64,000 bases of DNA from Alphaproteobacteria bacterium (GTDB taxonomy: Bacteria; Pseudomonadota; Alphaproteobacteria; MPNO01): positions 2,036,939-2,100,938 of the forward strand of contig CBDFLJ010000001.1 of NCBI GenBank assembly GCA_965248835.1. The letters run 5' to 3'. Each line of letters begins with the position of its first letter. Within the stretch, counting starts at the first letter, position 1. The translations under genes and the position numbers were made by a program. This document shows, piece after piece, positions 1 to 64,000 of the stretch. Under the pieces are notes generated by a model. That model had not been told where the DNA came from. It saw only the letters and a list, made by a program, of their open reading frames with translations, and made no database searches.

Positions 1-69
1 GACGGGGCCCGACAAGGCGCCTGCCCTCCTCACCGCGCAGAGCCGATCCGCTCAAACCGGGAGAGACCG

Positions 70-1191
70 ATGGCCAAGCCCCGTATCGTCGATGCCGACG
101 GCCATGTCTTCGAGGACACGGCCGCGATGGGCAAGCGCATGCCCAGGGTGTACCGCGACTGGAAATACGCCCACGGGATCTTCGCCAACCAGCCATGGTT
201 CCCGCCGCTCGGCCATCTGCACACCCCGACCGGCACCAACCCGCCCGGTGCCTTCGGCGACGGCAAGCCGGTGGGCGTCGAGGCGTGGATGGCCTTCATC
301 GAGGCCACCGGTATCGACAGCGCGGTGCTGTTCCCGACCAACGGGCTGACCATGGGCCACATCGCCAACGCCGACTACGCGATCGCGGTCGCCAGGGCCT
401 ACAATGACTGGTTGGCCGAGACCTATGTCGACCGCTCCGAGGTGTTCAAGGGCATGGGGCTGATCGCCCAGCAGGAGCCCGAAGCGGCGGTCGAGGAGCT
501 CAGGCGCTGCATCGTCGAGCTCAAGATGACCGGCGTCATGCTCGCCGGCACCGGGATCAAGGGCAATCTCGGCTCCAAGGAGTACTGGCCGATCTATGCC
601 GAGGCCGAGCGGCTGGGCTGCCCGCTGGCGGTCCATGCCGGCAACCATATCAATCTGGGCATGGACGCGATGAATGTCTTCGCGCCGGCGCATGCGATCG
701 GCCATCCGCTGGCGATGATGATCGGCCTGGGCGGGCTGGTGTTCAACGGCGTATTCGACAAGTTCCCGGCCCTCAGGTTCGGCTTCCTCGAGGGCGGCGT
801 GGCGTGGCTGCTGTTCTGCATCGAGCGTTTCGATTCGAGCCACGAGAACTTCAAGCCGCTCGACTGGCGCGGTGACCTGCTCAAGCTCGCGAACGGCCAG
901 TCGGTCGGGGACTACGTGCTGGGGCTGATCGACGGGGGCCGGATCTTCGTCGGCGCGGAGGGCGACGAGTTCATGCTGGCCGCGGCGATCAAGGCCGTCG
1001 GCAACGCGCCCTTCATGTTCTCCTCGGACTTCCCCCACGAGGTCAACATCGAGAAGTGCCTGCACCATCTCGAGGAAATCTTCGAGAACGCGGAGCTGAG
1101 CGATGACGACCGCGACGCGATCCTGCACGCCAACGCCGAGCGGTTCTACGCCACAAGGCCGGCCGCCGCGGGCCAGGCCGCGGCGGAGTAG
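70..1191 (+). CDS. Amidohydrolase-family (amidohydrolase_2-like) metal-dependent hydrolase
   Basis: 373-aa ORF starting at an ATG. N-terminal IVDADGHVFED and the later SSDFPH motif are typical of TIM-barrel amidohydrolases. Codon usage matches the high-GC core. Confidence 0.85.
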   Translation: MAKPRIVDADGHVFEDTAAMGKRMPRVYRDWKYAHGIFANQPWFPPLGHLHTPTGTNPPGAFGDGKPVGVEAWMAFIEATGIDSAVLFPTNGLTMGHIANADYAIAVARAYNDWLAETYVDRSEVFKGMGLIAQQEPEAAVEELRRCIVELKMTGVMLAGTGIKGNLGSKEYWPIYAEAERLGCPLAVHAGNHINLGMDAMNVFAPAHAIGHPLAMMIGLGGLVFNGVFDKFPALRFGFLEGGVAWLLFCIERFDSSHENFKPLDWRGDLLKLANGQSVGDYVLGLIDGGRIFVGAEGDEFMLAAAIKAVGNAPFMFSSDFPHEVNIEKCLHHLEEIFENAELSDDDRDAILHANAERFYATRPAAAGQAAAE

Positions 1192-1225
1192 GCGACTGGG
1201 CGAGCAGGGCGGGGCGACGGAACGG

Positions 1226-1330
1226 GCATGGATCGTCGATAGCAGCAGCCATGTCTTCGAAGATACCCGAGTGATGGCCAGGCATGCCGCAAGCCTACGG
1301 CGGTCGGGTCTATCCGGGCAGGTGGCTGAT
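1226..1330 (+). pseudogene. N-terminal remnant of a second amidohydrolase paralogue
   Basis: Translation WIVDSSSHVFEDTRVMARHA parallels RIVDADGHVFEDTAAMGKRM of the upstream gene. The frame then decays and runs into the low-GC insert. Confidence 0.45.
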
Positions 1331-1586
1331 GCCGATGCAGGAGCTGGCGGCGGCGTGGTCTCTTGGACCAGTTGGACGCCAAACGTCGAGGTTCGATCGC
1401 CACACGGGCCGATTTTGGAATCGTGAAACGGCAAAGCCGTTCCGACCGTGATTTCCTCGTTCGGACGATTGAATATACCCTGAATGCCCCATTCCGATTT
1501 CGCACGATCCCAGATGTATAACAAAATTACAGGGTTATAAAACAATCTTGATATAATTTGAAAATTTTGGTAGAAAGCTTCTTACG

Positions 1587-2765
1587 ATGGACCCTGTATG
1601 CAACCCATTTGCGCCAGGCGCGGGCTCTCAACCTCCTGAGTTGGCAGGCCGTGACGAGATAATCAGCGATGCTGAGATTGCCTTAAAGCGAGTCTTGGAG
1701 GGAAGGCATCACACCTCTCAAATCCTGTTGGGGCTTCGCGGAACCGGTAAGACAGTCCTACTAAATAGAATCGAGCAAATGGCTGAATCATTGGGCCATG
1801 AAACCTCATTTATCGAAGCGCCGGAGGACAAATCACTCGCCGATTTGCTCTACCCTAGGATCGCTCGATCTCTGCGTAGATTATCGACGATCGAGAACGC
1901 CAGAACCGCTGTACATTCCGCGATGCGGGCCTTGCGTGGATTTGCCAGCGCGTTTCGGATCTCGGTCGGCGATGTCGCGATTTCCGTGGATCCGGAACCA
2001 GGTGCCGCGGACAGCGGAAACTTGGAGTATGACTTGAGCGAGCTATTCGATCGCATCGGTCTGGCCGCCAAATCGGCAAACAAAGCATGGACGCTGTTGA
2101 TCGATGAGGTCCAATACCTAGCGGAGGAAGATCTCTCTGCGCTGATTGTCTCAATACATCGGGTCAATCAACGTCAATTACCAATTATATTTTTTGGTGC
2201 GGGCTTGCCGCAGACTGCTGCTCTATCAGGCAATGCTAAATCTTATGCGGAGAGACTATTCAGCTATCCTCCCGTCGGCCCTCTAGATAATTCCGCTGCT
2301 ATTTCTGCCATTAGACAGCCGATTATAAGCCAAGGTGAGAATATAACGGATGAGGCTCTCGAATTGATTTTTGAAAAAACTGAAAACTATCCATATTTTC
2401 TCCAAGAATGGGGATATCAAGCATGGAACATTGCCGATGCGTCGCCGATCGATGCGAGAGACATTCACGGCGCGTCTTCGGCAGCACTTCGCCGGCTCGA
2501 TGAAGGTTTCTTCCGTGTTCGCTTTGATCGACTTACGCCGAAGGAACGCGAGTACGTGATCGCAATGGCGAATCTCGGAAGCGGGCCCTATAGATCGTCG
2601 GATGTCGCTGATGCCCTCGGCGAACGCCTCCAATCTCTGGGCCCGCGTCGGGCGAAGATCATCAACAAAGGCATGATATACAGCCCAGCCTATGGCGACG
2701 TTACATTCACCGTTCCAATGTTCGACGACTACCTAAGGCGCACCACAGATGCTTCCGCCGCGTAG
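1587..2765 (+). CDS. Orphan AAA+ ATPase (archaeal-ATPase/ORC-like P-loop with a C-terminal winged-helix-like domain)
   Basis: 392-aa ORF with Walker A GLRGTGKT and Walker B LLIDEVQYL. The C-terminal part (LTPKEREYVIAMANLG...) looks like a wHTH. GC is much lower than the flanks, and an AT-rich leader sits upstream at 1500-1586. Confidence 0.8.
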   Translation: MDPVCNPFAPGAGSQPPELAGRDEIISDAEIALKRVLEGRHHTSQILLGLRGTGKTVLLNRIEQMAESLGHETSFIEAPEDKSLADLLYPRIARSLRRLSTIENARTAVHSAMRALRGFASAFRISVGDVAISVDPEPGAADSGNLEYDLSELFDRIGLAAKSANKAWTLLIDEVQYLAEEDLSALIVSIHRVNQRQLPIIFFGAGLPQTAALSGNAKSYAERLFSYPPVGPLDNSAAISAIRQPIISQGENITDEALELIFEKTENYPYFLQEWGYQAWNIADASPIDARDIHGASSAALRRLDEGFFRVRFDRLTPKEREYVIAMANLGSGPYRSSDVADALGERLQSLGPRRAKIINKGMIYSPAYGDVTFTVPMFDDYLRRTTDASAA

Positions 2766-2888
2766 AGCGAAACCGACTCAGACGGCGTGGGCGGGCCTCG
2801 AGCCCAGGCAACGAGAGCTGACGCAGCACGTCCCCGTCACGGAAGCGAAACCACTAATGATCTGCAGCCACGGCGACACTCGCGCGCG

Positions 2889-3695
2889 TTACAACCCCAG
2901 CACGTCGGCCATCGTGTAGACCCCGGGGGCGCGGCCGGGCGTCCACAGCGCGGCATGGACTGCGCCGCGCGAGAAGATGCGCCGCGAGGACGCCTTGTGG
3001 GTGAGTTCCAGCCGCTCGCCCTCGATCGCGAAGACCACCGAATGATCACCCACCACGTCGCCGCCTCGCAGCACCGCGAAGCCGATGTCGCCCTGATTGC
3101 GCGCGCCGGTATGGCCGTGGCGCGTCATCTGGGAAACCGTGTCGAGATCGACCCCGCGCCCGGCGGCCGCCGCCCGGCCGAGCCCGAGCGCGGTGCCCGA
3201 TGGCGCATCGACCTTGTGCTTGTGGTGCATTTCGACGATCTCGATGTCGAAACGGTCATCGAGCAGGGAAGCGACCTGTCTGGTCAGCGCGAACAGGATA
3301 TTGACGGCAAGGCTCATGTTGGGAGCAACGACGATCGGCGCGGTCTTGCCCGCCTCGGCGATCGCGGCCTCGTGCTCGGCGCTGAAGCCGGTGGTGCCGA
3401 TGACGTGCGCGGTCCGCGCTTGCGCGGCCAGCGCGGCATGGCGCGCTGTCGCCTCGGGCAGGGCGAACTCGATGACCACCGCGGCGCGCTCGAAGACCGC
3501 CGCCGGGTCGGCGCCGATGCTCACCCCTACCGTGCCCAGCCCCGCGACCTCGCCCACGTCGCGGCCGATCGCCGGATGGCCCGGCCCCTCGGCGGCCGCG
3601 GCGATCACGCATCCGTCGGTCTCGAAAATCTCCCGGGCGACGGTCGTTCCCATCCGCCCGCCGGCCCCGATCACCCCGATCGCCAAATCCGCCAT
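2889..3695 (-). CDS. dapB: 4-hydroxy-tetrahydrodipicolinate reductase
   Basis: MADLAIGVIGAGGRMG Rossmann start, then EMHHKHKVDAPSGTA, which is the DapB signature. An internal ATG at 3695 is preferred over the ORF start at 3728. Confidence 0.9.
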   Translation of the reverse strand: MADLAIGVIGAGGRMGTTVAREIFETDGCVIAAAAEGPGHPAIGRDVGEVAGLGTVGVSIGADPAAVFERAAVVIEFALPEATARHAALAAQARTAHVIGTTGFSAEHEAAIAEAGKTAPIVVAPNMSLAVNILFALTRQVASLLDDRFDIEIVEMHHKHKVDAPSGTALGLGRAAAAGRGVDLDTVSQMTRHGHTGARNQGDIGFAVLRGGDVVGDHSVVFAIEGERLELTHKASSRRIFSRGAVHAALWTPGRAPGVYTMADVLGL

Positions 3696-3748
3696 CGCCT
3701 GCCTCTCTCGCCCCGAAGTCTGTTCCAATCCGATCGGGTCAGCCCGGC

Positions 3749-4897
3749 TCAGTCGGTGAGGTCTTCCCAGAGCTCCTTCACCTTAGTGAAGAAGCCTTCG
3801 GACTCCGGGCTGGTCGAGCGGGCCTCGCCGGTGCCGCCCGGGGCCTCGAACTCGCGCAGCAGCGCCTGCTGGCGCTTGTTCAGGTTGACCGGCGTCTCGA
3901 CCTGGATCTCGATGACCATGTCACCACGGCCGCGGCCGTGCAGCCCGGTCATGCCCTTGCCGCGCAGCCGGAACTGGCGCGCCGACTGGGTGCCGGCCGG
4001 AATCGTCACCTTGGCCAGCGTGCCGTCGATCGTCGGCACCTCGACCGTGCCGCCGAGCGCGGCGGTGGTCATCGGGATCGGCACACGGCAGAACAGCGTC
4101 ATTGCCTCGCGCTCGAACAGCGCGTGCGAGGCGATGCTGACGAAGATGTAGAGATCGCCGGTCGAGGCCCCGTTGAGCCCGGCTTCGCCTTCGCCGGCAA
4201 GCCGGATTCGGGTGCCGTCCTCCACGCCCCGCGGGATGGTGACCGCCAGCGTCTTTTCGCGCCGCACGCGGCCTGAGCCGGTGCACGCCTTGCACGCATC
4301 CTCGATCACCTGGCCGACGCCGCCGCAGGTCGGGCAGGTCCTCTCGATGGTGAAGAAGCCCTGCTGGGCGCGGACCTTGCCGCGGCCCTGGCACATGCCG
4401 CAATTGGCCGGCCGGCTGCCCGGCGCGGCGCCGGAGCCGTGGCAGGTGTCGCAGCTCACCGAGGCCGGGATCCTGATCTTGGTCTCGTGGCCGCGATAGG
4501 CCTGCTCGAGCGAGATTTCCATGTTGTAGCGCAGGTCCGCGCCGCGGGCGCCGCCGGTGCCGCCGCCGCGCCGACCGCCCATGAAATCGCCGAACATCTC
4601 GTCGAAGATGTCGGCGAAGCCCGAGCCGAAATCAAACCCGCCGCCCTGGCCGCCCGCGCCCGGTCCGCCGTTCTCGAACGCCGCATGGCCGAAGCGGTCA
4701 TAGGCCGCGCGCTTCTGGTCGTCCTTCAGGACGTCATAGGCCTCGCTGATTTCCTTGAACTTCTGCTCTGCCCCCGCATCACCCTGGTTGCGGTCGGGGT
4801 GATACTTCATGGCCAGCTTGCGGTAAGCCTTCTTGACCGTCTCGGCATCGTCGCCCTTGGCGACGCCCAACATGTCGTAATAGTCCTGCTTGGCCAT
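3749..4897 (-). CDS. dnaJ: Molecular chaperone DnaJ
   Basis: J-domain [12 protein letters not shown]...HPDRN, a G/F-rich linker, and four CxxCxGxG zinc-finger repeats. Confidence 0.95.
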
Positions 4898-5002
4898 ACT
4901 CCCGAACCCTGAATCGACGGCCACTCAGCTCATTGGCAGACGGCCCCGAGAATGCGGCGGCGCACCATCGAGGCCTGTCCTGAAATCTGCAAGGGAAACG
5001 GC

Positions 5003-6946
<1,944 letters not shown>

Positions 6947-7042
6947 TTCAATCCTCACTCATTGCGGCGAACGCACGCGGCCCTTTGCGGCGCCGCCCGC
7001 GTCCCCTACGGTTAAAGCACGAGAACGTCAATTGCCGGCGAT

Positions 7043-7071
7043 ATATAGGAATGCAGCCCCGGCGGTACAAC
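7043..7071 (-). promoter_or_regulatory. Candidate RpoH (sigma-32)-type promoter for dnaKJ
   Basis: The reverse strand reads GTTGTA-N15-CCTATATAT about 100 nt upstream of the dnaK ATG. This resembles the alphaproteobacterial heat-shock promoter consensus (CTTG...CCTATAT). Read by eye only. Confidence 0.3.
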
Positions 7072-7109
7072 CGCAGACCGCCAGTTTACCGGCGTTCGGA
7101 CAAGATTGC

Positions 7110-7970
7110 ATGATCATATCGGCGAGCTATCGAACCGATATCCCGGCGTTCTACGGCGCGTGGTTCGAAAACCGCCTGGCGGCCGGATACTGCCTGGTCG
7201 CCAACCCCTATGGCGGCAAGCCGTACCGGGTCGGCCTGGAGCGGGATGCCGTCGACGGCCTGGTCTTCTGGACCCGCAATCCCGGGCCGTTCCTGCCCAC
7301 GCTCGCCCGCCTTGCGGACACCGGCTATCCGTTCGTGGTCCAGCTTACCGTCACCGGTCACCCCAGGGTGCTGGAGAGCTCGGTTCCCGAACCGGCCCGC
7401 GCAGTCGGGTACGCGCGCCGGATCGCCGGGGATTTCGGCCCGCGGGCGCTGGTCTGGCGCTACGACCCGATCATCCAGACCGATTCGAGCCCGCTGGAGA
7501 GGCATGGCGAGGCGTTCGCGCGTCTGGCCGATGCGATGGCCGGAAGCACCGACGAGGTCGTGGTCTCGTTTGCGAGCCTCTACCGGAAGACGGTTCGCAA
7601 CCTGGTACGGGCCGGCATCGCCTATGCCGACCCGCCGGTCGAGGCCAAGAAGTCGCTGCTTGCCGATCTGGCCCGGATGGCCGCCGAACGCGGCATCGCG
7701 CTCGCCGTCTGCAGCCAGCCCGACCTCGCCGTCCCGGGCACCCGGCCGGCGCGTTGCGTCGACGCCGATCGGCTCGCCGAGATCGCCGGTCGGCCGATCG
7801 CGGCCCCCGAGAAGGGCAACCGGCCGGATTGCGCCTGTCACCGATCCAGGGACATCGGGGCCTACGACACCTGCCCGCATGGCTGCGTGTACTGCTACGC
7901 GGTCGCGAGCCGCGCCAAGGCCCGTGCGCGGCATGCCGGCCACGATCCCGACAGCGAATTTCTGATCTAG
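7110..7970 (+). CDS. DUF1848-family protein
   Basis: MIISASYRTDIPAFYGAWFENRL start and the C-terminal Cys cluster CACHRSRDIGAYDTCPHGCVYCYA. The upstream 137 codons of the long ORF 6699..7970 are antisense to dnaK and are discarded. Confidence 0.8.
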   Translation: MIISASYRTDIPAFYGAWFENRLAAGYCLVANPYGGKPYRVGLERDAVDGLVFWTRNPGPFLPTLARLADTGYPFVVQLTVTGHPRVLESSVPEPARAVGYARRIAGDFGPRALVWRYDPIIQTDSSPLERHGEAFARLADAMAGSTDEVVVSFASLYRKTVRNLVRAGIAYADPPVEAKKSLLADLARMAAERGIALAVCSQPDLAVPGTRPARCVDADRLAEIAGRPIAAPEKGNRPDCACHRSRDIGAYDTCPHGCVYCYAVASRAKARARHAGHDPDSEFLI

Positions 7971-9514
7971 GAGTCGTCTCCCCGCTTGAACCCGCCTTGC
8001 ACGATGCGGTCGATGATCATGGCGCAGAAGAGAATGGCGAGGCCGGCCAGAAGGCCTTGACCCTTGGCCGCGTATTGCAGGGCGACGAGGACGTCGCTGC
8101 CGAGGCCCTCGGCGCCGATCAGCGATGCGATCACCACCATCGACAGACACATCAGGATGGTCTGGTTGACCCCGGTCATGATCGACGGCAAGGCCAGCGG
8201 CAGTTCGACGTCGAACAGCAGCTTTCGTTTCCGGCAGCCGAAGGCCAGGGCCGCCTCCTTGATCGATCCTGGAACCCCCCTGATGCCGAGTGGCGTCAGC
8301 CGCACCACCGGGGGCATCCCGAAGACGATGGTTGCCAAGATCCCCGGCGGCTTGCCGGTGCCGAAAAACGCGATCACCGGAATCAGATAGACGAACGACG
8401 GCATGGTCTGCATGAAGTCGAGGATCGGCCGCGCGATGGCATAGACGGTCCGACTCTTGGCGCACCACACGCCCAAGGGAAGCCCCATGACGACACACAG
8501 GACCGCCGCCGTTCCCGGCAGCGCCACCGTCGCCATCGACTTCTCCCAGTAGCCCATGAAGGCCAGATAGGCCAGAGCCGCCACCGTAAAGACCGCCACG
8601 CGCGGGCCGGCCAGACGCCATGCCAGAACCACGATCACCAGCATGGTCACCGGCCAGGGCGTACCGACCAAAATCGCCTCCAAACCGTCGAGAAGCCCTC
8701 GAATCGCCGCGTTAATGCCGTCGAAAACACCGGCTCCCTTGACCGCGATAAGGTCGAACTGCGCATCGAGCCAGGTCGACGTCCTGTTGTATATGCCCTT
8801 GTCCGCGGGAAAGACGGTGATGAAATCCGCCGGCTTGGAAACGGTGAAACGATAAAGCGTCAGCGGATACATGATCAGGATCATCGCAATTCCGAATATT
8901 GTCTCCCGCCTCCGGATACCGCCGCCCTCGGCGGGAGCGATCCGCCAGCGCCCGTACTTCTTCTCATGGGCCGGGTTGGCCAGAAACCCTTGTGCCAGCA
9001 TGGCTGCCGCAACCAGGACAAGCCCGATGATCAGAAGCGTCGTTGCTCCCGCGGCTGCCTGTTCGGCGGCGGCCAGCGCCTTCGCGGCCGCCTTCTGCAG
9101 GTTCTCCGCATTGTGCATCAAGAACTCCGCGTTCGACGCGCCCGTCTCGATGGCCGCCTGCGCCCTAGCCGCCATCTCCATGGATTTGGTGTGCAAACGC
9201 TCGGCCCGCGCCAGCTTGTCCGCTCCCAAGTCGCCCCATAGACCCCGGCCCAATTGCACCAGCGCAAAGAGATCGATGATCAAGAAAGTCCAGAAGAACC
9301 CCCACACGCCTCGGGACGCCGCCCACACCGGCCCCATCAAGGCCGCCGCTCGATTGAACGACCAGGCGAACCCACCGGCGCTCTGGATCTTCACGAACTC
9401 GGACGCATAGTAGTCGCCGTTCCGCTCGGCAAAGGTCCTTATCGAGTCGATCAGCGCCGCCGAGGACGGGTCCGCTCCGCCCATCGCTGCCGCGGCTTCC
9501 GTCGTGGCCGCCAT
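7967..9514 (-). CDS. proW: Glycine betaine/proline-type ABC transporter permease with a long N-terminal extension
   Basis: The C-terminal half has the ProW/OpuAB-type permease core (MQTMPSFVYLIPVIAFFG, VELPLALPSIMTGVNQT). The start abuts the stop of the ATPase gene. Confidence 0.85.
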   Translation of the reverse strand: MAATTEAAAAMGGADPSSAALIDSIRTFAERNGDYYASEFVKIQSAGGFAWSFNRAAALMGPVWAASRGVWGFFWTFLIIDLFALVQLGRGLWGDLGADKLARAERLHTKSMEMAARAQAAIETGASNAEFLMHNAENLQKAAAKALAAAEQAAAGATTLLIIGLVLVAAAMLAQGFLANPAHEKKYGRWRIAPAEGGGIRRRETIFGIAMILIMYPLTLYRFTVSKPADFITVFPADKGIYNRTSTWLDAQFDLIAVKGAGVFDGINAAIRGLLDGLEAILVGTPWPVTMLVIVVLAWRLAGPRVAVFTVAALAYLAFMGYWEKSMATVALPGTAAVLCVVMGLPLGVWCAKSRTVYAIARPILDFMQTMPSFVYLIPVIAFFGTGKPPGILATIVFGMPPVVRLTPLGIRGVPGSIKEAALAFGCRKRKLLFDVELPLALPSIMTGVNQTILMCLSMVVIASLIGAEGLGSDVLVALQYAAKGQGLLAGLAILFCAMIIDRIVQGGFKRGDDS

Positions 9515-10576
9515 CTACTTGCCTCCCTGAATGCCCTGCAGCAATCGCGACTTGGTCACGATCCCGATGTCGTTGTTCTCTTGATCGGTAATGACGATCG
9601 GCAATTCGGTCGTCACCGAGATGTCGATCAAATGATCCAGGTCGACGTTCTCCCCGGCGCGGGGCGCCCGGCTCAGATCCTCTCCCGGTGCCGGCGCGTA
9701 GCCGTCGATCGGTTCCATCACCGAACGGGCAGAGACGAGCTTGAGCTTCGAGATGTCCCGAACAAAATCGGCGACATAGGCGTCCGCCGGGTTGAGCACG
9801 ATTTCCTCTGGCGTACCGGTCGGGACGATCCGGCCGTCCTTCATGATGGCGATGCGGTCGCCGAGGCGGATCGCCTCGTCGAGATCATGGGTGATGAAAA
9901 GTGTCGTTTTGTGGAGGGTCTTGGCGAGCTCCAGGAATTGCTGTTGCAACTGCCGGCGAATCAAGGGATCGAGTGCCGAGAACGGCTCGTCCATCAACAG
10001 CACCGACGGGTCGCTGGCCAACACCCGGGCCAAGCCGACGCGCTGCTGCATGCCGCCCGAAAGCTCGTTCGGCAGCCGGTCCTGGAAGCCGTCGAGCTTG
10101 ACCAGGGAGAGAGCCTGCCGGGATATTTCCCAGCGGCGGAACTTGGGCTCGCCGCGCACTTCCAGCGGAAAGGCGACATTGTCGCGAACCGACCGATGCG
10201 GCATCAGCGCTATGTGCTGGAACACCATGCCGATGTCCTTGGCTCGGAAGGCCCGGAGCTGCGCCTCGCCCATCGCCGAGACGTCGTTGCCGAGGACATG
10301 GATCGAGCCCGCCGTCGGTTCGATAAGGCGATTCAGGTGGCGCACCAGGGTCGACTTGCCGCTGCCGGACAAACCCATGATGCAGAAGATTTCGCCGCGG
10401 CGAACCGAGAAGGACACGTCGGCGATCCCGACGACACAGCCGAAACGCTCCAGGACTTCGGTCTTGTCCAGCCCTTCGCGCACGATCGCCGCCATGGCGT
10501 CTTCGGCCTTCGCGCCGAAGATTTTCCAAACGCCGTCGAGCTTGATGACCTCGTCCGCATCGACCCGCATACCCAC
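9515..10576 (-). CDS. proV: Glycine betaine/proline ABC transporter ATP-binding protein
   Basis: Walker A GLSGSGKST, the LSGGMQQRVGLARVL signature, Walker B LLMDEPFSALD, and a C-terminal CBS-like region. Confidence 0.9.
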   Translation of the reverse strand: MGMRVDADEVIKLDGVWKIFGAKAEDAMAAIVREGLDKTEVLERFGCVVGIADVSFSVRRGEIFCIMGLSGSGKSTLVRHLNRLIEPTAGSIHVLGNDVSAMGEAQLRAFRAKDIGMVFQHIALMPHRSVRDNVAFPLEVRGEPKFRRWEISRQALSLVKLDGFQDRLPNELSGGMQQRVGLARVLASDPSVLLMDEPFSALDPLIRRQLQQQFLELAKTLHKTTLFITHDLDEAIRLGDRIAIMKDGRIVPTGTPEEIVLNPADAYVADFVRDISKLKLVSARSVMEPIDGYAPAPGEDLSRAPRAGENVDLDHLIDISVTTELPIVITDQENNDIGIVTKSRLLQGIQGGK

Positions 10577-10732
10577 GGCAGCTTACCCTCCGGACCGAAC
10601 GCGCACCCGCGCCATCGCCATCGCCGATTCGGGCCGCCCGGAGGCGCCTTCCGGCAACGAGACCGCCGGTTCCAGGGCAAGCCGAGTGGGCATGCGCGCG
10701 GCCTCGGGGACCTCTCGAAATCCCGGCGGCGT

Positions 10733-11704
10733 CTAGTTGGACATCCAGGAGGCGACAAGGTCGGCGTTCTCCTCGACCCAAGCCGTCGCGTAGGCGTCGG
10801 GATCCTGCTTTTGCACCACCAGCGCGTAGCTCATGCGGCTCACCATGTCGACGTCGAGCTTCACCTTGCCGAGCAGGTTCGCCGCCTCCGGATGGCTTTC
10901 TTCCAGAGCCTTGGCGAAATAAATGTGCAGGTAAGCCGAGTCCCAGGCGCTGCCGGCCTCCGACTTGGCGAGCCAGTCCGGATCGTCGGTCGGCTGGATC
11001 ACGTTCCAGTTGGAGGCTCCGTGCGGCGGCTCCTTCAGAATAACCAGCTCGTGAAGCGCGAACATGTGATGCGGCGTATAGCAATAGAGCACGAAGGGCT
11101 TGTCCGCCTTGACAGCGGCATCGAGCGCGGCCAACGCCAAGGTTTCGTCCATCTCCAGGAGCTTCATGGTCTCGTCGTACCCATAGCTCTTGGCGCGAAT
11201 CTTCTCGATATTCGTGGAGGCCCACCCCGATGCGCCGATCCAGGCTTCGCCGAGGCCGTCGCCGTCGCTATCGAATAGCGCCGCTTTGTCTGGATCGGTC
11301 AAATCATAGATCGCGGTCACGCCGTGGTTCTCGGCCGTTGACTTGGTCGCGCAAAACCCCTGAAACGCCTCGACGCCGTTCGGGTTCATGACGACCGTAC
11401 CGCGCTCCTTGACGAACTTGTCGTGCAGATTCGCTTGATTGGGAAGCCAGACCTCGGGATGGACATGCATGGAGCCTCGGTCCATGGCCTCGAAGACGAC
11501 CGGATTGGTGCTGTTCTGCAGCTCGACCTCGAGGCCCAAATTGTCTCCGAGGATGACCTTGAGTATATGCGCCGTAACCTGGACCGAGGGCCAATTGGGC
11601 ACGCCGATCACCACATCGGCGGCTTTGGCCGCGCCAATCGTCGTCAACGCCGCGACGGCACAGATTGCCAAACAGATTGCCGAGACTTTCGAACGCGGTT
11701 TCAT
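10733..11704 (-). CDS. proX: Glycine betaine-type ABC transporter substrate-binding protein
   Basis: Signal peptide MKPRSKVSAICLAICAVAALTTIGAAKA. AGGAGG-like RBS upstream of the ATG at 11704. Operonic with proV and proW. Confidence 0.85.
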   Translation of the reverse strand: MKPRSKVSAICLAICAVAALTTIGAAKAADVVIGVPNWPSVQVTAHILKVILGDNLGLEVELQNSTNPVVFEAMDRGSMHVHPEVWLPNQANLHDKFVKERGTVVMNPNGVEAFQGFCATKSTAENHGVTAIYDLTDPDKAALFDSDGDGLGEAWIGASGWASTNIEKIRAKSYGYDETMKLLEMDETLALAALDAAVKADKPFVLYCYTPHHMFALHELVILKEPPHGASNWNVIQPTDDPDWLAKSEAGSAWDSAYLHIYFAKALEESHPEAANLLGKVKLDVDMVSRMSYALVVQKQDPDAYATAWVEENADLVASWMSN

Positions 11705-11889
11705 TTTCCAACCTCCTTTCGGGGTTGTTGCCTGACCCATGCTCGACATATTGGTTTACCCCGGATTATTCGTTCCGATCCTGAATTCGAGTTGGCGGGC
11801 ATGGCGCAATCGATTGTTCCGGCGCGGAAATTCGTTGTCGAGCCGCGTTTCTTCGGGAGCAACGAAACGCCACACCCGCCACGACCGAA

Positions 11890-11995
11890 TGCGCCGCCCT
11901 CAAGCTGCGCCTGCTCAAGATCGACGCCCGCGTCATCGAAAAGGCCGCGCGCGCATGCTGGTCAAGCACCTCGCAACCGCAGCATGAAGGGGTCA
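11890..11995 (+). pseudogene. Possible C-terminal remnant of an IS1380-family transposase
   Basis: Translation ALKLRLLKIDARVIEKAAR... resembles the conserved LRLKLLKIGARV tail of IS1380-family transposases. It is short and frameshifted. Confidence 0.3.
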
Positions 11996-11997
11996 GG

Positions 11998-12672
11998 CTA
12001 GACGCTGGTATCCGTATCCTCGGGCGGCGCGGGGGCAACGGGCGGACTCTTGGCGACGCCGACGCGTGCCGCGCGCAGCAGGCGGCCGTTGAGCACATAA
12101 CCCGCCTCGACAACCTGGACGACCGTGCCGGGCGCCGCCTCGGCGGTCGGCACCTCGAACATCGCCTCGTGCAGATTGTGGTCGAATTTATCGCCCGCCG
12201 GATCGACCTTCTCCACGCCATGCCGCTGGAGGATGCCCAGCAGATCCCGCTCGGTCAGCGCGACACCCTCGATGAATGACTTCAGCGGACCGTCTTCGGT
12301 GTCCGAGCCCTCCGGCAACGTCTCCAGCGCGCGGCGAAGGTTGTCGCCGACGCCCAGGACATCGCGGGCAAAACCGGCGATGGCGTATTTCAGGGTCTCC
12401 TCGCGCTCGCGCTGGGCGCGGCGGCGCAGGTTCTCGCCCTCGGCGAGGGTGCGCAGCAACCTGTCGTTGAGCTCGGCAATCTCGGCCTCGTAGTCGCGCT
12501 CCTCCGGCTGGTCGGGCTCGGCGGCGGCGCCTTCCTGTTGCGCCGGGTCTTCGGCTTCGGGCAGCGCCTCTTCGGGCAACGCCTCTTCGGGCAGCGCCTC
12601 CTCGGGCGCCTCCTCCTCGGGCGGCGGCTCGGGCTCGGCCTGTTCAGCTTCGGTCTTTTCGATCTCACTCAT
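11998..12672 (-). CDS. grpE: Nucleotide exchange factor GrpE
   Basis: MSEIEKTEAEQ start, an acidic N-terminus, and the GrpE core LRTLAEGENLRRRAQRE...FDHNLHEAMF. The 602-aa ORF in the track reads through into hrcA out of frame. Confidence 0.93.
   Translation of the reverse strand: MSEIEKTEAEQAEPEPPPEEEAPEEALPEEALPEEALPEAEDPAQQEGAAAEPDQPEERDYEAEIAELNDRLLRTLAEGENLRRRAQREREETLKYAIAGFARDVLGVGDNLRRALETLPEGSDTEDGPLKSFIEGVALTERDLLGILQRHGVEKVDPAGDKFDHNLHEAMFEVPTAEAAPGTVVQVVEAGYVLNGRLLRAARVGVAKSPPVAPAPPEDTDTSV
12555..12611. repeat. 15-bp tandem repeat (about 3.8 copies) inside the grpE 5' region
   Basis: CTTCGGGCA(G/A)CGCCT is repeated and encodes PEEAL repeats in the acidic N-terminus. Confidence 0.7.
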
Positions 12673-12698
12673 GGCAACGCCTTCCGATATGCCGTGGA

Positions 12699-13754
12699 CT
12701 AGCCGATCAGCCGGCCGACCACCTGCGCGGTATAGTCGACGATCGGAATGATGCGCGAGTAGTTGATCCGGGTCGGCCCGATGACGCCGATCGCACCGAC
12801 AACGGTGCTGGAGCGGTCGGTGAACGGCGAGACGACCATCGAACAGCCGGTCATGTCGAACAGCGTGTTCTCCGAGCCGATGAAAATCTGCACTCCATCG
12901 CCGGTTCGCGTCAGATCGAGCAGCCGGACCGACAGCTCCTGGGTCTCCAGGGCCTCGAACAGGTTGCGGACGCGCTCCAGATCGCTGAGCGCGGCGATGT
13001 CGTCGAGCAGATGCGCTTGGCCCTTGACGATCAGCGCGCCGGTCGCCGCCTCGCCGGTCCAGGTCGCAAGCCCGGTCTCGACCAGCCTGGCGGTGATCGC
13101 ATCGATCCGCACGCGGCGGTCCTCGATCTCGGCCTTGATGTCGCCGACCGCCTCGTCGACGGTGCGGCCCACCAGGCGGGCATTGAGGTAGTTGCCGGCC
13201 TCGGTGAGCGCCGAGGGCGGTGTGCCGACCGGCAGGTCGATCAGCCGGTTCTCGACGATGCCGTCCTCGGTCATCATCACCACCAGCGCACGGCCATCGC
13301 CCAGATTGACGAACTCGATGTGCTTGAGCGGCCGGTCGGTCTTGGGCGCGATCACCAGACCGGCGCATCCGGACAGGTCGGACATCGCGGCCGTCGCGTC
13401 GCTGAGCGCCTGGTTCAGGCTGGTGCCCTGGGCGGCACACTGCGCCTCGATGGTCTGGCGCTCGTCGCGGGACAGTTCGCCGATCTGCAACAGCCCGTCG
13501 ACGAACAGGCGGAGCCCGGCCTCGGTCGGGATGCGTCCGGCCGAGGTGTGCGGCGAGACCAGCAGACCCATATCTTCGAGGTCGGCCATCACGTTGCGGA
13601 TGGTCGCGGGCGACAGCGGCTGCGGCAGGCGGCGCGACAGCGTGCGCGAGCCGACCGGCTCGCCGGTCTGGACGAACGTCTCCACGAGCTCGCGAAAGAC
13701 CGCGCGAGACCGCTCGTTGAGCTCGCCGATGACACCGGTTGGAGCGCTCTGCAT
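12699..13754 (-). CDS. hrcA: Heat-inducible transcriptional repressor HrcA
   Basis: LNERSRAVFRELVETFVQTGEPVGSRTLSR wHTH start. Conserved hrcA-grpE arrangement. Confidence 0.93.
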   Translation of the reverse strand: MQSAPTGVIGELNERSRAVFRELVETFVQTGEPVGSRTLSRRLPQPLSPATIRNVMADLEDMGLLVSPHTSAGRIPTEAGLRLFVDGLLQIGELSRDERQTIEAQCAAQGTSLNQALSDATAAMSDLSGCAGLVIAPKTDRPLKHIEFVNLGDGRALVVMMTEDGIVENRLIDLPVGTPPSALTEAGNYLNARLVGRTVDEAVGDIKAEIEDRRVRIDAITARLVETGLATWTGEAATGALIVKGQAHLLDDIAALSDLERVRNLFEALETQELSVRLLDLTRTGDGVQIFIGSENTLFDMTGCSMVVSPFTDRSSTVVGAIGVIGPTRINYSRIIPIVDYTAQVVGRLIG

Positions 13755-13906
13755 CGAGTCCTCTCTTGGGCGGCAGGAATGTAGTGTTGGTCCTGGTGGG
13801 CGTCAATGTGATGTGCCCCGTCTGCCGGGATGCAAACCGCTGGACGGCCCGGTCGGGCCGGGATAGCTTCCCCCGCCATTCTCGGGCGGGCCGTTAGGGG
13901 AACGCG

Positions 13907-14650
13907 ATGTCATCATCCGGTCAGCCGGCCGGCCGGCCCTCCGGTCGGGCACGGGACGAGCTTCGAAAGATCGTCCTGGAAGCCGGATTTTCCAAGCATG
14001 CGGAGGGCTCGTGCCTGGTGCGGTTCGGCGACACCCACGTGCTGTGCACCGCATCGGTGGAGGGCCGCGTCCCGCCGTTCATCAAGAACACCGGCAGCGG
14101 CTGGGTGACAGCCGAATACGGCATGTTGCCGCGCTCGACCCACGAACGCACCGACCGCGAGGCCGCCCGCGGCAAACAGGGTGGCAGGACGCTGGAAATC
14201 CAGCGTCTGATCGGCCGTTCGCTGCGCGCGGTCGTCGATCTGCGGGCACTGGGCGAGCGCCAGATCCGACTCGACTGCGACGTGATCCAAGCCGACGGCG
14301 GCACCCGGACCGCGAGCGTCACCGGTGCCTGGGTCGCACTGCGCATGGCGATCGACGACCTGATGGACAAGGGCGTCCTGACCGCCGATCCGATCTCGGA
14401 TTCGGTCGCGGCGATCTCGTGCGGCATCGTCGGCGGCGTGCCGTGCCTGGACCTCGACTATCTCGAGGACAGCAGCGCGGATGTGGACGCGAACTTCGTG
14501 CTGACCGGCACCGGCGGCATTGTCGAAGTCCAGGGCACCGCGGAGACCGAACCCTTCGGGCGCAAAGCCTTCGAGGGCCTGCTCGACCTGGCGGAGAAGG
14601 GAACGACCGCGCTGACCCGGCTGCAACGCCAAGCCGTGCGGCGCGGTTGA
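13907..14650 (+). CDS. rph: Ribonuclease PH
   Basis: [13 protein letters not shown]...[21 protein letters not shown] and [11 protein letters not shown] motifs. Confidence 0.93.
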
Positions 14651-14651
14651 A

Positions 14652-15260
14652 ATGGCGCGGGCCTTCACCGATCCATGTCTGGTGGTGGCTTCGCACAACC
14701 AGGGAAAGATCGGCGAAATCGCCGATCTGCTGGCACCGTTCGATGTCGCGATCACCTCCGCGGCCGCGCTGGGCCTGGCCGAGCCCGAGGAGACGGGCGA
14801 GAGCTTCCGGGCCAACGCGGAGATCAAGGCCCACGCGGCGGCCAAAGCCGCTCGCCTGCCTGCCCTGAGCGACGATTCGGGGCTGGCAATCGCCGTGCTC
14901 GGCGGCGCGCCGGGCATCCATTCGGCCCGCTGGGCGGGAGCCGAACGTGACTTCGCGGCCGCCATGGCGCGTGTCAAGGCGGCGCTGCCGGCGGACGCGG
15001 ACCGGGCGGCCGCATTCGTCTGCGCGCTGGCGCTCGCTTGGCCCGACGGGCATTGCGAGACCGTCGAGGGGCGTGTGCAGGGTCGTCTCGTCTGGCCGCC
15101 GCGCGGCACCAACGGCTTCGGCTATGACCCGATATTCGTCGCCGACGGTCACGCCCTGACCTTCGGCGAGATGGAACCGGCGGACAAGCACGCGATCAGC
15201 CACCGCGCCGATGCCTTTGCCAAGCTCGTCACCGCCTGCTTCGGCGGCCGCGCGTCATGA
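14652..15260 (+). CDS. rdgB: Non-canonical purine NTP pyrophosphatase (RdgB/HAM1)
   Basis: [13 protein letters not shown]...GFGYDPIF...ISHRA motifs. Follows rph, as in many bacteria. Confidence 0.9.
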
Positions 15261-16447
15261 GCCCGGCAGGCGGCTTCGTCCCGGACAAGGACTCGCTCGG
15301 CCTCTACGTCCACTGGCCGTTCTGCAAGTCCAAATGCCCCTATTGCGACTTCAACAGCCACGTCGAGATGGAGATCGATGAGACCCGCTGGCGCAAGGCG
15401 CTGCTGGCGGAGATCGACCATTACGCGGCACGGACGGCAGGCCGCCGGCTGGAGACCATCTTCTTCGGCGGCGGCACGCCCTCGCTGATGCGGCCGGAGA
15501 CCGTGGCTGCGGTGATCGACAAGGCGGTCGGCTGTTGGCCGACCAGCTCGGACCTCGAGGTCACGCTGGAGGCCAACCCGACCTCGGTCGAGGCCGGCCG
15601 CCTTGCCGGCTTCCGCGACGCCGGGGCAGGCCGGCTGTCGCTGGGCGTCCAGTCGTTCGACCCGGACGGGCTGGCGGTGCTGGGGCGCGAGCACGGGCCC
15701 GGAGAGGCGATCGCGGCGATCGCCGTCGCCCAGAGCCTGTTCGCGCGCACCTCGTTCGACCTGATCTACGCTCGACCAGGCCAGACGCCGGAAGCCTGGC
15801 GGGGCGAACTCGCCCGCGCGCTCGATCACGTGCCGACCGACGGCGCAGGCCACATTTCGGTCTACCAGCTCACCATCGAGCCCGGCACCGCCTTCCACGC
15901 GGCTCACCGGCGCGGCAGGCTCGACCTGCCGGACGAGAACGATCAGGCCGCGATGTACCAGGACACCCAGGACAGGCTCGAAGCGGCGGGTCTGCCGGCC
16001 TATGAGATCTCCAGCCACGCAGCCGCCGGCATGGCGTGCCGCCACAATCTCATCTATTGGCTATCGGCGGATTATGTCGGCGTCGGGCCGGGCGCGCACG
16101 GCCGGATCACCACGGACGGCGCGACGACCGCCTATGCCCAGCGCCGCGCGCCGCTTGCCTGGTGCGCCGATGTCGAAGCCCGCGGCCACGCCACCGAGAC
16201 GGCGGCACCGATCACACCGCGGGAGCGCCTGGAGGAGGTGTTGATGATGGGCCTCCGGCTCACAACCGGCTTGCCGCGGCAGCGTTTCGTCGCACTCACC
16301 GGCGCAATGCCCGAGGACGCGCTCGACCGGGCGGCGCTGAACCGACTGACAGAGGCCGGTTTCATGGAGAACGACGATCGAGGCCTGCGCGCGACCGCCG
16401 CCGGCCGTATGCGTCTGGACGCTGTGTTGGCTGCCCTGCTCGCTTGA
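15257..16447 (+). CDS. hemW: Radical SAM heme chaperone HemW (coproporphyrinogen-III-oxidase-like)
   Basis: [19 protein letters not shown] radical-SAM CxxxCxxC motif. Overlaps the rdgB stop by 4 nt. Confidence 0.9.
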
Positions 16448-16461
16448 GCGGCGGCCGGGAT

Positions 16462-17877
16462 TCAGTTGACCAGCACCTCGAATTTCTCCGGCGCACGGCT
16501 GATCTCCCGCGGGGCGCCCGAGCCGATCTCGAAGACCGAAAGCCCGCGCTCGGACTCGCCGGTCTCGCGGAAGCGAAAGACGCCGGTGGTGCCCATGAAC
16601 CCGCTGGCGTCGGTCAGCGCGGCGAGGTTGAAGTCCGGGCCTGTTTCGCGGCGCGCGAGCGTCGCGACCAGCGCCGCGGCATCGTAGGCCAGGTTCGCCA
16701 GCGGGTTGGGTGCGGTGCCGAACGCCGACCGGTAGCGGGTCTGGAAATCGCCGAGGGCTTCAACCGAAGGTGCGGCGTACCACGCGCCGACCAGCGGCCG
16801 CTCGCGGCCGAGCCCATCGGTATGCCACGACGACAGGCCGAGCACCTTGATCCGCGTGGTGTCGATGTCGTAGTACGGCAGCAGTGCCGCGATCTCCGCA
16901 AGGCGGGTGCCGCTGACCGCGACCAGCAGCGCATCGAAGCCGAGGTCGGTCAGCCCGTCGATGCTCTCCATTTCGACCATCATCCGAGCGGTGACGTCCT
17001 GGCCGGCGGCCTGGATCGCGGCGCGCTGCTCGAGCAGCGCCGCCTGCCGGCCGTCGTATTTGGCGAGCCTGCGAACCGCGGCCGTGGCGTCCTCGGACCG
17101 GTCGCCGACCCGCTCGATCCGGGCGAGGACGCCGCCGACCTCCTGAACGGCGCGCTCGAAATACCGCTCGACCCGACGCCCGAAGGCGCTGTCGGGAAGC
17201 AGTGCGGCGAAGCGCAGGATGCCCTGGCCGCGGGCGTACCGGACGACGCGGTGGATCTGCTGGCGCGGCAACAGTCCCATCAGGAACGTGCCGCGCTCGG
17301 CCACCGACCGGTCGTTGGAAAATGCGATCACGTTGATCCCGGCTTTCCGGGCAATCGGCGCGACGGCCGCGACCGATGCGGCGAAAACCGGCCCCAGAAG
17401 AATCAAGGCGCCGCCGTCGATCGCTGCGCGGGCGGCCGCCTCGGCGCCGGCGGGCGTGCCGCGTGTGTCGTGGGGCAGGATGGTGAAGCCGTCGCCGGTC
17501 GCATCGAACAGCGCGAGTTGGGCGGCGTTGAGCAACGAGCGGCCGAGCGCGGTTTCCGGTCCGCTCAAGGGCAGCAGCAGGCCGACGCGGATCTGACCGG
17601 ACGCCGCTCCGGCATCACCGATCGGTCCGCTCGAGGCATCGCCGACGGGTCCGCTTGAGGCATCTGCGGAGGGGCGATCGGGGCGCGACGGCGAGGAGAC
17701 CGCGGGCTCGGTCATGGTCGGCGTGCCCACCGTGCGCGGTTCTTGCGCCGGACCGGAGGGCGCGGATACGTTGGTCGGGGCACAGGCGGCAAGCACCACG
17801 AGGATCGGAGCGAGCCATGCCACGACGGCCATCGGCTTCGACAACCTGGTCGGGAACGGCGGGCGAGCACTCCTCAT
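16462..17877 (-). CDS. Penicillin-binding-protein-activator (LpoA)-like periplasmic-binding-fold lipoprotein
   Basis: Lipobox LVVLAAC, a Pro/Ser-rich linker with DASSGP repeats, then a type-I periplasmic binding fold (IRVGLLLPLSGP...). The start is uncertain (17877 or 17832). Confidence 0.72.
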   Translation of the reverse strand: MRSARPPFPTRLSKPMAVVAWLAPILVVLAACAPTNVSAPSGPAQEPRTVGTPTMTEPAVSSPSRPDRPSADASSGPVGDASSGPIGDAGAASGQIRVGLLLPLSGPETALGRSLLNAAQLALFDATGDGFTILPHDTRGTPAGAEAAARAAIDGGALILLGPVFAASVAAVAPIARKAGINVIAFSNDRSVAERGTFLMGLLPRQQIHRVVRYARGQGILRFAALLPDSAFGRRVERYFERAVQEVGGVLARIERVGDRSEDATAAVRRLAKYDGRQAALLEQRAAIQAAGQDVTARMMVEMESIDGLTDLGFDALLVAVSGTRLAEIAALLPYYDIDTTRIKVLGLSSWHTDGLGRERPLVGAWYAAPSVEALGDFQTRYRSAFGTAPNPLANLAYDAAALVATLARRETGPDFNLAALTDASGFMGTTGVFRFRETGESERGLSVFEIGSGAPREISRAPEKFEVLVN

Positions 17878-18755
17878 CACAGGACGACCGTGCAGCGGGC
17901 CGCCGGCGGGCCACCTCCGCCGGTCTCCATCTGGTGGCGACACCGATCGGGAACCTGCGCGATATCACGCTGCGCGCCCTGGACACTCTGCGCGATGCCG
18001 ACGTCATCGCCTGCGAGGACACGCGCGTGACGCGAAAATTGCTCGCAGCGCATGGTATCGCCTCTCCGTTGACGGCCTATCACGAGCATAACGCACCGCG
18101 CGCGCGCCCGGCACTCATTAAACGGCTGGAATCGGGCCAAATCGTGGCACTGGTTTCCGATGCCGGAATGCCGCTGATATCCGATCCGGGCTACCGGCTG
18201 GTGCGCGCGGCGCTGGCGGCGGGGATCGCGGTGACGGTCTTGCCGGGCGCGTCGGCGCCGCTTGCGGCCCTGGTTCTGTCGGGCCTGCCCACCGACCGCT
18301 TTCATTTCGCCGGATACCTGCCCGCCAAGCGGGCCGCAAGACGGTCGGTCCTGGCGGAGCTTGCCGGCATCGACGCCACGCTGGTGCTTCTGGACTCGCC
18401 GCACCGGCTGGCCGCGAGCCTTGCCGATATGGCAGCGGTGCTGGGCGACCGGCAGGCTGCGGTCGCCCGGGAGCTGACCAAGCGCCATGAAGAGGTGCTG
18501 CGCGGCCGTCTGGGCGAACTCGCCGATCGGGTGGCGGCGACCGGCCCGCCCAAGGGCGAGGTCGTGCTGGTCATCGCCCCGCCGGAGGCCCTGCCCGAGG
18601 CCCCGACCGAACGGATCGATGCCGCGTTGGTCCGCGCACTCCAGAGCCTGTCGGTGCGCGACGCTGCGGCCACGGTGGCCGCCGCGCTGGGCGCGCCGCG
18701 GCGCATCGTCTACGAGCGGGCGCTGGCGCTGGGGAGCGGGCAGCACACGAAATGA
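17817..18755 (+). CDS. rsmI: 16S rRNA (cytidine1402-2'-O)-methyltransferase
   Basis: GLHLVATPIGNLRDITLRALDTL...EDTR motifs of the tetrapyrrole-methylase-fold RsmI. The only canonical in-frame start upstream of the domain is the ATG at 17817, so the start is uncertain. Confidence 0.85.
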   Translation: MPRRPSASTTWSGTAGEHSSSQDDRAAGRRRATSAGLHLVATPIGNLRDITLRALDTLRDADVIACEDTRVTRKLLAAHGIASPLTAYHEHNAPRARPALIKRLESGQIVALVSDAGMPLISDPGYRLVRAALAAGIAVTVLPGASAPLAALVLSGLPTDRFHFAGYLPAKRAARRSVLAELAGIDATLVLLDSPHRLAASLADMAAVLGDRQAAVARELTKRHEEVLRGRLGELADRVAATGPPKGEVVLVIAPPEALPEAPTERIDAALVRALQSLSVRDAAATVAAALGAPRRIVYERALALGSGQHTK

Positions 18756-19108
18756 CCGGATCGGCCCGGACCGAGCGTTACGGGCGCTTTGCCGAAAGCC
18801 TTTCGCTCGCCCTGCTGCGGCTCAAAGGCTACCGCGTGATCGCGCGGCGGTTCCGCTCGCCGGCCGGTGAGATCGACCTGATCGTTCGCCGCGGCAGCCT
18901 GGTCGCCTATGTCGAGGTCAAGGCGCGGCGCGATATCGCGAGCGCCGCGGAGTCCTTGGGGCCGGCGCAGCGCCAGCGCATCCGCCGGGCCGCGGGGCAC
19001 TTTCTCAAGGGCCGCCCGGACCTGGCGGGGCTCGACCACCGTTTCGACGTCATGCTGGTCCTGCCCTGGTCGGTGCCCAATCATATCGTCGATGCCTGGC
19101 GTGATTGA
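18752..19108 (+). CDS. yraN: YraN-family (UPF0102) endonuclease-like protein
   Basis: GEIDLIV...VAYVEVKAR motif. Overlaps the rsmI stop by 4 nt. Confidence 0.85.
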   Translation: MTGSARTERYGRFAESLSLALLRLKGYRVIARRFRSPAGEIDLIVRRGSLVAYVEVKARRDIASAAESLGPAQRQRIRRAAGHFLKGRPDLAGLDHRFDVMLVLPWSVPNHIVDAWRD

Positions 19109-19150
19109 GGTTGGGCACGATTGAGGTTGGGCGCGATTGAGGTTGGGCGG
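19103..19150. repeat. Three tandem copies of a 16-bp unit GATTGAGGTTGGGC(A/G)(C/G)
   Basis: Read directly: units at 19103-19118, 19119-19134 and 19135-19150. The first copy contains the yraN stop codon. Confidence 0.9.
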
Positions 19151-19200
19151 GGCCGGAAAACGGCGGCACAATGCCGGAGAGAGGGGTCCACCACAGCAGG

Positions 19201-19536
19201 ATGAGCATGCCCTGGCTCGGAGTTTCGGCCGGCGCCGTCGTGATCGCGCTTTGCGCTGCCCTGATCTCGGCCTGTGCCGGCGTGGTGGTCGCGGGCGGTG
19301 CCGGCGCGGTCTCCGCGGCAACCCAGGAACGCGGCTCCACCGGCACCATCAGCGATACCGCGGGCAAGATCGTCCACCGGATGGGAATCGCCCGGAACGC
19401 GGGCGCGCTTGCCCGTCTCGAAACCCATGCGCGTGAGGTCTCGTACGTCAAGCGCGTGGTCCGCTATGTTGTGCTCAACAACGATCCGAAACGAAAGGCC
19501 CCGCGGCACCGGGGCCGGAGTCGGGGCTGGACGTGA
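19201..19536 (+). CDS. Small hypothetical lipoprotein, possibly a truncated BON-domain gene
   Basis: Signal plus lipobox WLGVSAGAVVIALCAALISAC, then GAVSAATQERG as at the start of BON/OsmY-like lipoproteins. The remaining about 70 aa do not look like a BON domain. Confidence 0.35.
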   Translation: MSMPWLGVSAGAVVIALCAALISACAGVVVAGGAGAVSAATQERGSTGTISDTAGKIVHRMGIARNAGALARLETHAREVSYVKRVVRYVVLNNDPKRKAPRHRGRSRGWT

Positions 19537-20363
19537 GACAACATCATGAAGCGGAACGGCTGCTCAAGGACCTGGCGAACACGGCCGATGAAGATGTCCG
19601 CCTGGCCGAGGCGGCGTTGGCGTTGGCGGCCCTGACGATCGGCGAGATCGACCTCGATTACTACCGCGCCCACCTGGCCGGCATCGTCGAGGCGGTGGCG
19701 CACCGGATACCGGGAACCTGTTCGCTCACCGAGCGCATCGCGACGCTCAACGAGGTCATCATCGACCAGGAGCGGTATTGCGGCGACACGACGGCCTATG
19801 ACGATCTCGACAACGCCAACCTGGTGCGGGTGATCGACCGCCGCCGCGGCCTGCCGGTGGCGCTGGGCATTATCTATCTCGATGTCGCCCACCGCCTCGG
19901 CTGGCGGGCGACGGGGCTGAACTTCCCCGGCCATTTCCTGATCCGGATCGAGGACGCCGAGGCGCGCGCAATCGTCGATCCGTTCGAAGGCGGGGCAATC
20001 CGCGAGGACGCCGACCTGCGGGCGCTGATCAAGCTTACCGCCGGCGAGAACGCGGAACTGGCGGCCGAGCATTTCGAGCCGGTCGAGCGCCGCGGCGTGT
20101 TGCTGAGGCTGCAGAACAACATCAAAATTCGCCAGCTCCGCGCCGGGCATATCGAGGACGCCGCCGCGACTGTGGACAGGATGCTGCTGTTCATGCCCGA
20201 ACAGGCCGTGCTGCGCCGCGAGGCGGGGCTGCTGCACGCCCGGCTCGGCCACCTGGTCGCAGCACGGCGCCATCTGGAGGCCTACCGCGACCGCTGCGCC
20301 GGCCCGGCCGAGCGCGATGAGGCCGAGGCGCTGCTGCGCCGCGTCTCCCGCCGGCTCAACTAG
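19533..20363 (+). CDS. SirB1-like (UPF0162) transglutaminase-like/TPR protein
   Basis: RRRGLPVALGIIYLDVAHRLGW...LNFPGHFLIRIE is the SirB1 N-terminal signature. The tail is TPR-like. GTG start. Confidence 0.7.
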   Translation: MRQHHEAERLLKDLANTADEDVRLAEAALALAALTIGEIDLDYYRAHLAGIVEAVAHRIPGTCSLTERIATLNEVIIDQERYCGDTTAYDDLDNANLVRVIDRRRGLPVALGIIYLDVAHRLGWRATGLNFPGHFLIRIEDAEARAIVDPFEGGAIREDADLRALIKLTAGENAELAAEHFEPVERRGVLLRLQNNIKIRQLRAGHIEDAAATVDRMLLFMPEQAVLRREAGLLHARLGHLVAARRHLEAYRDRCAGPAERDEAEALLRRVSRRLN

Positions 20364-20372
20364 GCGGCAGCG

Positions 20373-21329
20373 ATGAGCCTTACCGTCGCCATTCAGATGG
20401 ACCCGATCGAATCGGTCGACATCGATGCCGATTCCACGTTCGTGCTGGCGCTGGAGGCGCAGGCCCGCGGCCACGCCCTGTTCCACTATCTACCGGGCGA
20501 GATGTCGTTTCGCGACCACCGGATCTATGCCAAGGCGCGCCCGCTCTCGGTCCGGCGGCAGCGCGGCGATCACGCGAAGCTTGGGGCGCCCGAGGTTCTG
20601 GATCTCGCCGGGGTCGATATCGTCTTGATGCGCCAGGATCCGCCGTTCGACATGGCCTATATCACCGCCACGCACCTCCTGGAGCACATCCACCCGCGGA
20701 CCCTGGTGGTCAACGACCCTTTCCACGTCCGCAACGCGCCCGAAAAGCTGTTCGTCGCCCATTTCGAGGGGCTGATGCCGCCGACGCTGATCACCGCGGA
20801 CCGCGAGGAGATCGTGGCCTTCCGGGCCGAGCATCGCGACATCATCGTCAAACCGCTTTTCGGCAATGGCGGGGCGGGGGTGTTCCACGTTACGCCGGAG
20901 GATGAGAACCTGGGCTCGCTGCTGGAGATGTTCACCGGTATGTACCGCGAGCCGATCATCGTCCAGCGCTACCTGCCGGAGATCCGCCGGGGCGACAAGC
21001 GCATCATCCTGGTCGACGGCGAGCCGGCCGGCGGGGTGAGCCGGATCCCGCCGGACGGCGAGGCGCGGGCCAACTTCCACGCCGGCGGCGCGCCGCAAAA
21101 GGCCGATCTGACCACGCGCGAGCGCGACATCTGTGCGGCCATCGGCCCCGCGCTGCGCGACCGCGGCCTGGTCTTCGTCGGTATCGACGTGATCGGCGAT
21201 TACCTGACCGAGATCAACGTCACCTCGCCGACCGGCATCCAGGAAATCAATCGCCTGGACGGCGTCCGGATCGAGGCGATGATCTGGGACGCCATTGAAC
21301 GCCGCGTGGACGCCGCACGAACGGCGTAG
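20373..21329 (+). CDS. gshB: Glutathione synthetase
   Basis: [28 protein letters not shown] start and an ATP-grasp C-terminus ([12 protein letters not shown]...[20 protein letters not shown]). Confidence 0.93.
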
Positions 21330-21388
21330 CGGCCGGTCCCGGCTCGCCTCATCACCCCTGGATTGATAGGATCGGCGCCCGGTCACGC

Positions 21389-22918
21389 ATGGTGAGAAGC
21401 GAGAGTCCTTTGGTTGCCCGCGTCCACACCGCCGCATTCCAAGGGATCGAGGTCCTCGATATCGAAGTCCAGGTCCAGGTGGCGAGCGGGTTGCCGGCGT
21501 TCACGATCGTCGGGTTGCCGGACAAGGCGGTCGTGGAGTCGCGCGAGCGGGTGCGCGCGGCCCTGGTCTCGATCGGGCTTGCGCTGCCGCCCCGGCGGAT
21601 CACGGTCAACCTGTCGCCGGCCGACGTGCTGAAGGAAGGCAGTCATTTCGACCTGCCGATCGCGCTCGCCGTGCTGATCGCGATGGAGGTTCTGCCGTCG
21701 GATGCCGCCGACGGCTACACCGTGCTCGGCGAGCTCGCGCTCGACGGATCGATCCGCCCGGTTGCGGGCGTTCTGCTGGCCGCAATGGGGGCCGCCGCGC
21801 AGGACCGCGGGATCATCTGCCCGGCGTCGGCCGGCGGGGAGGCCGCCTTCGCCGGCGAGATCGACGTGCTGGCGCCCGAGGGGCTGATCCAACTGGTGAA
21901 CCATTACAAGGGCGTCCAGGTGCTCACCCCGCCCGAGCCGCGGCTTGCCGAGCCCGACGCCGCGACCTCCGATCTGCGCGACATCAAAGGCCAGGAATCC
22001 GCCAAGCGCGCGCTCGAGATCGCGGCCTCGGGAGGCCACAACCTGCTGATGATCGGCCCGCCGGGCGCCGGGAAGTCGATGCTGGCAGCCCGCCTCCCCG
22101 GCATCCTGCCGCCGCTCGACGCCGCCGAGACGCTGGAGATCTCGATGATCCATTCGGTTGCCGGCGCGATCACCGACGGAACGCTGTCGCGCACCCGGCC
22201 ATTCCGCGACCCGCACCATTCGGCCTCGGTCGCCGCGATCGTCGGCGGCGGCACCCGCGCGCGCCCAGGCGAGGTCTCGCTCGCCCATAACGGGGTGCTG
22301 TTCCTCGATGAGCTGCCGGAGTTCAGCCGCGCCGCGCTGGAGGCGCTGCGCCAGCCGATCGAGTCGGGCCAGGCGGTGATCGCACGCGCCAACGCGCACG
22401 TGCGCTACCCCGCGCGGTTCCAGCTCGTTGCCGCGATGAACCCCTGTCGGTGCGGCTGGCTCGACGATCCGGGCCAGGCCTGCAGCCGCGCGCCGCGCTG
22501 TGCGACGGACTACCAGGCGCGGATCTCCGGGCCGTTGTTCGACCGCATCGAGATGCATATCGACGTGCCGGCCGTCAGCCCTGCCGACCTCGACCTGCCG
22601 CCGCCGGCCGAGGGCTCGGCCGAGATCGCCGCCCGCGTGACCGCGGCCCGCGCGGTCCAGGCCGCGCGCTACGACGGCGAGGGGATCCGCACCAATGCCG
22701 AGGCCGAGGGCGAGCGCCTGGAAGAAGCCGCCGCGCCCGAAGCCGACGGCCGCAAGCTGCTGGTCGAAGCGGCCGAGCGTCTCAGGCTCACCGCGCGCGG
22801 TTACCACCGCGTGATGCGCGTTGCGCGGACCATCGCCGATCTCGACGGCGCCGAGACCGTCCGCCGCCCGCACGTCGCCGAGGCGCTAAGCTATCGCCGC
22901 ATCGCACCGGGGCGGTGA
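21389..22918 (+). CDS. YifB/ComM-family Mg-chelatase-like AAA+ ATPase
   Basis: Lon-protease-like N-domain, Walker A MIGPPGAGKSM, GVLFLDELPEF, and a C-terminal ChlI-like domain. Confidence 0.9.
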   Translation: MVRSESPLVARVHTAAFQGIEVLDIEVQVQVASGLPAFTIVGLPDKAVVESRERVRAALVSIGLALPPRRITVNLSPADVLKEGSHFDLPIALAVLIAMEVLPSDAADGYTVLGELALDGSIRPVAGVLLAAMGAAAQDRGIICPASAGGEAAFAGEIDVLAPEGLIQLVNHYKGVQVLTPPEPRLAEPDAATSDLRDIKGQESAKRALEIAASGGHNLLMIGPPGAGKSMLAARLPGILPPLDAAETLEISMIHSVAGAITDGTLSRTRPFRDPHHSASVAAIVGGGTRARPGEVSLAHNGVLFLDELPEFSRAALEALRQPIESGQAVIARANAHVRYPARFQLVAAMNPCRCGWLDDPGQACSRAPRCATDYQARISGPLFDRIEMHIDVPAVSPADLDLPPPAEGSAEIAARVTAARAVQAARYDGEGIRTNAEAEGERLEEAAAPEADGRKLLVEAAERLRLTARGYHRVMRVARTIADLDGAETVRRPHVAEALSYRRIAPGR

Positions 22919-22970
22919 CATATGAGCTTCCGCAAGCCCCGGGGCCGGTCCGGCTCGTTGGGGACAGGCT

Positions 22971-24023
22971 CTATCGCCAGCCAACACTGTCGAAGATCTT
23001 GACCGCCTTGGCGTTGTTCTCGCCCAGCACCCTGAGCGCGAGCCCGTCGCCGTTGAATTCGCCCAGCGCGGCGAGGGCGGCGGAGGGCGAGATGCCCTCG
23101 CGGACCGGGAACTCGTGGCCTACGGTGGCATAGATGCGCTGGGCCTCGGGACCGGCGAGGTATTCGATCAGGCGCACCGCGTTATCCCGGTTTTTGGCAT
23201 GCTTGGTGACGGCCGCGCCGCTGATGTTGAGATGGACGCCGCGGCCCCGCTGGTTGGGCCAGAACAGCTTGACCTTGGCGACGACCTCCTTGTCGCGCCG
23301 CTTGGTCGAGGTCATCAGACGCACATAGTAGTAATGGTTGGCGATCGCCACGCCGCCGACGCCCGCGGCCAGCCCGCGGAGTTGGTCGGTATCCCCGCCC
23401 TGCGGCTTGCGGGCGAGGTTTGCGACCATCCCGCGCGCCCAGGCCTCGGCCGCCGCGGCGCCGTGATGGTGGATCAGCGAGGCCAGCAGCGACTGGTTGT
23501 AGATGTTCGATGAGGACCGGATCAGGATGCGGCCCTTCCATGCCGCGTCCGCAAGCGCCTCATAGCTCGACAGGTCGGCCGGCTTGACCCGGTCGACGGC
23601 GTAGAACAGCGCACGCGCGCGAACACCGAGCCCGAACCAGTAGCCGTCGGGGTCGCGGTAGCGTGCCGGGATCGAGCGCGTGAGCACGTCCGAGCGCACC
23701 GCCTGGAGGATCGCCATGCGTTTGGCGCGGACCAGTCGGCCGGCATCGACGGTCAACAGGACGTCGGCCGGCGTGTTGCGCCCCTCGGCCTTGATTCGTT
23801 GGGCCAACGCGTCGGCCTTTCCCGTCACCAAATTGTAGCCGATGCCTGTCGCCGCTCCGAAGGCGTCGAGCTGCGGCTTGATAAGCCGCTCCTTGCGGTA
23901 GGAGTAGATGTTAACCTCGCCCGCGCACGCCGCGATGTCGCCGGCAAGCATTGCCGCGCTTGCGGCCACCAGCAACGAAGCGGCGCATCGGACACCCCGT
24001 GGGAACGACCCAATCGCGTTCAT
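22971..24023 (-). CDS. Fe(3+) ABC transporter substrate-binding protein (FbpA/AfuA-like)
   Basis: Signal peptide from the internal ATG at 24023 (MNAIGSF...LVAASAAMLAG). NIYSYRKERLIKPQLDAF and ADVLLTVDAGRL are typical of ferric-binding proteins. Confidence 0.8.
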   Translation of the reverse strand: MNAIGSFPRGVRCAASLLVAASAAMLAGDIAACAGEVNIYSYRKERLIKPQLDAFGAATGIGYNLVTGKADALAQRIKAEGRNTPADVLLTVDAGRLVRAKRMAILQAVRSDVLTRSIPARYRDPDGYWFGLGVRARALFYAVDRVKPADLSSYEALADAAWKGRILIRSSSNIYNQSLLASLIHHHGAAAAEAWARGMVANLARKPQGGDTDQLRGLAAGVGGVAIANHYYYVRLMTSTKRRDKEVVAKVKLFWPNQRGRGVHLNISGAAVTKHAKNRDNAVRLIEYLAGPEAQRIYATVGHEFPVREGISPSAALAALGEFNGDGLALRVLGENNAKAVKIFDSVGWR

Positions 24024-24203
24024 CCTGTCAACCTCCGAACCATCAGAAAACGTAGTTGCAAATGCGAATGACTTGCAGTCGCAATTTATCGCCACGCCGC
24101 CCCCACAGCAAGACCGCCGCGCGCCTTTGCGCGGTTCCGCGACGTTTCGCCGCACCTTGCAACGCCGGCCGGCGGAGCCCCCAGAACTTGTTCCGAACAA
24201 GCC

Positions 24204-26996
<2,793 letters not shown>

Positions 26997-27075
26997 CGCC
27001 CCTTCCCGCCGAATGGCCTGGACAAGCCCGGAGGATGCTAGATGGCCCGGCCCGTGTCGAGACCGCGCCGCGGTG

Positions 27076-28365
27076 TCAGGGCGCGTTCCGTGCGAGCACG
27101 CTGCCGACCAGGTAGAGCGAGCCGCAGATCAGGATCCGCGAAGGCGTCGGATCCTCGCGTGCGATCGCGGTGACCGCTTCGGCCACGTCGGCGTGTGCCG
27201 AGGCCGGCACGCCCAACGCCGAGCCCGCGGCAACCAGGGTGTCCGGGCTGTGGCATTCGGCGGCGCCGGGAATCGGCACTGCCCGCAGCGAGCGGGCGTG
27301 GCGGGCGAGCGGGATCAGGAACTCCGCCGGCGGCCGGTTGGCGAGATGGCCCATCACGATGTGGAGCGGACGGTCGCCCCATCCGCGCGCGACCTCGGCA
27401 AGCGCCGCACCGGCGGCCCCGTTATGGCCGCCATCGAGCCACAGCTCGTGCCGCGGCCCGGCCTTGCGGGGCAGGCTGCCCTCCGGCAGGTGCTGGAGCC
27501 GACCCGGCCAGCGCGCCGCGGCGATGCCCTCGGCGATCGCCTCGACCGCGATCTTCGGCGCGGGCAGGGCTCGGACCGCCGCCGCAGAGAGCGCCGCGTT
27601 GGCGCGCTGGTGCGGGCCGAACAATCCCGGGGCAGGCAGGTCCAGCGCCAGCGTGCCGTCGCTATAGGTCGTTGCGGAATGGCACCACTCCCGTCCGTGC
27701 CGACGCAGCGGCGCGCCGACCTCGGCCGCGCGCGCGGCGATCACCGCCGCGGCTTCCTCGGTCTGCTCGCCGATCACCGCGGTGACGCCGGGCTTCAGGA
27801 TGCCGGCCTTCTCGAAGGCGATCGCAGCGATCGTCTCGCCCAGGAAGCGCGTGTGATCGCGCGAGACCGGGGTGATGATCGACAGCACCGGGTCGTCCAG
27901 CACGTTGGTCGCATCGAACCGGCCGCCCAGCCCGGTCTCGACCAGCGCGAGGTCCGCAGCGCTGCGTGACATCGCAAGCAACCCCGCCGCCGTCGTGATC
28001 TCGAAGAACGTGATCGGCTGGTTCCGGTTGGCGCGCTCGCATTCGGCCAGGATCTCGCCCAGCAAATCGTCCTCGATCGGCCGGCCGCCGAGCACGATGC
28101 GCTCGTTGAACCGGACCAGATGGGGCGAGGTGTAGGCATGGACCGAAAGCCCGGCCGCTCGGCAAATCGCCGCCAGGAAGGCGATCACCGAGCCCTTGCC
28201 GTTGGTGCCCGCGATATGGATCACCGGCGGCAGCCGGTCCTCGGGGCGGTCGAGCGCATCGAGCAGGCGCCGGATGCGCTCCAGGCTCAGGTCGATGAGC
28301 TTGGGATGCAGACGGGTAAGCCGTTGCAGGACGGGCTCACTCGCCAACGGCTGCGCCCGGGGCAT
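27076..28365 (-). CDS. folC: Bifunctional folylpolyglutamate synthase/dihydrofolate synthase
   Basis: IHIAGTNGKGS P-loop and a Mur-ligase fold. The ATG at 28365 is preferred. The upstream 24 codons of the ORF are Arg-rich and overlap accD. Confidence 0.88.
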   Translation of the reverse strand: MPRAQPLASEPVLQRLTRLHPKLIDLSLERIRRLLDALDRPEDRLPPVIHIAGTNGKGSVIAFLAAICRAAGLSVHAYTSPHLVRFNERIVLGGRPIEDDLLGEILAECERANRNQPITFFEITTAAGLLAMSRSAADLALVETGLGGRFDATNVLDDPVLSIITPVSRDHTRFLGETIAAIAFEKAGILKPGVTAVIGEQTEEAAAVIAARAAEVGAPLRRHGREWCHSATTYSDGTLALDLPAPGLFGPHQRANAALSAAAVRALPAPKIAVEAIAEGIAAARWPGRLQHLPEGSLPRKAGPRHELWLDGGHNGAAGAALAEVARGWGDRPLHIVMGHLANRPPAEFLIPLARHARSLRAVPIPGAAECHSPDTLVAAGSALGVPASAHADVAEAVTAIAREDPTPSRILICGSLYLVGSVLARNAP

Positions 28366-29317
28366 CCTCGACGGGTTCTTCGGCGGTCTCCGCTGCCTCG
28401 ACCTCCTGCGCCGGCGCGTCGTCCGCGCCGGGCTCATCGGACGGCTCCGCGCCGGTCTGCGGCACGGCCGCGGTCTTGTTCATCAACAGATCGACCACAT
28501 CGATCAGCGTCTCGCGCAGGTCCGTCCGGGGCACCACCATATCGACCATTCCGTGCTCGAGCAGATACTCGGCTCTCTGGAAGCCCTCAGGCAGGGTCTC
28601 GCGGATGGTCTCCTCGATCACCCGCCGGCCGGCGAAGCCGATCAGCGCGCCCGGCTCGGCCAAGGCGATGTCGCCCAGCATGGCGAACGACGCCGACACG
28701 CCGCCGGTGGTGGGATCGGCCAGGACGACGATGAAGGGCAAGCCGGCCTCCCTGACCCGCTGCACCCCGATGGTCGAGCGCGGCATCTGCATCAGCGACA
28801 GGATGCCTTCCTGCATCCGCGCACCGCCCGAGGACGGGAAGACGATCAGCGCGGCGCCATCGGCCACCGCGCGGTCCGCCGCGGCAACGATGCCGTTGCC
28901 GACCGCGATGCCCATCGAGCCGCCCATGAACTGGAAGTCGAAAGCCGCGAGCACCGCCGGGTTGCCGCCCAGGCTGCCGGCAGCAACAGTGATCGCATCC
29001 CGGGCGCCGGAGGACGAACGGCTGTCGCGCAGCCGTTCGGAATAGCGCTTGCGGTCGCGGAAGCGCAGCGGGTCGACATTGCAGGGCGGCAGGTCGACCA
29101 GCGTCCAGCTATCGGCATCGAGTATCGACACGATGCGCTTTTGCGCATCCAGCCGCATGTGGTGGTCGCAGTGGGGGCACACGTTGAGCGTCAGCTCGAG
29201 CTCGCGATGAAAGATCATCTGTTCGCAGGCCGGGCATTGCGACCAGAGGTTTTCGGGAATCTCCGGCTTTTTGACCAGCGCCCGGATCTTGGGAGGGATG
29301 TTGGTAAGCCAGCTCAT
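28337..29317 (-). CDS. accD: Acetyl-CoA carboxylase carboxyltransferase beta subunit
   Basis: N-terminal zinc ribbon CPACEQMIFHRELELTLNVCPHCDHH and the carboxyltransferase core. Confidence 0.93.
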   Translation of the reverse strand: MSWLTNIPPKIRALVKKPEIPENLWSQCPACEQMIFHRELELTLNVCPHCDHHMRLDAQKRIVSILDADSWTLVDLPPCNVDPLRFRDRKRYSERLRDSRSSSGARDAITVAAGSLGGNPAVLAAFDFQFMGGSMGIAVGNGIVAAADRAVADGAALIVFPSSGGARMQEGILSLMQMPRSTIGVQRVREAGLPFIVVLADPTTGGVSASFAMLGDIALAEPGALIGFAGRRVIEETIRETLPEGFQRAEYLLEHGMVDMVVPRTDLRETLIDVVDLLMNKTAAVPQTGAEPSDEPGADDAPAQEVEAAETAEEPVEDAPGAAVGE

Positions 29318-29343
29318 CGATCGATGCTCTCACCCTGCCGTCG

Positions 29344-30186
29344 TCACCCGCCGCGGGCGGGGCCATGGACGCCCTGGGCCAGCGTGCGCACGAAGTCGGC
29401 CACCGCCTGCGCGCATGACGGTCGCGCCCTGCCGGCCTCATCCAGGCTCTGCGCGATGCGCTCGACGATCGCCGAACCGACCACCACGGCATCGGCGACG
29501 GCGGCGATCTCGGCGGCCTGTTCGGGGCTGCGGACGCCGAATCCGACCGCGACGGGCAACGGCGACGCGGCGCGGATGCGCGCCAGCCCGCGCTCGACCT
29601 CGCCGCGCACGGCCGACTTGGTGCCGGTGATGCCGGTCACCGAGACGTAATAGATGAATCCGTCGCAGTTTACCAAGATTTGGTGAAGCCGGGCTTCGTC
29701 GGTGGTCGGCGCGACCAGGCGGATCACCGCGAGCCCTGCCGCCCGTGCCGGCGCGCGCAGGCAGGCGTCCTCTTCCGGCGGCAGGTCGACCACGATCAGC
29801 CCGTCGACCCCGGAAGCGGCGGCGTCGGCGAGGAACGCCTCGGTTCCATAGCGGTGGATCGGGTTGAAATAGCCCATCAGCACCAGCGGGGTGGACTGAT
29901 CGGATCGCCGGAAGTCGCCCACCATCGACAGGGTGCGCGCCATGGTCTGGCCGGCCGCCAACGCCCGGTCGCCGGCATGCTGGATCGACGGGCCGTCGGC
30001 CATCGGGTCGCTGAACGGCATGCCGATCTCGATCAGGTCGGCGCCCGCCTCAGGCAGCCGGGCGAGGATCGCCGCCGAGGTCTCCGCGTCGGGATCGCCG
30101 GCGGTCACGAACGGGATAAAGGCCGCCCGTCCTTCGGCTCTCAGGGCCGAAAAGCGTTGGGCGATGCGTGCGGCACCGGCGGTCAC
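29344..30186 (-). CDS. trpA: Tryptophan synthase alpha chain
   Basis: [29 protein letters not shown]. The GTG at 30186 forms a GTGA overlap with the trpB stop. Confidence 0.92.
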
Positions 30187-31394
30187 AGAGACACCCCCAG
30201 CGCTTCGGCAACGGTGAAGACGTCCTTGTCGCCGCGCCCGCACATATTCATGACCAGCAGGTGATCGGCGGGCAGCGCAGGTGCGATCCGCGCCACATGG
30301 GCCAGCGCGTGGGCGGGCTCCAGCGCGGGCAGAATACCCTCCAGCCGGCTGCAGAGCTGGAAGGCCTCCAGCGCCTGCGCATCGGTCACCGAGACATAGC
30401 TGACCCGCCCGAGGTCATGCAGCCAGGCATGCTCCGGCCCGACGCCGGGATAGTCGAGCCCGGCGGAGATCGAATGAGCCTCCTGGATCTGGCCGTCGTC
30501 GTCCTGCAGCAGATAGGTCCGGTTGCCGTGCAGCACACCCGGTCTGCCGGCGGTGAGCGAGGCGGCGTGGCGGCCGGATTCCAGGCCGAGACCGGCCGCC
30601 TCGACCGCGTCGATACGGATGTCCGGCTCGTCGAGGAAGGGATGGAACAGGCCCATCGCGTTCGATCCGCCGCCGATGCAGGCAACCAGCGTATCGGGCA
30701 ACCGGCCCTCGGCGGCGATGATCTGCTCGCGCACCTCCCTGCCGATCACCGACTGAAAGTCGCGCACCATCTCGGGATAGGGGTGCGGGCCGGCAACGGT
30801 GCCGATCACGTAGAACGTGTCCTCGACGTTGGCGACCCAGTCGCGCAGGGTTTCGTTCATCGCGTCCTTGAGCGTCCGGCTGCCCGAGGTGACCGGCACG
30901 ACTTCGGCACCGAGGAGCTTCATGCGGAAGACGTTGGGCGCCTGGCGCACGATATCGGTCTCACCCATGTAGACCGTGCAAGGCAGATCGAACAGCGCGC
31001 AGACCGTTGCTGTAGCGACCCCGTGCTGACCGGCGCCGGTCTCTGCGATGATCCGTGTCTTGCCCATGCGCCGGGCGAGCAGGATCTGGCCCATGGTGTT
31101 GTTGATCTTGTGCGCGCCGGTGTGGTTGAGCTCGTCGCGCTTGAAATAGATCTTCGCCCCGCCCAAATGCTCGCTCAGCCGCCTTGCATGGTATAGTGGG
31201 CTCGGCCGGCCGACATAATGGGCGAGGTAGTAAGAGAGCTCGACCGCGAAGTCCGGGTCCGCCTGGACATCCCGGTAGGCGCGCTCGACCTCCAGGACGA
31301 GCGGCATGAGGGTTTCGGCGACATAGCGGCCGCCGAACGGTCCGAAATGGCCCTCGGCGTCGGGCCCGTCGCGATAGGTGTTGCGGCTCTCCAT
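30183..31394 (-). CDS. trpB: Tryptophan synthase beta chain
   Basis: [16 protein letters not shown], and [11 protein letters not shown] containing the PLP lysine. The ATG at 31394 is preferred over the TTG at 31421. Confidence 0.95.
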
Positions 31395-31417
31395 CGGCTG
31401 ATCCGTTCCGCCGGGGC

Positions 31418-32065
31418 TCAAAGCGCCGCCACCGCGGCGAGAAAGGCCGCGACCCTGGCGGGGTCCTTCACGCCCGGCGCGACCTCGACGCCGGAAGATA
31501 CATCAACCGCCGGCGCGCCGCTGGTGCGCACCGCCTCGGCCACGTTCTCCGGCGTCAGCCCGCCGGACAGCATCCACGGCCAGGACCGGTCCCGCCCGCC
31601 AAGGATGCGCCAGTCGAAGCTCAATGCGTTGCCCCCCGGCATGAAATCGCCGCCCGAGGCGGGCGCCTTGGCGTCGAACAGCAGCCTGTCGGCAACCCCG
31701 GCATAGCTCTCGGCGAGCGCAAGGTCCTCGGCGGCCGAGACCTTGATCGCCTTCATCACCGGGCGTCCGGTACGCCGCTTGATCTCGGCCACGCGCGCAG
31801 GGCTTTCGCTGCCGTGGAGTTGCAAGAGGTCGAGCCGGACGGTCTCCAGCATCGCCTCCAGCGCTTCGTCCGGCGGGTCGACGAACAGCCCGACGACGGT
31901 CATCTCCCGCGGCGCGGCGGCGGCGAGGAGCGCCGCCTCCTCAGCGCTGACATTGCGCGGGGATCTGGGAAAGAACACCAGCCCGATCTCGGCCGCGCCA
32001 TGGGCGACGGCGGCTTGCAGGATTTCCGGCCGGCGCACGCCGCAGATCTTCGCGCTCACGGCCAT
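31418..32065 (-). CDS. trpF: Phosphoribosylanthranilate isomerase
   Basis: [10 protein letters not shown] start, LLQLHGSE, and SGGLTPENV. The 130 codons upstream in the ORF are Arg/Gly-rich and are not considered coding. Confidence 0.9.
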
Positions 32066-32187
32066 CACGCCGCCGCCTCGCGCGCGGGCTCCGCCGTGGT
32101 GAGGTCCTCCAGCGCTGTGCAGGGTGCGCGGAAAGCCGTGCGCGCGCCGTCGATCTCTTCGGCGGAGATGTAACGCATCGGTCCGGC

Positions 32188-32553
32188 TTACCGGGCCCGC
32201 GAGCGCAGGCCAAGCCTGGGTATCAGGCTCCTGGGCAGCGCGACCGCCCGGGTGGCCGGGCCGCCGGCCTGGGCCGATTGCTCCTGCGCGCTCGACAGCT
32301 CGCGGGCAAGCGCGCTCGCCTTGCGCTCGCCCACCCGCGCCTTGCGGCGCCATCTGGTATCGGAGAGCCACTGCACCAAGCCGCCGATCAGCACGCCGAT
32401 CACCAGCGCGCCCAGCACCGCCAGATAGACCGGCAGATCGACCGCGAACGGCAGCGGCCACAGCTCCAGCGTGACCGGTTGCCGGTTCGCCACAGCGAAA
32501 ACGATGACGATCGCGGCAACCGGGATGAAGACGAGCCTGGAGAGAAGCTTCAT
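32188..32553 (-). CDS. LapA/DUF1049-family inner-membrane protein
   Basis: Two TM helices plus a basic coiled tail (WRRKARVGERKASALAREL). Usual position between ihfB and trpF. Confidence 0.75.
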   Translation of the reverse strand: MKLLSRLVFIPVAAIVIVFAVANRQPVTLELWPLPFAVDLPVYLAVLGALVIGVLIGGLVQWLSDTRWRRKARVGERKASALARELSSAQEQSAQAGGPATRAVALPRSLIPRLGLRSRAR

Positions 32554-32593
32554 CCGCGGCCTAGCGCGCGTCCGGCGCCCGGCAGCGGTCGGT

Positions 32594-32878
32594 TCAGGGC
32601 TGGGTGTTCAGCCGGTCGCGCAGGTCTCTGCCGGCCTTGAAGAAGGGGACATGCTTCTGCTCGACCGCGACCGACTCGCCGGTCCGCGGGTTGCGGCCGA
32701 TGCGGGCGGCGCGCGCCTTGACCGAGAACGCGCCGAAGCCGCGCAGCTCGACCCTGTCGCCGCGCGAAAGCGCGCCGGAAATCTCCTCGAAGATGGTCGA
32801 GACGATGCGTTCCACGTCGCGCTGGTAGAGATGGGGGTTGCGTTCCGCCAAGCGCTGGATCAGCTCGGACTTGGTCAT
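32594..32878 (-). CDS. ihfB: Integration host factor subunit beta
   Basis: [12 protein letters not shown]...[28 protein letters not shown]. Confidence 0.93.
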
Positions 32879-32947
32879 CGTGGATCGCGCCCCCGCCCCG
32901 CTCTGCGTGCCGCCGCCATGGTGCCGCACGGCCGTCCTGAAGAGACA

Positions 32948-33859
32948 TCAACGCGACCAAGGGTGCCAGACCGACACGAGACCGTCAAGGGTAAGCCGTT
33001 CAGAGAAAATCGTTTTTTCACCCAGCGCGGTCGCACGCCGGAGCATGTCGGCGAACCTTTTCCGGTCTTGGACATCGCGTACGGGAAGGTCCTCGGCCAG
33101 ACCCTTGGTGTGCTCCAGCCAAGCGACCGCCTCGTCCTCGCCGCCGATCGCATCGATGAGCTTTGCCTCCAGCGCGCGGCGGCCGGAATAGACCCGGCCG
33201 TCGCCGACCCGGGCCAGCGCCTCGCCACCGAGCTTGCGCCGCTCGCCCACCATGTCGAGGAACATCTTATGGGAGTCCGCGATCATCTCGCGCAGTGCGG
33301 CGCGGACCGGCTCGGTCATCGGCTCGAACGGTGAGGGGGTGGCCTTGAGCGGGCCGCTCTTGATCGCCTCGGCCGAGATCCCGAGCTTGTTCAGCAGGCC
33401 GGAGATCTCGGTCGTCTGCATGACCACGCCGACGGAGCCGGTGATCGTCCCCTCGCGGGCGTAGACCCGGTCGGCTGCGATTGCCGTCATGTATCCTGCC
33501 GAGGTTGCGATCTCGCCCATGACCGCGACCACCGGCTTGGACTTCGCGACCGCTCGGAGGGCGCGGTGAAGCGCCTCGCCGCCGACCACCGAGCCGCCGG
33601 GGCTGTCGATATGGAGGATCAGAGCCTCCGCATCGCCGTCTTCGGCGATCTGGGCAAGGGTTTCGCGGCGCGTTCTGTCGTCGCTGATGATCCCGTCGAC
33701 CGCGTAGCGCGCGATATAGGCGCCACCCGACAGCCCGTTGAACCGGCCGACCGCGGCCACTGCCGCGCCCGCCAAGGCGACGATCGCCAGCGCCCGCCAC
33801 CACGACAGCCGCCTCGCAAGGCGGCGCCGGTCGAGAAGAAAATCGCCATCGATCGACAT
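32948..33859 (-). CDS. sppA: Signal peptide peptidase SppA (36K type)
   Basis: LHIDSPGGSVVG and GEIATSAGYM serine-protease motifs. The ATG at 33859 is preferred over the TTG at 33865. Confidence 0.88.
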   Translation of the reverse strand: MSIDGDFLLDRRRLARRLSWWRALAIVALAGAAVAAVGRFNGLSGGAYIARYAVDGIISDDRTRRETLAQIAEDGDAEALILHIDSPGGSVVGGEALHRALRAVAKSKPVVAVMGEIATSAGYMTAIAADRVYAREGTITGSVGVVMQTTEISGLLNKLGISAEAIKSGPLKATPSPFEPMTEPVRAALREMIADSHKMFLDMVGERRKLGGEALARVGDGRVYSGRRALEAKLIDAIGGEDEAVAWLEHTKGLAEDLPVRDVQDRKRFADMLRRATALGEKTIFSERLTLDGLVSVWHPWSR

Positions 33860-33902
33860 GATCAACCCGTGCCGCGGCGATCATGCGGTCCGGCGGGCGG
33901 GC

Positions 33903-35975
33903 TCAGCGCTGCGGTGCGTCGTCGGCCGCCTCGGGCTCGGGCTCGGACGCGGCTTCCGGCTCGGGCTGTGCTTCGGGCTCGGCCTCGGAGGCCGCTTCGG
34001 CTTCGGCCTCGGCCTCGGAGGCGGCTTCGGCCTCGGGCTCGGAGGTGGCTTCGGCTTCGGGCTCGGGCTCGAGCTCGGCTTCGGGCTCAGGCTCGGAGGC
34101 GGCTTCGGCCTCGGAGGCGGCTTCGGCCTCGGAGGCGGTTTCGGGCTCAGGCTGGGCTTCGGGCTCGGAGGCGGCTTCGGCCTCGGGCTCGGCTTCGGGC
34201 TCGGAGACGGCTTCCGCATCCGAGCCGGCGGCCTGCACCGCACCGCGTTCGGCAGCCGCCCTCTCCTGGTTGGCCCGGTTGATGGCCGCGCCGAGGATGT
34301 CGCCCAGGCTGGCGCCGGAATCCGAGGAGCCATACTCGGCCATCGCCTTCTTTTCCTCGGCCATTTCCTGGGCCTTGATCGACAGGGTCAGCCTGCGGTC
34401 GCGCCGGTCGATGTTGGTGACCCGGGCATCAATCCGGTCGCCGGGTGCGAACCGGTCGGGGCGCTGGTCGGCCCGGTCGCGCGACAGTTCCGCCCGGCGG
34501 ATGAAGCCCGGCAGCCCGCCTGCGGCGGTCACCTCGAGCCCGCCGTCGGTGACCTGGGTCACCGTGCAGGTGATGACGTCGCCGCGTTTGACCTCGCTCC
34601 TGGCCGAGTCGAAGGGGTCGTCTTCGAGCTGCTTGATGCCGAGCGAGATCCGCTCCTTCTCCGCATCGACATCGAGCACCTTGGCCTTGACGATCTCGCC
34701 CTTCTTGAAGTCCGCGACCGCCTCTTCGCCCGGGCGCCGCCAGTCGATGTCCGACAGGTGCACCATGCCGTCGATTTCGCCTTCGAGCCCGACGAACAGG
34801 CCGAACTCGGTGATGTTCTTGATCTCGCCCTCGATGGTCGAGCCGACCGGGAAGCGCTCGAGGAACTGATCCCACGGGTTGTCGCGGCACTGCTTGAGGC
34901 CGAGGCTGATTCGGCGCTTGTTGGGATCGACCTCCAGCACCATGACCTCGACCTCCTGGCTGGTCGAGACGATCTTGCCGGGGTGAACGTTCTTCTTGGT
35001 CCAGCTCATCTCCGAGATGTGGACCAGGCCCTCCACCCCGGGCTCGAGCTCGACGAAGGCGCCGTAGTCGGTGATATTGCTGACCCGGCCGGTATACTTC
35101 GCTCTGACCGGATATTTGTGCTCGACCCCGTCCCACGGATCGGCTTCGAGCTGTTTCATGCCGAGCGAGATGCGCTGGGTCTCCGCGTTGTAGCGGATCA
35201 CCTGGACCCTGACGGTCTGGCCGATGCCGAGCGCTTCGGTTGGATGGTTGATGCGCCGCCAGGCGATGTCGGTGACGTGCAGCAGGCCGTCGACGCCGCC
35301 GAGGTCGACGAAGGCGCCGTAGTCGGTGATGTTCTTGACGATCCCCTCGAGGATCTGGCGCTCCTTGAGGTTGGCGAGCAGCTCGTTGCGGGCCTCTGCG
35401 CGCGACTCTTCGAGGACCGCGCGGCGCGAGACCACGATGTTGCCGCGGCGGCGGTCCATCTTCAGGATCTGGAAGGGCTGCGGCGAGCCCATCAGCGGCG
35501 AGACGTCGCGCATCGGACGGACGTCGACCTGGCTGCCCGGCAGGAACGCGACCGCGCCGGACAGATCGACCGTGAAGCCGCCCTTGACCCGGCCGAAGAT
35601 GGTCCCCGAGACCCGCTCGGTGGCCTTGAATGCCTGTTCGAGCAAGGTCCAGGCCTCCTCGCGCCGCGCCCGCTCGCGCGAAAGCACCGCCTCGCCGTTG
35701 CGGTCCTCCATGCGCTCGAGATAGACGTCCACGCAATCGCCGACCTTGATCTCGGCGTCCATCCCGGGGGTGCTGAATTCCTTCAGCGCCACGCGGCCCT
35801 CGGACTTCAGCCCGACATCGATCAGCGCGGAATCGTTCTCGATACTGATCACGGTTCCCTTCACCACCGATCCCTCGGTCAGCTCGCCCTCGGCGAAGCT
35901 TTCCTCCAGCAGGTGCGCGAAATTCTCTATGGCCGCGTCTGCCACCGGGCCTTCAGTGGCTAATTCGTTCGACAT
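33903..35975 (-). CDS. rpsA: 30S ribosomal protein S1 with an unusually long acidic C-terminal extension
   Basis: Six S1/OB repeats (e.g. GTVISIENDSALIDVGLKSEG, HVTDIAWRRINHP), followed by about 105 aa of Ala/Glu/Pro/Ser repeats. Confidence 0.95.
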   Translation of the reverse strand: MSNELATEGPVADAAIENFAHLLEESFAEGELTEGSVVKGTVISIENDSALIDVGLKSEGRVALKEFSTPGMDAEIKVGDCVDVYLERMEDRNGEAVLSRERARREEAWTLLEQAFKATERVSGTIFGRVKGGFTVDLSGAVAFLPGSQVDVRPMRDVSPLMGSPQPFQILKMDRRRGNIVVSRRAVLEESRAEARNELLANLKERQILEGIVKNITDYGAFVDLGGVDGLLHVTDIAWRRINHPTEALGIGQTVRVQVIRYNAETQRISLGMKQLEADPWDGVEHKYPVRAKYTGRVSNITDYGAFVELEPGVEGLVHISEMSWTKKNVHPGKIVSTSQEVEVMVLEVDPNKRRISLGLKQCRDNPWDQFLERFPVGSTIEGEIKNITEFGLFVGLEGEIDGMVHLSDIDWRRPGEEAVADFKKGEIVKAKVLDVDAEKERISLGIKQLEDDPFDSARSEVKRGDVITCTVTQVTDGGLEVTAAGGLPGFIRRAELSRDRADQRPDRFAPGDRIDARVTNIDRRDRRLTLSIKAQEMAEEKKAMAEYGSSDSGASLGDILGAAINRANQERAAAERGAVQAAGSDAEAVSEPEAEPEAEAASEPEAQPEPETASEAEAASEAEAASEPEPEAELEPEPEAEATSEPEAEAASEAEAEAEAASEAEPEAQPEPEAASEPEPEAADDAPQR
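33930..34215. repeat. Imperfect short-period tandem repeats (GGCTTCGGC/CTCGGA units) encoding the S1 acidic tail
   Basis: Direct reading of the DNA. The protein reads EAEAASEPEAEPEAE... on the minus strand. Confidence 0.8.
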
Positions 35976-36076
35976 CGGTATTCCTTGTTCCGACCAACCC
36001 TCGTTTGCACAGCGTGCCGACCCCGAAAGAGGCCGGCCGTGGGACGGTCATCGCTATGCGTGTCGTCCGGGTGGCA

Positions 36077-36736
36077 CTACTTTTCGGGCGTTGCCCGCGA
36101 GACGATGAACGCCAGCACCGCTTCGAATGCTTCGTCCGCATTCATCGCCGAGGTATCGATCACGAACGCATCCCCGGCCGGCACCAACGGCGCGGTGCTT
36201 CGGGTACGATCCCGGGCATCGCGCGCTTCCATGTCACGCAGAACGCGCGAATATATACTCTCTAGCCCCCGATCCTGCAACTCGCGTCGGCGCCGTTCGG
36301 CGCGTACCGCCAGGTCGGCGTCCACGAAGATCTTGTGAGCGGCGTCGGGACAGATCACCGTGCCGATGTCGCGACCGTCGAGCACGGCGCCGGGCCGGCC
36401 ATCGGGCGGCGAAGCGGAGAATCCCCGCTGGAAGTCGACCAGCGCTTTCCGGGCGCCGGGATGGATGGCGACCACGCTTGCGGCCGCGGTGATCTCTTCG
36501 GCGCGCAACCCGTCTGCCTGCAGTTCGTCCGCGCCGATGGCCAGGGCGGCATCTTCGGCCGATGCCGCATCGCCGGGGTCCAGCCCGGCATCGATAAGCC
36601 GCTTGGCGAGGGCGCGATAGAGCAGCCCGGTGTCGAAATAGGCGTAGCCGAAATGCCGGGCAAGGCGCCTGGCGATCGTGCCCTTACCGCTGGCCGCCGG
36701 GCCGTCGACGGCGATCACCGTGACGGGCTCAGTCAT
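36077..36736 (-). CDS. cmk: Cytidylate kinase
   Basis: IAVDGPAASGKGTIARRLA P-loop. Overlaps the aroA stop by 8 nt. Confidence 0.93.
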   Translation of the reverse strand: MTEPVTVIAVDGPAASGKGTIARRLARHFGYAYFDTGLLYRALAKRLIDAGLDPGDAASAEDAALAIGADELQADGLRAEEITAAASVVAIHPGARKALVDFQRGFSASPPDGRPGAVLDGRDIGTVICPDAAHKIFVDADLAVRAERRRRELQDRGLESIYSRVLRDMEARDARDRTRSTAPLVPAGDAFVIDTSAMNADEAFEAVLAFIVSRATPEK

Positions 36737-38075
36737 CCTCGTCCAGCGGGGAGATCCGGGCGCCCAACCGGTTCATCGCGGCGGCAAAGCCAGGGAAGCT
36801 GGTCTCGATGGTCTCCGCCCCGGCCACCGTCATCGGCTTGTCGGCGGCAAGCCCGAGCACCAGGAAGGCCATCGCGATGCGGTGATCGAGCGCGCAGTCG
36901 ACATGGCCGCCGCCCGGCGCCGGACCGCCGCGGCCGGTGACGATCAGCGTATCGCCCTCGATCGCGGCAGCGATCCCGGCGGCGCCGAGCCCCGCTGCGA
37001 TCGCGGCCAGCCGGTCGCTCTCCTTGACCCGCAGCTCGGCGAGCCCGTGCATGCGCGTCGTCCCCGACGCCATGGAAGCAGCGACCGCGAGGATCGGGTA
37101 CTCGTCGATCATCCGCGGCGCGCGCTCGGCCGGCACTTCGATCCCGGCAAGCGCGCCCGGATCGCCGCCGTGGAAGGTGAGGTCCGCCACCGGCTCGCCC
37201 GCGGCAGTGCGCCGGTTGTCGATGTCGAGCCTTGCCCCCATCTCGGTGAGGCAGTCGAGCAGCCCGGTCCTGGTCGGGTTGAGCCCGACGCCGGGGATCC
37301 GGACCCGTGCGCCGGGGTGCAGCAGCGCCGCGACTCCGGGAAAGGCGGCCGAGGACGGATCGCCCGGCACCTCGACCGGACGGCCCTCGATCTCCGGGTG
37401 GCCGGCGAGCCTGATCGTTCGAGCGCCGGCGCCGTCTTCCGTGATGTCCAGGGCGACGCCGAAATGGCGGAACATCAGTTCGGTATGATCGCGGCTCGGG
37501 CGCGGCTCGATCACGGTCGTCTGACCCGGCGCGTTGAGACCGGCCAGAAGGACGGCCGACTTCACCTGGGCCGAGGGCACCGGCAGTTCATAGCTGATCG
37601 GCATCGCCTCGTCCGGGCCGATCACCGCCAGCGGCATCAGCCCGCCCTCACGGGCGATGACCTCGGCCCCCATCATGCGGACCGGATCGGCGATACGGTT
37701 CATCGGCCGGCGGCGCAGCGAAGCATCGCCGGTCAGGAAACAGGTGATCGGGTGGCTCGCGACCACGCCCATGATCAGCCGCGCCGCCGTGCCGGAATTG
37801 CCCAGATCGAGCACCGTGTCCGGCTCGGCAAGCCCGCCGATCCCGACGCCGGTGACCGTCCAGAGCCCGTCCCCGCTCCGTTCGACCCCGGCGCCCAGCG
37901 CGCGCAAGGCCGCCGCGGTCGCCAGCAGGTCCTCGCCCTCGAGCAGGCCGGTCACCGTGGTCCGGCCAACCGCCAGCGCGCCCATGATCAGCGCCCTGTG
38001 GGAGATCGACTTGTCGCCGGGAACCCGCACCGTTCCGGTGAGCGTTTCCGCGGTCCCGGAATCGAGTATCGCCAT
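36729..38075 (-). CDS. aroA: 3-phosphoshikimate 1-carboxyvinyltransferase (EPSP synthase)
   Basis: VRVPGDKSISHRALIMGALA and LGNSGTAARL motifs. Confidence 0.95.
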   Translation of the reverse strand: MAILDSGTAETLTGTVRVPGDKSISHRALIMGALAVGRTTVTGLLEGEDLLATAAALRALGAGVERSGDGLWTVTGVGIGGLAEPDTVLDLGNSGTAARLIMGVVASHPITCFLTGDASLRRRPMNRIADPVRMMGAEVIAREGGLMPLAVIGPDEAMPISYELPVPSAQVKSAVLLAGLNAPGQTTVIEPRPSRDHTELMFRHFGVALDITEDGAGARTIRLAGHPEIEGRPVEVPGDPSSAAFPGVAALLHPGARVRIPGVGLNPTRTGLLDCLTEMGARLDIDNRRTAAGEPVADLTFHGGDPGALAGIEVPAERAPRMIDEYPILAVAASMASGTTRMHGLAELRVKESDRLAAIAAGLGAAGIAAAIEGDTLIVTGRGGPAPGGGHVDCALDHRIAMAFLVLGLAADKPMTVAGAETIETSFPGFAAAMNRLGARISPLDEDD

Positions 38076-38242
38076 GTGTCCGCGTCCGGGTCCGCCGTGG
38101 CCTTGCCTTACCGGCGTGGTTTAACACAACGCGGCCGGACGGCAACAGCACGGGCGGCGATTCAAAGCCCGTCCAATTTGGCTTTGACACCACGGCGGCT
38201 TCGTGGCAATGGCTCGCTCGATCAAAGAGGACGGAGAAAACC

Positions 38243-38620
38243 TTGGCGAAACCCGAATGGGGACTGAAGCGCGCCTGCCACGGCTGCGGCACGCGGTTCT
38301 ATGACCTCAGACGCAACCCGATCGTCTGCCCGAGCTGCGGCGCGACCTTCGATCCGCTGGCGATGCTGCGGCCGCGCCGCAGCCGCGCGGCCGCAGCCGT
38401 CCAGGAGGCCAAGCCTCCGGTCGTGGTGGCCGAGAGCGTCGCGGACGTGGTCGAAGCCGATGTCGACGAGGAAGTCGACGACGAGGTGAGCCTGGAAGCG
38501 GTCGCGGCCGATGACGACGAGGACGAGGACGTGATCGAAGACGTCTCCGAACTCGGAGAGGATGGCGACGACGTGTCCGAGGTCATCGAAGGCGGCAGCG
38601 TCAGCGCCAAGGATCCTTAG
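38243..38620 (+). CDS. TIGR02300-family zinc-ribbon protein with an acidic tail
   Basis: KPEWGLKRACHGCGTRFYDLRRNPIVCPSCG followed by a D/E-rich tail. TTG start with an upstream GAGGA RBS. Confidence 0.8.
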   Translation: MAKPEWGLKRACHGCGTRFYDLRRNPIVCPSCGATFDPLAMLRPRRSRAAAAVQEAKPPVVVAESVADVVEADVDEEVDDEVSLEAVAADDDEDEDVIEDVSELGEDGDDVSEVIEGGSVSAKDP

Positions 38621-38671
38621 GAACGGAGGACTCGCCGGCAGCCGGCGTAGACAGGACGAAAAACCGGATTC

Positions 38672-38747
<76 letters not shown>

Positions 38748-38816
38748 AATTTTTCAACGGGTTACGCCGGGAGTGAGGCGTCCGGCGGCCCGTCTTAGAC
38801 AGTCCGGTCAGGCGCC

Positions 38817-39490
38817 TTAGACACTACCTGCTCTCGTTTCGAGCTTCACGATCGCCGCCCGGGCGAGCCTTTCCTGGTCGGCCTTGCGGGTGTAGCGGAC
38901 CACCATCGCGACCGTCCGGTGGCCGAGAATTGCCATGATCTTGCGGTCGGTGCATCCCCGGCCTCGGCCAGCCTCGCGGCCGCCGTGTGACGCAGGCCGT
39001 GGAACTGTAGCGCCCCCAATCCTAGCCGCTTCTTTTCCCGGTAGAAGATCGAATGGAACCCCGAGGCCGTGTACGGCCGGCCGTCCTGGCGGTGGACGAT
39101 AAACATGTGCTCGCGGGGGATCTGATCGAGTACGTCGGCAAGGTGCTGGTGGATCGGGATCGCCAGCCGGTCGCCGGTCTTGGCCTGGACGACCCAGATC
39201 AGTCCCTCGTTGATATGACGCCATTGCATCGCGAGCACATCGCCGCGGCGCTGGCCGGTGTGCAGGGCGAGATCAAGCGCCCACACCATGCGAGGATTGG
39301 CACCCTTGCGGAACCGCTCGATCGCGACATCCGGCCAGGGTTCGTAGCTCTTGGTTGCTCGAAGTTTCTTGACCCGCACCGCCGGATTGTCCGCACGCAG
39401 TCCGCGATCGACCGCGAAGCCGAGCAGGATCGACATGATAGAGAGCGTCATATCGGCGGTGCGCGGAGTGTCCGCCAAGTTGTCCCGCAT
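38817..39490 (-). pseudogene. Tyrosine recombinase/phage-type integrase, N-terminally truncated and frameshifted
   Basis: LALHTGQRRGDVL, then HGLRHTAAARLAEAG. The frame breaks near 38956 and continues in a second frame as CTDRKIMAILGHRTVAMVVRYTR (the HxxR...Y catalytic box). It lies 70 nt from the tRNA-Ala 3' end. Confidence 0.85.
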
Positions 39491-39494
39491 TTCG

Positions 39495-39602
39495 TACGGT
39501 AACCGTCTTGCCCTCGTAAAACTCCGACACCGGATCCGCGAGCGCCGGAACCGTCCACAACAACGACGCCGACACCAGTCCCAGAACGATATGTCGATTC
39601 AC
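39495..39602 (-). pseudogene. Leader fragment of a periplasmic solute-binding protein gene
   Basis: GGGAGGA RBS, GTG start, and the signal peptide NRHIVLGLVSASLLWTVPALADPVSEFYEGKTVTV. The reading then runs straight into the integrase remnant. Confidence 0.35.
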
Positions 39603-39849
39603 CGCTCCATCCTCCCGTTTTATGTTCAGACCGCCGGTTTTCCCCTCGTCACGCATCTTGCGCGCTCGCATGCGCATGGACAGCAAGCATGTGCGTTGCA
39701 GGGTTTTCCGTATCGGCGGCTTTCCCGGTCGCGGGGGCGTTGGTCCGCTGCGGTGACGCGGACGAGCAACTTTCGCCGGTTTTCGGAACCATAGCTGACG
39801 GCCGGACCGGGACCGCCGCGGACGGGGCGGCACGTTGGTCTTGCCCAAG

Positions 39850-40056
39850 ATCGCCGCCGGTGCAGTGCACCGGACACAGCAACAGGTCGTATTCGGCAAA
39901 GAAATCACGCCATTTCCGCCGCATCCGCTGGCGTTGCTCGTTGAAACCCAGCCAGTCGCGGTGAGACAGCGTCACGCCGCGCAGCATGCGCGCCCATTTG
40001 TCGTCATCGTCGTCGTCGCGCGCCGCACGCCCAGCCTTCCTTGCACTCGAAGACAT
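39850..40056 (-). pseudogene. Amidase-family gene fragment
   Basis: The translation ...LSHRDWLGFNEQRQRMRRKWRDFFAEYDLLLCPV resembles the C-proximal part of amidase-signature enzymes. There is no complete ORF. Confidence 0.35.
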
Positions 40057-40179
40057 CCGCTGATAATTATACGAAACTGCCTTGTAGGGAAGGATGTGCC
40101 GACGCGCGCCAGGATCGGCTACGATCTCTATACGTAAGCCCGTTGCGGTCTAGCACAACAGCGCGAGGAGGCATTTGGA

Positions 40180-41316
40180 ATGCAAAGAGTCAGAGTGGCC
40201 ATCGCCGGTATTGGCAACTGCGCGAGTTCTCTTATCCAGGGTCTGGAATACTACAAGAGACAGAGCGCGGAAGCGTTTGTCGGTCTCATGCATGCCCGGA
40301 TCGGCGATTGGGGTCCGAGCGACATCGAGATTGTGGCCGCTTTTGATATTGATCGGCGCAAGGTGGGCAAGCGGGTGGAGGACGCGATTTTCGCCAAACC
40401 GAACTGCGCCAAGATTTTTCAGCGCATTCTACCAGTTTCCAACATCGTGGTGCGGATGGGGCCGGTTCTCGACGGTGTAGCGTCTCACATGGCCGATTAT
40501 CCCGATGACGAGGCATTCCGCCCCTCTGACGAGGACCCGGTCGATGTCGTCCAAACCCTCAAGGATGCCAAGACTGAAGTTCTGGTCTGCTATATGCCGG
40601 TAGGCTCTGAAGCTGCGGTTCGGGGTTATGCCCGGGCATGCTTGGAGGCCGGGGTCGCCATGATCAACTGCGTTCCGGTATTCATCGCTTCCGATCCCGA
40701 GTGGGCTGAGAAATTCCGTCGTGCGGCCCTGCCTATCGTCGGCGACGACATCAAAAGCCAGGTCGGCGCCACTATCGTGCACAGATCCCTGACCCGACTA
40801 TTCGGGGATAGGGGGGTGTCGCTTGATCGCACCTATCAGTTGAACACGGGTGGCAACACGGATTTCCTCAATATGAAGGCGTTAGACCGCCTGGAGTCCA
40901 AAAAGGTTTCCAAGACGGAGTCCGTGCAGTCGCAATTGGACGATCGGCTGGTTTCTCGGGACATTCATATTGGACCGTCCGACTACGTGCCGTGGCAGGG
41001 CGACAACAAGGTTGCCTTCATCCGGATGGAGGGCCGCGGTTTCGGGGACGTGCCGTTGGAACTCGAACTCAGGTTGTCGGTCCAGGATTCCCCCAACAGC
41101 GCCGGCGTGGTCATCGATGCCATCCGTTGCGCCAAACTGGGGTTGGAGCGCGGCATCGGCGGACCATTAGAGGCGCCTTCCGCCTACTACATGAAAAGCC
41201 CTCCGAAACAGATGCGTGATTCGGTGGCCTATGATTTAGCTGAGGCATTTATTCAAGGCTGTGATGCCGACGGTACTTCCGATACGGAGGCTGTTCGAAC
41301 AACCGCCGGTGAATAG
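40180..41316 (+). CDS. ino1: myo-Inositol-1-phosphate synthase (bacterial/archaeal short type)
   Basis: 378 aa. N-terminal Rossmann motif VRVAIAGIGNCASSLIQGLEYY, then LNTGGNTDF and SKKVSKT motifs typical of MIPS. GAGGAGG RBS. GC is visibly lower than the core. Confidence 0.9.
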   Translation: MQRVRVAIAGIGNCASSLIQGLEYYKRQSAEAFVGLMHARIGDWGPSDIEIVAAFDIDRRKVGKRVEDAIFAKPNCAKIFQRILPVSNIVVRMGPVLDGVASHMADYPDDEAFRPSDEDPVDVVQTLKDAKTEVLVCYMPVGSEAAVRGYARACLEAGVAMINCVPVFIASDPEWAEKFRRAALPIVGDDIKSQVGATIVHRSLTRLFGDRGVSLDRTYQLNTGGNTDFLNMKALDRLESKKVSKTESVQSQLDDRLVSRDIHIGPSDYVPWQGDNKVAFIRMEGRGFGDVPLELELRLSVQDSPNSAGVVIDAIRCAKLGLERGIGGPLEAPSAYYMKSPPKQMRDSVAYDLAEAFIQGCDADGTSDTEAVRTTAGE

Positions 41317-42184
41317 CTCCGACAATCAGACTGCCGATAATGATCCTGGCAGTGTGAACGCGTCCCGGACCGCAGCCTTGCCCTGGGTGGAGCGGTTACT
41401 CATGCTCCACCACCAAGTGCGGAACGCGGTAGCGACTGCCGACCGCGCTGGAACCGGATCCAGAAACGCGAAGGGCGACGAAATCAAACGCTTCGACCTG
41501 ATTGCCAATGACGCGGCTTTGACTGTCCTCCGGGAACTTCAGTTGCCGATCGTCGTCGATTCCGAGGAGAGCGAACCTCTGCAAATCGGTTTCGGCACGC
41601 CGCGACACCGTCTCATCCTCGATCCAGTGGATGGTTCCGACAACTGGGCGCGGGGGTTGCCGCTGTCAGCCTTGTCCTGCGCCGTGCTGCCGGCTGACGC
41701 TCCCCTCCATCCCGATTGGGTCGAAGCGGCTCTGGTTGGGCCGCTCGAGCCGGGCACGACCCTGATCGCGCTCAAGGGCTCTGGTGCTTGGCGCGGGAAG
41801 GAATCCCTCCATATATCCGACGTCCGCAACGTCGCCGAGGCCACGATCTCGGTCGAACTCAATCATCATTCTCCGTCGCCGGGCATTGCCCGTCTGACGG
41901 CCGCTGCCAGAAGCGTGCGGTGTTACGGTTGCGCGTCACGCGCCATCTCCCTGGTCGCCGAGGGCGTGACCGACGCCCATGTGGACGCGCGTGGCCGTTT
42001 GACCGCAGAAAGCTACCTCGCCGCCGCACGGTTGGTAATCGAGGCGGGGGGCTGGGTTGTCGGCCTTGATGGCGCGCCCCTGGCGGCGCCGGAAAGTTTG
42101 ACCGACCGCGTCAGCCTGATCGCGGCGGCGAGCCGGGACCTGTGCGATGAGATCGTGGATGTTTTGGGCGATGAACAACCCTGA
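41309..42184 (+). CDS. Inositol-monophosphatase-family phosphatase
   Basis: DPVDGSDNW metal-binding motif and EAGGWVVGLDG near the C-terminus. The start is uncertain: the GTG at 41309 overlaps the ino1 stop, and the ATG at 41402 is an alternative. Confidence 0.85.
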   Translation: MNSSDNQTADNDPGSVNASRTAALPWVERLLMLHHQVRNAVATADRAGTGSRNAKGDEIKRFDLIANDAALTVLRELQLPIVVDSEESEPLQIGFGTPRHRLILDPVDGSDNWARGLPLSALSCAVLPADAPLHPDWVEAALVGPLEPGTTLIALKGSGAWRGKESLHISDVRNVAEATISVELNHHSPSPGIARLTAAARSVRCYGCASRAISLVAEGVTDAHVDARGRLTAESYLAAARLVIEAGGWVVGLDGAPLAAPESLTDRVSLIAAASRDLCDEIVDVLGDEQP

Positions 42185-43541
42185 CTTGACCACGGCGGCA
42201 CCGGAGATGGTGCTGATCCTTGCCGCCGGATTGGGGTCGCGGCTTCGACCGCATACCAATAGACCAAAACCGCTGACCAGAGTGCTCGGATTGACCCTCG
42301 CGGAACGGACCGTGTGGACATTGCTGGACGCCGGCATCAGACGTTTCCTTGTCACCCTCGGTCATGAATCCGAAGCGGTCAGGACCCATTTTTCCGATAT
42401 CGCCCAGCGTCGCGGCGTCACGATTGACTTTATCGAAGCCGAAGGCTGGGGGCGCGGCAATGGTGCCAGCGCCCTGGCAGCCAAGGGTCGCACCGGCGAG
42501 GCGCCCTTCTTCCTAGTTATGGTCGATCATCTTTTCGATCCCCGTATCGCGCGGGCACTGGCCGGTGACCCTCCCGCACCAGGAGAAATGTGCCTCGCCG
42601 TGGACCGCGACAAGGATGGCATCTTCGATCTCGGCGATGTCACTCGGGTCAAGATCGACGACGGACGCATTCAAGAGATCGAGAAGACGCTCGATGATTG
42701 GGATGCCGGCGACACCGGAGTTATGCTTTGTACGTCCGGCCTGTTCGAAGGTCTTGAGCGCGCGGCAGCGCGGAATAAGCATGGACTCTCCGACGGGCTC
42801 AGGGAAATGGCGCGTGAAGGCCGGGCGAGCACCGTCGATGTGACGGGAATGCCGTGGCTCGACGTTGATACACCCAAAGCCTTGCGTGAGGCGGAGAGAA
42901 GGCTCATGCGCGACCAAGCCTGGAAAATCCAGGACGGACCGGTGGCGCGCCATTTCAACCGACGGGTTTCCCGCTGGCTCAGCCGCTATCTGGTTGGCAC
43001 AGCCGTGACGCCCAACCAAATTTCCCTAGCCTCCTGGCTCCTGTCGTGTATCGCGGCGGGATTGATGGCATTGGGCGGTTATCCGGCGCTGGCCGCTGGT
43101 GGCGTGCTGGCACAACTGGCCTCGGTCGTCGACGGGTGCGATGGCGAGATCGCTCGACTGAAGCATTCGCAGAGCGAGTTTGGCGGCTGGTTCGACGCGG
43201 TCCTCGACCGGTATGCTGACGCCATCCTGTTATTCGGCCTGATGTGGCACGAATTCGCATCGACCGGCACTCACTTGTCTCTCGTGCTGGGATTCGCGGC
43301 GATCGTGGGGTCGTTTTTGAACAGCTATACGGCCGATAAGTATGACGGGTTGATGGCGCAGAAACTGCAAGGCATCTCATGCTTTCGGCTGGGCCGGGAC
43401 GTGCGGGTGTTCGTCATTTTTGTCGGCGCCATCTTCAACCTTCCTCTCGTCACCCTAGGTGTTGTCGCAGTAGTGATGAACATGGAGGTGATTCGGCGAA
43501 TCGTCGTTTGTGCCACCGCGGACACCAACGTAGATAAATGA
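42171..43541 (+). CDS. Fused nucleotidyltransferase / CDP-alcohol phosphotransferase, predicted to be a CTP:inositol-1-phosphate cytidylyltransferase / di-myo-inositol-phosphate-phosphate synthase-like enzyme (IPCT/DIPPS architecture)
   Basis: The N-terminal LILAAGLGSRLRP...KPL is a sugar/alcohol-phosphate nucleotidyltransferase signature. The C-terminal roughly 190 aa have about 6 predicted TM helices and a perfect CDP-alcohol phosphotransferase motif, DGCDGEIARLKHSQSEFGGWFDAVLDRYAD (DGxxARx8Gx3Dx3D). Overlaps the IMPase gene by 14 nt. Confidence 0.8.
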   Translation: MNNPDLTTAAPEMVLILAAGLGSRLRPHTNRPKPLTRVLGLTLAERTVWTLLDAGIRRFLVTLGHESEAVRTHFSDIAQRRGVTIDFIEAEGWGRGNGASALAAKGRTGEAPFFLVMVDHLFDPRIARALAGDPPAPGEMCLAVDRDKDGIFDLGDVTRVKIDDGRIQEIEKTLDDWDAGDTGVMLCTSGLFEGLERAAARNKHGLSDGLREMAREGRASTVDVTGMPWLDVDTPKALREAERRLMRDQAWKIQDGPVARHFNRRVSRWLSRYLVGTAVTPNQISLASWLLSCIAAGLMALGGYPALAAGGVLAQLASVVDGCDGEIARLKHSQSEFGGWFDAVLDRYADAILLFGLMWHEFASTGTHLSLVLGFAAIVGSFLNSYTADKYDGLMAQKLQGISCFRLGRDVRVFVIFVGAIFNLPLVTLGVVAVVMNMEVIRRIVVCATADTNVDK

Positions 43542-43646
43542 CATTGTCAGACTAACAGGACAGGGCTTGTAGAACCTACAATCGAGCGCCTTCAGGCTGC
43601 TAGCAGTCTGTCGGACTTTGGTATGGATTTCTCATAGAATCGCACC

Positions 43647-44758
43647 ATGAGCGACTTCGTGGACTGTGATCGGGAGCAGGCGTTTTTGCTTCCTCCCGAT
43701 CTGCGGGACTGGATCCCGGAGGATGATTTGGCGCACTTCGTGATCGAGGCGGTGGAGCGCGTCGATTTGGGTGCCTTCAAGGTGAACCATCGTGGCACGG
43801 GCTCGGCGCAGTATCACCCCCGGATGATGCTGGCGCTGCTGATCTACTGCTACGCCAACGGGATCTTCTCGAGCCGTCGGATCGAGCGGGCGACGCACCG
43901 CGATATCGGGGTTCGCTTCGTTGCGGCGAACCTGCACCCGGATCACGACACGATCGCGCGCTTCCGGCGGGAGAACTTTGATGCGGTTTCGGAGAGCTTC
44001 CTGCAGGTTCTGCTGCTTGCCAAGGAGTTGAAGCTGTTGCGGGTGGGTCTGGTCAGCGTTGACGGCTCCAAGTTCAAGGCCAACGCGAGCAAGCACCGTT
44101 CGGTGAGCCATGAGCGGGCGGGCGCGTTGATCACCCAGTTGGAAGGCAAGATCGCGGCGCTGCTGGGCCGGGCGGAGGCGGCGGACGAGCGGAGCAATTT
44201 GACCGACCCGGACAGCCGGCTGATGCGCAAGAGCAAGCAGCATGAGTACCGCCAAGCCTACAACGCGCAGGCGGTGGTGGATGTTGGCGGCAGTCAGTTG
44301 GTCGTGAGCGCGCGGATCAGCCAATGCGCCAGCGACCGCAACGAACTGGTGGCGGATATCGCGGCGATCCCGGCGGCGCTGGGCCGGCCGGAGACGGTGC
44401 TCGCGGACAACGGCTATGCCAACGGGGCGGAGGTGGCGGCGCTCAAGGAGAGCGGCATCGAGGCCTTGGTGTCGACCGCGGCGGAAGACCGCCGCCGAAC
44501 CCACGACTTCCGCCCTGTGAAGGCTCTGCCGGCGGCAAAGGAGCCCAAGGCCGAGTGGTTGAAGGCGATGGCGAGCAAGCTCACGAGCGAAGAGGGTCGT
44601 GCCCTCTACAAGCTGCGCCGGCAGACCGTCGAGCCGGTCTTTGGTGTCATCAGACCGTCGAGGCGGTGCTCGGCTTCACCGGGTTCTCGCTGCGCGGCCT
44701 CGACAAGGTCGCCAGCGAGTGGACCCTGGTAGCTCTCGCTTACAACTGCAAGCGCTAA
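43647..44758 (+). pseudogene. IS1182-family transposase, frameshifted
   Basis: The N-terminus DREQAFLLPPDLRDWIPEDDLAHFV...YHPRMMLALLIYCYANGIFSSRRIE is typical of IS1182. The frame breaks near 44650, and the C-terminus (VLGFTGFSLRGLDKVASEWTLVALAYNCKR) continues in another frame. Confidence 0.8.
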
Positions 44759-44781
44759 GAGCGGTTCCGGGAAGTAGAGAT

Positions 44782-45623
44782 TCACGAGCAAGGGCTTGGC
44801 CGGGTCAAGCGTCGCAGCATGATGCGGATCATGGCGAGGTGGATGAAGGCGACGACAGAACGGACGTGGCGTTCGAAGTCGCGTGCCAGCCGGCGGCAGC
44901 GGACGATCCAGGCGAAGGTGCGCTCGACGATCCAGCGCTTCGGCAGCACCTCGAAGCGCGGCACGTCGTTGCGCTTGACGATCTCCAGCCGCCAGGCGCC
45001 GGTCTTGGCCACCACGGCAGCCATCTTCGGTCCCTGGTAGCCGCCGTCGGCGTAGATCACCTCGATGAATGGAAACAGCCGGCGTGTCCGGCGCAGCAGC
45101 GAGGCCGCGCCATCGCGGTCCTGCACGTTGGCGGGATGCACGACGAGGCCCAGCATCAGGCCGAGCGTATCGACCAGGATGTGCCGCTTGCGGCCGGTGA
45201 GCTTCTTGCCCGCGTCGAAGCCCTGCGGATCGATCGACGCCCCCCTTTTTGCGCCGCTTTGGCGCTCTGGCTGTCGATGATGGCCGCGCTCGGACTGGCT
45301 TCGTGGCCCGCGCGCTCGCGCACCGCCACGTAGAGCTCATGATGGATGCGAGCCAGGGTGCCGTCCCATTCCCACAGCTCGAAGTCGTCGTACACCGTGC
45401 TCTTCGGCGGCAGATCCTTGGGCAGCGCGGTCCACTGGCAGCCGCTCGACAGCACGTAGAAGATGCCGTTCAGGACTTCGCGGACATCGACCGTCCGCTT
45501 ACGCCCACCGTGCTTCGCCGGTGGGATCAGCGGCGCGATCAGCGCCCATTCGGCGTCGCTCAGATCACTCGGATAGCGAAGCCGGCCACGGTCGGCGGCC
45601 ACGCGGTGTCCAGGCTTCCACAT
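44782..45623 (-). CDS. IS5-family transposase OrfAB (requires a -1 frameshift)
   Basis: OrfA reads RYPSDLSDAEWALIAPLIPPAKHGGRKR...AAIIDSQSAKAAQKGG. OrfB continues as IDPQGFDAGKKLTGRKRHILVDTLG...YADGGYQG...RWIVERTFAW, which carries the DDE motifs. Confidence 0.8.
45241..45250 (-). promoter_or_regulatory. Candidate programmed -1 ribosomal frameshift site (A AAA AGG GGG)
   Basis: The reverse strand reads GCGCAAAAAGGGGGG exactly where OrfA and OrfB overlap. The A-AAA-AG heptamer type is the known slippery motif of this IS group. Confidence 0.6.
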
Positions 45624-45709
45624 CGGGCACCCCCAAGCAGTTGGACAGGTGCCAGACAATGAATCACAACCGATTCCGCCGACTCAAGAACTTTCCGGAA
45701 CCGCTCTTA

Positions 45710-46609
45710 GAGACCGTTTGAGAAAGGGTGTTCCGATCGGTGGGGTTTGGTGATTCACCCTGTGCATGTGGACACAGCAGACGCGAGGCCGCATGGCCGC
45801 GATCGAGCGGAAGACGAAGCGCTATCCGACCGATCTCAGCGATGAGGAGTGGGCGCGGATCGCGCCGCTGCTGCCGAAGCCGGCGCAGCGGGGCCGCAAG
45901 CCGAGCGTGGACCTGCGCGAGGTGCTGAATGCGATCCGCTACATGACGCGCACGGGCGGCGGCTGGCGCATGCTGCCGAAGGACTTCCGCCCTGGCAGAC
46001 GGTGTCCTGGTGGTTCCGGCGCTTCGTGCGCCTGATGCTGTTTCGCACCATCCACGACATCGCCTTGATGATGGACCGCGAATGCGTCGGCCGCGAGGCC
46101 AGCCCGAGCGCCGGCGTGGTCGACAGCCAGACGGTCAAGGCCCCCGCGCCGGGGGCGCAGCGGGGCTACGACGCGGCCAAGAAGACGGTCGGCCGCAAGC
46201 GCCATGTCGTGGTCGACACCGACGGCCGGCTGCTGATGGCCAACCTGACGCCGGCCGATATCTCCGACAGCGCCGGCGCGCAGATGATCCTGGAGGGCAT
46301 CGGCAAGCGCTGGCCGTAGCTCAAGCACCTGTTCGCCAACGGCGCCTACGACCGCACCCAACTGATGGACAAGGCGGCCTTCCTCGACTTCGTCATCGAG
46401 GTGGTGCGCCGCATCGACGACGAGCCGGGCTTCAAAGTCGTGCCGCGGCGCTGGGTGGTCGAACGGACCTTCGGTTGGCTCACCCGTTGGCGCCGCCTGG
46501 TGCGCGACCACGAACAACGCGTCGACGTCTCCGAGGCCATGATCCACGTCGCATTGGGAAGCCTGCTGCTACGCCGGGTCAGCCATTGAGCGAATTCTCA
46601 AACGGACTC
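45710..46609 (+). mobile_element. Second IS5-family insertion sequence, degenerate
   Basis: Inverted repeats GAGACCGTTTGAGAA (45710-45724) and GAGTCCGTTTGAGAA (reverse complement of 46595-46609). Separated from the neighbouring IS by only the 3 nt TTA. Confidence 0.75.
45766..46589 (+). pseudogene. IS5-family transposase with a frameshift and an in-frame stop
   Basis: [19 protein letters not shown]...LPKDF, then a frame break near 45986 (the expected PPWQTV continues in the next frame). A TAG at 46318-46320 interrupts ...GIGKRWP*LKHLFANGAYD. The C-terminus is RRWVVERTFGWL. Confidence 0.8.
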
Positions 46610-46737
46610 TAACAACCGGGGGATTTGACGAAGATTTCGGTGTGCTGTCCGACTTTCGCTGAGATCGGCGGTGTTGACGTCCGCAATCATCCGCCGTTTC
46701 GTTCTCGGCGGAGGGTTTTGGCGCTATTCGGGCGGAC

Positions 46738-47335
46738 TCATGCCATGGCGGCGCTGCGCTCATGGAAGATCAGACGCTGGAAATTATAAGCCAGGTTGGC
46801 GAGGCCGATCTTGGCCGCCGCCCGCTCGAGCCCGATGGTACGGACGAACAGGCCCATGCGATCCTTCTGCTGGGCGAAGACGTGCTCGACATGCGCACGG
46901 ACCGCTGACTTGCGGGCATTGGCCCGGGCGGTCGCCTTGGGCATGGCCCGGCCCGGCGGCTTCTTGCGGTGGATGTGGGAGACCCGACCCTTGCCGGCCA
47001 GCCACGCCTCGTTGGCCTTCGAGCGATAGGCGCTGTCGGCCCACACGCCGGCGGCCAGATTGTCGCCGGTGACGAGATGACGCAACATCTTGCCGTCATG
47101 GCGGGCGGCATCGGTCACTGCCGAGCTGCGGATGAAGCCGTAGGCCCGGTCGATGACGACATGGGCTGCGCGGGCTTACGCCGCGCCACTGGCGCGACGG
47201 TCCTGCTCGCTGTAGCCGAACACCGGGATCGCGATGTCGGGCATGCGCCGTTGCGCCCCGGCGGGGTTCTTGCGCCGCCCGGTCTTCACCGTCCACCGCG
47301 CATCCGTGTCCTTCTGCGCCGCCTTGGCCGGCTGA
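46738..47335 (-). pseudogene. IS5-family transposase, C-terminal half only
   Basis: PAKAAQKDTDARWTVK...IPVFGY, then an about 45-nt block containing a stop, then VIDRAYGFIRSSAVTDAARHDG...VWADSAYRS...VEHVFAQQK. Homology to the element ends abruptly at 47335. Confidence 0.75.
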
Positions 47336-47608
47336 ATTCCGGCCACGTCATCGGATGCGGCACCAATCACAAGGGGGTCGGGCTGCCGCAGGACCGCGAC
47401 CATGCCGAGATCGAGATCGCGGGCATCGGACGCTTGGCCATCAACCTCACCGATCCCCTCAAGCGCAGTTGGGAACGCGGCGTACAAGGGCCGGGATTCG
47501 ACCCATCCGGACAACGTGAATCCCGAATGTCCTTCCGGCCGATAGCAAGGACCTTATCGACGGGACCGTCCGGGTCCGGATAGGATGCCGGGCAGGTGGA
47601 GGCAGGCG

Positions 47609-48664
47609 ATGGCAGGCAAACAAGCGATTCACCTTGTAGGGAGCATGCCGCTCGATAGTGCGGAGGATGTCTTCCGCACGGTCTGCGGCGCGACCGGCGG
47701 CAATGTGCGGCGGGTTCCCGACGGCGAGACGGGAATGCGCATCAACTGGATCCGGTGCATTCAGGACATGCTGACGGCGCATCCGGATTTCGAGGTCGAC
47801 CCAGAGACCCCGCCCCTGCAGTGGCGGCAATGGGACGGTAAATTTCTGCGCGAGATCCCGCAGTTGAAGTTCAAGGACGGCGTCGATCCCGACAGCGTCG
47901 TGTTCACGACCCCGTACCGGGAGGAAGCGGTTCGGTCGTTCGAAGTCTTCGACCGGTTGCGCGCGGACGGCGTGATCCCCGACGGCATCAAATTTCAGGT
48001 CTGTGTCCCGACTCCCCTCGCGCCGGGCTACAACTACGTGGCGCCGCGGGCACGGGCGGACTTCATCCGCGTTTTCGGCGATCACATCGTCGAGGCGGTC
48101 GCGCAGCTTGCCGATCGACTGCCTAGGGAGCAGCTCGCCTTGCAATGGGATGTCTGCCAGGAGGTCCTGATGTGGGAGGGCTATTACGATCATCGTCCCG
48201 ACGACTTCAAGGAGGAAATCCTCGCCGTCCTCGGCCGCGTCGGCGACGCGGTGCCGGAGCCGGTCGAGCTCGGCTATCACTTGTGCTACGGGAGTCCCAA
48301 GGACGAGCACCTGATCCAGCCCGTGGACGCCGCCAATCTGGTCGAGATCCTCAACGGCTTGTTCCAGACGGTGCGCCGTTCGATCCAGTTCGTCCATATT
48401 CCGGTACCCAGGGACCGCGCCGACGCCGCTTATTTCGAACCGCTCCGCGGGCTGAACATTCCGCACGAGACCGACCTCTATCTCGGTCTCGTGCATTACG
48501 ACGACGTTTCGGGAAACGACCGGCGGCTTGATATGGCGTGCAGATATGCCAAGGTCGACGGCGTCGCGACGGAGTGCGGCTGGGGGCGAGCGGATCCCGA
48601 ACGCGTTCCCGGCTACCTGGAGTCGCTCTGCCGGTCGGCCGACCATCTGGCCGCCAGAGGCTGA
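47609..48664 (+). CDS. Hypothetical protein, possibly a MetE-like (cobalamin-independent methyltransferase fold) Zn enzyme
   Basis: Clean 351-aa ORF from MAGKQAIHLVGSMP. GYHLCYGS (HxC) and, near the C-terminus, ATECGWGR resemble the Zn-ligand motifs of the MetE C-terminal domain. The functional call is tentative. Confidence 0.55.
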   Translation: MAGKQAIHLVGSMPLDSAEDVFRTVCGATGGNVRRVPDGETGMRINWIRCIQDMLTAHPDFEVDPETPPLQWRQWDGKFLREIPQLKFKDGVDPDSVVFTTPYREEAVRSFEVFDRLRADGVIPDGIKFQVCVPTPLAPGYNYVAPRARADFIRVFGDHIVEAVAQLADRLPREQLALQWDVCQEVLMWEGYYDHRPDDFKEEILAVLGRVGDAVPEPVELGYHLCYGSPKDEHLIQPVDAANLVEILNGLFQTVRRSIQFVHIPVPRDRADAAYFEPLRGLNIPHETDLYLGLVHYDDVSGNDRRLDMACRYAKVDGVATECGWGRADPERVPGYLESLCRSADHLAARG

Positions 48665-48743
48665 CCTTCGAAGTGCACGCCCCGGCTTCGTCGCGGAAAT
48701 GACGGAATGAACAGCCGTCGCGTCCTCCGCCAAGGAGAGAGCG

Positions 48744-48960
48744 ATGTTCGTTGCCACCGAAGGCGCCGTCCTGCCCGCCACCATCGCCGGATCGCTGCCC
48801 TAACCGGGATGGTATACGGAGAATCTCGGCCGGCGCTGCTTCCGCGAGCGGTGATCAACGGCCATTTCCGCGCGTAATACACCGATGCCGTGTCGGCGTT
48901 TCTGCGGCCCCGGCCTGGCCGCATCCGCGCCGCCGGATGCGGCACGAAGGGTTGGCGGCG
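48744..48960 (+). pseudogene. Decayed 5' part of a MetE-like (methionine synthase II family) gene
   Basis: AAGGAGAG RBS plus MFVATEGAVLPATIAGSLP, then a stop. The next frames give PGWYTENLGRRCFRE and AVINGHFRA-YTDAVSAFLR, in the order typical for this family. There are several frame breaks and stops. Confidence 0.5.
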
Positions 48961-49150
48961 CGCTTTCGCCCAAGGCCGTTGGCCCGTTGGCCGGGGCTCC
49001 CTGGACTACAGCGGCGGCGGAGTCCGTCACGCGGCGGGTCCTTCGGCCTGCCCCTTGGGTGTGCGAGCGGCGCGGAGCATCTGGGCGCCCGGAGCGCGGC
49101 GCCTTGACCCAAAAGGCCGGCGATTCGCCCGCCGAGCGGGGAGCGGGACG

Positions 49151-49696
49151 CTACCGGGACGGCACGGTGCGAACGTGACCGTCCCGGTTGTCGAACAGCG
49201 CCTGATCGGCATAGCCCATGAAATCGGGCTGCGCCTTGCCGGCCATGACCTGAAGATACACCGGCTCGACGGTATCGTTGGAATAACCGTGGATCACACC
49301 CGCGGGACAGGAGACGCAGTCCCACGGCCCCAGGGTCACCTGCAGATGCCGACCATCCTCTTCTTCGAAAAACACGGTGAGGTGACCCTGAAGGACGAAG
49401 AAAACCTCCTCGACCTCATGCGTATGAGGCGCATTACCCTCGCCCGGCGGGACGTACATGACGCTGAGCGTGAATGCCTTGGCCGGAATCACCTTTTCGT
49501 CGGGCTTGCCGCTGGTATTTCCTATGAACCGATGCTGGGCTCGCCGGTAGCCATCGATCAACGCGTCGGCGAAAGCCTCCCAATCCGGCCTGCGGTCCTT
49601 GAAATGGGCGACGTACCGAGCGGCGATCTGCTCGAGACTCAGATCGGCGACCTCGGGCGGACGCTCGTGGCGCGCTGTCTTCGTCTTCCGGGCCAT
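49151..49696 (-). CDS. Cupin-domain protein
   Basis: GEGNAPHTHEVEEVFFVLQG...CPAGVIHG are the two cupin motifs. Confidence 0.8.
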   Translation of the reverse strand: MARKTKTARHERPPEVADLSLEQIAARYVAHFKDRRPDWEAFADALIDGYRRAQHRFIGNTSGKPDEKVIPAKAFTLSVMYVPPGEGNAPHTHEVEEVFFVLQGHLTVFFEEEDGRHLQVTLGPWDCVSCPAGVIHGYSNDTVEPVYLQVMAGKAQPDFMGYADQALFDNRDGHVRTVPSR

Positions 49697-49712
49697 GGAT
49701 AGCCTATGCCGC

Positions 49713-50687
49713 TCAGGAGCCCGGAATGAACGCGTTGGTGAAATAGGCGCTGATCGGAAGCGCCTTCTTGATCCGCTTGCCCTCGATCAGGGTCATTTGA
49801 GCCTTCTCGATATCGCCCGGCGGGGTCCATCCCAACGGCTTACCCTTGCTGGCATCGTTCCCGAGCAGATCGAACGATGCCTTTAGAATCTCGAGCGAGA
49901 TCGCGGGCTTCAGGTTGGGAGCAACCTTCCGCAGCGATTCGATTGCTGCTGAAGGCTCTTTCTGACCCAACACGAGAGCCGCGCGGACGCTCGCAACCAT
50001 GCGCCGGACGAGATCGGGGTTGTTCTCGATGTTGTCGGTATGCGTGATCAGGGCGAGGCCGGGCACGACCACACCACCCGAAGCGTAGGTGAAATAAGTC
50101 GAAGGAACGCCATTGGCGGTTGCCTTCGGCGCCTGCAGGAAGCCGAACGAGTCGATGGCGTCCACCTTGCCTTGCAACAGCGCTGCGAGCTTGGCGGCCG
50201 GCTCCATGAACACGAGCTTGACCTTGCCCTCGAGGCCGTTCGCCTTTTGCAGGGCCTTGAAATACATCGCGGTCGCGCCGCCGGCCGAGAACCCGATTTG
50301 CGATCCGGCGAGATCCTTCCAGCTCTTCCAGCCGTTTTTCTTGGGGAAGATGATGGCGACCGGATTTGTCCGAAGATAGGACGCAACGATCCTGACCGGC
50401 AGGCCCTTGGAGATGAGCACCATCACCGCACCGCCATCGGCGGTTCCGAAGGTGACCGTCTTGTTGCCGACGGTTTGCGCCGTGATGGCCGATCCGCGAC
50501 CATCGCGAATGTCGATGTCGATTCCGTTCTTGGCGAAGATTCCCTTGTCCTTGGCATGGTACCAGACGGCGTGGTACGCGCTCTTGATCCAATCGGTCCT
50601 GAGCGAGACCTGATCTGCGGCCTGGGCCGGCAGTGCCATGAGGGCCAAAAGCCCGGTTGCGACTGCGCCGATTGTCGTGGATCTCAT
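49713..50687 (-). CDS. NitT/TauT-family ABC transporter substrate-binding protein (NMT1/THI5-like)
   Basis: Signal peptide MRSTTIGAVATGLLALMALPAQA. DWIKSAYHAVWYHAKDKGIFAKNGIDI is typical of the aliphatic sulfonate/nitrate/taurine SBP fold. Confidence 0.85.
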   Translation of the reverse strand: MRSTTIGAVATGLLALMALPAQAADQVSLRTDWIKSAYHAVWYHAKDKGIFAKNGIDIDIRDGRGSAITAQTVGNKTVTFGTADGGAVMVLISKGLPVRIVASYLRTNPVAIIFPKKNGWKSWKDLAGSQIGFSAGGATAMYFKALQKANGLEGKVKLVFMEPAAKLAALLQGKVDAIDSFGFLQAPKATANGVPSTYFTYASGGVVVPGLALITHTDNIENNPDLVRRMVASVRAALVLGQKEPSAAIESLRKVAPNLKPAISLEILKASFDLLGNDASKGKPLGWTPPGDIEKAQMTLIEGKRIKKALPISAYFTNAFIPGS

Positions 50688-50725
50688 ATCCGTTTCCTCC
50701 TCTGTTTCTGGTGCTTTCAATCCGT

Positions 50726-51508
50726 TCAATTCACGTGCGCACGCTGTGAGACGTGCCACGGAATCATGAGCCGCTCGAGGACCTCGATAGCGTAAAAGAA
50801 CACCATCGCGAGCAGCGAAAGAACGAACAGGATTGCGAACAAAAGTGCCGTATCGAGTTCACCTGCCGCGCTCAGCAGCAGATAGCCGAGCCCGTTGTCC
50901 GAGCCGATGAATTCACCGGTGAGGGCACCGACCACGGCAAGCGCGGATGCGACTTTGAGCCCACCAAACATGCTGGGCAACGCGCCCGGCAGCCGAAGGC
51001 GGAGAAAGATCCGCCTCGGCGGCGCACCCATCGAGCGTGCCAGCTGCACAAGCGCAGGGTCGATACTGCGCAAACCGACAATGGTATCGACCACGATCGG
51101 GAAAAAGCAGATCAGGAAGGCCACCGCCACCTTTGGAAACATGCCAAACCCGAACCAGACCACGAACAACGGGGCCAGGGCGATCTTCGGAATGCTCTGG
51201 GTCGCGACCATCGGCGGATACAGTATGCGTTCCAACGTGGATGACGATACGACGATGATTGCCAAGGGCACCCCGACGACCACCGCAAGCAGATATCCAG
51301 CCATCACCGAGAGCATCGTCCAACCCGAATGAGGGATCATCTCCCACCCGTTATCCCGGCCGGAATCGAGCACCTCCGCCGGTCCTGGGAGCAGATAGCT
51401 GGGGGTTTCGAACAACCAGACGACGCCTGCCCAGAGCCCGATGAGGGCCGCGAACGAGATCACCATCCAAAACGCGTCGCGGGTCCAATTTCGTTTCCAG
51501 AACGACAT
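50726..51508 (-). CDS. NitT/TauT-family ABC transporter permease
   Basis: Six-TM BPD-type permease with the EAA-like loop LARSMGAPPRRIFLRLRLPGALP. Confidence 0.88.
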   Translation of the reverse strand: MSFWKRNWTRDAFWMVISFAALIGLWAGVVWLFETPSYLLPGPAEVLDSGRDNGWEMIPHSGWTMLSVMAGYLLAVVVGVPLAIIVVSSSTLERILYPPMVATQSIPKIALAPLFVVWFGFGMFPKVAVAFLICFFPIVVDTIVGLRSIDPALVQLARSMGAPPRRIFLRLRLPGALPSMFGGLKVASALAVVGALTGEFIGSDNGLGYLLLSAAGELDTALLFAILFVLSLLAMVFFYAIEVLERLMIPWHVSQRAHVN

Positions 51509-51525
51509 CGTGCATCCTTATCGGG

Positions 51526-52362
51526 TTAGTGGTGAATAACCCCCATCTCCTGGAACATCAGCCTGATCTCGTGAACGATCTTGATGAACCCGGGGGTGTC
51601 GTGGATGTTGAGATCGCGCGGACGGTCAAGCTCGACGTCCAGGATCGCCCGGATAGCGCCCGGCCGCGGGGTCATCACGATGACACGGTCGGACAGGAAG
51701 ACGGCTTCGCTGATGCTATGGGTAACGAACAGAACGGTTTTTTGCGAGCGCTGCCAGATCGTCTGGAGATCGACCTGCATTTGCTCGCGGGTCAGCGCAT
51801 CGAGCGCGCCGAACGGCTCGTCCATCAGCAGCATGGGCGGGTCCAGGAGCAGCGCACGGCAGAGCGCAACCCGTTGGCGCATGCCCCCGGACAGCTCGAA
51901 GGGCCGCTTGCCTTCGAATCCCTCAAGTCCGACCGAGCCGAGCAGTTCATGGGCCCGCGAGACGTAGGCGCTCTCGTCGAGCCCGCGCATAACGCATGAA
52001 AGCAGAACATTGCCGGCGACGGTTCGCCAATCGAGCAGCAGATCGCTCTGAAAAACGAAGCCGAGATCGGTATAGGGCTCGGTGACAGCGGTCCCGCCGA
52101 TCCGAACCTCGCCGCCGGTCGCCTCGAGCAGCCCGGCGACAACGGATAACAGCGTGCTCTTGCCGCAGCCGCTTGGACCGACGATGGTGACGAACTCGCC
52201 ACGCCGAACATGAAGATCAACGCCCTCGAGCGCGACAATCGGCTCACCGTCCTGGCCGACAAACGTCTTGTTGAGCGATTCGATCTCGATGAATCCGCTC
52301 GCGGCCCGCGCCCGCACTTCCGGTATTGCAACGGTCCGGATTTCCTGCGGGCGCGGCGTCAT
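51526..52362 (-). CDS. NitT/TauT-family ABC transporter ATP-binding protein
   Basis: GPSGCGKSTLL, LSGGMRQRVALCRAL and LLMDEPFGALD. The ATG at 52362 forms an ATGA overlap with the stop of the upstream gene fragment. Confidence 0.9.
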   Translation of the reverse strand: MTPRPQEIRTVAIPEVRARAASGFIEIESLNKTFVGQDGEPIVALEGVDLHVRRGEFVTIVGPSGCGKSTLLSVVAGLLEATGGEVRIGGTAVTEPYTDLGFVFQSDLLLDWRTVAGNVLLSCVMRGLDESAYVSRAHELLGSVGLEGFEGKRPFELSGGMRQRVALCRALLLDPPMLLMDEPFGALDALTREQMQVDLQTIWQRSQKTVLFVTHSISEAVFLSDRVIVMTPRPGAIRAILDVELDRPRDLNIHDTPGFIKIVHEIRLMFQEMGVIHH

Positions 52363-52790
52363 CAACCCGGCCCCGACGCGGGAGCAGCTTCGTCCGAGAA
52401 GACACGCATCACATCTTCCCAACCGATCGGGGTCGAATTAAACGCAGCGCCAAGCGGCTCGAGCGCATCGGCGACCGGGTTGGCGATCACCACCGGCGGT
52501 GCAACGGCGCCGCATTCGGCGAGCCCCTGGACCCCGAGCGGATTCAGTGGCGAGGGCGTCTCTTCATGGAGCACCCTGATCGGCGGAACCTCGGAGGCTG
52601 ACGGGACGCGGTCGTCCATGAAGCTCCCGGCGGGTAGCTGCGCGTTCTTGTCATGGACGATGTCCTGCAGCAGACCACCGTCCATCCCTTGGTCGAGCCC
52701 GCCCTTCAACTGGCCATCCCAGCCAGATCGCGGGGCGAGACAGATCTGCCGAAGGCCACGTTCAAATCCGGCACACCCCTGACACCGACA
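52362..52790 (-). pseudogene. 3' fragment of a molybdopterin-dependent hydroxylase large subunit (xanthine dehydrogenase/CoxL family)
   Basis: The translation ends ...SPLNPLGVQGLAECGAVAPPVVIANPVADAL...TPIGWEDV, the conserved C-terminus of this family. The upstream part is replaced at about 52797 by the 254-bp repeat. Confidence 0.6.
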
Positions 52791-52796
52791 TCGCCG

Positions 52797-53050
52797 TCGC
52801 CGTCGCGGAACTCGAGATCGGTCTGCGCACTCTCCAGCAGGTGTGCGTCAACGGTCAAGACCTTTTGCTTGAGACGATCGCTCGCCCGGGCGGCGGCCGC
52901 CCGGTAGCGGGCGCGATGGCAGGCGCCGAGGGGTCGGCTCGAACCGAACCGGCTGGTGCTCGTCGACGAGACCTGGACACCTCCAAAAAATCCCTCACCG
53001 CGGAATATAGAATGTTCGTAGATATTTTATTTCAATATCTTACGGGCCAC
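52797..53050. repeat. 254-bp direct repeat, copy 1 (serine-recombinase 5' end plus upstream AT-rich palindrome)
   Basis: Aligns without indels to 55382-55635, with about ten mismatches by eye. Contains AGATATT-N7-AATATCT at its distal end. Confidence 0.85.
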
Positions 53051-53129
53051 CTGACGCGAACGCGTCGAGGTTTTTTCAGAGGCGCCCAGGCGTCTTTTAT
53101 GTTCTATCCGCGCGGGGAATAGGTAGGTG

Positions 53130-53285
53130 ACCAGGGTGCCGGGGTGATCGACAGCCAGACGGTGAAAGCCCCGGCCGCTGGGGCGGAACGCGGCTATGAC
53201 GGCGCCAAGAAGACCATCGGCGGCAAGCCTCACGTGGCGGTGGATAGCGACTTCCGCCTGCTGATGGTCAACCTGACGACGGCGG
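53130..53285 (+). pseudogene. Internal fragment of an IS5-family transposase
   Basis: [46 protein letters not shown] parallels [45 protein letters not shown] of the element at 45.7-46.6 kb. Confidence 0.6.
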
Positions 53286-53587
53286 TTGTCGAGCGCCGGG
53301 GTGTCGACGCCGATGACGGCCCGACTCTTACGGCGCTGCGGCGGTTGCGCGACGGTTATATGACGCGCACGCCGGCCTCCCGCGTGCTGGTCGCGGAGTA
53401 TTGCGAAATCGCTCCGGCCATTGTCGCGGCGATCCCCGAGGATCATCCCGATTGGGGCTGGATCGCCGAGCGGATCGATGCCGGCGTGGCCGCGATCGAG
53501 GTCGAGGACGACCTAGGCGCCTTTGGCGCCTATGTCGAGATGGTGCGGCGGCTCTCGGAAAGCTGGTCCGCACTCAATGCCCAGTAA
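53286..53587 (+). CDS. Small hypothetical protein, probably 5'-truncated by the IS fragment
   Basis: The reading frame is continuous with the IS fragment. The DDGPTLTALRRLRDGYM...VLVAEYCEIAPAIVAAI region has a normal protein-like composition. No family was assigned. Confidence 0.4.
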
Positions 53588-53598
53588 GGAGACCGACG

Positions 53599-54500
53599 AT
53601 GCAACCAAGGATGAAGACGCTAACGGCGTGCCTGTTGTTGGCCGTGGGGCTGTCCCAGGTGTCCATTGCGGACGCGGAGGCCGCCGAGCCGTTCAAGCCG
53701 AGCAACATGAGCTCTCATGGCGCACAGTTCTTCAGGGAGCTGCTGACGGGCAGGGTGTACGTGTTCCATCTCCCATACGCCGCGTGGGGGCCAAATGCGG
53801 CTAAAGGGAGGACTTTAAGGGGTTATTACTTTCGCTCACGTGACGAGCTGGTTTACTGCGGCCGTAATAGTTTCAGCGGAGAGTACGATGGCAGGCTCTT
53901 CCGGTGGCGGGTGGTCTACAAGAACCACGCCAGGCTTCACGTTCACAAAGCGGGTGTGGAACCTGACCCGAAGTTTGTCAAAGCGCATTTGCCGATGTTC
54001 TACGACCCCGAGACGGGTGCGCTGGACCTGGAGTCTTTCACCCGCTCTTCCCGGATGTGGCTGCACTATAGGGGCGGCCATGTGCAGGAGACTTGGCCGC
54101 GGGCGTTGAAGAATGCCTGCCCCGACCTCGACCTTCCCGGCGATCTGGCGATCAACGAACGGCAAACCTCGCGCACTTGGCACGCGTTTCAGGCGCAGGA
54201 TCCGGACGCGCCGATCCGCAACTTCGCGGGCTCGCATCTGCGGGTGCTGGGCGCGAGGGGGTTTACCAAGAATACCCCCCTGGTCACCGAGGCCGAGATC
54301 CGGGCGTGGGTGAGGGCCAATGACGGCACAATCGTGCGCAACACCTGGGGTGTGCCTCGCGTGCTCGTGGCCGGCAGGGGCGCGGAGCGGAAGAACGAGA
54401 TCTGGAAGCTCGGCTGGAGCGGCGAAGGCGAAGTCGTAGATACGGCTTACGCGAGCAAGGCGGCGAACGGGCAGGAAATCCATCTTAAATGGGAGAGCGA
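53599..54500 (+). CDS. Secreted hypothetical protein
   Basis: AAGGAG RBS and signal peptide MQPRMKTLTACLLLAVGLSQVSIADA. Lower GC and a balanced amino-acid composition up to about 54500. After that the same frame becomes Arg/Pro-rich, so the true end is unclear. Confidence 0.6.
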
Positions 54501-54505
54501 AGCGC

Positions 54506-54838
54506 GTGTACCGCTACCACATCGGCTATCCCTTGGGCTACGCCCCTACCGGCCAGCGCTTCGCCGCCTTCCTGCTGTCGGACTGGATGGTCTCTCAGGA
54601 TCGCGAGATCGGCCTGCCCTTCTCCGGCCGCGAGAATGTCGGCTTCCGGTTCGCCGCCGACGGCACGCTCAGTGCCCGCACGGTGGATGGCAAGACGATC
54701 CCCGGCACCTGGCGGTGGTCGCGCGGCAGGCTGAACATCCGGCTCGATGGCATCGAGGAAGCGGCCACCTATAGATGGCGTGCCGTGGCCGAGCATTTGC
54801 GCTGGACGCCGCCTGCCAGGTCGCGCGGGCAAAGGTAG
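54506..54838 (+). CDS. Hypothetical protein, or the frameshifted C-terminus of the preceding gene
   Basis: GTG-initiated frame with protein-like composition (YRYHIGYPLGYAPTGQRFAAFLLSDWMVSQDREIGLPFSGRENVGFRF...). Confidence 0.45.
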   Translation: MYRYHIGYPLGYAPTGQRFAAFLLSDWMVSQDREIGLPFSGRENVGFRFAADGTLSARTVDGKTIPGTWRWSRGRLNIRLDGIEEAATYRWRAVAEHLRWTPPARSRGQR

Positions 54839-55059
54839 ACGGCGTGGCGCGTCGTCCCCGCCGGCTTGGTGTCGGTGGTGCGGTTCTCGCGCTGTTGCTC
54901 CCGTTCGCCGCGGCGGCGCAGGAACCGGCACCGTTGCCGCTGCCGTCAAACGACGCCTGGTTGGATCCCGGACCGCGTTCTCAGGGGGGCGCTGTGGATC
55001 GCGGATCGGCGCCGGAGCCCGCCAATCCGCCCGTGAGGCATTCTCCCACCCGGAGCGCT

Positions 55060-55540
55060 GAAACGCTTCCGTCCGCCGGAGCCGCAACCGTCGCGGACCT
55101 GGCCTTCCATGCCGCGGCGAGTCTTCACCGCCAGAGCCTCGAGGAACGTTTCATTCATCGGGTCCTTGAACCCGACGTGCATAGCGTTAATTTCCTCTTC
55201 CTCGAGTGTGACCAGTTTCACTCCGTAGTAGCGGAGCCGTTTGTAGATCGTTGCCGTGTCCGCCTGATCGCGGCTGAGGCGATCAAGCGCGTCGGCGTAG
55301 ATTGCCTCGAAGCAACCGTTCTTGGCGTCTGCCATGAGCTTCTGCAGGCCATCGCGTTGGTGGACCGACGCACCGGAGGCCGCGCCGTCGCGGAACTCGA
55401 GATCGGTCTGCGCACTCTCCAGCAGGTGTGCGTCAACGGTCAAGACCTTTTGCTTGAGACGATCGCTCGCCCGGGCGGCGGCCGCCCGGTAGCGGGCGCG
55501 ATGGCAGGCGCCGAGGGGCCGGCTCGAACCGAACCGTCTG
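55060..55540 (-). pseudogene. N-terminal (resolvase-domain) fragment of a large serine recombinase
   Basis: ...FRDGAASGAS...GLQKLMADAKNGCFEAIYADALDRLSRDQADTATIYKRLRYYGVKLVTLEEEEI...HVGFKDPMNETFLEALAVKTRRGMEGQV. The position of the catalytic Ser (ARYS) reads ARYR. There is no ATG in frame upstream. Confidence 0.7.
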
Positions 55541-55635
55541 GTGTTCGTCGCCGAGACCTGGACACCTCTAAAAAACCCCTCACCGCGGAATATAGAATGT
55601 TCACAGATGTTTTATTTCAATATCTTACGGACCAC
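55382..55635. repeat. 254-bp direct repeat, copy 2
   Basis: See copy 1. Here the repeat continues leftward into the longer recombinase fragment. One palindrome arm carries a mismatch (AGATGTT). Confidence 0.85.
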
Positions 55636-55704
55636 TTGGCTACCGGTGTGAGGCAGGACTGAACCGGGATTCTCCGTATTGCAAATCCCCCTTAGAGTGT
55701 TGCT

Positions 55705-56556
55705 ATGAAAAAGATCCCACTCTCGCGGGACAGCCGCCGCCGTATCAAACATGCCAATGCGTATTACGTTGAGGGCCGAATCGGCGCTTACTCCTACGAC
55801 CATATATACGGAGCCGCCGCGTCTGCCGCGGCAGATTTTTTCATCGACTGGGCCGCGCGGTTCGGCGGCCCGGTGTTGGAACTCGGCGCCGGGACCGGGT
55901 TGATAAGCTGGCCCGTCGCGGCGGCTGGTTTCGACGTCGTCGCGGTCGATTTATCGGCCGAAATGCTCGCCCTCGCTGAGCGAAAGCAAGAGCACTACCC
56001 GCAGGATGTCGTCGATCGCCTCCGGTTCATCCGTGCCGACATGGTCGACTTCGAGATCGAGCAGCGGTTTCGAACGGTGATGCTGCCGGGACGATCGTTC
56101 CAGCATCTGCTGACGCCCGAGGACCAGCGCGCCGCGCTGCGTCAAATCCACACCCACCTCGAACCGGGCGGTGGCCTGGTTCTGACGCTTTTCGACCCCG
56201 ATCTACGATATTGCGTTCCCGGCGCACGGCCGCCGATCGAACGGGAGCAGTTCGAAGACCCGGCCTCGGGACACCGGATCCGCCGGACGTTTCTCGATCG
56301 CCAAACCGATCCCCTACGTCAGGTGTTCAGCGAAACGATTCGCCTGGAATTGCTCGAAGCCGGCGGCAAGATTTTAGCCTCCCAAAAAACACGATGGTCG
56401 ATGCGCTGGAGCTATCAACAAGAAATGCGCTATTTGATCGAAGCCAGCGGCTTTGAGATTGACGCTTTATTTTCCGATTTTTCCGGCGCCCCGGCGGATT
56501 ATGGTGAGGAACAAATCTGGATCGCCCACCGCGGGAAATCTCTGCCAACGCGATAA
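55705..56556 (+). CDS. Class I SAM-dependent methyltransferase
   Basis: VLELGAGTGLISWPVAAAGFDVVAVDLSAEML (motif I and post-I), and later GGLVLTLFDP. Confidence 0.85.
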   Translation: MKKIPLSRDSRRRIKHANAYYVEGRIGAYSYDHIYGAAASAAADFFIDWAARFGGPVLELGAGTGLISWPVAAAGFDVVAVDLSAEMLALAERKQEHYPQDVVDRLRFIRADMVDFEIEQRFRTVMLPGRSFQHLLTPEDQRAALRQIHTHLEPGGGLVLTLFDPDLRYCVPGARPPIEREQFEDPASGHRIRRTFLDRQTDPLRQVFSETIRLELLEAGGKILASQKTRWSMRWSYQQEMRYLIEASGFEIDALFSDFSGAPADYGEEQIWIAHRGKSLPTR

Positions 56557-56589
56557 ACCGACATTTCCCGGATGACCTCCAATTCGCAG

Positions 56590-57413
56590 CCAGTCGCAGG
56601 TGACTCCTATCACCGATTGGAGGACTTTTCCTCTGCGGCAATCCGACAGTGCCGATTTGATGATTGGGCCAACGTGGTGCGCCGCGGGCCCGCGGCCGAG
56701 ATCGAAGCCGCCGTCATCGACCGGCTTCGGGGCCTGCTGCGCCAACCCGAGATCGTCGTCGCCACCTGGCGCGCGGTTCGGGAACGGGACGACGCGCTCA
56801 CCGAGGCCGAGGTACGTGAGGCCCTTCACGGCCTCGATCCCCTGTAGGACGAGTTGTTCCCCGCCGAGCAGGCCCGCCTGGTCCGGCTTCTCGTCCGGCG
56901 TGTCGAGGTCCAGCCAAACGGGTTGAGGCTGCATCTCCGCGTCGACGGGCTCCGAAGTCTGGTCGCCGACATGAGGGTGGAACAGAGCCAGCGGAGGGCC
57001 GCCTGATGACCGACGCCCAGCTCAGCGAAGACGGCGCCACCCTCACCGTCTGGGCCCCCATGGCCTTCAAGGCCCGCGGCGGGCGCAAGCTGGTGGTCTC
57101 GCCCGACGGTATGCCGGCCTGGGCTGGGCCCCGAAGCCGGGTCGACGACACCCTGGTCAAGGCGCTCGCCCGCGCTTTCCGCCGGCGCCGGCTGCTGGAG
57201 ACCGGCGTCCACGGCACGGTCGACGAGATCGCCCGCGCCGAGGGCATCAACGATTCCTACCTGAGCCGCATCCTGCGCCTCACCCTGCTCGCGCCCGACA
57301 TCGTGGACGCGATCCTCGACGGACGCCAGCAGCCCGTGCTCACGATGGCGCGGTTGATGAAGCCGTTTCCGGCGGCGTGGGAGGATCAGAGGGCGCGTTT
57401 GCTGGACGGGTGA
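56590..57413 (+). pseudogene. C-terminal remnant of a large serine recombinase
   Basis: ...LHGLDPL, then a TAG where the conserved Trp of LWDELFPAEQARLV is expected (56845-56847), then LVRRVEVQPNGLRLHLRVDGL. The downstream ORF 57006-57413 carries TLVKALARAFRRRRLLETG...SYLSRILRLTLLAPDIVDAILDGRQ. Confidence 0.65.
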
Positions 57414-57446
57414 GGTGGCGTGAGCCGATTGGTTCCCACACGGTCG

Positions 57447-58056
57447 CTGCGCCCCGGCGGGGTTCTTGCGCCGCCGGTCTTCACCGTCCACCGCGCATCT
57501 GTGTCCTTCTGCGCCGCCTTGGCCGGCTGATCGGGCCAGATCTCGGACGCGCTCTTGCCCGCCTTGATCGCCGCCTTCTCGTCGTCGCTGTTGCCTGCTT
57601 GGGCGCCGATACCAACGTCGCATCGACGATCTGCCCGCCCATCGCCAGATAGCCGCACCGGCGCAGTTCGCCATCGAAGGCGGCAAACAGCTTATCCATC
57701 GCCCCGGCCCGGACCAGACGCTCGCGAAAGATCCATATGGTGTTGCGGTCCGGCGTCGGCGCTCCGAGATCGAAGCCCAGGAAGCGAAGCCAGCTCAAGC
57801 GGTCGCGGATCAGAAACTCCATCCGCTCGTCGCTCACCGTGTGCCGCGCGGCCAGGATCAGTACCTTGAACATCGCCACCGCATCGTAGGCCGGGCGGCC
57901 GCCTTTCGATCCGTCCGAATAGCCCAGCGCCGCCTCAAGCGGCGCGCGGAAAATCTCGAAGTCGACGACCTTCGCCAGCACCTCCAACGGATCACCCGTC
58001 GCCGATAGCTTCCGAAGATGATCCGGTAAGCCGAACAGACCAGCCTGCCTCATCAA
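57447..58056 (-). pseudogene. IS5-family transposase, N-terminal half only
   Basis: MMRQAGLFGLPDHLRKL...GGRPAYDAVAMFKVLILAARHTVSDERMEFLIRDRLSWLRFLGF...DATLVSAPKQ...PAKAAQKDTDARWTVK. Homology stops at 57447. The last 83 nt duplicate 47252-47335. Confidence 0.75.
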
Positions 58057-58250
58057 TACCTCCTCGAACCGAACCGCCGTAGAGAATCACAACCAGGCAA
58101 AATTCGCGAGGTAAATGGAGGCGTCCAATTGGAATGGAGGCGCCATACCGGCAATTGAGCTTTTGCCGTCGGCCCTGTTTTCCGTAAGATTGTTGACCGA
58201 CAGAACAAATCCGGGGCACGTTGCAGAGAGCCCCGAGGGAGGATGCAACC

Positions 58251-59306
58251 ATGAGGAATTCGTTCAAGAACGCATTCGTTGCCGCAGCCGTCGCTGCGCT
58301 TGTCTGGGTGCCATCCGCGGGCGCCAAGACGGTCGAGCTCAAATACGCGGGTTTCGTCCCTGCCGGCCATTTCATGTCGAAATACATCACAGCCTGGGCC
58401 GCCAAGCTCGAAGCGCTGTCGATCGGGGGGATGAAGATCGCCCTCTACCACGGCGCCCAAATGGGCCCGCCGCCCAAATACTACGACATAGCGCGCAAGG
58501 GCGTCGCCGACTTCACCTGGATCCTGCACGGGGCCACGCCGGGTCGTTTCCCGCTAAACGAGCTGATCCAATTGCCCTACACGGTGCCGAGCGCCGAGGT
58601 CGGCACGCTGGTTCTCAACCAGCCCGATCTCAGAGAGATGCTCGACAAGGAGCACCGCGGGCTCAAGGTCCTATACCTTCTGACCCACCAGCCGGGCAAC
58701 CTGCACACCAGGACGCGTCCGGTGCGCACGGCCGAGGACATGAAGGGGCTGCGCATCCGCTTTGCCTCGCCGACCATTCGCGAGTGGGTCCGGGCGCTCG
58801 GCGGAACGCCGGTCGGAATGCCGCCGACCCAGATCGCCGACGGCCTGCAGAAGGGCACCATCGACGGCGTGTTTATCGACTATGGCGGGGCGCACACGGC
58901 ATTCAAGCTGGGCGGACTCGTCAAGCACACGACCGAGATGTACTCCTACGTTTCGAGCTTCTCCGTCGTCATGAACCCCAAGTCGTTCAGCAAGCTGTCC
59001 AGGACCTACCAGGATCTCATCACCTCGTCGACGACCGGCATCGCGCGCGAGGTCGGGCGGATGTGGGACGCCGCCGACGCCCCCGGCAAGGCGTATCTCG
59101 TGAGCGAGGGCGGCGAGACGATCCACCTGTCCGAGGTCGAAGACGCCAAGTTCAAGAGCATCGCCCAGAGCGTCAGCGAAAGCAGGCTCGCCGAGCTCGA
59201 AGGCAAGGGACTGCCGGCGCGCGAGATCTACGGCAAGATGAGAGCGTATTCCGAGAAGTTCGCGGCGTCGGCGAAGAACTTCTGGGTCGGGCTGAAACGC
59301 CGTTAG
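58251..59306 (+). CDS. TRAP transporter substrate-binding protein (DctP family)
   Basis: GGGAGGA RBS and signal peptide MRNSFKNAFVAAAVAALVWVPSAGA. Followed by the small and large TRAP permease genes. Confidence 0.88.
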   Translation: MRNSFKNAFVAAAVAALVWVPSAGAKTVELKYAGFVPAGHFMSKYITAWAAKLEALSIGGMKIALYHGAQMGPPPKYYDIARKGVADFTWILHGATPGRFPLNELIQLPYTVPSAEVGTLVLNQPDLREMLDKEHRGLKVLYLLTHQPGNLHTRTRPVRTAEDMKGLRIRFASPTIREWVRALGGTPVGMPPTQIADGLQKGTIDGVFIDYGGAHTAFKLGGLVKHTTEMYSYVSSFSVVMNPKSFSKLSRTYQDLITSSTTGIAREVGRMWDAADAPGKAYLVSEGGETIHLSEVEDAKFKSIAQSVSESRLAELEGKGLPAREIYGKMRAYSEKFAASAKNFWVGLKRR

Positions 59307-59310
59307 GTCC

Positions 59311-59814
59311 GTGCCCGCCGTGGGGCTGGATGCGGCCTTCGATACGGCGGCGCGGTATCTGACCCGCGCCGCCGTCCTCTTTCTCGCCGCGATGATGATG
59401 ATCACCGTGGTGGACATCCCGTTGCGGGCGATCAACCTGCCGATCTTCGGTACCTTCGACCTGGTCGAACTGTTTCTGGTCGCGATGGTCTATCTGGCCA
59501 TCCCCGAGACCTTCCTGCGCCGCGAGCACGTCGTCGTCGAGGTCCTCGACCATGTCTTCGGGCCGCGGCTGCGGCCCGTGTTCGAGACGATCTCGACCGG
59601 GCTCGCGCTCGTTCTGCTGGTCCTGATGGAAATTCACATGGTCGAGCCCGCGCTGGACATGTACGCGTTCGGCGACGAAACCAAGGACCTCGAGATCCCG
59701 AAGATTGTCCACTGGGTGCCGATCCTGCTCGGCATCGCCTGCTCGATGCTGGCGGTGGCGTTGTTGTTCGTGCGCGACATGCTGCGGCTTACCAGATCGG
59801 TGCGGATCCGATGA
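59311..59814 (+). CDS. TRAP transporter small permease (DctQ family)
   Basis: Four predicted TM helices of the expected size. The stop overlaps the dctM ATG (ATGA). The start (GTG at 59311) is uncertain. Confidence 0.8.
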   Translation: MPAVGLDAAFDTAARYLTRAAVLFLAAMMMITVVDIPLRAINLPIFGTFDLVELFLVAMVYLAIPETFLRREHVVVEVLDHVFGPRLRPVFETISTGLALVLLVLMEIHMVEPALDMYAFGDETKDLEIPKIVHWVPILLGIACSMLAVALLFVRDMLRLTRSVRIR

Positions 59815-61112
59815 GCTCGGAGGTCATCGGCATAATCGGCGTCCTCGCGCTGATCGTGCTCATCATGCTGCGCGTCAAGATCGCCATCGCGCTCGGGATC
59901 GTCGGGTTGGTCGGGTACGCCGCGCTCGACGGCTGGAGCACCGCGTTCATCGTGCTCGGGACGACGCCGTTCGACCTTACCGCAGGCTACGCGCTTTCGG
60001 TGATGCCGCTGTTCATCCTGATGGGGGTGGTGTCGGGGCATTCGGGCATGTCGCGCGAGCTGTTCGATGCCGCCAACGCGCTGTTCTCCGGCCGCCGCGG
60101 CGCGCTGGCGATGGCAACCATCGGGGCGTGCGCGGGGTTCGGCTGCATCTGCGGCTCCTCGCTCGCGACGGCGGCAACGATGGCCCGGATCGCGGTTCCA
60201 GAGATGCAGCGGCTCGGCTACGACGACCGGCTGTCGACCGGCGCGGTCGCGATGGGCGGCACGCTCGGCATCCTGATCCCGCCCTCGGTCATGCTGGTGC
60301 TCTATGCGATCGTCGCGGAGCAGTCGGTCCCGCAGCTCTTCGCGGCCGGGCTGATCCCGGGGATCGTGCTCGCCGCGCTGCAGATCGTCGTGATCTGGGT
60401 GATCTCGCGTGTGCTGCCCGGATGGACGCCCGAGAGCGTAGCGATGCCGTGGTCGCGCCGGATCCGCCATCTGACCGGGATGTGGAAACTCCTGCTCCTC
60501 TTCTTCTTCGCCGTCGGCGGCATCTATGCCGGCATCTTCAGCCCGACCGAGGCTGCCGCCGTCGCTGCCTTCGGCGCCATCGCGATCGCCGCGCTCACGC
60601 GTCGCATCGGCTGGAACGTGCTTCTCGACAGCATGGTCGAGACCGTGCGCACCTCGGCGATGTTGTTCTTCATCCTGATTACGGCGTTCCTGTTCTCCTA
60701 TTTCCTTGTACGCACCCAAGTGCCTGCGGGGCTGGTGGGCTGGGTCAAGGCAACGGGTCTGTCGCCCTGGCTGGTCGTGGTCACGCTGGTGGCGTTCTAT
60801 GTCGTTCTCGGCTGCGTGCTCGAATCGATCGCGATGATGCTGATCACCGTGCCGGTGTTCCTGCCGCTCCTGATCGAGCTCGGATACGACCCGGTCTGGT
60901 TCGGAGTGCTGCTGGTGGTGGTGATCGAGATCGGCTTGGTGACGCCCCCGGTCGGGCTCAACATTTTCGTCATCCGTTCGCAGGTGCCGGAGATCCCTTT
61001 GTCGTCGATCTACGCCGGCATCCTGCCTTTCCTTGCGGCCGCCTTCGTGCTGGTGGTGCTGATGCTGGTGGTGCCTGAACTGGCGCTCTGGCTGCCGAGC
61101 GTTCTCTATTGA
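59811..61112 (+). CDS. TRAP transporter large permease (DctM family)
   Basis: 433-aa polytopic protein with DctM-type sequence (MPLFILMG...GTLGILIPPS...). Confidence 0.92.
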   Translation: MSSEVIGIIGVLALIVLIMLRVKIAIALGIVGLVGYAALDGWSTAFIVLGTTPFDLTAGYALSVMPLFILMGVVSGHSGMSRELFDAANALFSGRRGALAMATIGACAGFGCICGSSLATAATMARIAVPEMQRLGYDDRLSTGAVAMGGTLGILIPPSVMLVLYAIVAEQSVPQLFAAGLIPGIVLAALQIVVIWVISRVLPGWTPESVAMPWSRRIRHLTGMWKLLLLFFFAVGGIYAGIFSPTEAAAVAAFGAIAIAALTRRIGWNVLLDSMVETVRTSAMLFFILITAFLFSYFLVRTQVPAGLVGWVKATGLSPWLVVVTLVAFYVVLGCVLESIAMMLITVPVFLPLLIELGYDPVWFGVLLVVVIEIGLVTPPVGLNIFVIRSQVPEIPLSSIYAGILPFLAAAFVLVVLMLVVPELALWLPSVLY

Positions 61113-61272
61113 CCGCAGGGCCGTGACCCGGCGGCGTCTCGCGCCGTCGGATCCAGAGCGCGCATTCGCTCAGTCCAAAGCGGCTCTCGAACCAGCAAAG
61201 CGCTCTGTCGTCCTGATCAAGAAATTTATGGGAATAAGTTCATTGGCTGTGCTGAAGCGATGACTGAAACGG

Positions 61273-61490
61273 CTGCACGGCGACGACATCCCGCTGCCGG
61301 TGCTCGCCCAGAGCGAGATCGATACGGGGCGGGCTTGGGTCTATGTCCCAGACGACGCCCTGTTCGGCGGTGCGGATCCGCCGGCGGTGCTGTTCCGCTA
61401 CTCCAGGAACAGCTCGAGGATCATCCGGTCGAGCATCTGCGCGGCTTCGGCAGGAACCTGCAGGCCGACGCCTATGCCGGTCGCGCGCCC
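61273..61490 (+). pseudogene. Internal fragment of an IS66-family transposase
   Basis: LHGDDIPLPVLAQSEIDTGRAWVYVPDDALFGGADPPAVLFRYS, then a frame break and HPVEHLRGFGRNLQADAYAG. This is the conserved central block of IS66 TnpC. Confidence 0.55.
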
Positions 61491-62326
61491 TCGACCGTGG
61501 TGCGGTGCATGTGACGGCGGTATTGAGGGTCGTAGAGCGTGGCGTGATGGATCGTGCCGCGGTTGTCCCAGCACAGATAGTCGTTGGCCCGCCATTTGTG
61601 GATATGGCGAAACTCGTCCTTCAGCAGATGGACGAATAGCCCGTCGAGCAGCGCGCGGCCCTCGGTCTCGTCCATCCCGACGACCGCGATGGTGAAGCCG
61701 GGGCTGACATAGAGCGCCTTGCGCCCGGTATCCTCGTTGGTGCGCACGATCGGATGGACAACGTCTCTGAGCCTTGCCTTCTGTGCGCCGGTGAGCGCCG
61801 GCCGCGCGCCGGGACGGCTCTGGTTGCGCTCGTAGTTGGCGGTGTAGGAATGCACCGCCTGCAAACCCGCGATCCGCCGCTGGGTCGCCTCAGGCAAGGT
61901 CTCGTATGCGCGGCACATGTCGACGAACATGGTGTCGCCGCCCTCCGGCGGGATATCGATGGCGTAGAGCATGGTCGCGAGCGACGGCGCCTCTTCGTAT
62001 GACAGGTCGGAATGCCAATAGCGTCCCGCGTCCTCGAAGCCAAGCGCGGTGCCGTCCGGCGCCTTGTCGTTCGACAGCACCAGCATCTCGGGTTCATCGG
62101 GATGATGGAACTGGGTCAGCACATGGATCTGCAGCGGCCCGAACCGGCGGCTGAACGCGACCTGGTGCTCGGGTTCGATCTGTTGATCGCGGATCACCAT
62201 GATCCCGGCCTCGAAGAAAGCCCGGCGGAGCCGCGCGAAATCCGCGTCCGCCAACGGCTGAGCGAGATCGAGCCCCAGCACCTCGACGCCGAAATGTGCG
62301 CTCAGCCGGCGTATCTCGAAGTCCAT
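61472..62326 (-). CDS. TauD/TfdA-family Fe(II)/2-oxoglutarate-dependent dioxygenase
   Basis: MDFEIRRLSAHFGVEVLGLDL start. WHSDLSY (the HxD facial triad) and the distal RHMHRTT motif. The ATG at 62326 is preferred over 62356. Confidence 0.88.
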   Translation of the reverse strand: MDFEIRRLSAHFGVEVLGLDLAQPLADADFARLRRAFFEAGIMVIRDQQIEPEHQVAFSRRFGPLQIHVLTQFHHPDEPEMLVLSNDKAPDGTALGFEDAGRYWHSDLSYEEAPSLATMLYAIDIPPEGGDTMFVDMCRAYETLPEATQRRIAGLQAVHSYTANYERNQSRPGARPALTGAQKARLRDVVHPIVRTNEDTGRKALYVSPGFTIAVVGMDETEGRALLDGLFVHLLKDEFRHIHKWRANDYLCWDNRGTIHHATLYDPQYRRHMHRTTVEGARPA

Positions 62327-62644
62327 GGCCTGGTGTCCGGTCTCGACCTTGGGCAACGGAGTGATTTCTTCGATCCCGGTGACCCCGTAGCTGCCCTGAC
62401 ATTCTCGGCGACCGGCCCACCAGGCGGTCCAGTTTGGATGCTAGTTGATTTGTGTCGGTAAGGCCATGTTTGAGGTGACCAGCCGATCGCCCCAACCGCT
62501 GGCAAATCCGATCACGGCACGATCTGAGAACGGCGGCGGAATAATCCCCCACTAAAGCGGCCGGGTTGGTCCGGCGGCGGCTCAATTTTGGGCCACCGAT
62601 AGCCTTCGACCGGGATGAACCGGTGAAGGCAGGGGGTGTATCGG

Positions 62645-62790
62645 GTGGAGCTCTATGCGCGAGCACGGCTGGCAAGCCGTGTTGAAGGTTTGAGCCGGCG
62701 GGAGGCGGCGCTTCGGTTCGAGATCGACCGCAAGACGGTCGCCAAGATGCTGGCGTTCTCGGTGCCACCGGATTAGGCGCTCCTACAACC
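62645..62790 (+). pseudogene. 5' fragment of an IS21-family istA transposase gene
   Basis: VELYARARLASRVEGLSRREAALRFEIDRKTVAKMLAFSVPP is the HTH N-terminus of IstA. It is interrupted by a stop and frameshift. Confidence 0.55.
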
Positions 62791-62796
62791 GCGAGG

Positions 62797-62915
62797 ACAT
62801 GGTGGGTGATCCGGTCGAGCAGGGCGCCGGTGAGACGTTCGCTGGCGAAGACGGAGGTCCATTCCTGGAACGGCAGGTTCGAGGTGACGATGGTGATGAA
62901 CCGGTTACGTGCCAT
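62797..62915 (-). pseudogene. 3' fragment of an IS21-family istB helper ATPase gene
   Basis: ITIVTSNLPFQEWTSVFASERLTGALLDRITHHV is the conserved IstB C-terminus. It meets the istA fragment at about 62790-62797, with the two fragments reading towards each other on opposite strands. Confidence 0.55.
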
Positions 62916-63116
62916 CGCCGTTGCTCGACACTCCGTCGTCAACCCGGTTCTTCAGCGCGCGCGAAGCTCGGAACATCACCACCCGGCGCGCCGACACCGG
63001 CGCCTCTTTCCGAGCAGCGACCCATGCAGCCGGGCCGCGCCGCGGTGACCGGAGGCTCGACAATTGCATGAGCGCGCAAAACCTGATCCCCTTTGTCGCA
63101 GGGGGTGTCTTTTCCG

Positions 63117-64000
63117 ATGCGGTTCGACTTGGTTTTGCGAAACGGCCGGGTATTCGACGGATCCGGGCGCGCGCCAGTGGCTGCTGACCTGGCCGTCGCC
63201 GGCGACCGTGTCGCGGTGATCGAGCAAATTCCTGTCGGTCGTGGCGACGTCGAGATCGACGTTCGCGGCCAGGCAATCAGCCCGGGCTTCATCGATGCCC
63301 ACACCCATGACGACCGAGCGCTGCTGGTCGATCCCGACATGGCCGCGAAGACCAGCCAAGGCGTGACGACCGTGATAACCGGGAATTGCGGGATAAGTCT
63401 GGCGCCGCTGGTGTTGCGGGACACCCCGCCGCCGCCGCTCGACCTGATCGGCGACACCGGGTCATACCGGTTCGCAAAATTTCGCAGCTACCTCGATGCG
63501 CTTGACGCTGCGCCGCCCGCGGTCAACGCTGCTTGCTTGGTCGGCCATTCGACGTTGCGCGTGGGCGCGATGGCCGCACTCGACCGGCCGGCAAGCGAGG
63601 CAGAGCTGGCGGTGATGCGCGAACGGCTCCAGGCAGCGCTTGATGACGGTGCGATCGGCATGTCGAGCGGGACCTTCTATCCGCCGGCCGCCGCCGCGCC
63701 CGCCGCGGAAGTCGCCGCACTTGCCGCGCTGGTGGGCGAGGCGGGCGGCGTCTACGCCACCCATATGCGCGACGAGGCCGATCGGGTCATCGAAAGCCTG
63801 GAGGAGAGTTTCGGGATTGCCGAGCGGGCCGGTGTGCCGCTGGTCATCTCCCATCACAAGGTCGCCGGCAGGGCCAATCACGGGCGATCGCGCCACACCC
63901 TGTCGCTGATCGCCGAGGCGATCAAACGTCAGCCCGTCGGACTCGATGTCTACCCCTATGTGGCCGCGTCCTCGATCCTCGACGCCAAGCGATTCGGAAC
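63117..64000 (+). CDS. N-acyl-D-amino-acid deacylase (D-aminoacylase) family amidohydrolase, 3'-partial at the window edge
   Basis: Own translation from the ATG at 63117: MRFDLVLRNGRVFDGSG...ISPGFIDAHTHDD...GVTTVITGNCG...YATHMRDE...VISHHK. The frame is open to the end of the window, so it is absent from the ORF track. Confidence 0.85.
   Translation, partial: MRFDLVLRNGRVFDGSGRAPVAADLAVAGDRVAVIEQIPVGRGDVEIDVRGQAISPGFIDAHTHDDRALLVDPDMAAKTSQGVTTVITGNCGISLAPLVLRDTPPPPLDLIGDTGSYRFAKFRSYLDALDAAPPAVNAACLVGHSTLRVGAMAALDRPASEAELAVMRERLQAALDDGAIGMSSGTFYPPAAAAPAAEVAALAALVGEAGGVYATHMRDEADRVIESLEESFGIAERAGVPLVISHHKVAGRANHGRSRHTLSLIAEAIKRQPVGLDVYPYVAASSILDAKRFG

Follow-up and report, generated by a model that had tools for sequence, protein, structure and literature searches.

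Described systems of inositol phosphodiester synthesis

Di-myo-inositol phosphate (DIP) is a solute of heat-loving organisms. In Archaeoglobus fulgidus (AF0263; PDB 4mnd, with the IPCT domain in 2xme) and in the Thermococcales, for which alone the IPCT/DIPPS model NF041135 was built, a cytidylyltransferase (IPCT) is followed in one polypeptide by a six-helix CDP-alcohol phosphotransferase, the DIPP synthase (DIPPS), which makes the enzyme bifunctional (EC 2.7.7.74 / 2.7.8.34). In the Thermotoga DIP cluster (L045) the activities of myo-inositol-1-phosphate synthase (MIPS), IPCT, DIPPS and an IMPase-family phosphatase are encoded together, MIPS first, with IPCT and DIPPS as separate genes and two ABC-transporter genes before the IMPase. 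A second A. fulgidus protein, AF2299 (4o6m, 4o6n, 4q7c), is of unproven function and carries a cytidylyltransferase-like N-domain and a CDP-alcohol phosphotransferase domain; crystals of it were obtained with CDP-glycerol, and its description is that of a protein that does not process lipids (PMC4634129).

Beyond the thermophiles, DIP genes have already been reported from deep-sea and hadal Thaumarchaeota, where, by description, a fused IPCT/DIPPS gene and an extra IMPase lie with archaeal regulators on small islands that have been read as horizontally acquired and as adaptations to pressure or osmotic conditions (PMC7265257, PMC8397731, PMC10773090). Finally, a cluster described from Bacteroides vulgatus and Prevotella has MIPS beside separate genes for an NTP transferase and a CDP-alcohol phosphatidyltransferase, with a HAD hydrolase instead of an IMPase; a CDP-inositol route was proposed from this neighbourhood, and the lipid product is likewise proposed, not confirmed (PMC9246714).

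The locus compared here lies in a window of 64,000 nucleotides, the whole stretch of DNA analysed, to which all coordinates refer. From the sequence, we lean towards reading positions 40084-43603 as a copy of a spreading DIP-type cassette that has lost its promoter and is likely silent and decaying. What is new is a probably decaying copy, stripped of its promoter, of an inositol-phosphate cassette that is already common in marine metagenome-derived bacterial genomes. A preliminary description had seen an unusual DIP module in this DNA, and its interpretation is partly supported: the architecture and the pathway logic stand, whereas the product is less firmly tied to DIP and the restriction of DIP to hot environments is at odds with the thaumarchaeal reports.

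Gene content and junctions

All three open reading frames are present at 40180-43541, on one strand and each overlapping its neighbour, and the three-gene inositol-phosphate module noticed earlier is thereby confirmed. The first gene (40180-41316, forward strand) encodes a myo-inositol-1-phosphate (inositol-3-phosphate) synthase of 378 aa. As had been proposed, it is of the short bacterial/actinobacterial type, matching Pfam PF01658 (2.7e-34), TIGR03450 over its full length (1.5e-141; 472 bits, below the cut-off of 638) and Mycobacterium tuberculosis Ino1 (PDB 1gr0, 2e-128), and it shares 77-92% identity with MIPS from related loci. In this it differs from the Thermotoga cluster, whose type of MIPS matches it at 1.7e-27 only.

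The second gene (41309-42184, forward strand) encodes an IMPase/FBPase-family phosphatase of 291 aa (PF00459, 6e-12; NF009321, 4.7e-36, under the cut-off). Its closest solved relatives are the archaeal proteins MJ0109, PH1897 and AF2372, and the motifs SEE, LDPVDGSDNW (the DPVDGSDNW of the preliminary description) and ESYLAA..EAGG are kept across the 27 other copies compared. Its start deserved care. The GTG at 41309, which overlaps the MIPS stop codon (TAG, 41314-41316) and had been mentioned as a possibility, occurs in every related locus compared, and indels within 41317-41401 are all multiples of three (16-19 related loci for the junctions). Gene callers place the start at ATG 41402, which was rejected for its lack of conservation across related loci; the IMPase gene is therefore taken as 41309-42184. 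The third gene begins at ATG 42171, the start used in most related loci and in agreement with the common 453-aa form, and so shares 14 nt (42171-42184) with the IMPase gene, whose stop codon TGA lies at 42182-42184. Starts that overlap the preceding stops in this way indicate translational coupling of the three genes, which would be transcribed as a single message.

The fusion protein and its probable product

The third gene (42171-43541, forward strand) encodes a fusion of 456 aa, with an IPCT-type cytidylyltransferase at about residues 12-250 and a six-helix CDP-alcohol phosphotransferase at about 255-450, the domain order of the A. fulgidus and Thermococcales enzymes. Pfam finds NTP_transf_3/NTP_transferase (PF12804, PF00483) and then CDP-OH_P_transf (PF01066), the protein contains the motifs LILAAGLGSRLRP and DGCDGEIAR-x8-G-x3-D-x3-D, and its AlphaFold model (pLDDT 89) places six long helices after a juxtamembrane helix, so the nucleotidyltransferase-phosphotransferase fusion recognised earlier is borne out. 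The best sequence match is A. fulgidus IPCT-DIPPS (PDB 4mnd, 5e-49), which is also the top Foldseek match of the model (TM-score 0.78/0.87). Fifty columns are invariant between the fusion family and Archaeoglobus-type proteins (Archaeoglobus, Geoglobus and, where named, Thermococcales), among them all catalytic motifs: GxGxR..K, GNG, DH, DTG, WxDVDT, NRxxS, the full CDP-alcohol signature (D324, G325, A328, R329, G338, D342 and D346) and RDxR. Unlike those enzymes, however, the window fusion shares no more than 29-35% identity with proven IPCT/DIPPS, aligns over its full length with NF041135 at 2.3e-79 and 267 bits where the equivalog cut-off is 580, and is joined in a cassette with MIPS and IMPase; its IVYWREL content is 0.40, against 0.44-0.49 in the Archaeoglobus/Thermococcales-type proteins.

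By homology and gene context, MIPS would convert glucose-6-phosphate to L-myo-inositol-1-phosphate, the IPCT-type domain would combine this with CTP to give CDP-inositol, the six-helix membrane domain would move the inositol-phosphoryl moiety onto another molecule of inositol-1-phosphate to give DIPP, and the IMPase-family protein, a candidate DIPP phosphatase, would strip the remaining phosphate to leave DIP. The proposal that four activities make up the route agrees with the Thermotoga cluster, which encodes the same four. On homology, DIP is the best reading for the cassette; since AF2299 is a closer relative of the membrane domain than the proven DIPPS lineages are, DIP as the product is something we infer, and the acceptor, hence the product, could be another.

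The N-terminal domain shows the IPCT kinship claimed for it. Among solved structures it matches the A. fulgidus IPCT domain best (2xme, 82 bits, 4.5e-22; 4mnd, 81 bits), and it resembles T. maritima IPCT (4jd0) at 44.6 bits (1.5e-10), which is level with MurU (45). The IPCT-type motifs GxGxR..K, GNG, DH and DTG are all present, with the window subgroup having Gly for a conserved Glu two residues before GNG. The membrane domain points elsewhere within the family. AF2299 is its closest solved relative (147 bits, 40% identity), compared with 77 bits for AF0263 and 32% identity to either of the DIPPS lineages treated as characterised (that of A. fulgidus and the Thermococcales, and that of Thermotoga). 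In a neighbour-joining tree with PIP synthases as outgroup it falls within the DIPPS/AF2299 group, and it pairs with AF2299, apart from both DIPPS lineages, in 37 of 60 bootstraps (62%), a moderate support.

This placement, together with the CDP-glycerol bound in the AF2299 crystals, would suit a different soluble inositol phosphodiester, in which CDP-inositol is used on, for example, glycerol-3-phosphate and the IMPase yields a glycero-phospho-inositol-type solute. We consider this quite unlikely, since AF0263 and Thermotoga DIPPS share just 35% identity with each other, which puts 32% inside the family's own range, and since the cassette supplies inositol-1-phosphate alone and encodes no glycerol-phosphate cytidylyltransferase. 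Moreover, the N-domain of AF2299 has no detectable sequence similarity to that of the window (score -0.9), the best match of which is an IPCT; the folds of AF2299 and the fusion model do superpose (TM-score 0.57/0.77).

Lower still is the probability we give to an inositol lipid, formed by transfer of CDP-inositol to diacylglycerol or ceramide in the manner proposed for the alternative cluster of Bacteroides vulgatus and Prevotella, which we hold to be very improbable. What the two loci have in common is a MIPS gene whose neighbours encode a nucleotidyltransferase and a CDP-alcohol phosphotransferase, CDP-inositol being the proposed intermediate, and the transferase of the window is membrane-embedded in the AlphaFold model. 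That cluster, however, keeps its enzymes as separate genes and has the HAD hydrolase where the window has an IMPase, and a lipid acceptor would make the phosphatase step needless, yet the IMPase is conserved and appears translationally coupled. Furthermore, the six-helix architecture has been linked to soluble acceptors, enzymes with lipid acceptors typically having three or four additional helices, and the RxxR motif of PIP synthase binds the inositol-phosphate acceptor (PMC4634129); the conserved RDxR of the fusion aligns with this motif. PIP synthases themselves are only about 20% identical to the membrane domain (NF045883, 6.5e-17, below the cut-off; 6wm5 and 6h53, about 1e-6) and serve as its outgroup; the membrane domain does not cluster with these CDP-diacylglycerol-using enzymes, an outcome that the preliminary description had named as one that would tell against it. 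An assignment of the fusion as a CDP-diacylglycerol-using PIP/AIP synthase (mycobacterial, Renibacterium or archaeal) was rejected on this low identity and on the fused cytidylyltransferase domain.

A cassette common to marine metagenome-derived genomes

Contrary to the view of an unusual cluster, the family is common and partly annotated, which the preliminary description had itself listed among the outcomes that would refute it: more than 120 protein clusters exist at 79% identity or more, and some members carry pipeline labels such as CDP-L-myo-inositol myo-inositolphosphotransferase or bifunctional IPC transferase/DIPP synthase. The cassette is a sharply bounded unit of about 3.4-3.7 kb that occurs in 34 species-level MAGs and is frequent among metagenome-derived genomes of marine bacteria. 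In the 34 loci, homology at the nucleotide level (78-99%) is limited to 40084-43603 while the flanks are unrelated, and the GC content of the cassette stays within 0.56-0.66 while that of the flanks spans 0.39-0.69. The suggested synteny survey places MIPS, IMPase and fusion together in 21 of the 34 related loci (tblastn) and also in a 55%-identical relative; relatives at 43-55% identity likewise lie directly downstream of a MIPS gene. Family-wide omega values of 0.14-0.30 correspond to purifying selection. Taken together, these patterns suggest a self-contained, horizontally spreading three-gene unit. Whereas the archaeal fusions come from A. fulgidus and the Thermococcales, this family resides in MAGs, at least one of them (MnTg02, L004) from a cold abyssal site at 5520 m depth (PMC6839870). 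The thaumarchaeal islands are comparable in being small, in their fused gene and extra IMPase and in their non-thermophilic marine carriers, and differ in their archaeal hosts and in having archaeal regulators instead of the promoter and leader of the cassette.

Most copies begin with a sigma70-like promoter (TTG, 20 nt, TAnnnT) and a conserved 5′ leader of about 300 nt, which has no match in Rfam.

Island setting and state of the window copy

Horizontal acquisition of a low-GC module, as previously proposed, is upheld by composition and flanks. The GC content of the module is 0.58-0.65 against 0.67-0.72 in housekeeping genes, and GC3 is 0.68-0.73 against 0.88-0.89 in those of the host. To the left, a tRNA-Ala with anticodon GGC (38672-38747, forward strand; ARAGORN, Rfam tRNA 67 bits) is the probable integration site at the edge of the island. 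It is followed by a truncated tyrosine-recombinase (phage integrase) ORF (38846-39490, reverse strand; PF00589, 2e-16, profile positions 26-144 of 172 only) that is overlapped by a second ORF in a different frame. To the right, the fusion gene is followed by a 3′ tail (43542-43603, forward strand; alignment and blastn end points) common only to a 97-100% subgroup (window, L001 and L036), which diverges past 43603, and then by a pile-up of IS transposases (43647-47118; Pfam) comprising a DUF772/DDE_Tnp_1 element, two DUF4096+DDE_Tnp_1 elements and a DDE fragment. The cassette would have entered the genome on an island beside the tRNA-Ala; the 3′ end of this tRNA has no second copy elsewhere in the 64-kb window, so the ends of the island cannot be placed.

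In the window copy the conserved promoter is missing, as are about 250 nt of the leader. What is left of the leader is its final ~96 nt (40084-40179, forward strand; homology to L002 starts at 40084, and the remnant aligns with full leaders), in which the ribosome-binding site GAGGAGG occupies 40165-40171. Where promoter and leader belong there is unrelated DNA with an amidase-like gene fragment (39649-40056, reverse strand; weak Pfam Amidase match, 5.6e-4, profile positions 330-380), which is absent from all related loci but L035. A scan limited to sigma70-type sites found none in 39500-43800. Left breakpoints vary among sister copies (40084, 40114 and 41297), with a common right end.

The coding sequences have also changed in an unusual manner. 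Compared with the nearest sister copy, L036, the window has 35 nonsynonymous and 9 synonymous changes, which gives an omega of 1.3 from 44 substitutions only; the changes fall on both branches, and omega = 0.15 is rejected (P = 4e-11). At 13 positions the window subgroup deviates from columns conserved to at least 95%, one being E94G beside the GNG motif, the replacement of a Glu that the two solved IPCTs share with the family.

These changes might be taken as adaptation to a new host by a fully functional stress-solute pathway, a reading we regard as unlikely. It would accord with the three open reading frames, the intact ribosome-binding site and overlapping junctions, and the retention of the arrangement in L035, which has only 6 differences from the window. 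On the other hand, omega, at 1.3 on both branches, is in keeping with neutral evolution, the E94G replacement touches a residue conserved in the family, no sigma70-like site replaces the lost promoter and leader, and members of the same subgroup are eroded, L001 lacking MIPS and L036 having a different left breakpoint. The loss of promoter and leader, the IS neighbours and the mainly amino-acid-changing substitutions make it most likely that the window copy is silent or weakly expressed and heading to decay with its reading frames still open, probably a silent, eroding relic. As a DIP route in the present host, which the preliminary description had envisaged, the module is accordingly in doubt, as its native promoter and leader are gone and it evolves as if unconstrained: it may make nothing there, and with all three frames intact it may still work from read-through or an unrecognised promoter. 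The sister assembly L035 has an extra IS630-type (DDE_3) insertion directly 3′ of the fusion gene.

The three genes and their junctions

The first gene of the cassette (40180-41316, 378 aa) encodes a short-type myo-inositol-1-phosphate synthase (MIPS; Pfam PF01658), which aligns over its full length with TIGR03450 (1.5e-141, 472 bits, under the model's 638-bit cut-off) and is matched by M. tuberculosis Ino1 at 2e-128. The second belongs to the IMPase/FBPase family, its top solved relatives being the archaeal dual-specificity enzymes MJ0109, PH1897 and AF2372; the metal-binding motifs are kept family-wide, with a Glu in the second motif where MJ0109 aligns an Asp. In the third, a nucleotidyltransferase domain is joined to a CDP-alcohol phosphotransferase domain, and the resulting fusion protein is aligned over its whole length by both the Thermococcales model for inositol-phosphate cytidylyltransferase (IPCT)/DIPP synthase (DIPPS) (2.3e-79, equivalog cut-off not reached) and A. 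fulgidus IPCT-DIPPS (PDB 4mnd, 5e-49). These profile and structure-sequence matches bear out the three ORFs of the preliminary description.

Both gene junctions were examined in an alignment of 16-19 related loci. A GTG at 41309, overlapping the MIPS stop codon, is found in every aligned locus, the indels up to 41401 are all in frame and the ATG at 41402, which is the gene callers' choice, is often absent; the IMPase gene is therefore placed at 41309-42184. The ATG at 42171, 14 nt ahead of the IMPase stop, is the start of the fusion gene in most loci. Both overlaps proposed earlier are thus backed by the alignment, and junctions of this kind point to translational coupling.

Evidence on the product

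The module had been read as a pathway to di-myo-inositol phosphate (DIP), an interpretation that is partly supported. The domain order of the fusion protein is that of the characterised fusion enzymes, and the best match of its N-terminal domain is the A. fulgidus IPCT domain (2xme, 82 bits; 4mnd, 81 bits), with the T. maritima IPCT (4jd0, 44.6 bits) level with MurU (45 bits). Fifty invariant columns are common to the family and the clade of A. fulgidus IPCT/DIPPS relatives, among them RDxR, which lines up with RxxR, the motif of PIP synthase for the acceptor phosphate (PMC4634129). An AlphaFold model (pLDDT 89), whose input alignment included that clade, is closest in fold to A. fulgidus IPCT-DIPPS and displays a six-helix architecture of the kind associated with soluble acceptors (PMC4634129). 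The gene content of the Thermotoga DIP cluster equals that of the cassette; the Thermotoga enzyme had been expected to be a fusion, but IPCT and DIPPS are separate genes there. More distant relatives of the fusion protein also adjoin MIPS genes.

Against this evidence for DIP stand a score below the equivalog cut-off, the modest identity (29-35%) to the bifunctional A. fulgidus enzyme AF0263 and its Thermococcales relatives, and an affinity of the membrane domain to AF2299, an A. fulgidus CDP-alcohol phosphotransferase of unproven function. The AF2299 membrane domain is 40% identical to that of the window protein, whereas AF0263 and Thermotoga DIPPS are each 32% identical, and in a tree of 51 sequences the window domain joins AF2299 in 37/60 bootstraps. 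AF2299 has been described as using a CDP-glycerol donor and no lipid substrate (PMC4634129), and as probably involved in PI-phosphate synthesis (PMC8633023). With no more than 35% identity between AF0263 and Thermotoga DIPPS, the window protein falls inside the spread of the family; PIP synthases are about 20% identical to its membrane domain. Growth temperature was also sought from the IVYWREL content of single proteins, a measure that proved too noisy and is usable only as an ortholog-to-ortholog contrast.

Distribution and transfer of the cassette

Among 5.8 billion proteins searched, more than 120 clusters share 79-100% identity with the fusion protein, and some already bear the name CDP-L-myo-inositol myo-inositolphosphotransferase or bifunctional IPC transferase/DIPP synthase. 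Scanning one genome per species located 34 loci, all in MAGs, which are labelled Alphaproteobacteria, Hyphomicrobium, Rhodospirillales, Binatia, Nitrosomonadaceae, Arenicellales, Spirochaetia, Planctomycetota and others, several of the loci being on Mb-scale contigs. MIPS, IMPase and fusion genes occur with equal spacing in most loci that are neither cut by a contig end nor rearranged. Nucleotide homology (78-99%) is limited to the segment corresponding to 40084-43603, the flanking DNA being unrelated, and protein identity within the family is 66-98%. Cassette GC is 0.56-0.66 and flank GC 0.39-0.69, a measure independent of the MAG labels: its GC is above that of the host where the host is low in GC, and below it where the host, like the window genome, is high in GC. 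In a library clustered at 50% identity, the closest representative shares 55% identity and no other exceeds 48%, and the family is therefore a tight, recently spread clade. One of the hosts (locus L004) is MnTg02, a Rhizobiales MAG obtained at a depth of 5520 m from a ferromanganese crust (PMC6839870), and further sample names, read as names alone, suggest deep or cold marine sources.

Many copies are rearranged or eroded, with insertions between the genes (L005, L016), internal deletions (L030, L031), truncations at both ends (L025), a shortened IMPase (L044) or, as a second copy in one genome, a 3′ fragment of the cassette (L032); this fits frequent gain and loss.

DIP counts as a hallmark of organisms living above about 55 °C. 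Outside thermophiles, DIP genes have been reported in deep-sea and hadal Thaumarchaeota (PMC7265257, PMC8397731, PMC10773090), which were called the first nonthermophilic organisms with DIP ability (PMC8397731), and have also been credited to Atribacteria (bioRxiv 536078); no further non-thermophiles credited with them were found in the literature searched. Osmolyte gene inventories of SAR116 and SAR11 include DIP synthesis, presented without gene analysis (PMC12262181, PMC6018831). The cluster is common, and pipelines already annotate it in many relatives. A description of the bacterial cassette or its leader was not found in the literature searched, which is weak evidence given that many journals lie outside its coverage.

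Promoter and 5′ leader of full cassettes

In about 16 loci homology starts 340-380 nt upstream of MIPS, and in most copies the gene is preceded by a conserved non-coding region of about that length, for example at L021 3654-4033, L028 3319-3709 and L024 3695-4033, with further instances in L002-L004, L006-L008, L011, L013, L014, L016, L017, L020, L027 and L031. Complete cassettes span, for instance, L021 3654-7390 and L028 3319-7050. At its left edge a TTG, followed 20 nt later by TAnnnT, is nearly invariant (for instance TTGCCG-17-TAGGTT and TTGTCA-17-TATGAT), and this edge reads as a sigma70-type promoter in which precisely the most conserved positions are fixed.

The promoter is followed by a non-coding leader of about 300 nt, for which RNAalifold predicts seven helices (34 pairs), including a post-promoter hairpin and an 8-bp long-range helix that joins alignment columns 120-127 with 313-320. 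Some of the changes in the leader are compensatory. Within these helices 88.7% of cells pair, compared with 38-47% when the 3′ partners are slid by 1-3 columns, and the covariation score of 0.318 (0.271 in shuffles) is reached by 1/500 shuffles. Since the sequences are closely related, the predicted RNA structure is suggestive and not proof. A small ORF in the leader was considered and rejected, as the alignment has no conserved ATG and contains indels that are not multiples of three. Searched against Rfam at E <= 1, the leader is unmatched in four loci, and the window yields only the tRNA. The leader is a candidate for an undescribed regulatory element.

The remaining interest lies at the level of the family, in transfer across very different GC, non-thermophilic hosts and a conserved promoter and leader. 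A far-reaching account, which we advance tentatively and consider rather unlikely as a whole, is that a self-contained cassette of ~3.7 kb (sigma70 promoter, undescribed structured ~300-nt leader and translationally coupled MIPS-IMPase-IPCT/DIPPS genes) has recently spread among bacterial lineages that differ widely in GC, in marine habitats that are cold, deep or host-associated, and makes DIP in those settings. Non-thermophilic bacteria of the sea would then use DIP as a general solute against pressure or osmotic stress, DIP would not be a marker of hot environments, and its synthesis would be under the control of a new RNA or operator element that turns it on. Were the family to make DIP, the pathway would be one widely traded among marine bacteria, at ~80-99% nucleotide identity and with flank GC of 0.39-0.69. 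In that case, the compact 3.7-kb unit, expressible in E. coli, would also offer a direct test for DIP.

The window copy

In the window, the leader is reduced to its final ~96 nt (40084-40179), with the ribosome-binding site included; an amidase-like fragment stands upstream of this remnant, and no sigma70-like site was found in 39500-43800. The nearest copies form a subgroup at 97-100% identity: L035 represents this locus in a sister assembly, where an IS630-type element is additionally inserted, L036 carries the cassette in another IS-rich context and L001 is without MIPS. Left breakpoints within the subgroup vary (40084, 40114, 41297) and the right end at 43603 is common, a pattern that fits erosion. 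One-ended IS mobilisation was weighed as another source of common right and varying left ends, but the IS found past the common right end differs from one context to the next, which makes erosion the simpler reading.

In family-wide comparisons, at dS 0.2-1.0, omega ranges over 0.14-0.30. The window copy differs from L036 by 9 synonymous and 35 nonsynonymous substitutions (omega 1.3), so that neutrality is not rejected (P = 0.6) and an omega of 0.15 is (P = 4e-11); the changes divide 20 vs 17 between the two branches. At columns at least 95% conserved, the subgroup deviates seven times in the fusion protein, five times in the IMPase and once in MIPS. One deviation replaces with Gly the Glu two residues ahead of the GNG motif, a residue found in A. 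fulgidus IPCT, T. maritima IPCT and the family consensus; relative to the consensus, the subgroup substitutions include E94G, P265R and Y404C. Because of the largely lost leader, the lack of a sigma70-like site, the breakpoint pattern, omega and the departures at conserved columns, the window copy is probably unexpressed or under relaxed constraint, and it adds a new member, probably a decaying one, to a pathway type already known. As a promoterless, eroding copy it documents the gain and loss of such cassettes and is of smaller value than the family.

Composition and flanks

The module is foreign in composition, its GC3 being 0.68-0.73, compared with 0.88-0.89 in aroA, rpsA and other host genes. 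Its flanks hold a tRNA-Ala, a truncated integrase and a series of IS transposase remnants; composition and annotation agree with the proposal of a lower-GC module between a decayed integrase at tRNA-Ala and an IS pile-up. A repeat of the tRNA-Ala 3′ end that would bound the island was sought, and only chance matches of at most 15 nt were obtained. Directly upstream of the tRNA-Ala, a FYDLN_acid zinc-ribbon protein with an acidic tail (38243-38620; PF09538, 2.3e-27) is encoded by an ordinary conserved gene, the last host gene ahead of the island. To the right of the IS pile-up (47500-64000) GC is 0.60-0.67, against ~0.69 in the left part of the window, and this DNA encodes a cupin, an NMT1-type ABC transporter, a resolvase fragment (54946-55443), a TRAP transporter and a TauD dioxygenase; the window end may still lie within the island. 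A 392-aa ORF with a P-loop (GLRGTGKT; 1587-2765) coincides with a GC dip to 0.56-0.57 within high-GC surroundings and may be another foreign insertion.

Related inositol loci

A shared accessory gene was considered, given the Meth_synt_2-like gene close to the cassette of L042 and of L044, and was rejected, the window's 359-aa neighbour (47585-48664) not being homologous to it. A pair present in two assemblies (L042 12854-14921, L043 7397-9464) consists of a second MIPS gene and, directly after it, a SAM-dependent methyltransferase; it is located on a 5.3-Mb contig, some 3.5 kb downstream of the cassette, and could represent a route to a methylated inositol. In L038 (4872-7900) and L040 (4899-7849), MIPS is followed by a fusion protein 43-48% identical to that of the window and then by a DUF4202/HD-domain protein, with no adjacent IMPase; the DUF4202/HD protein might replace the phosphatase step.
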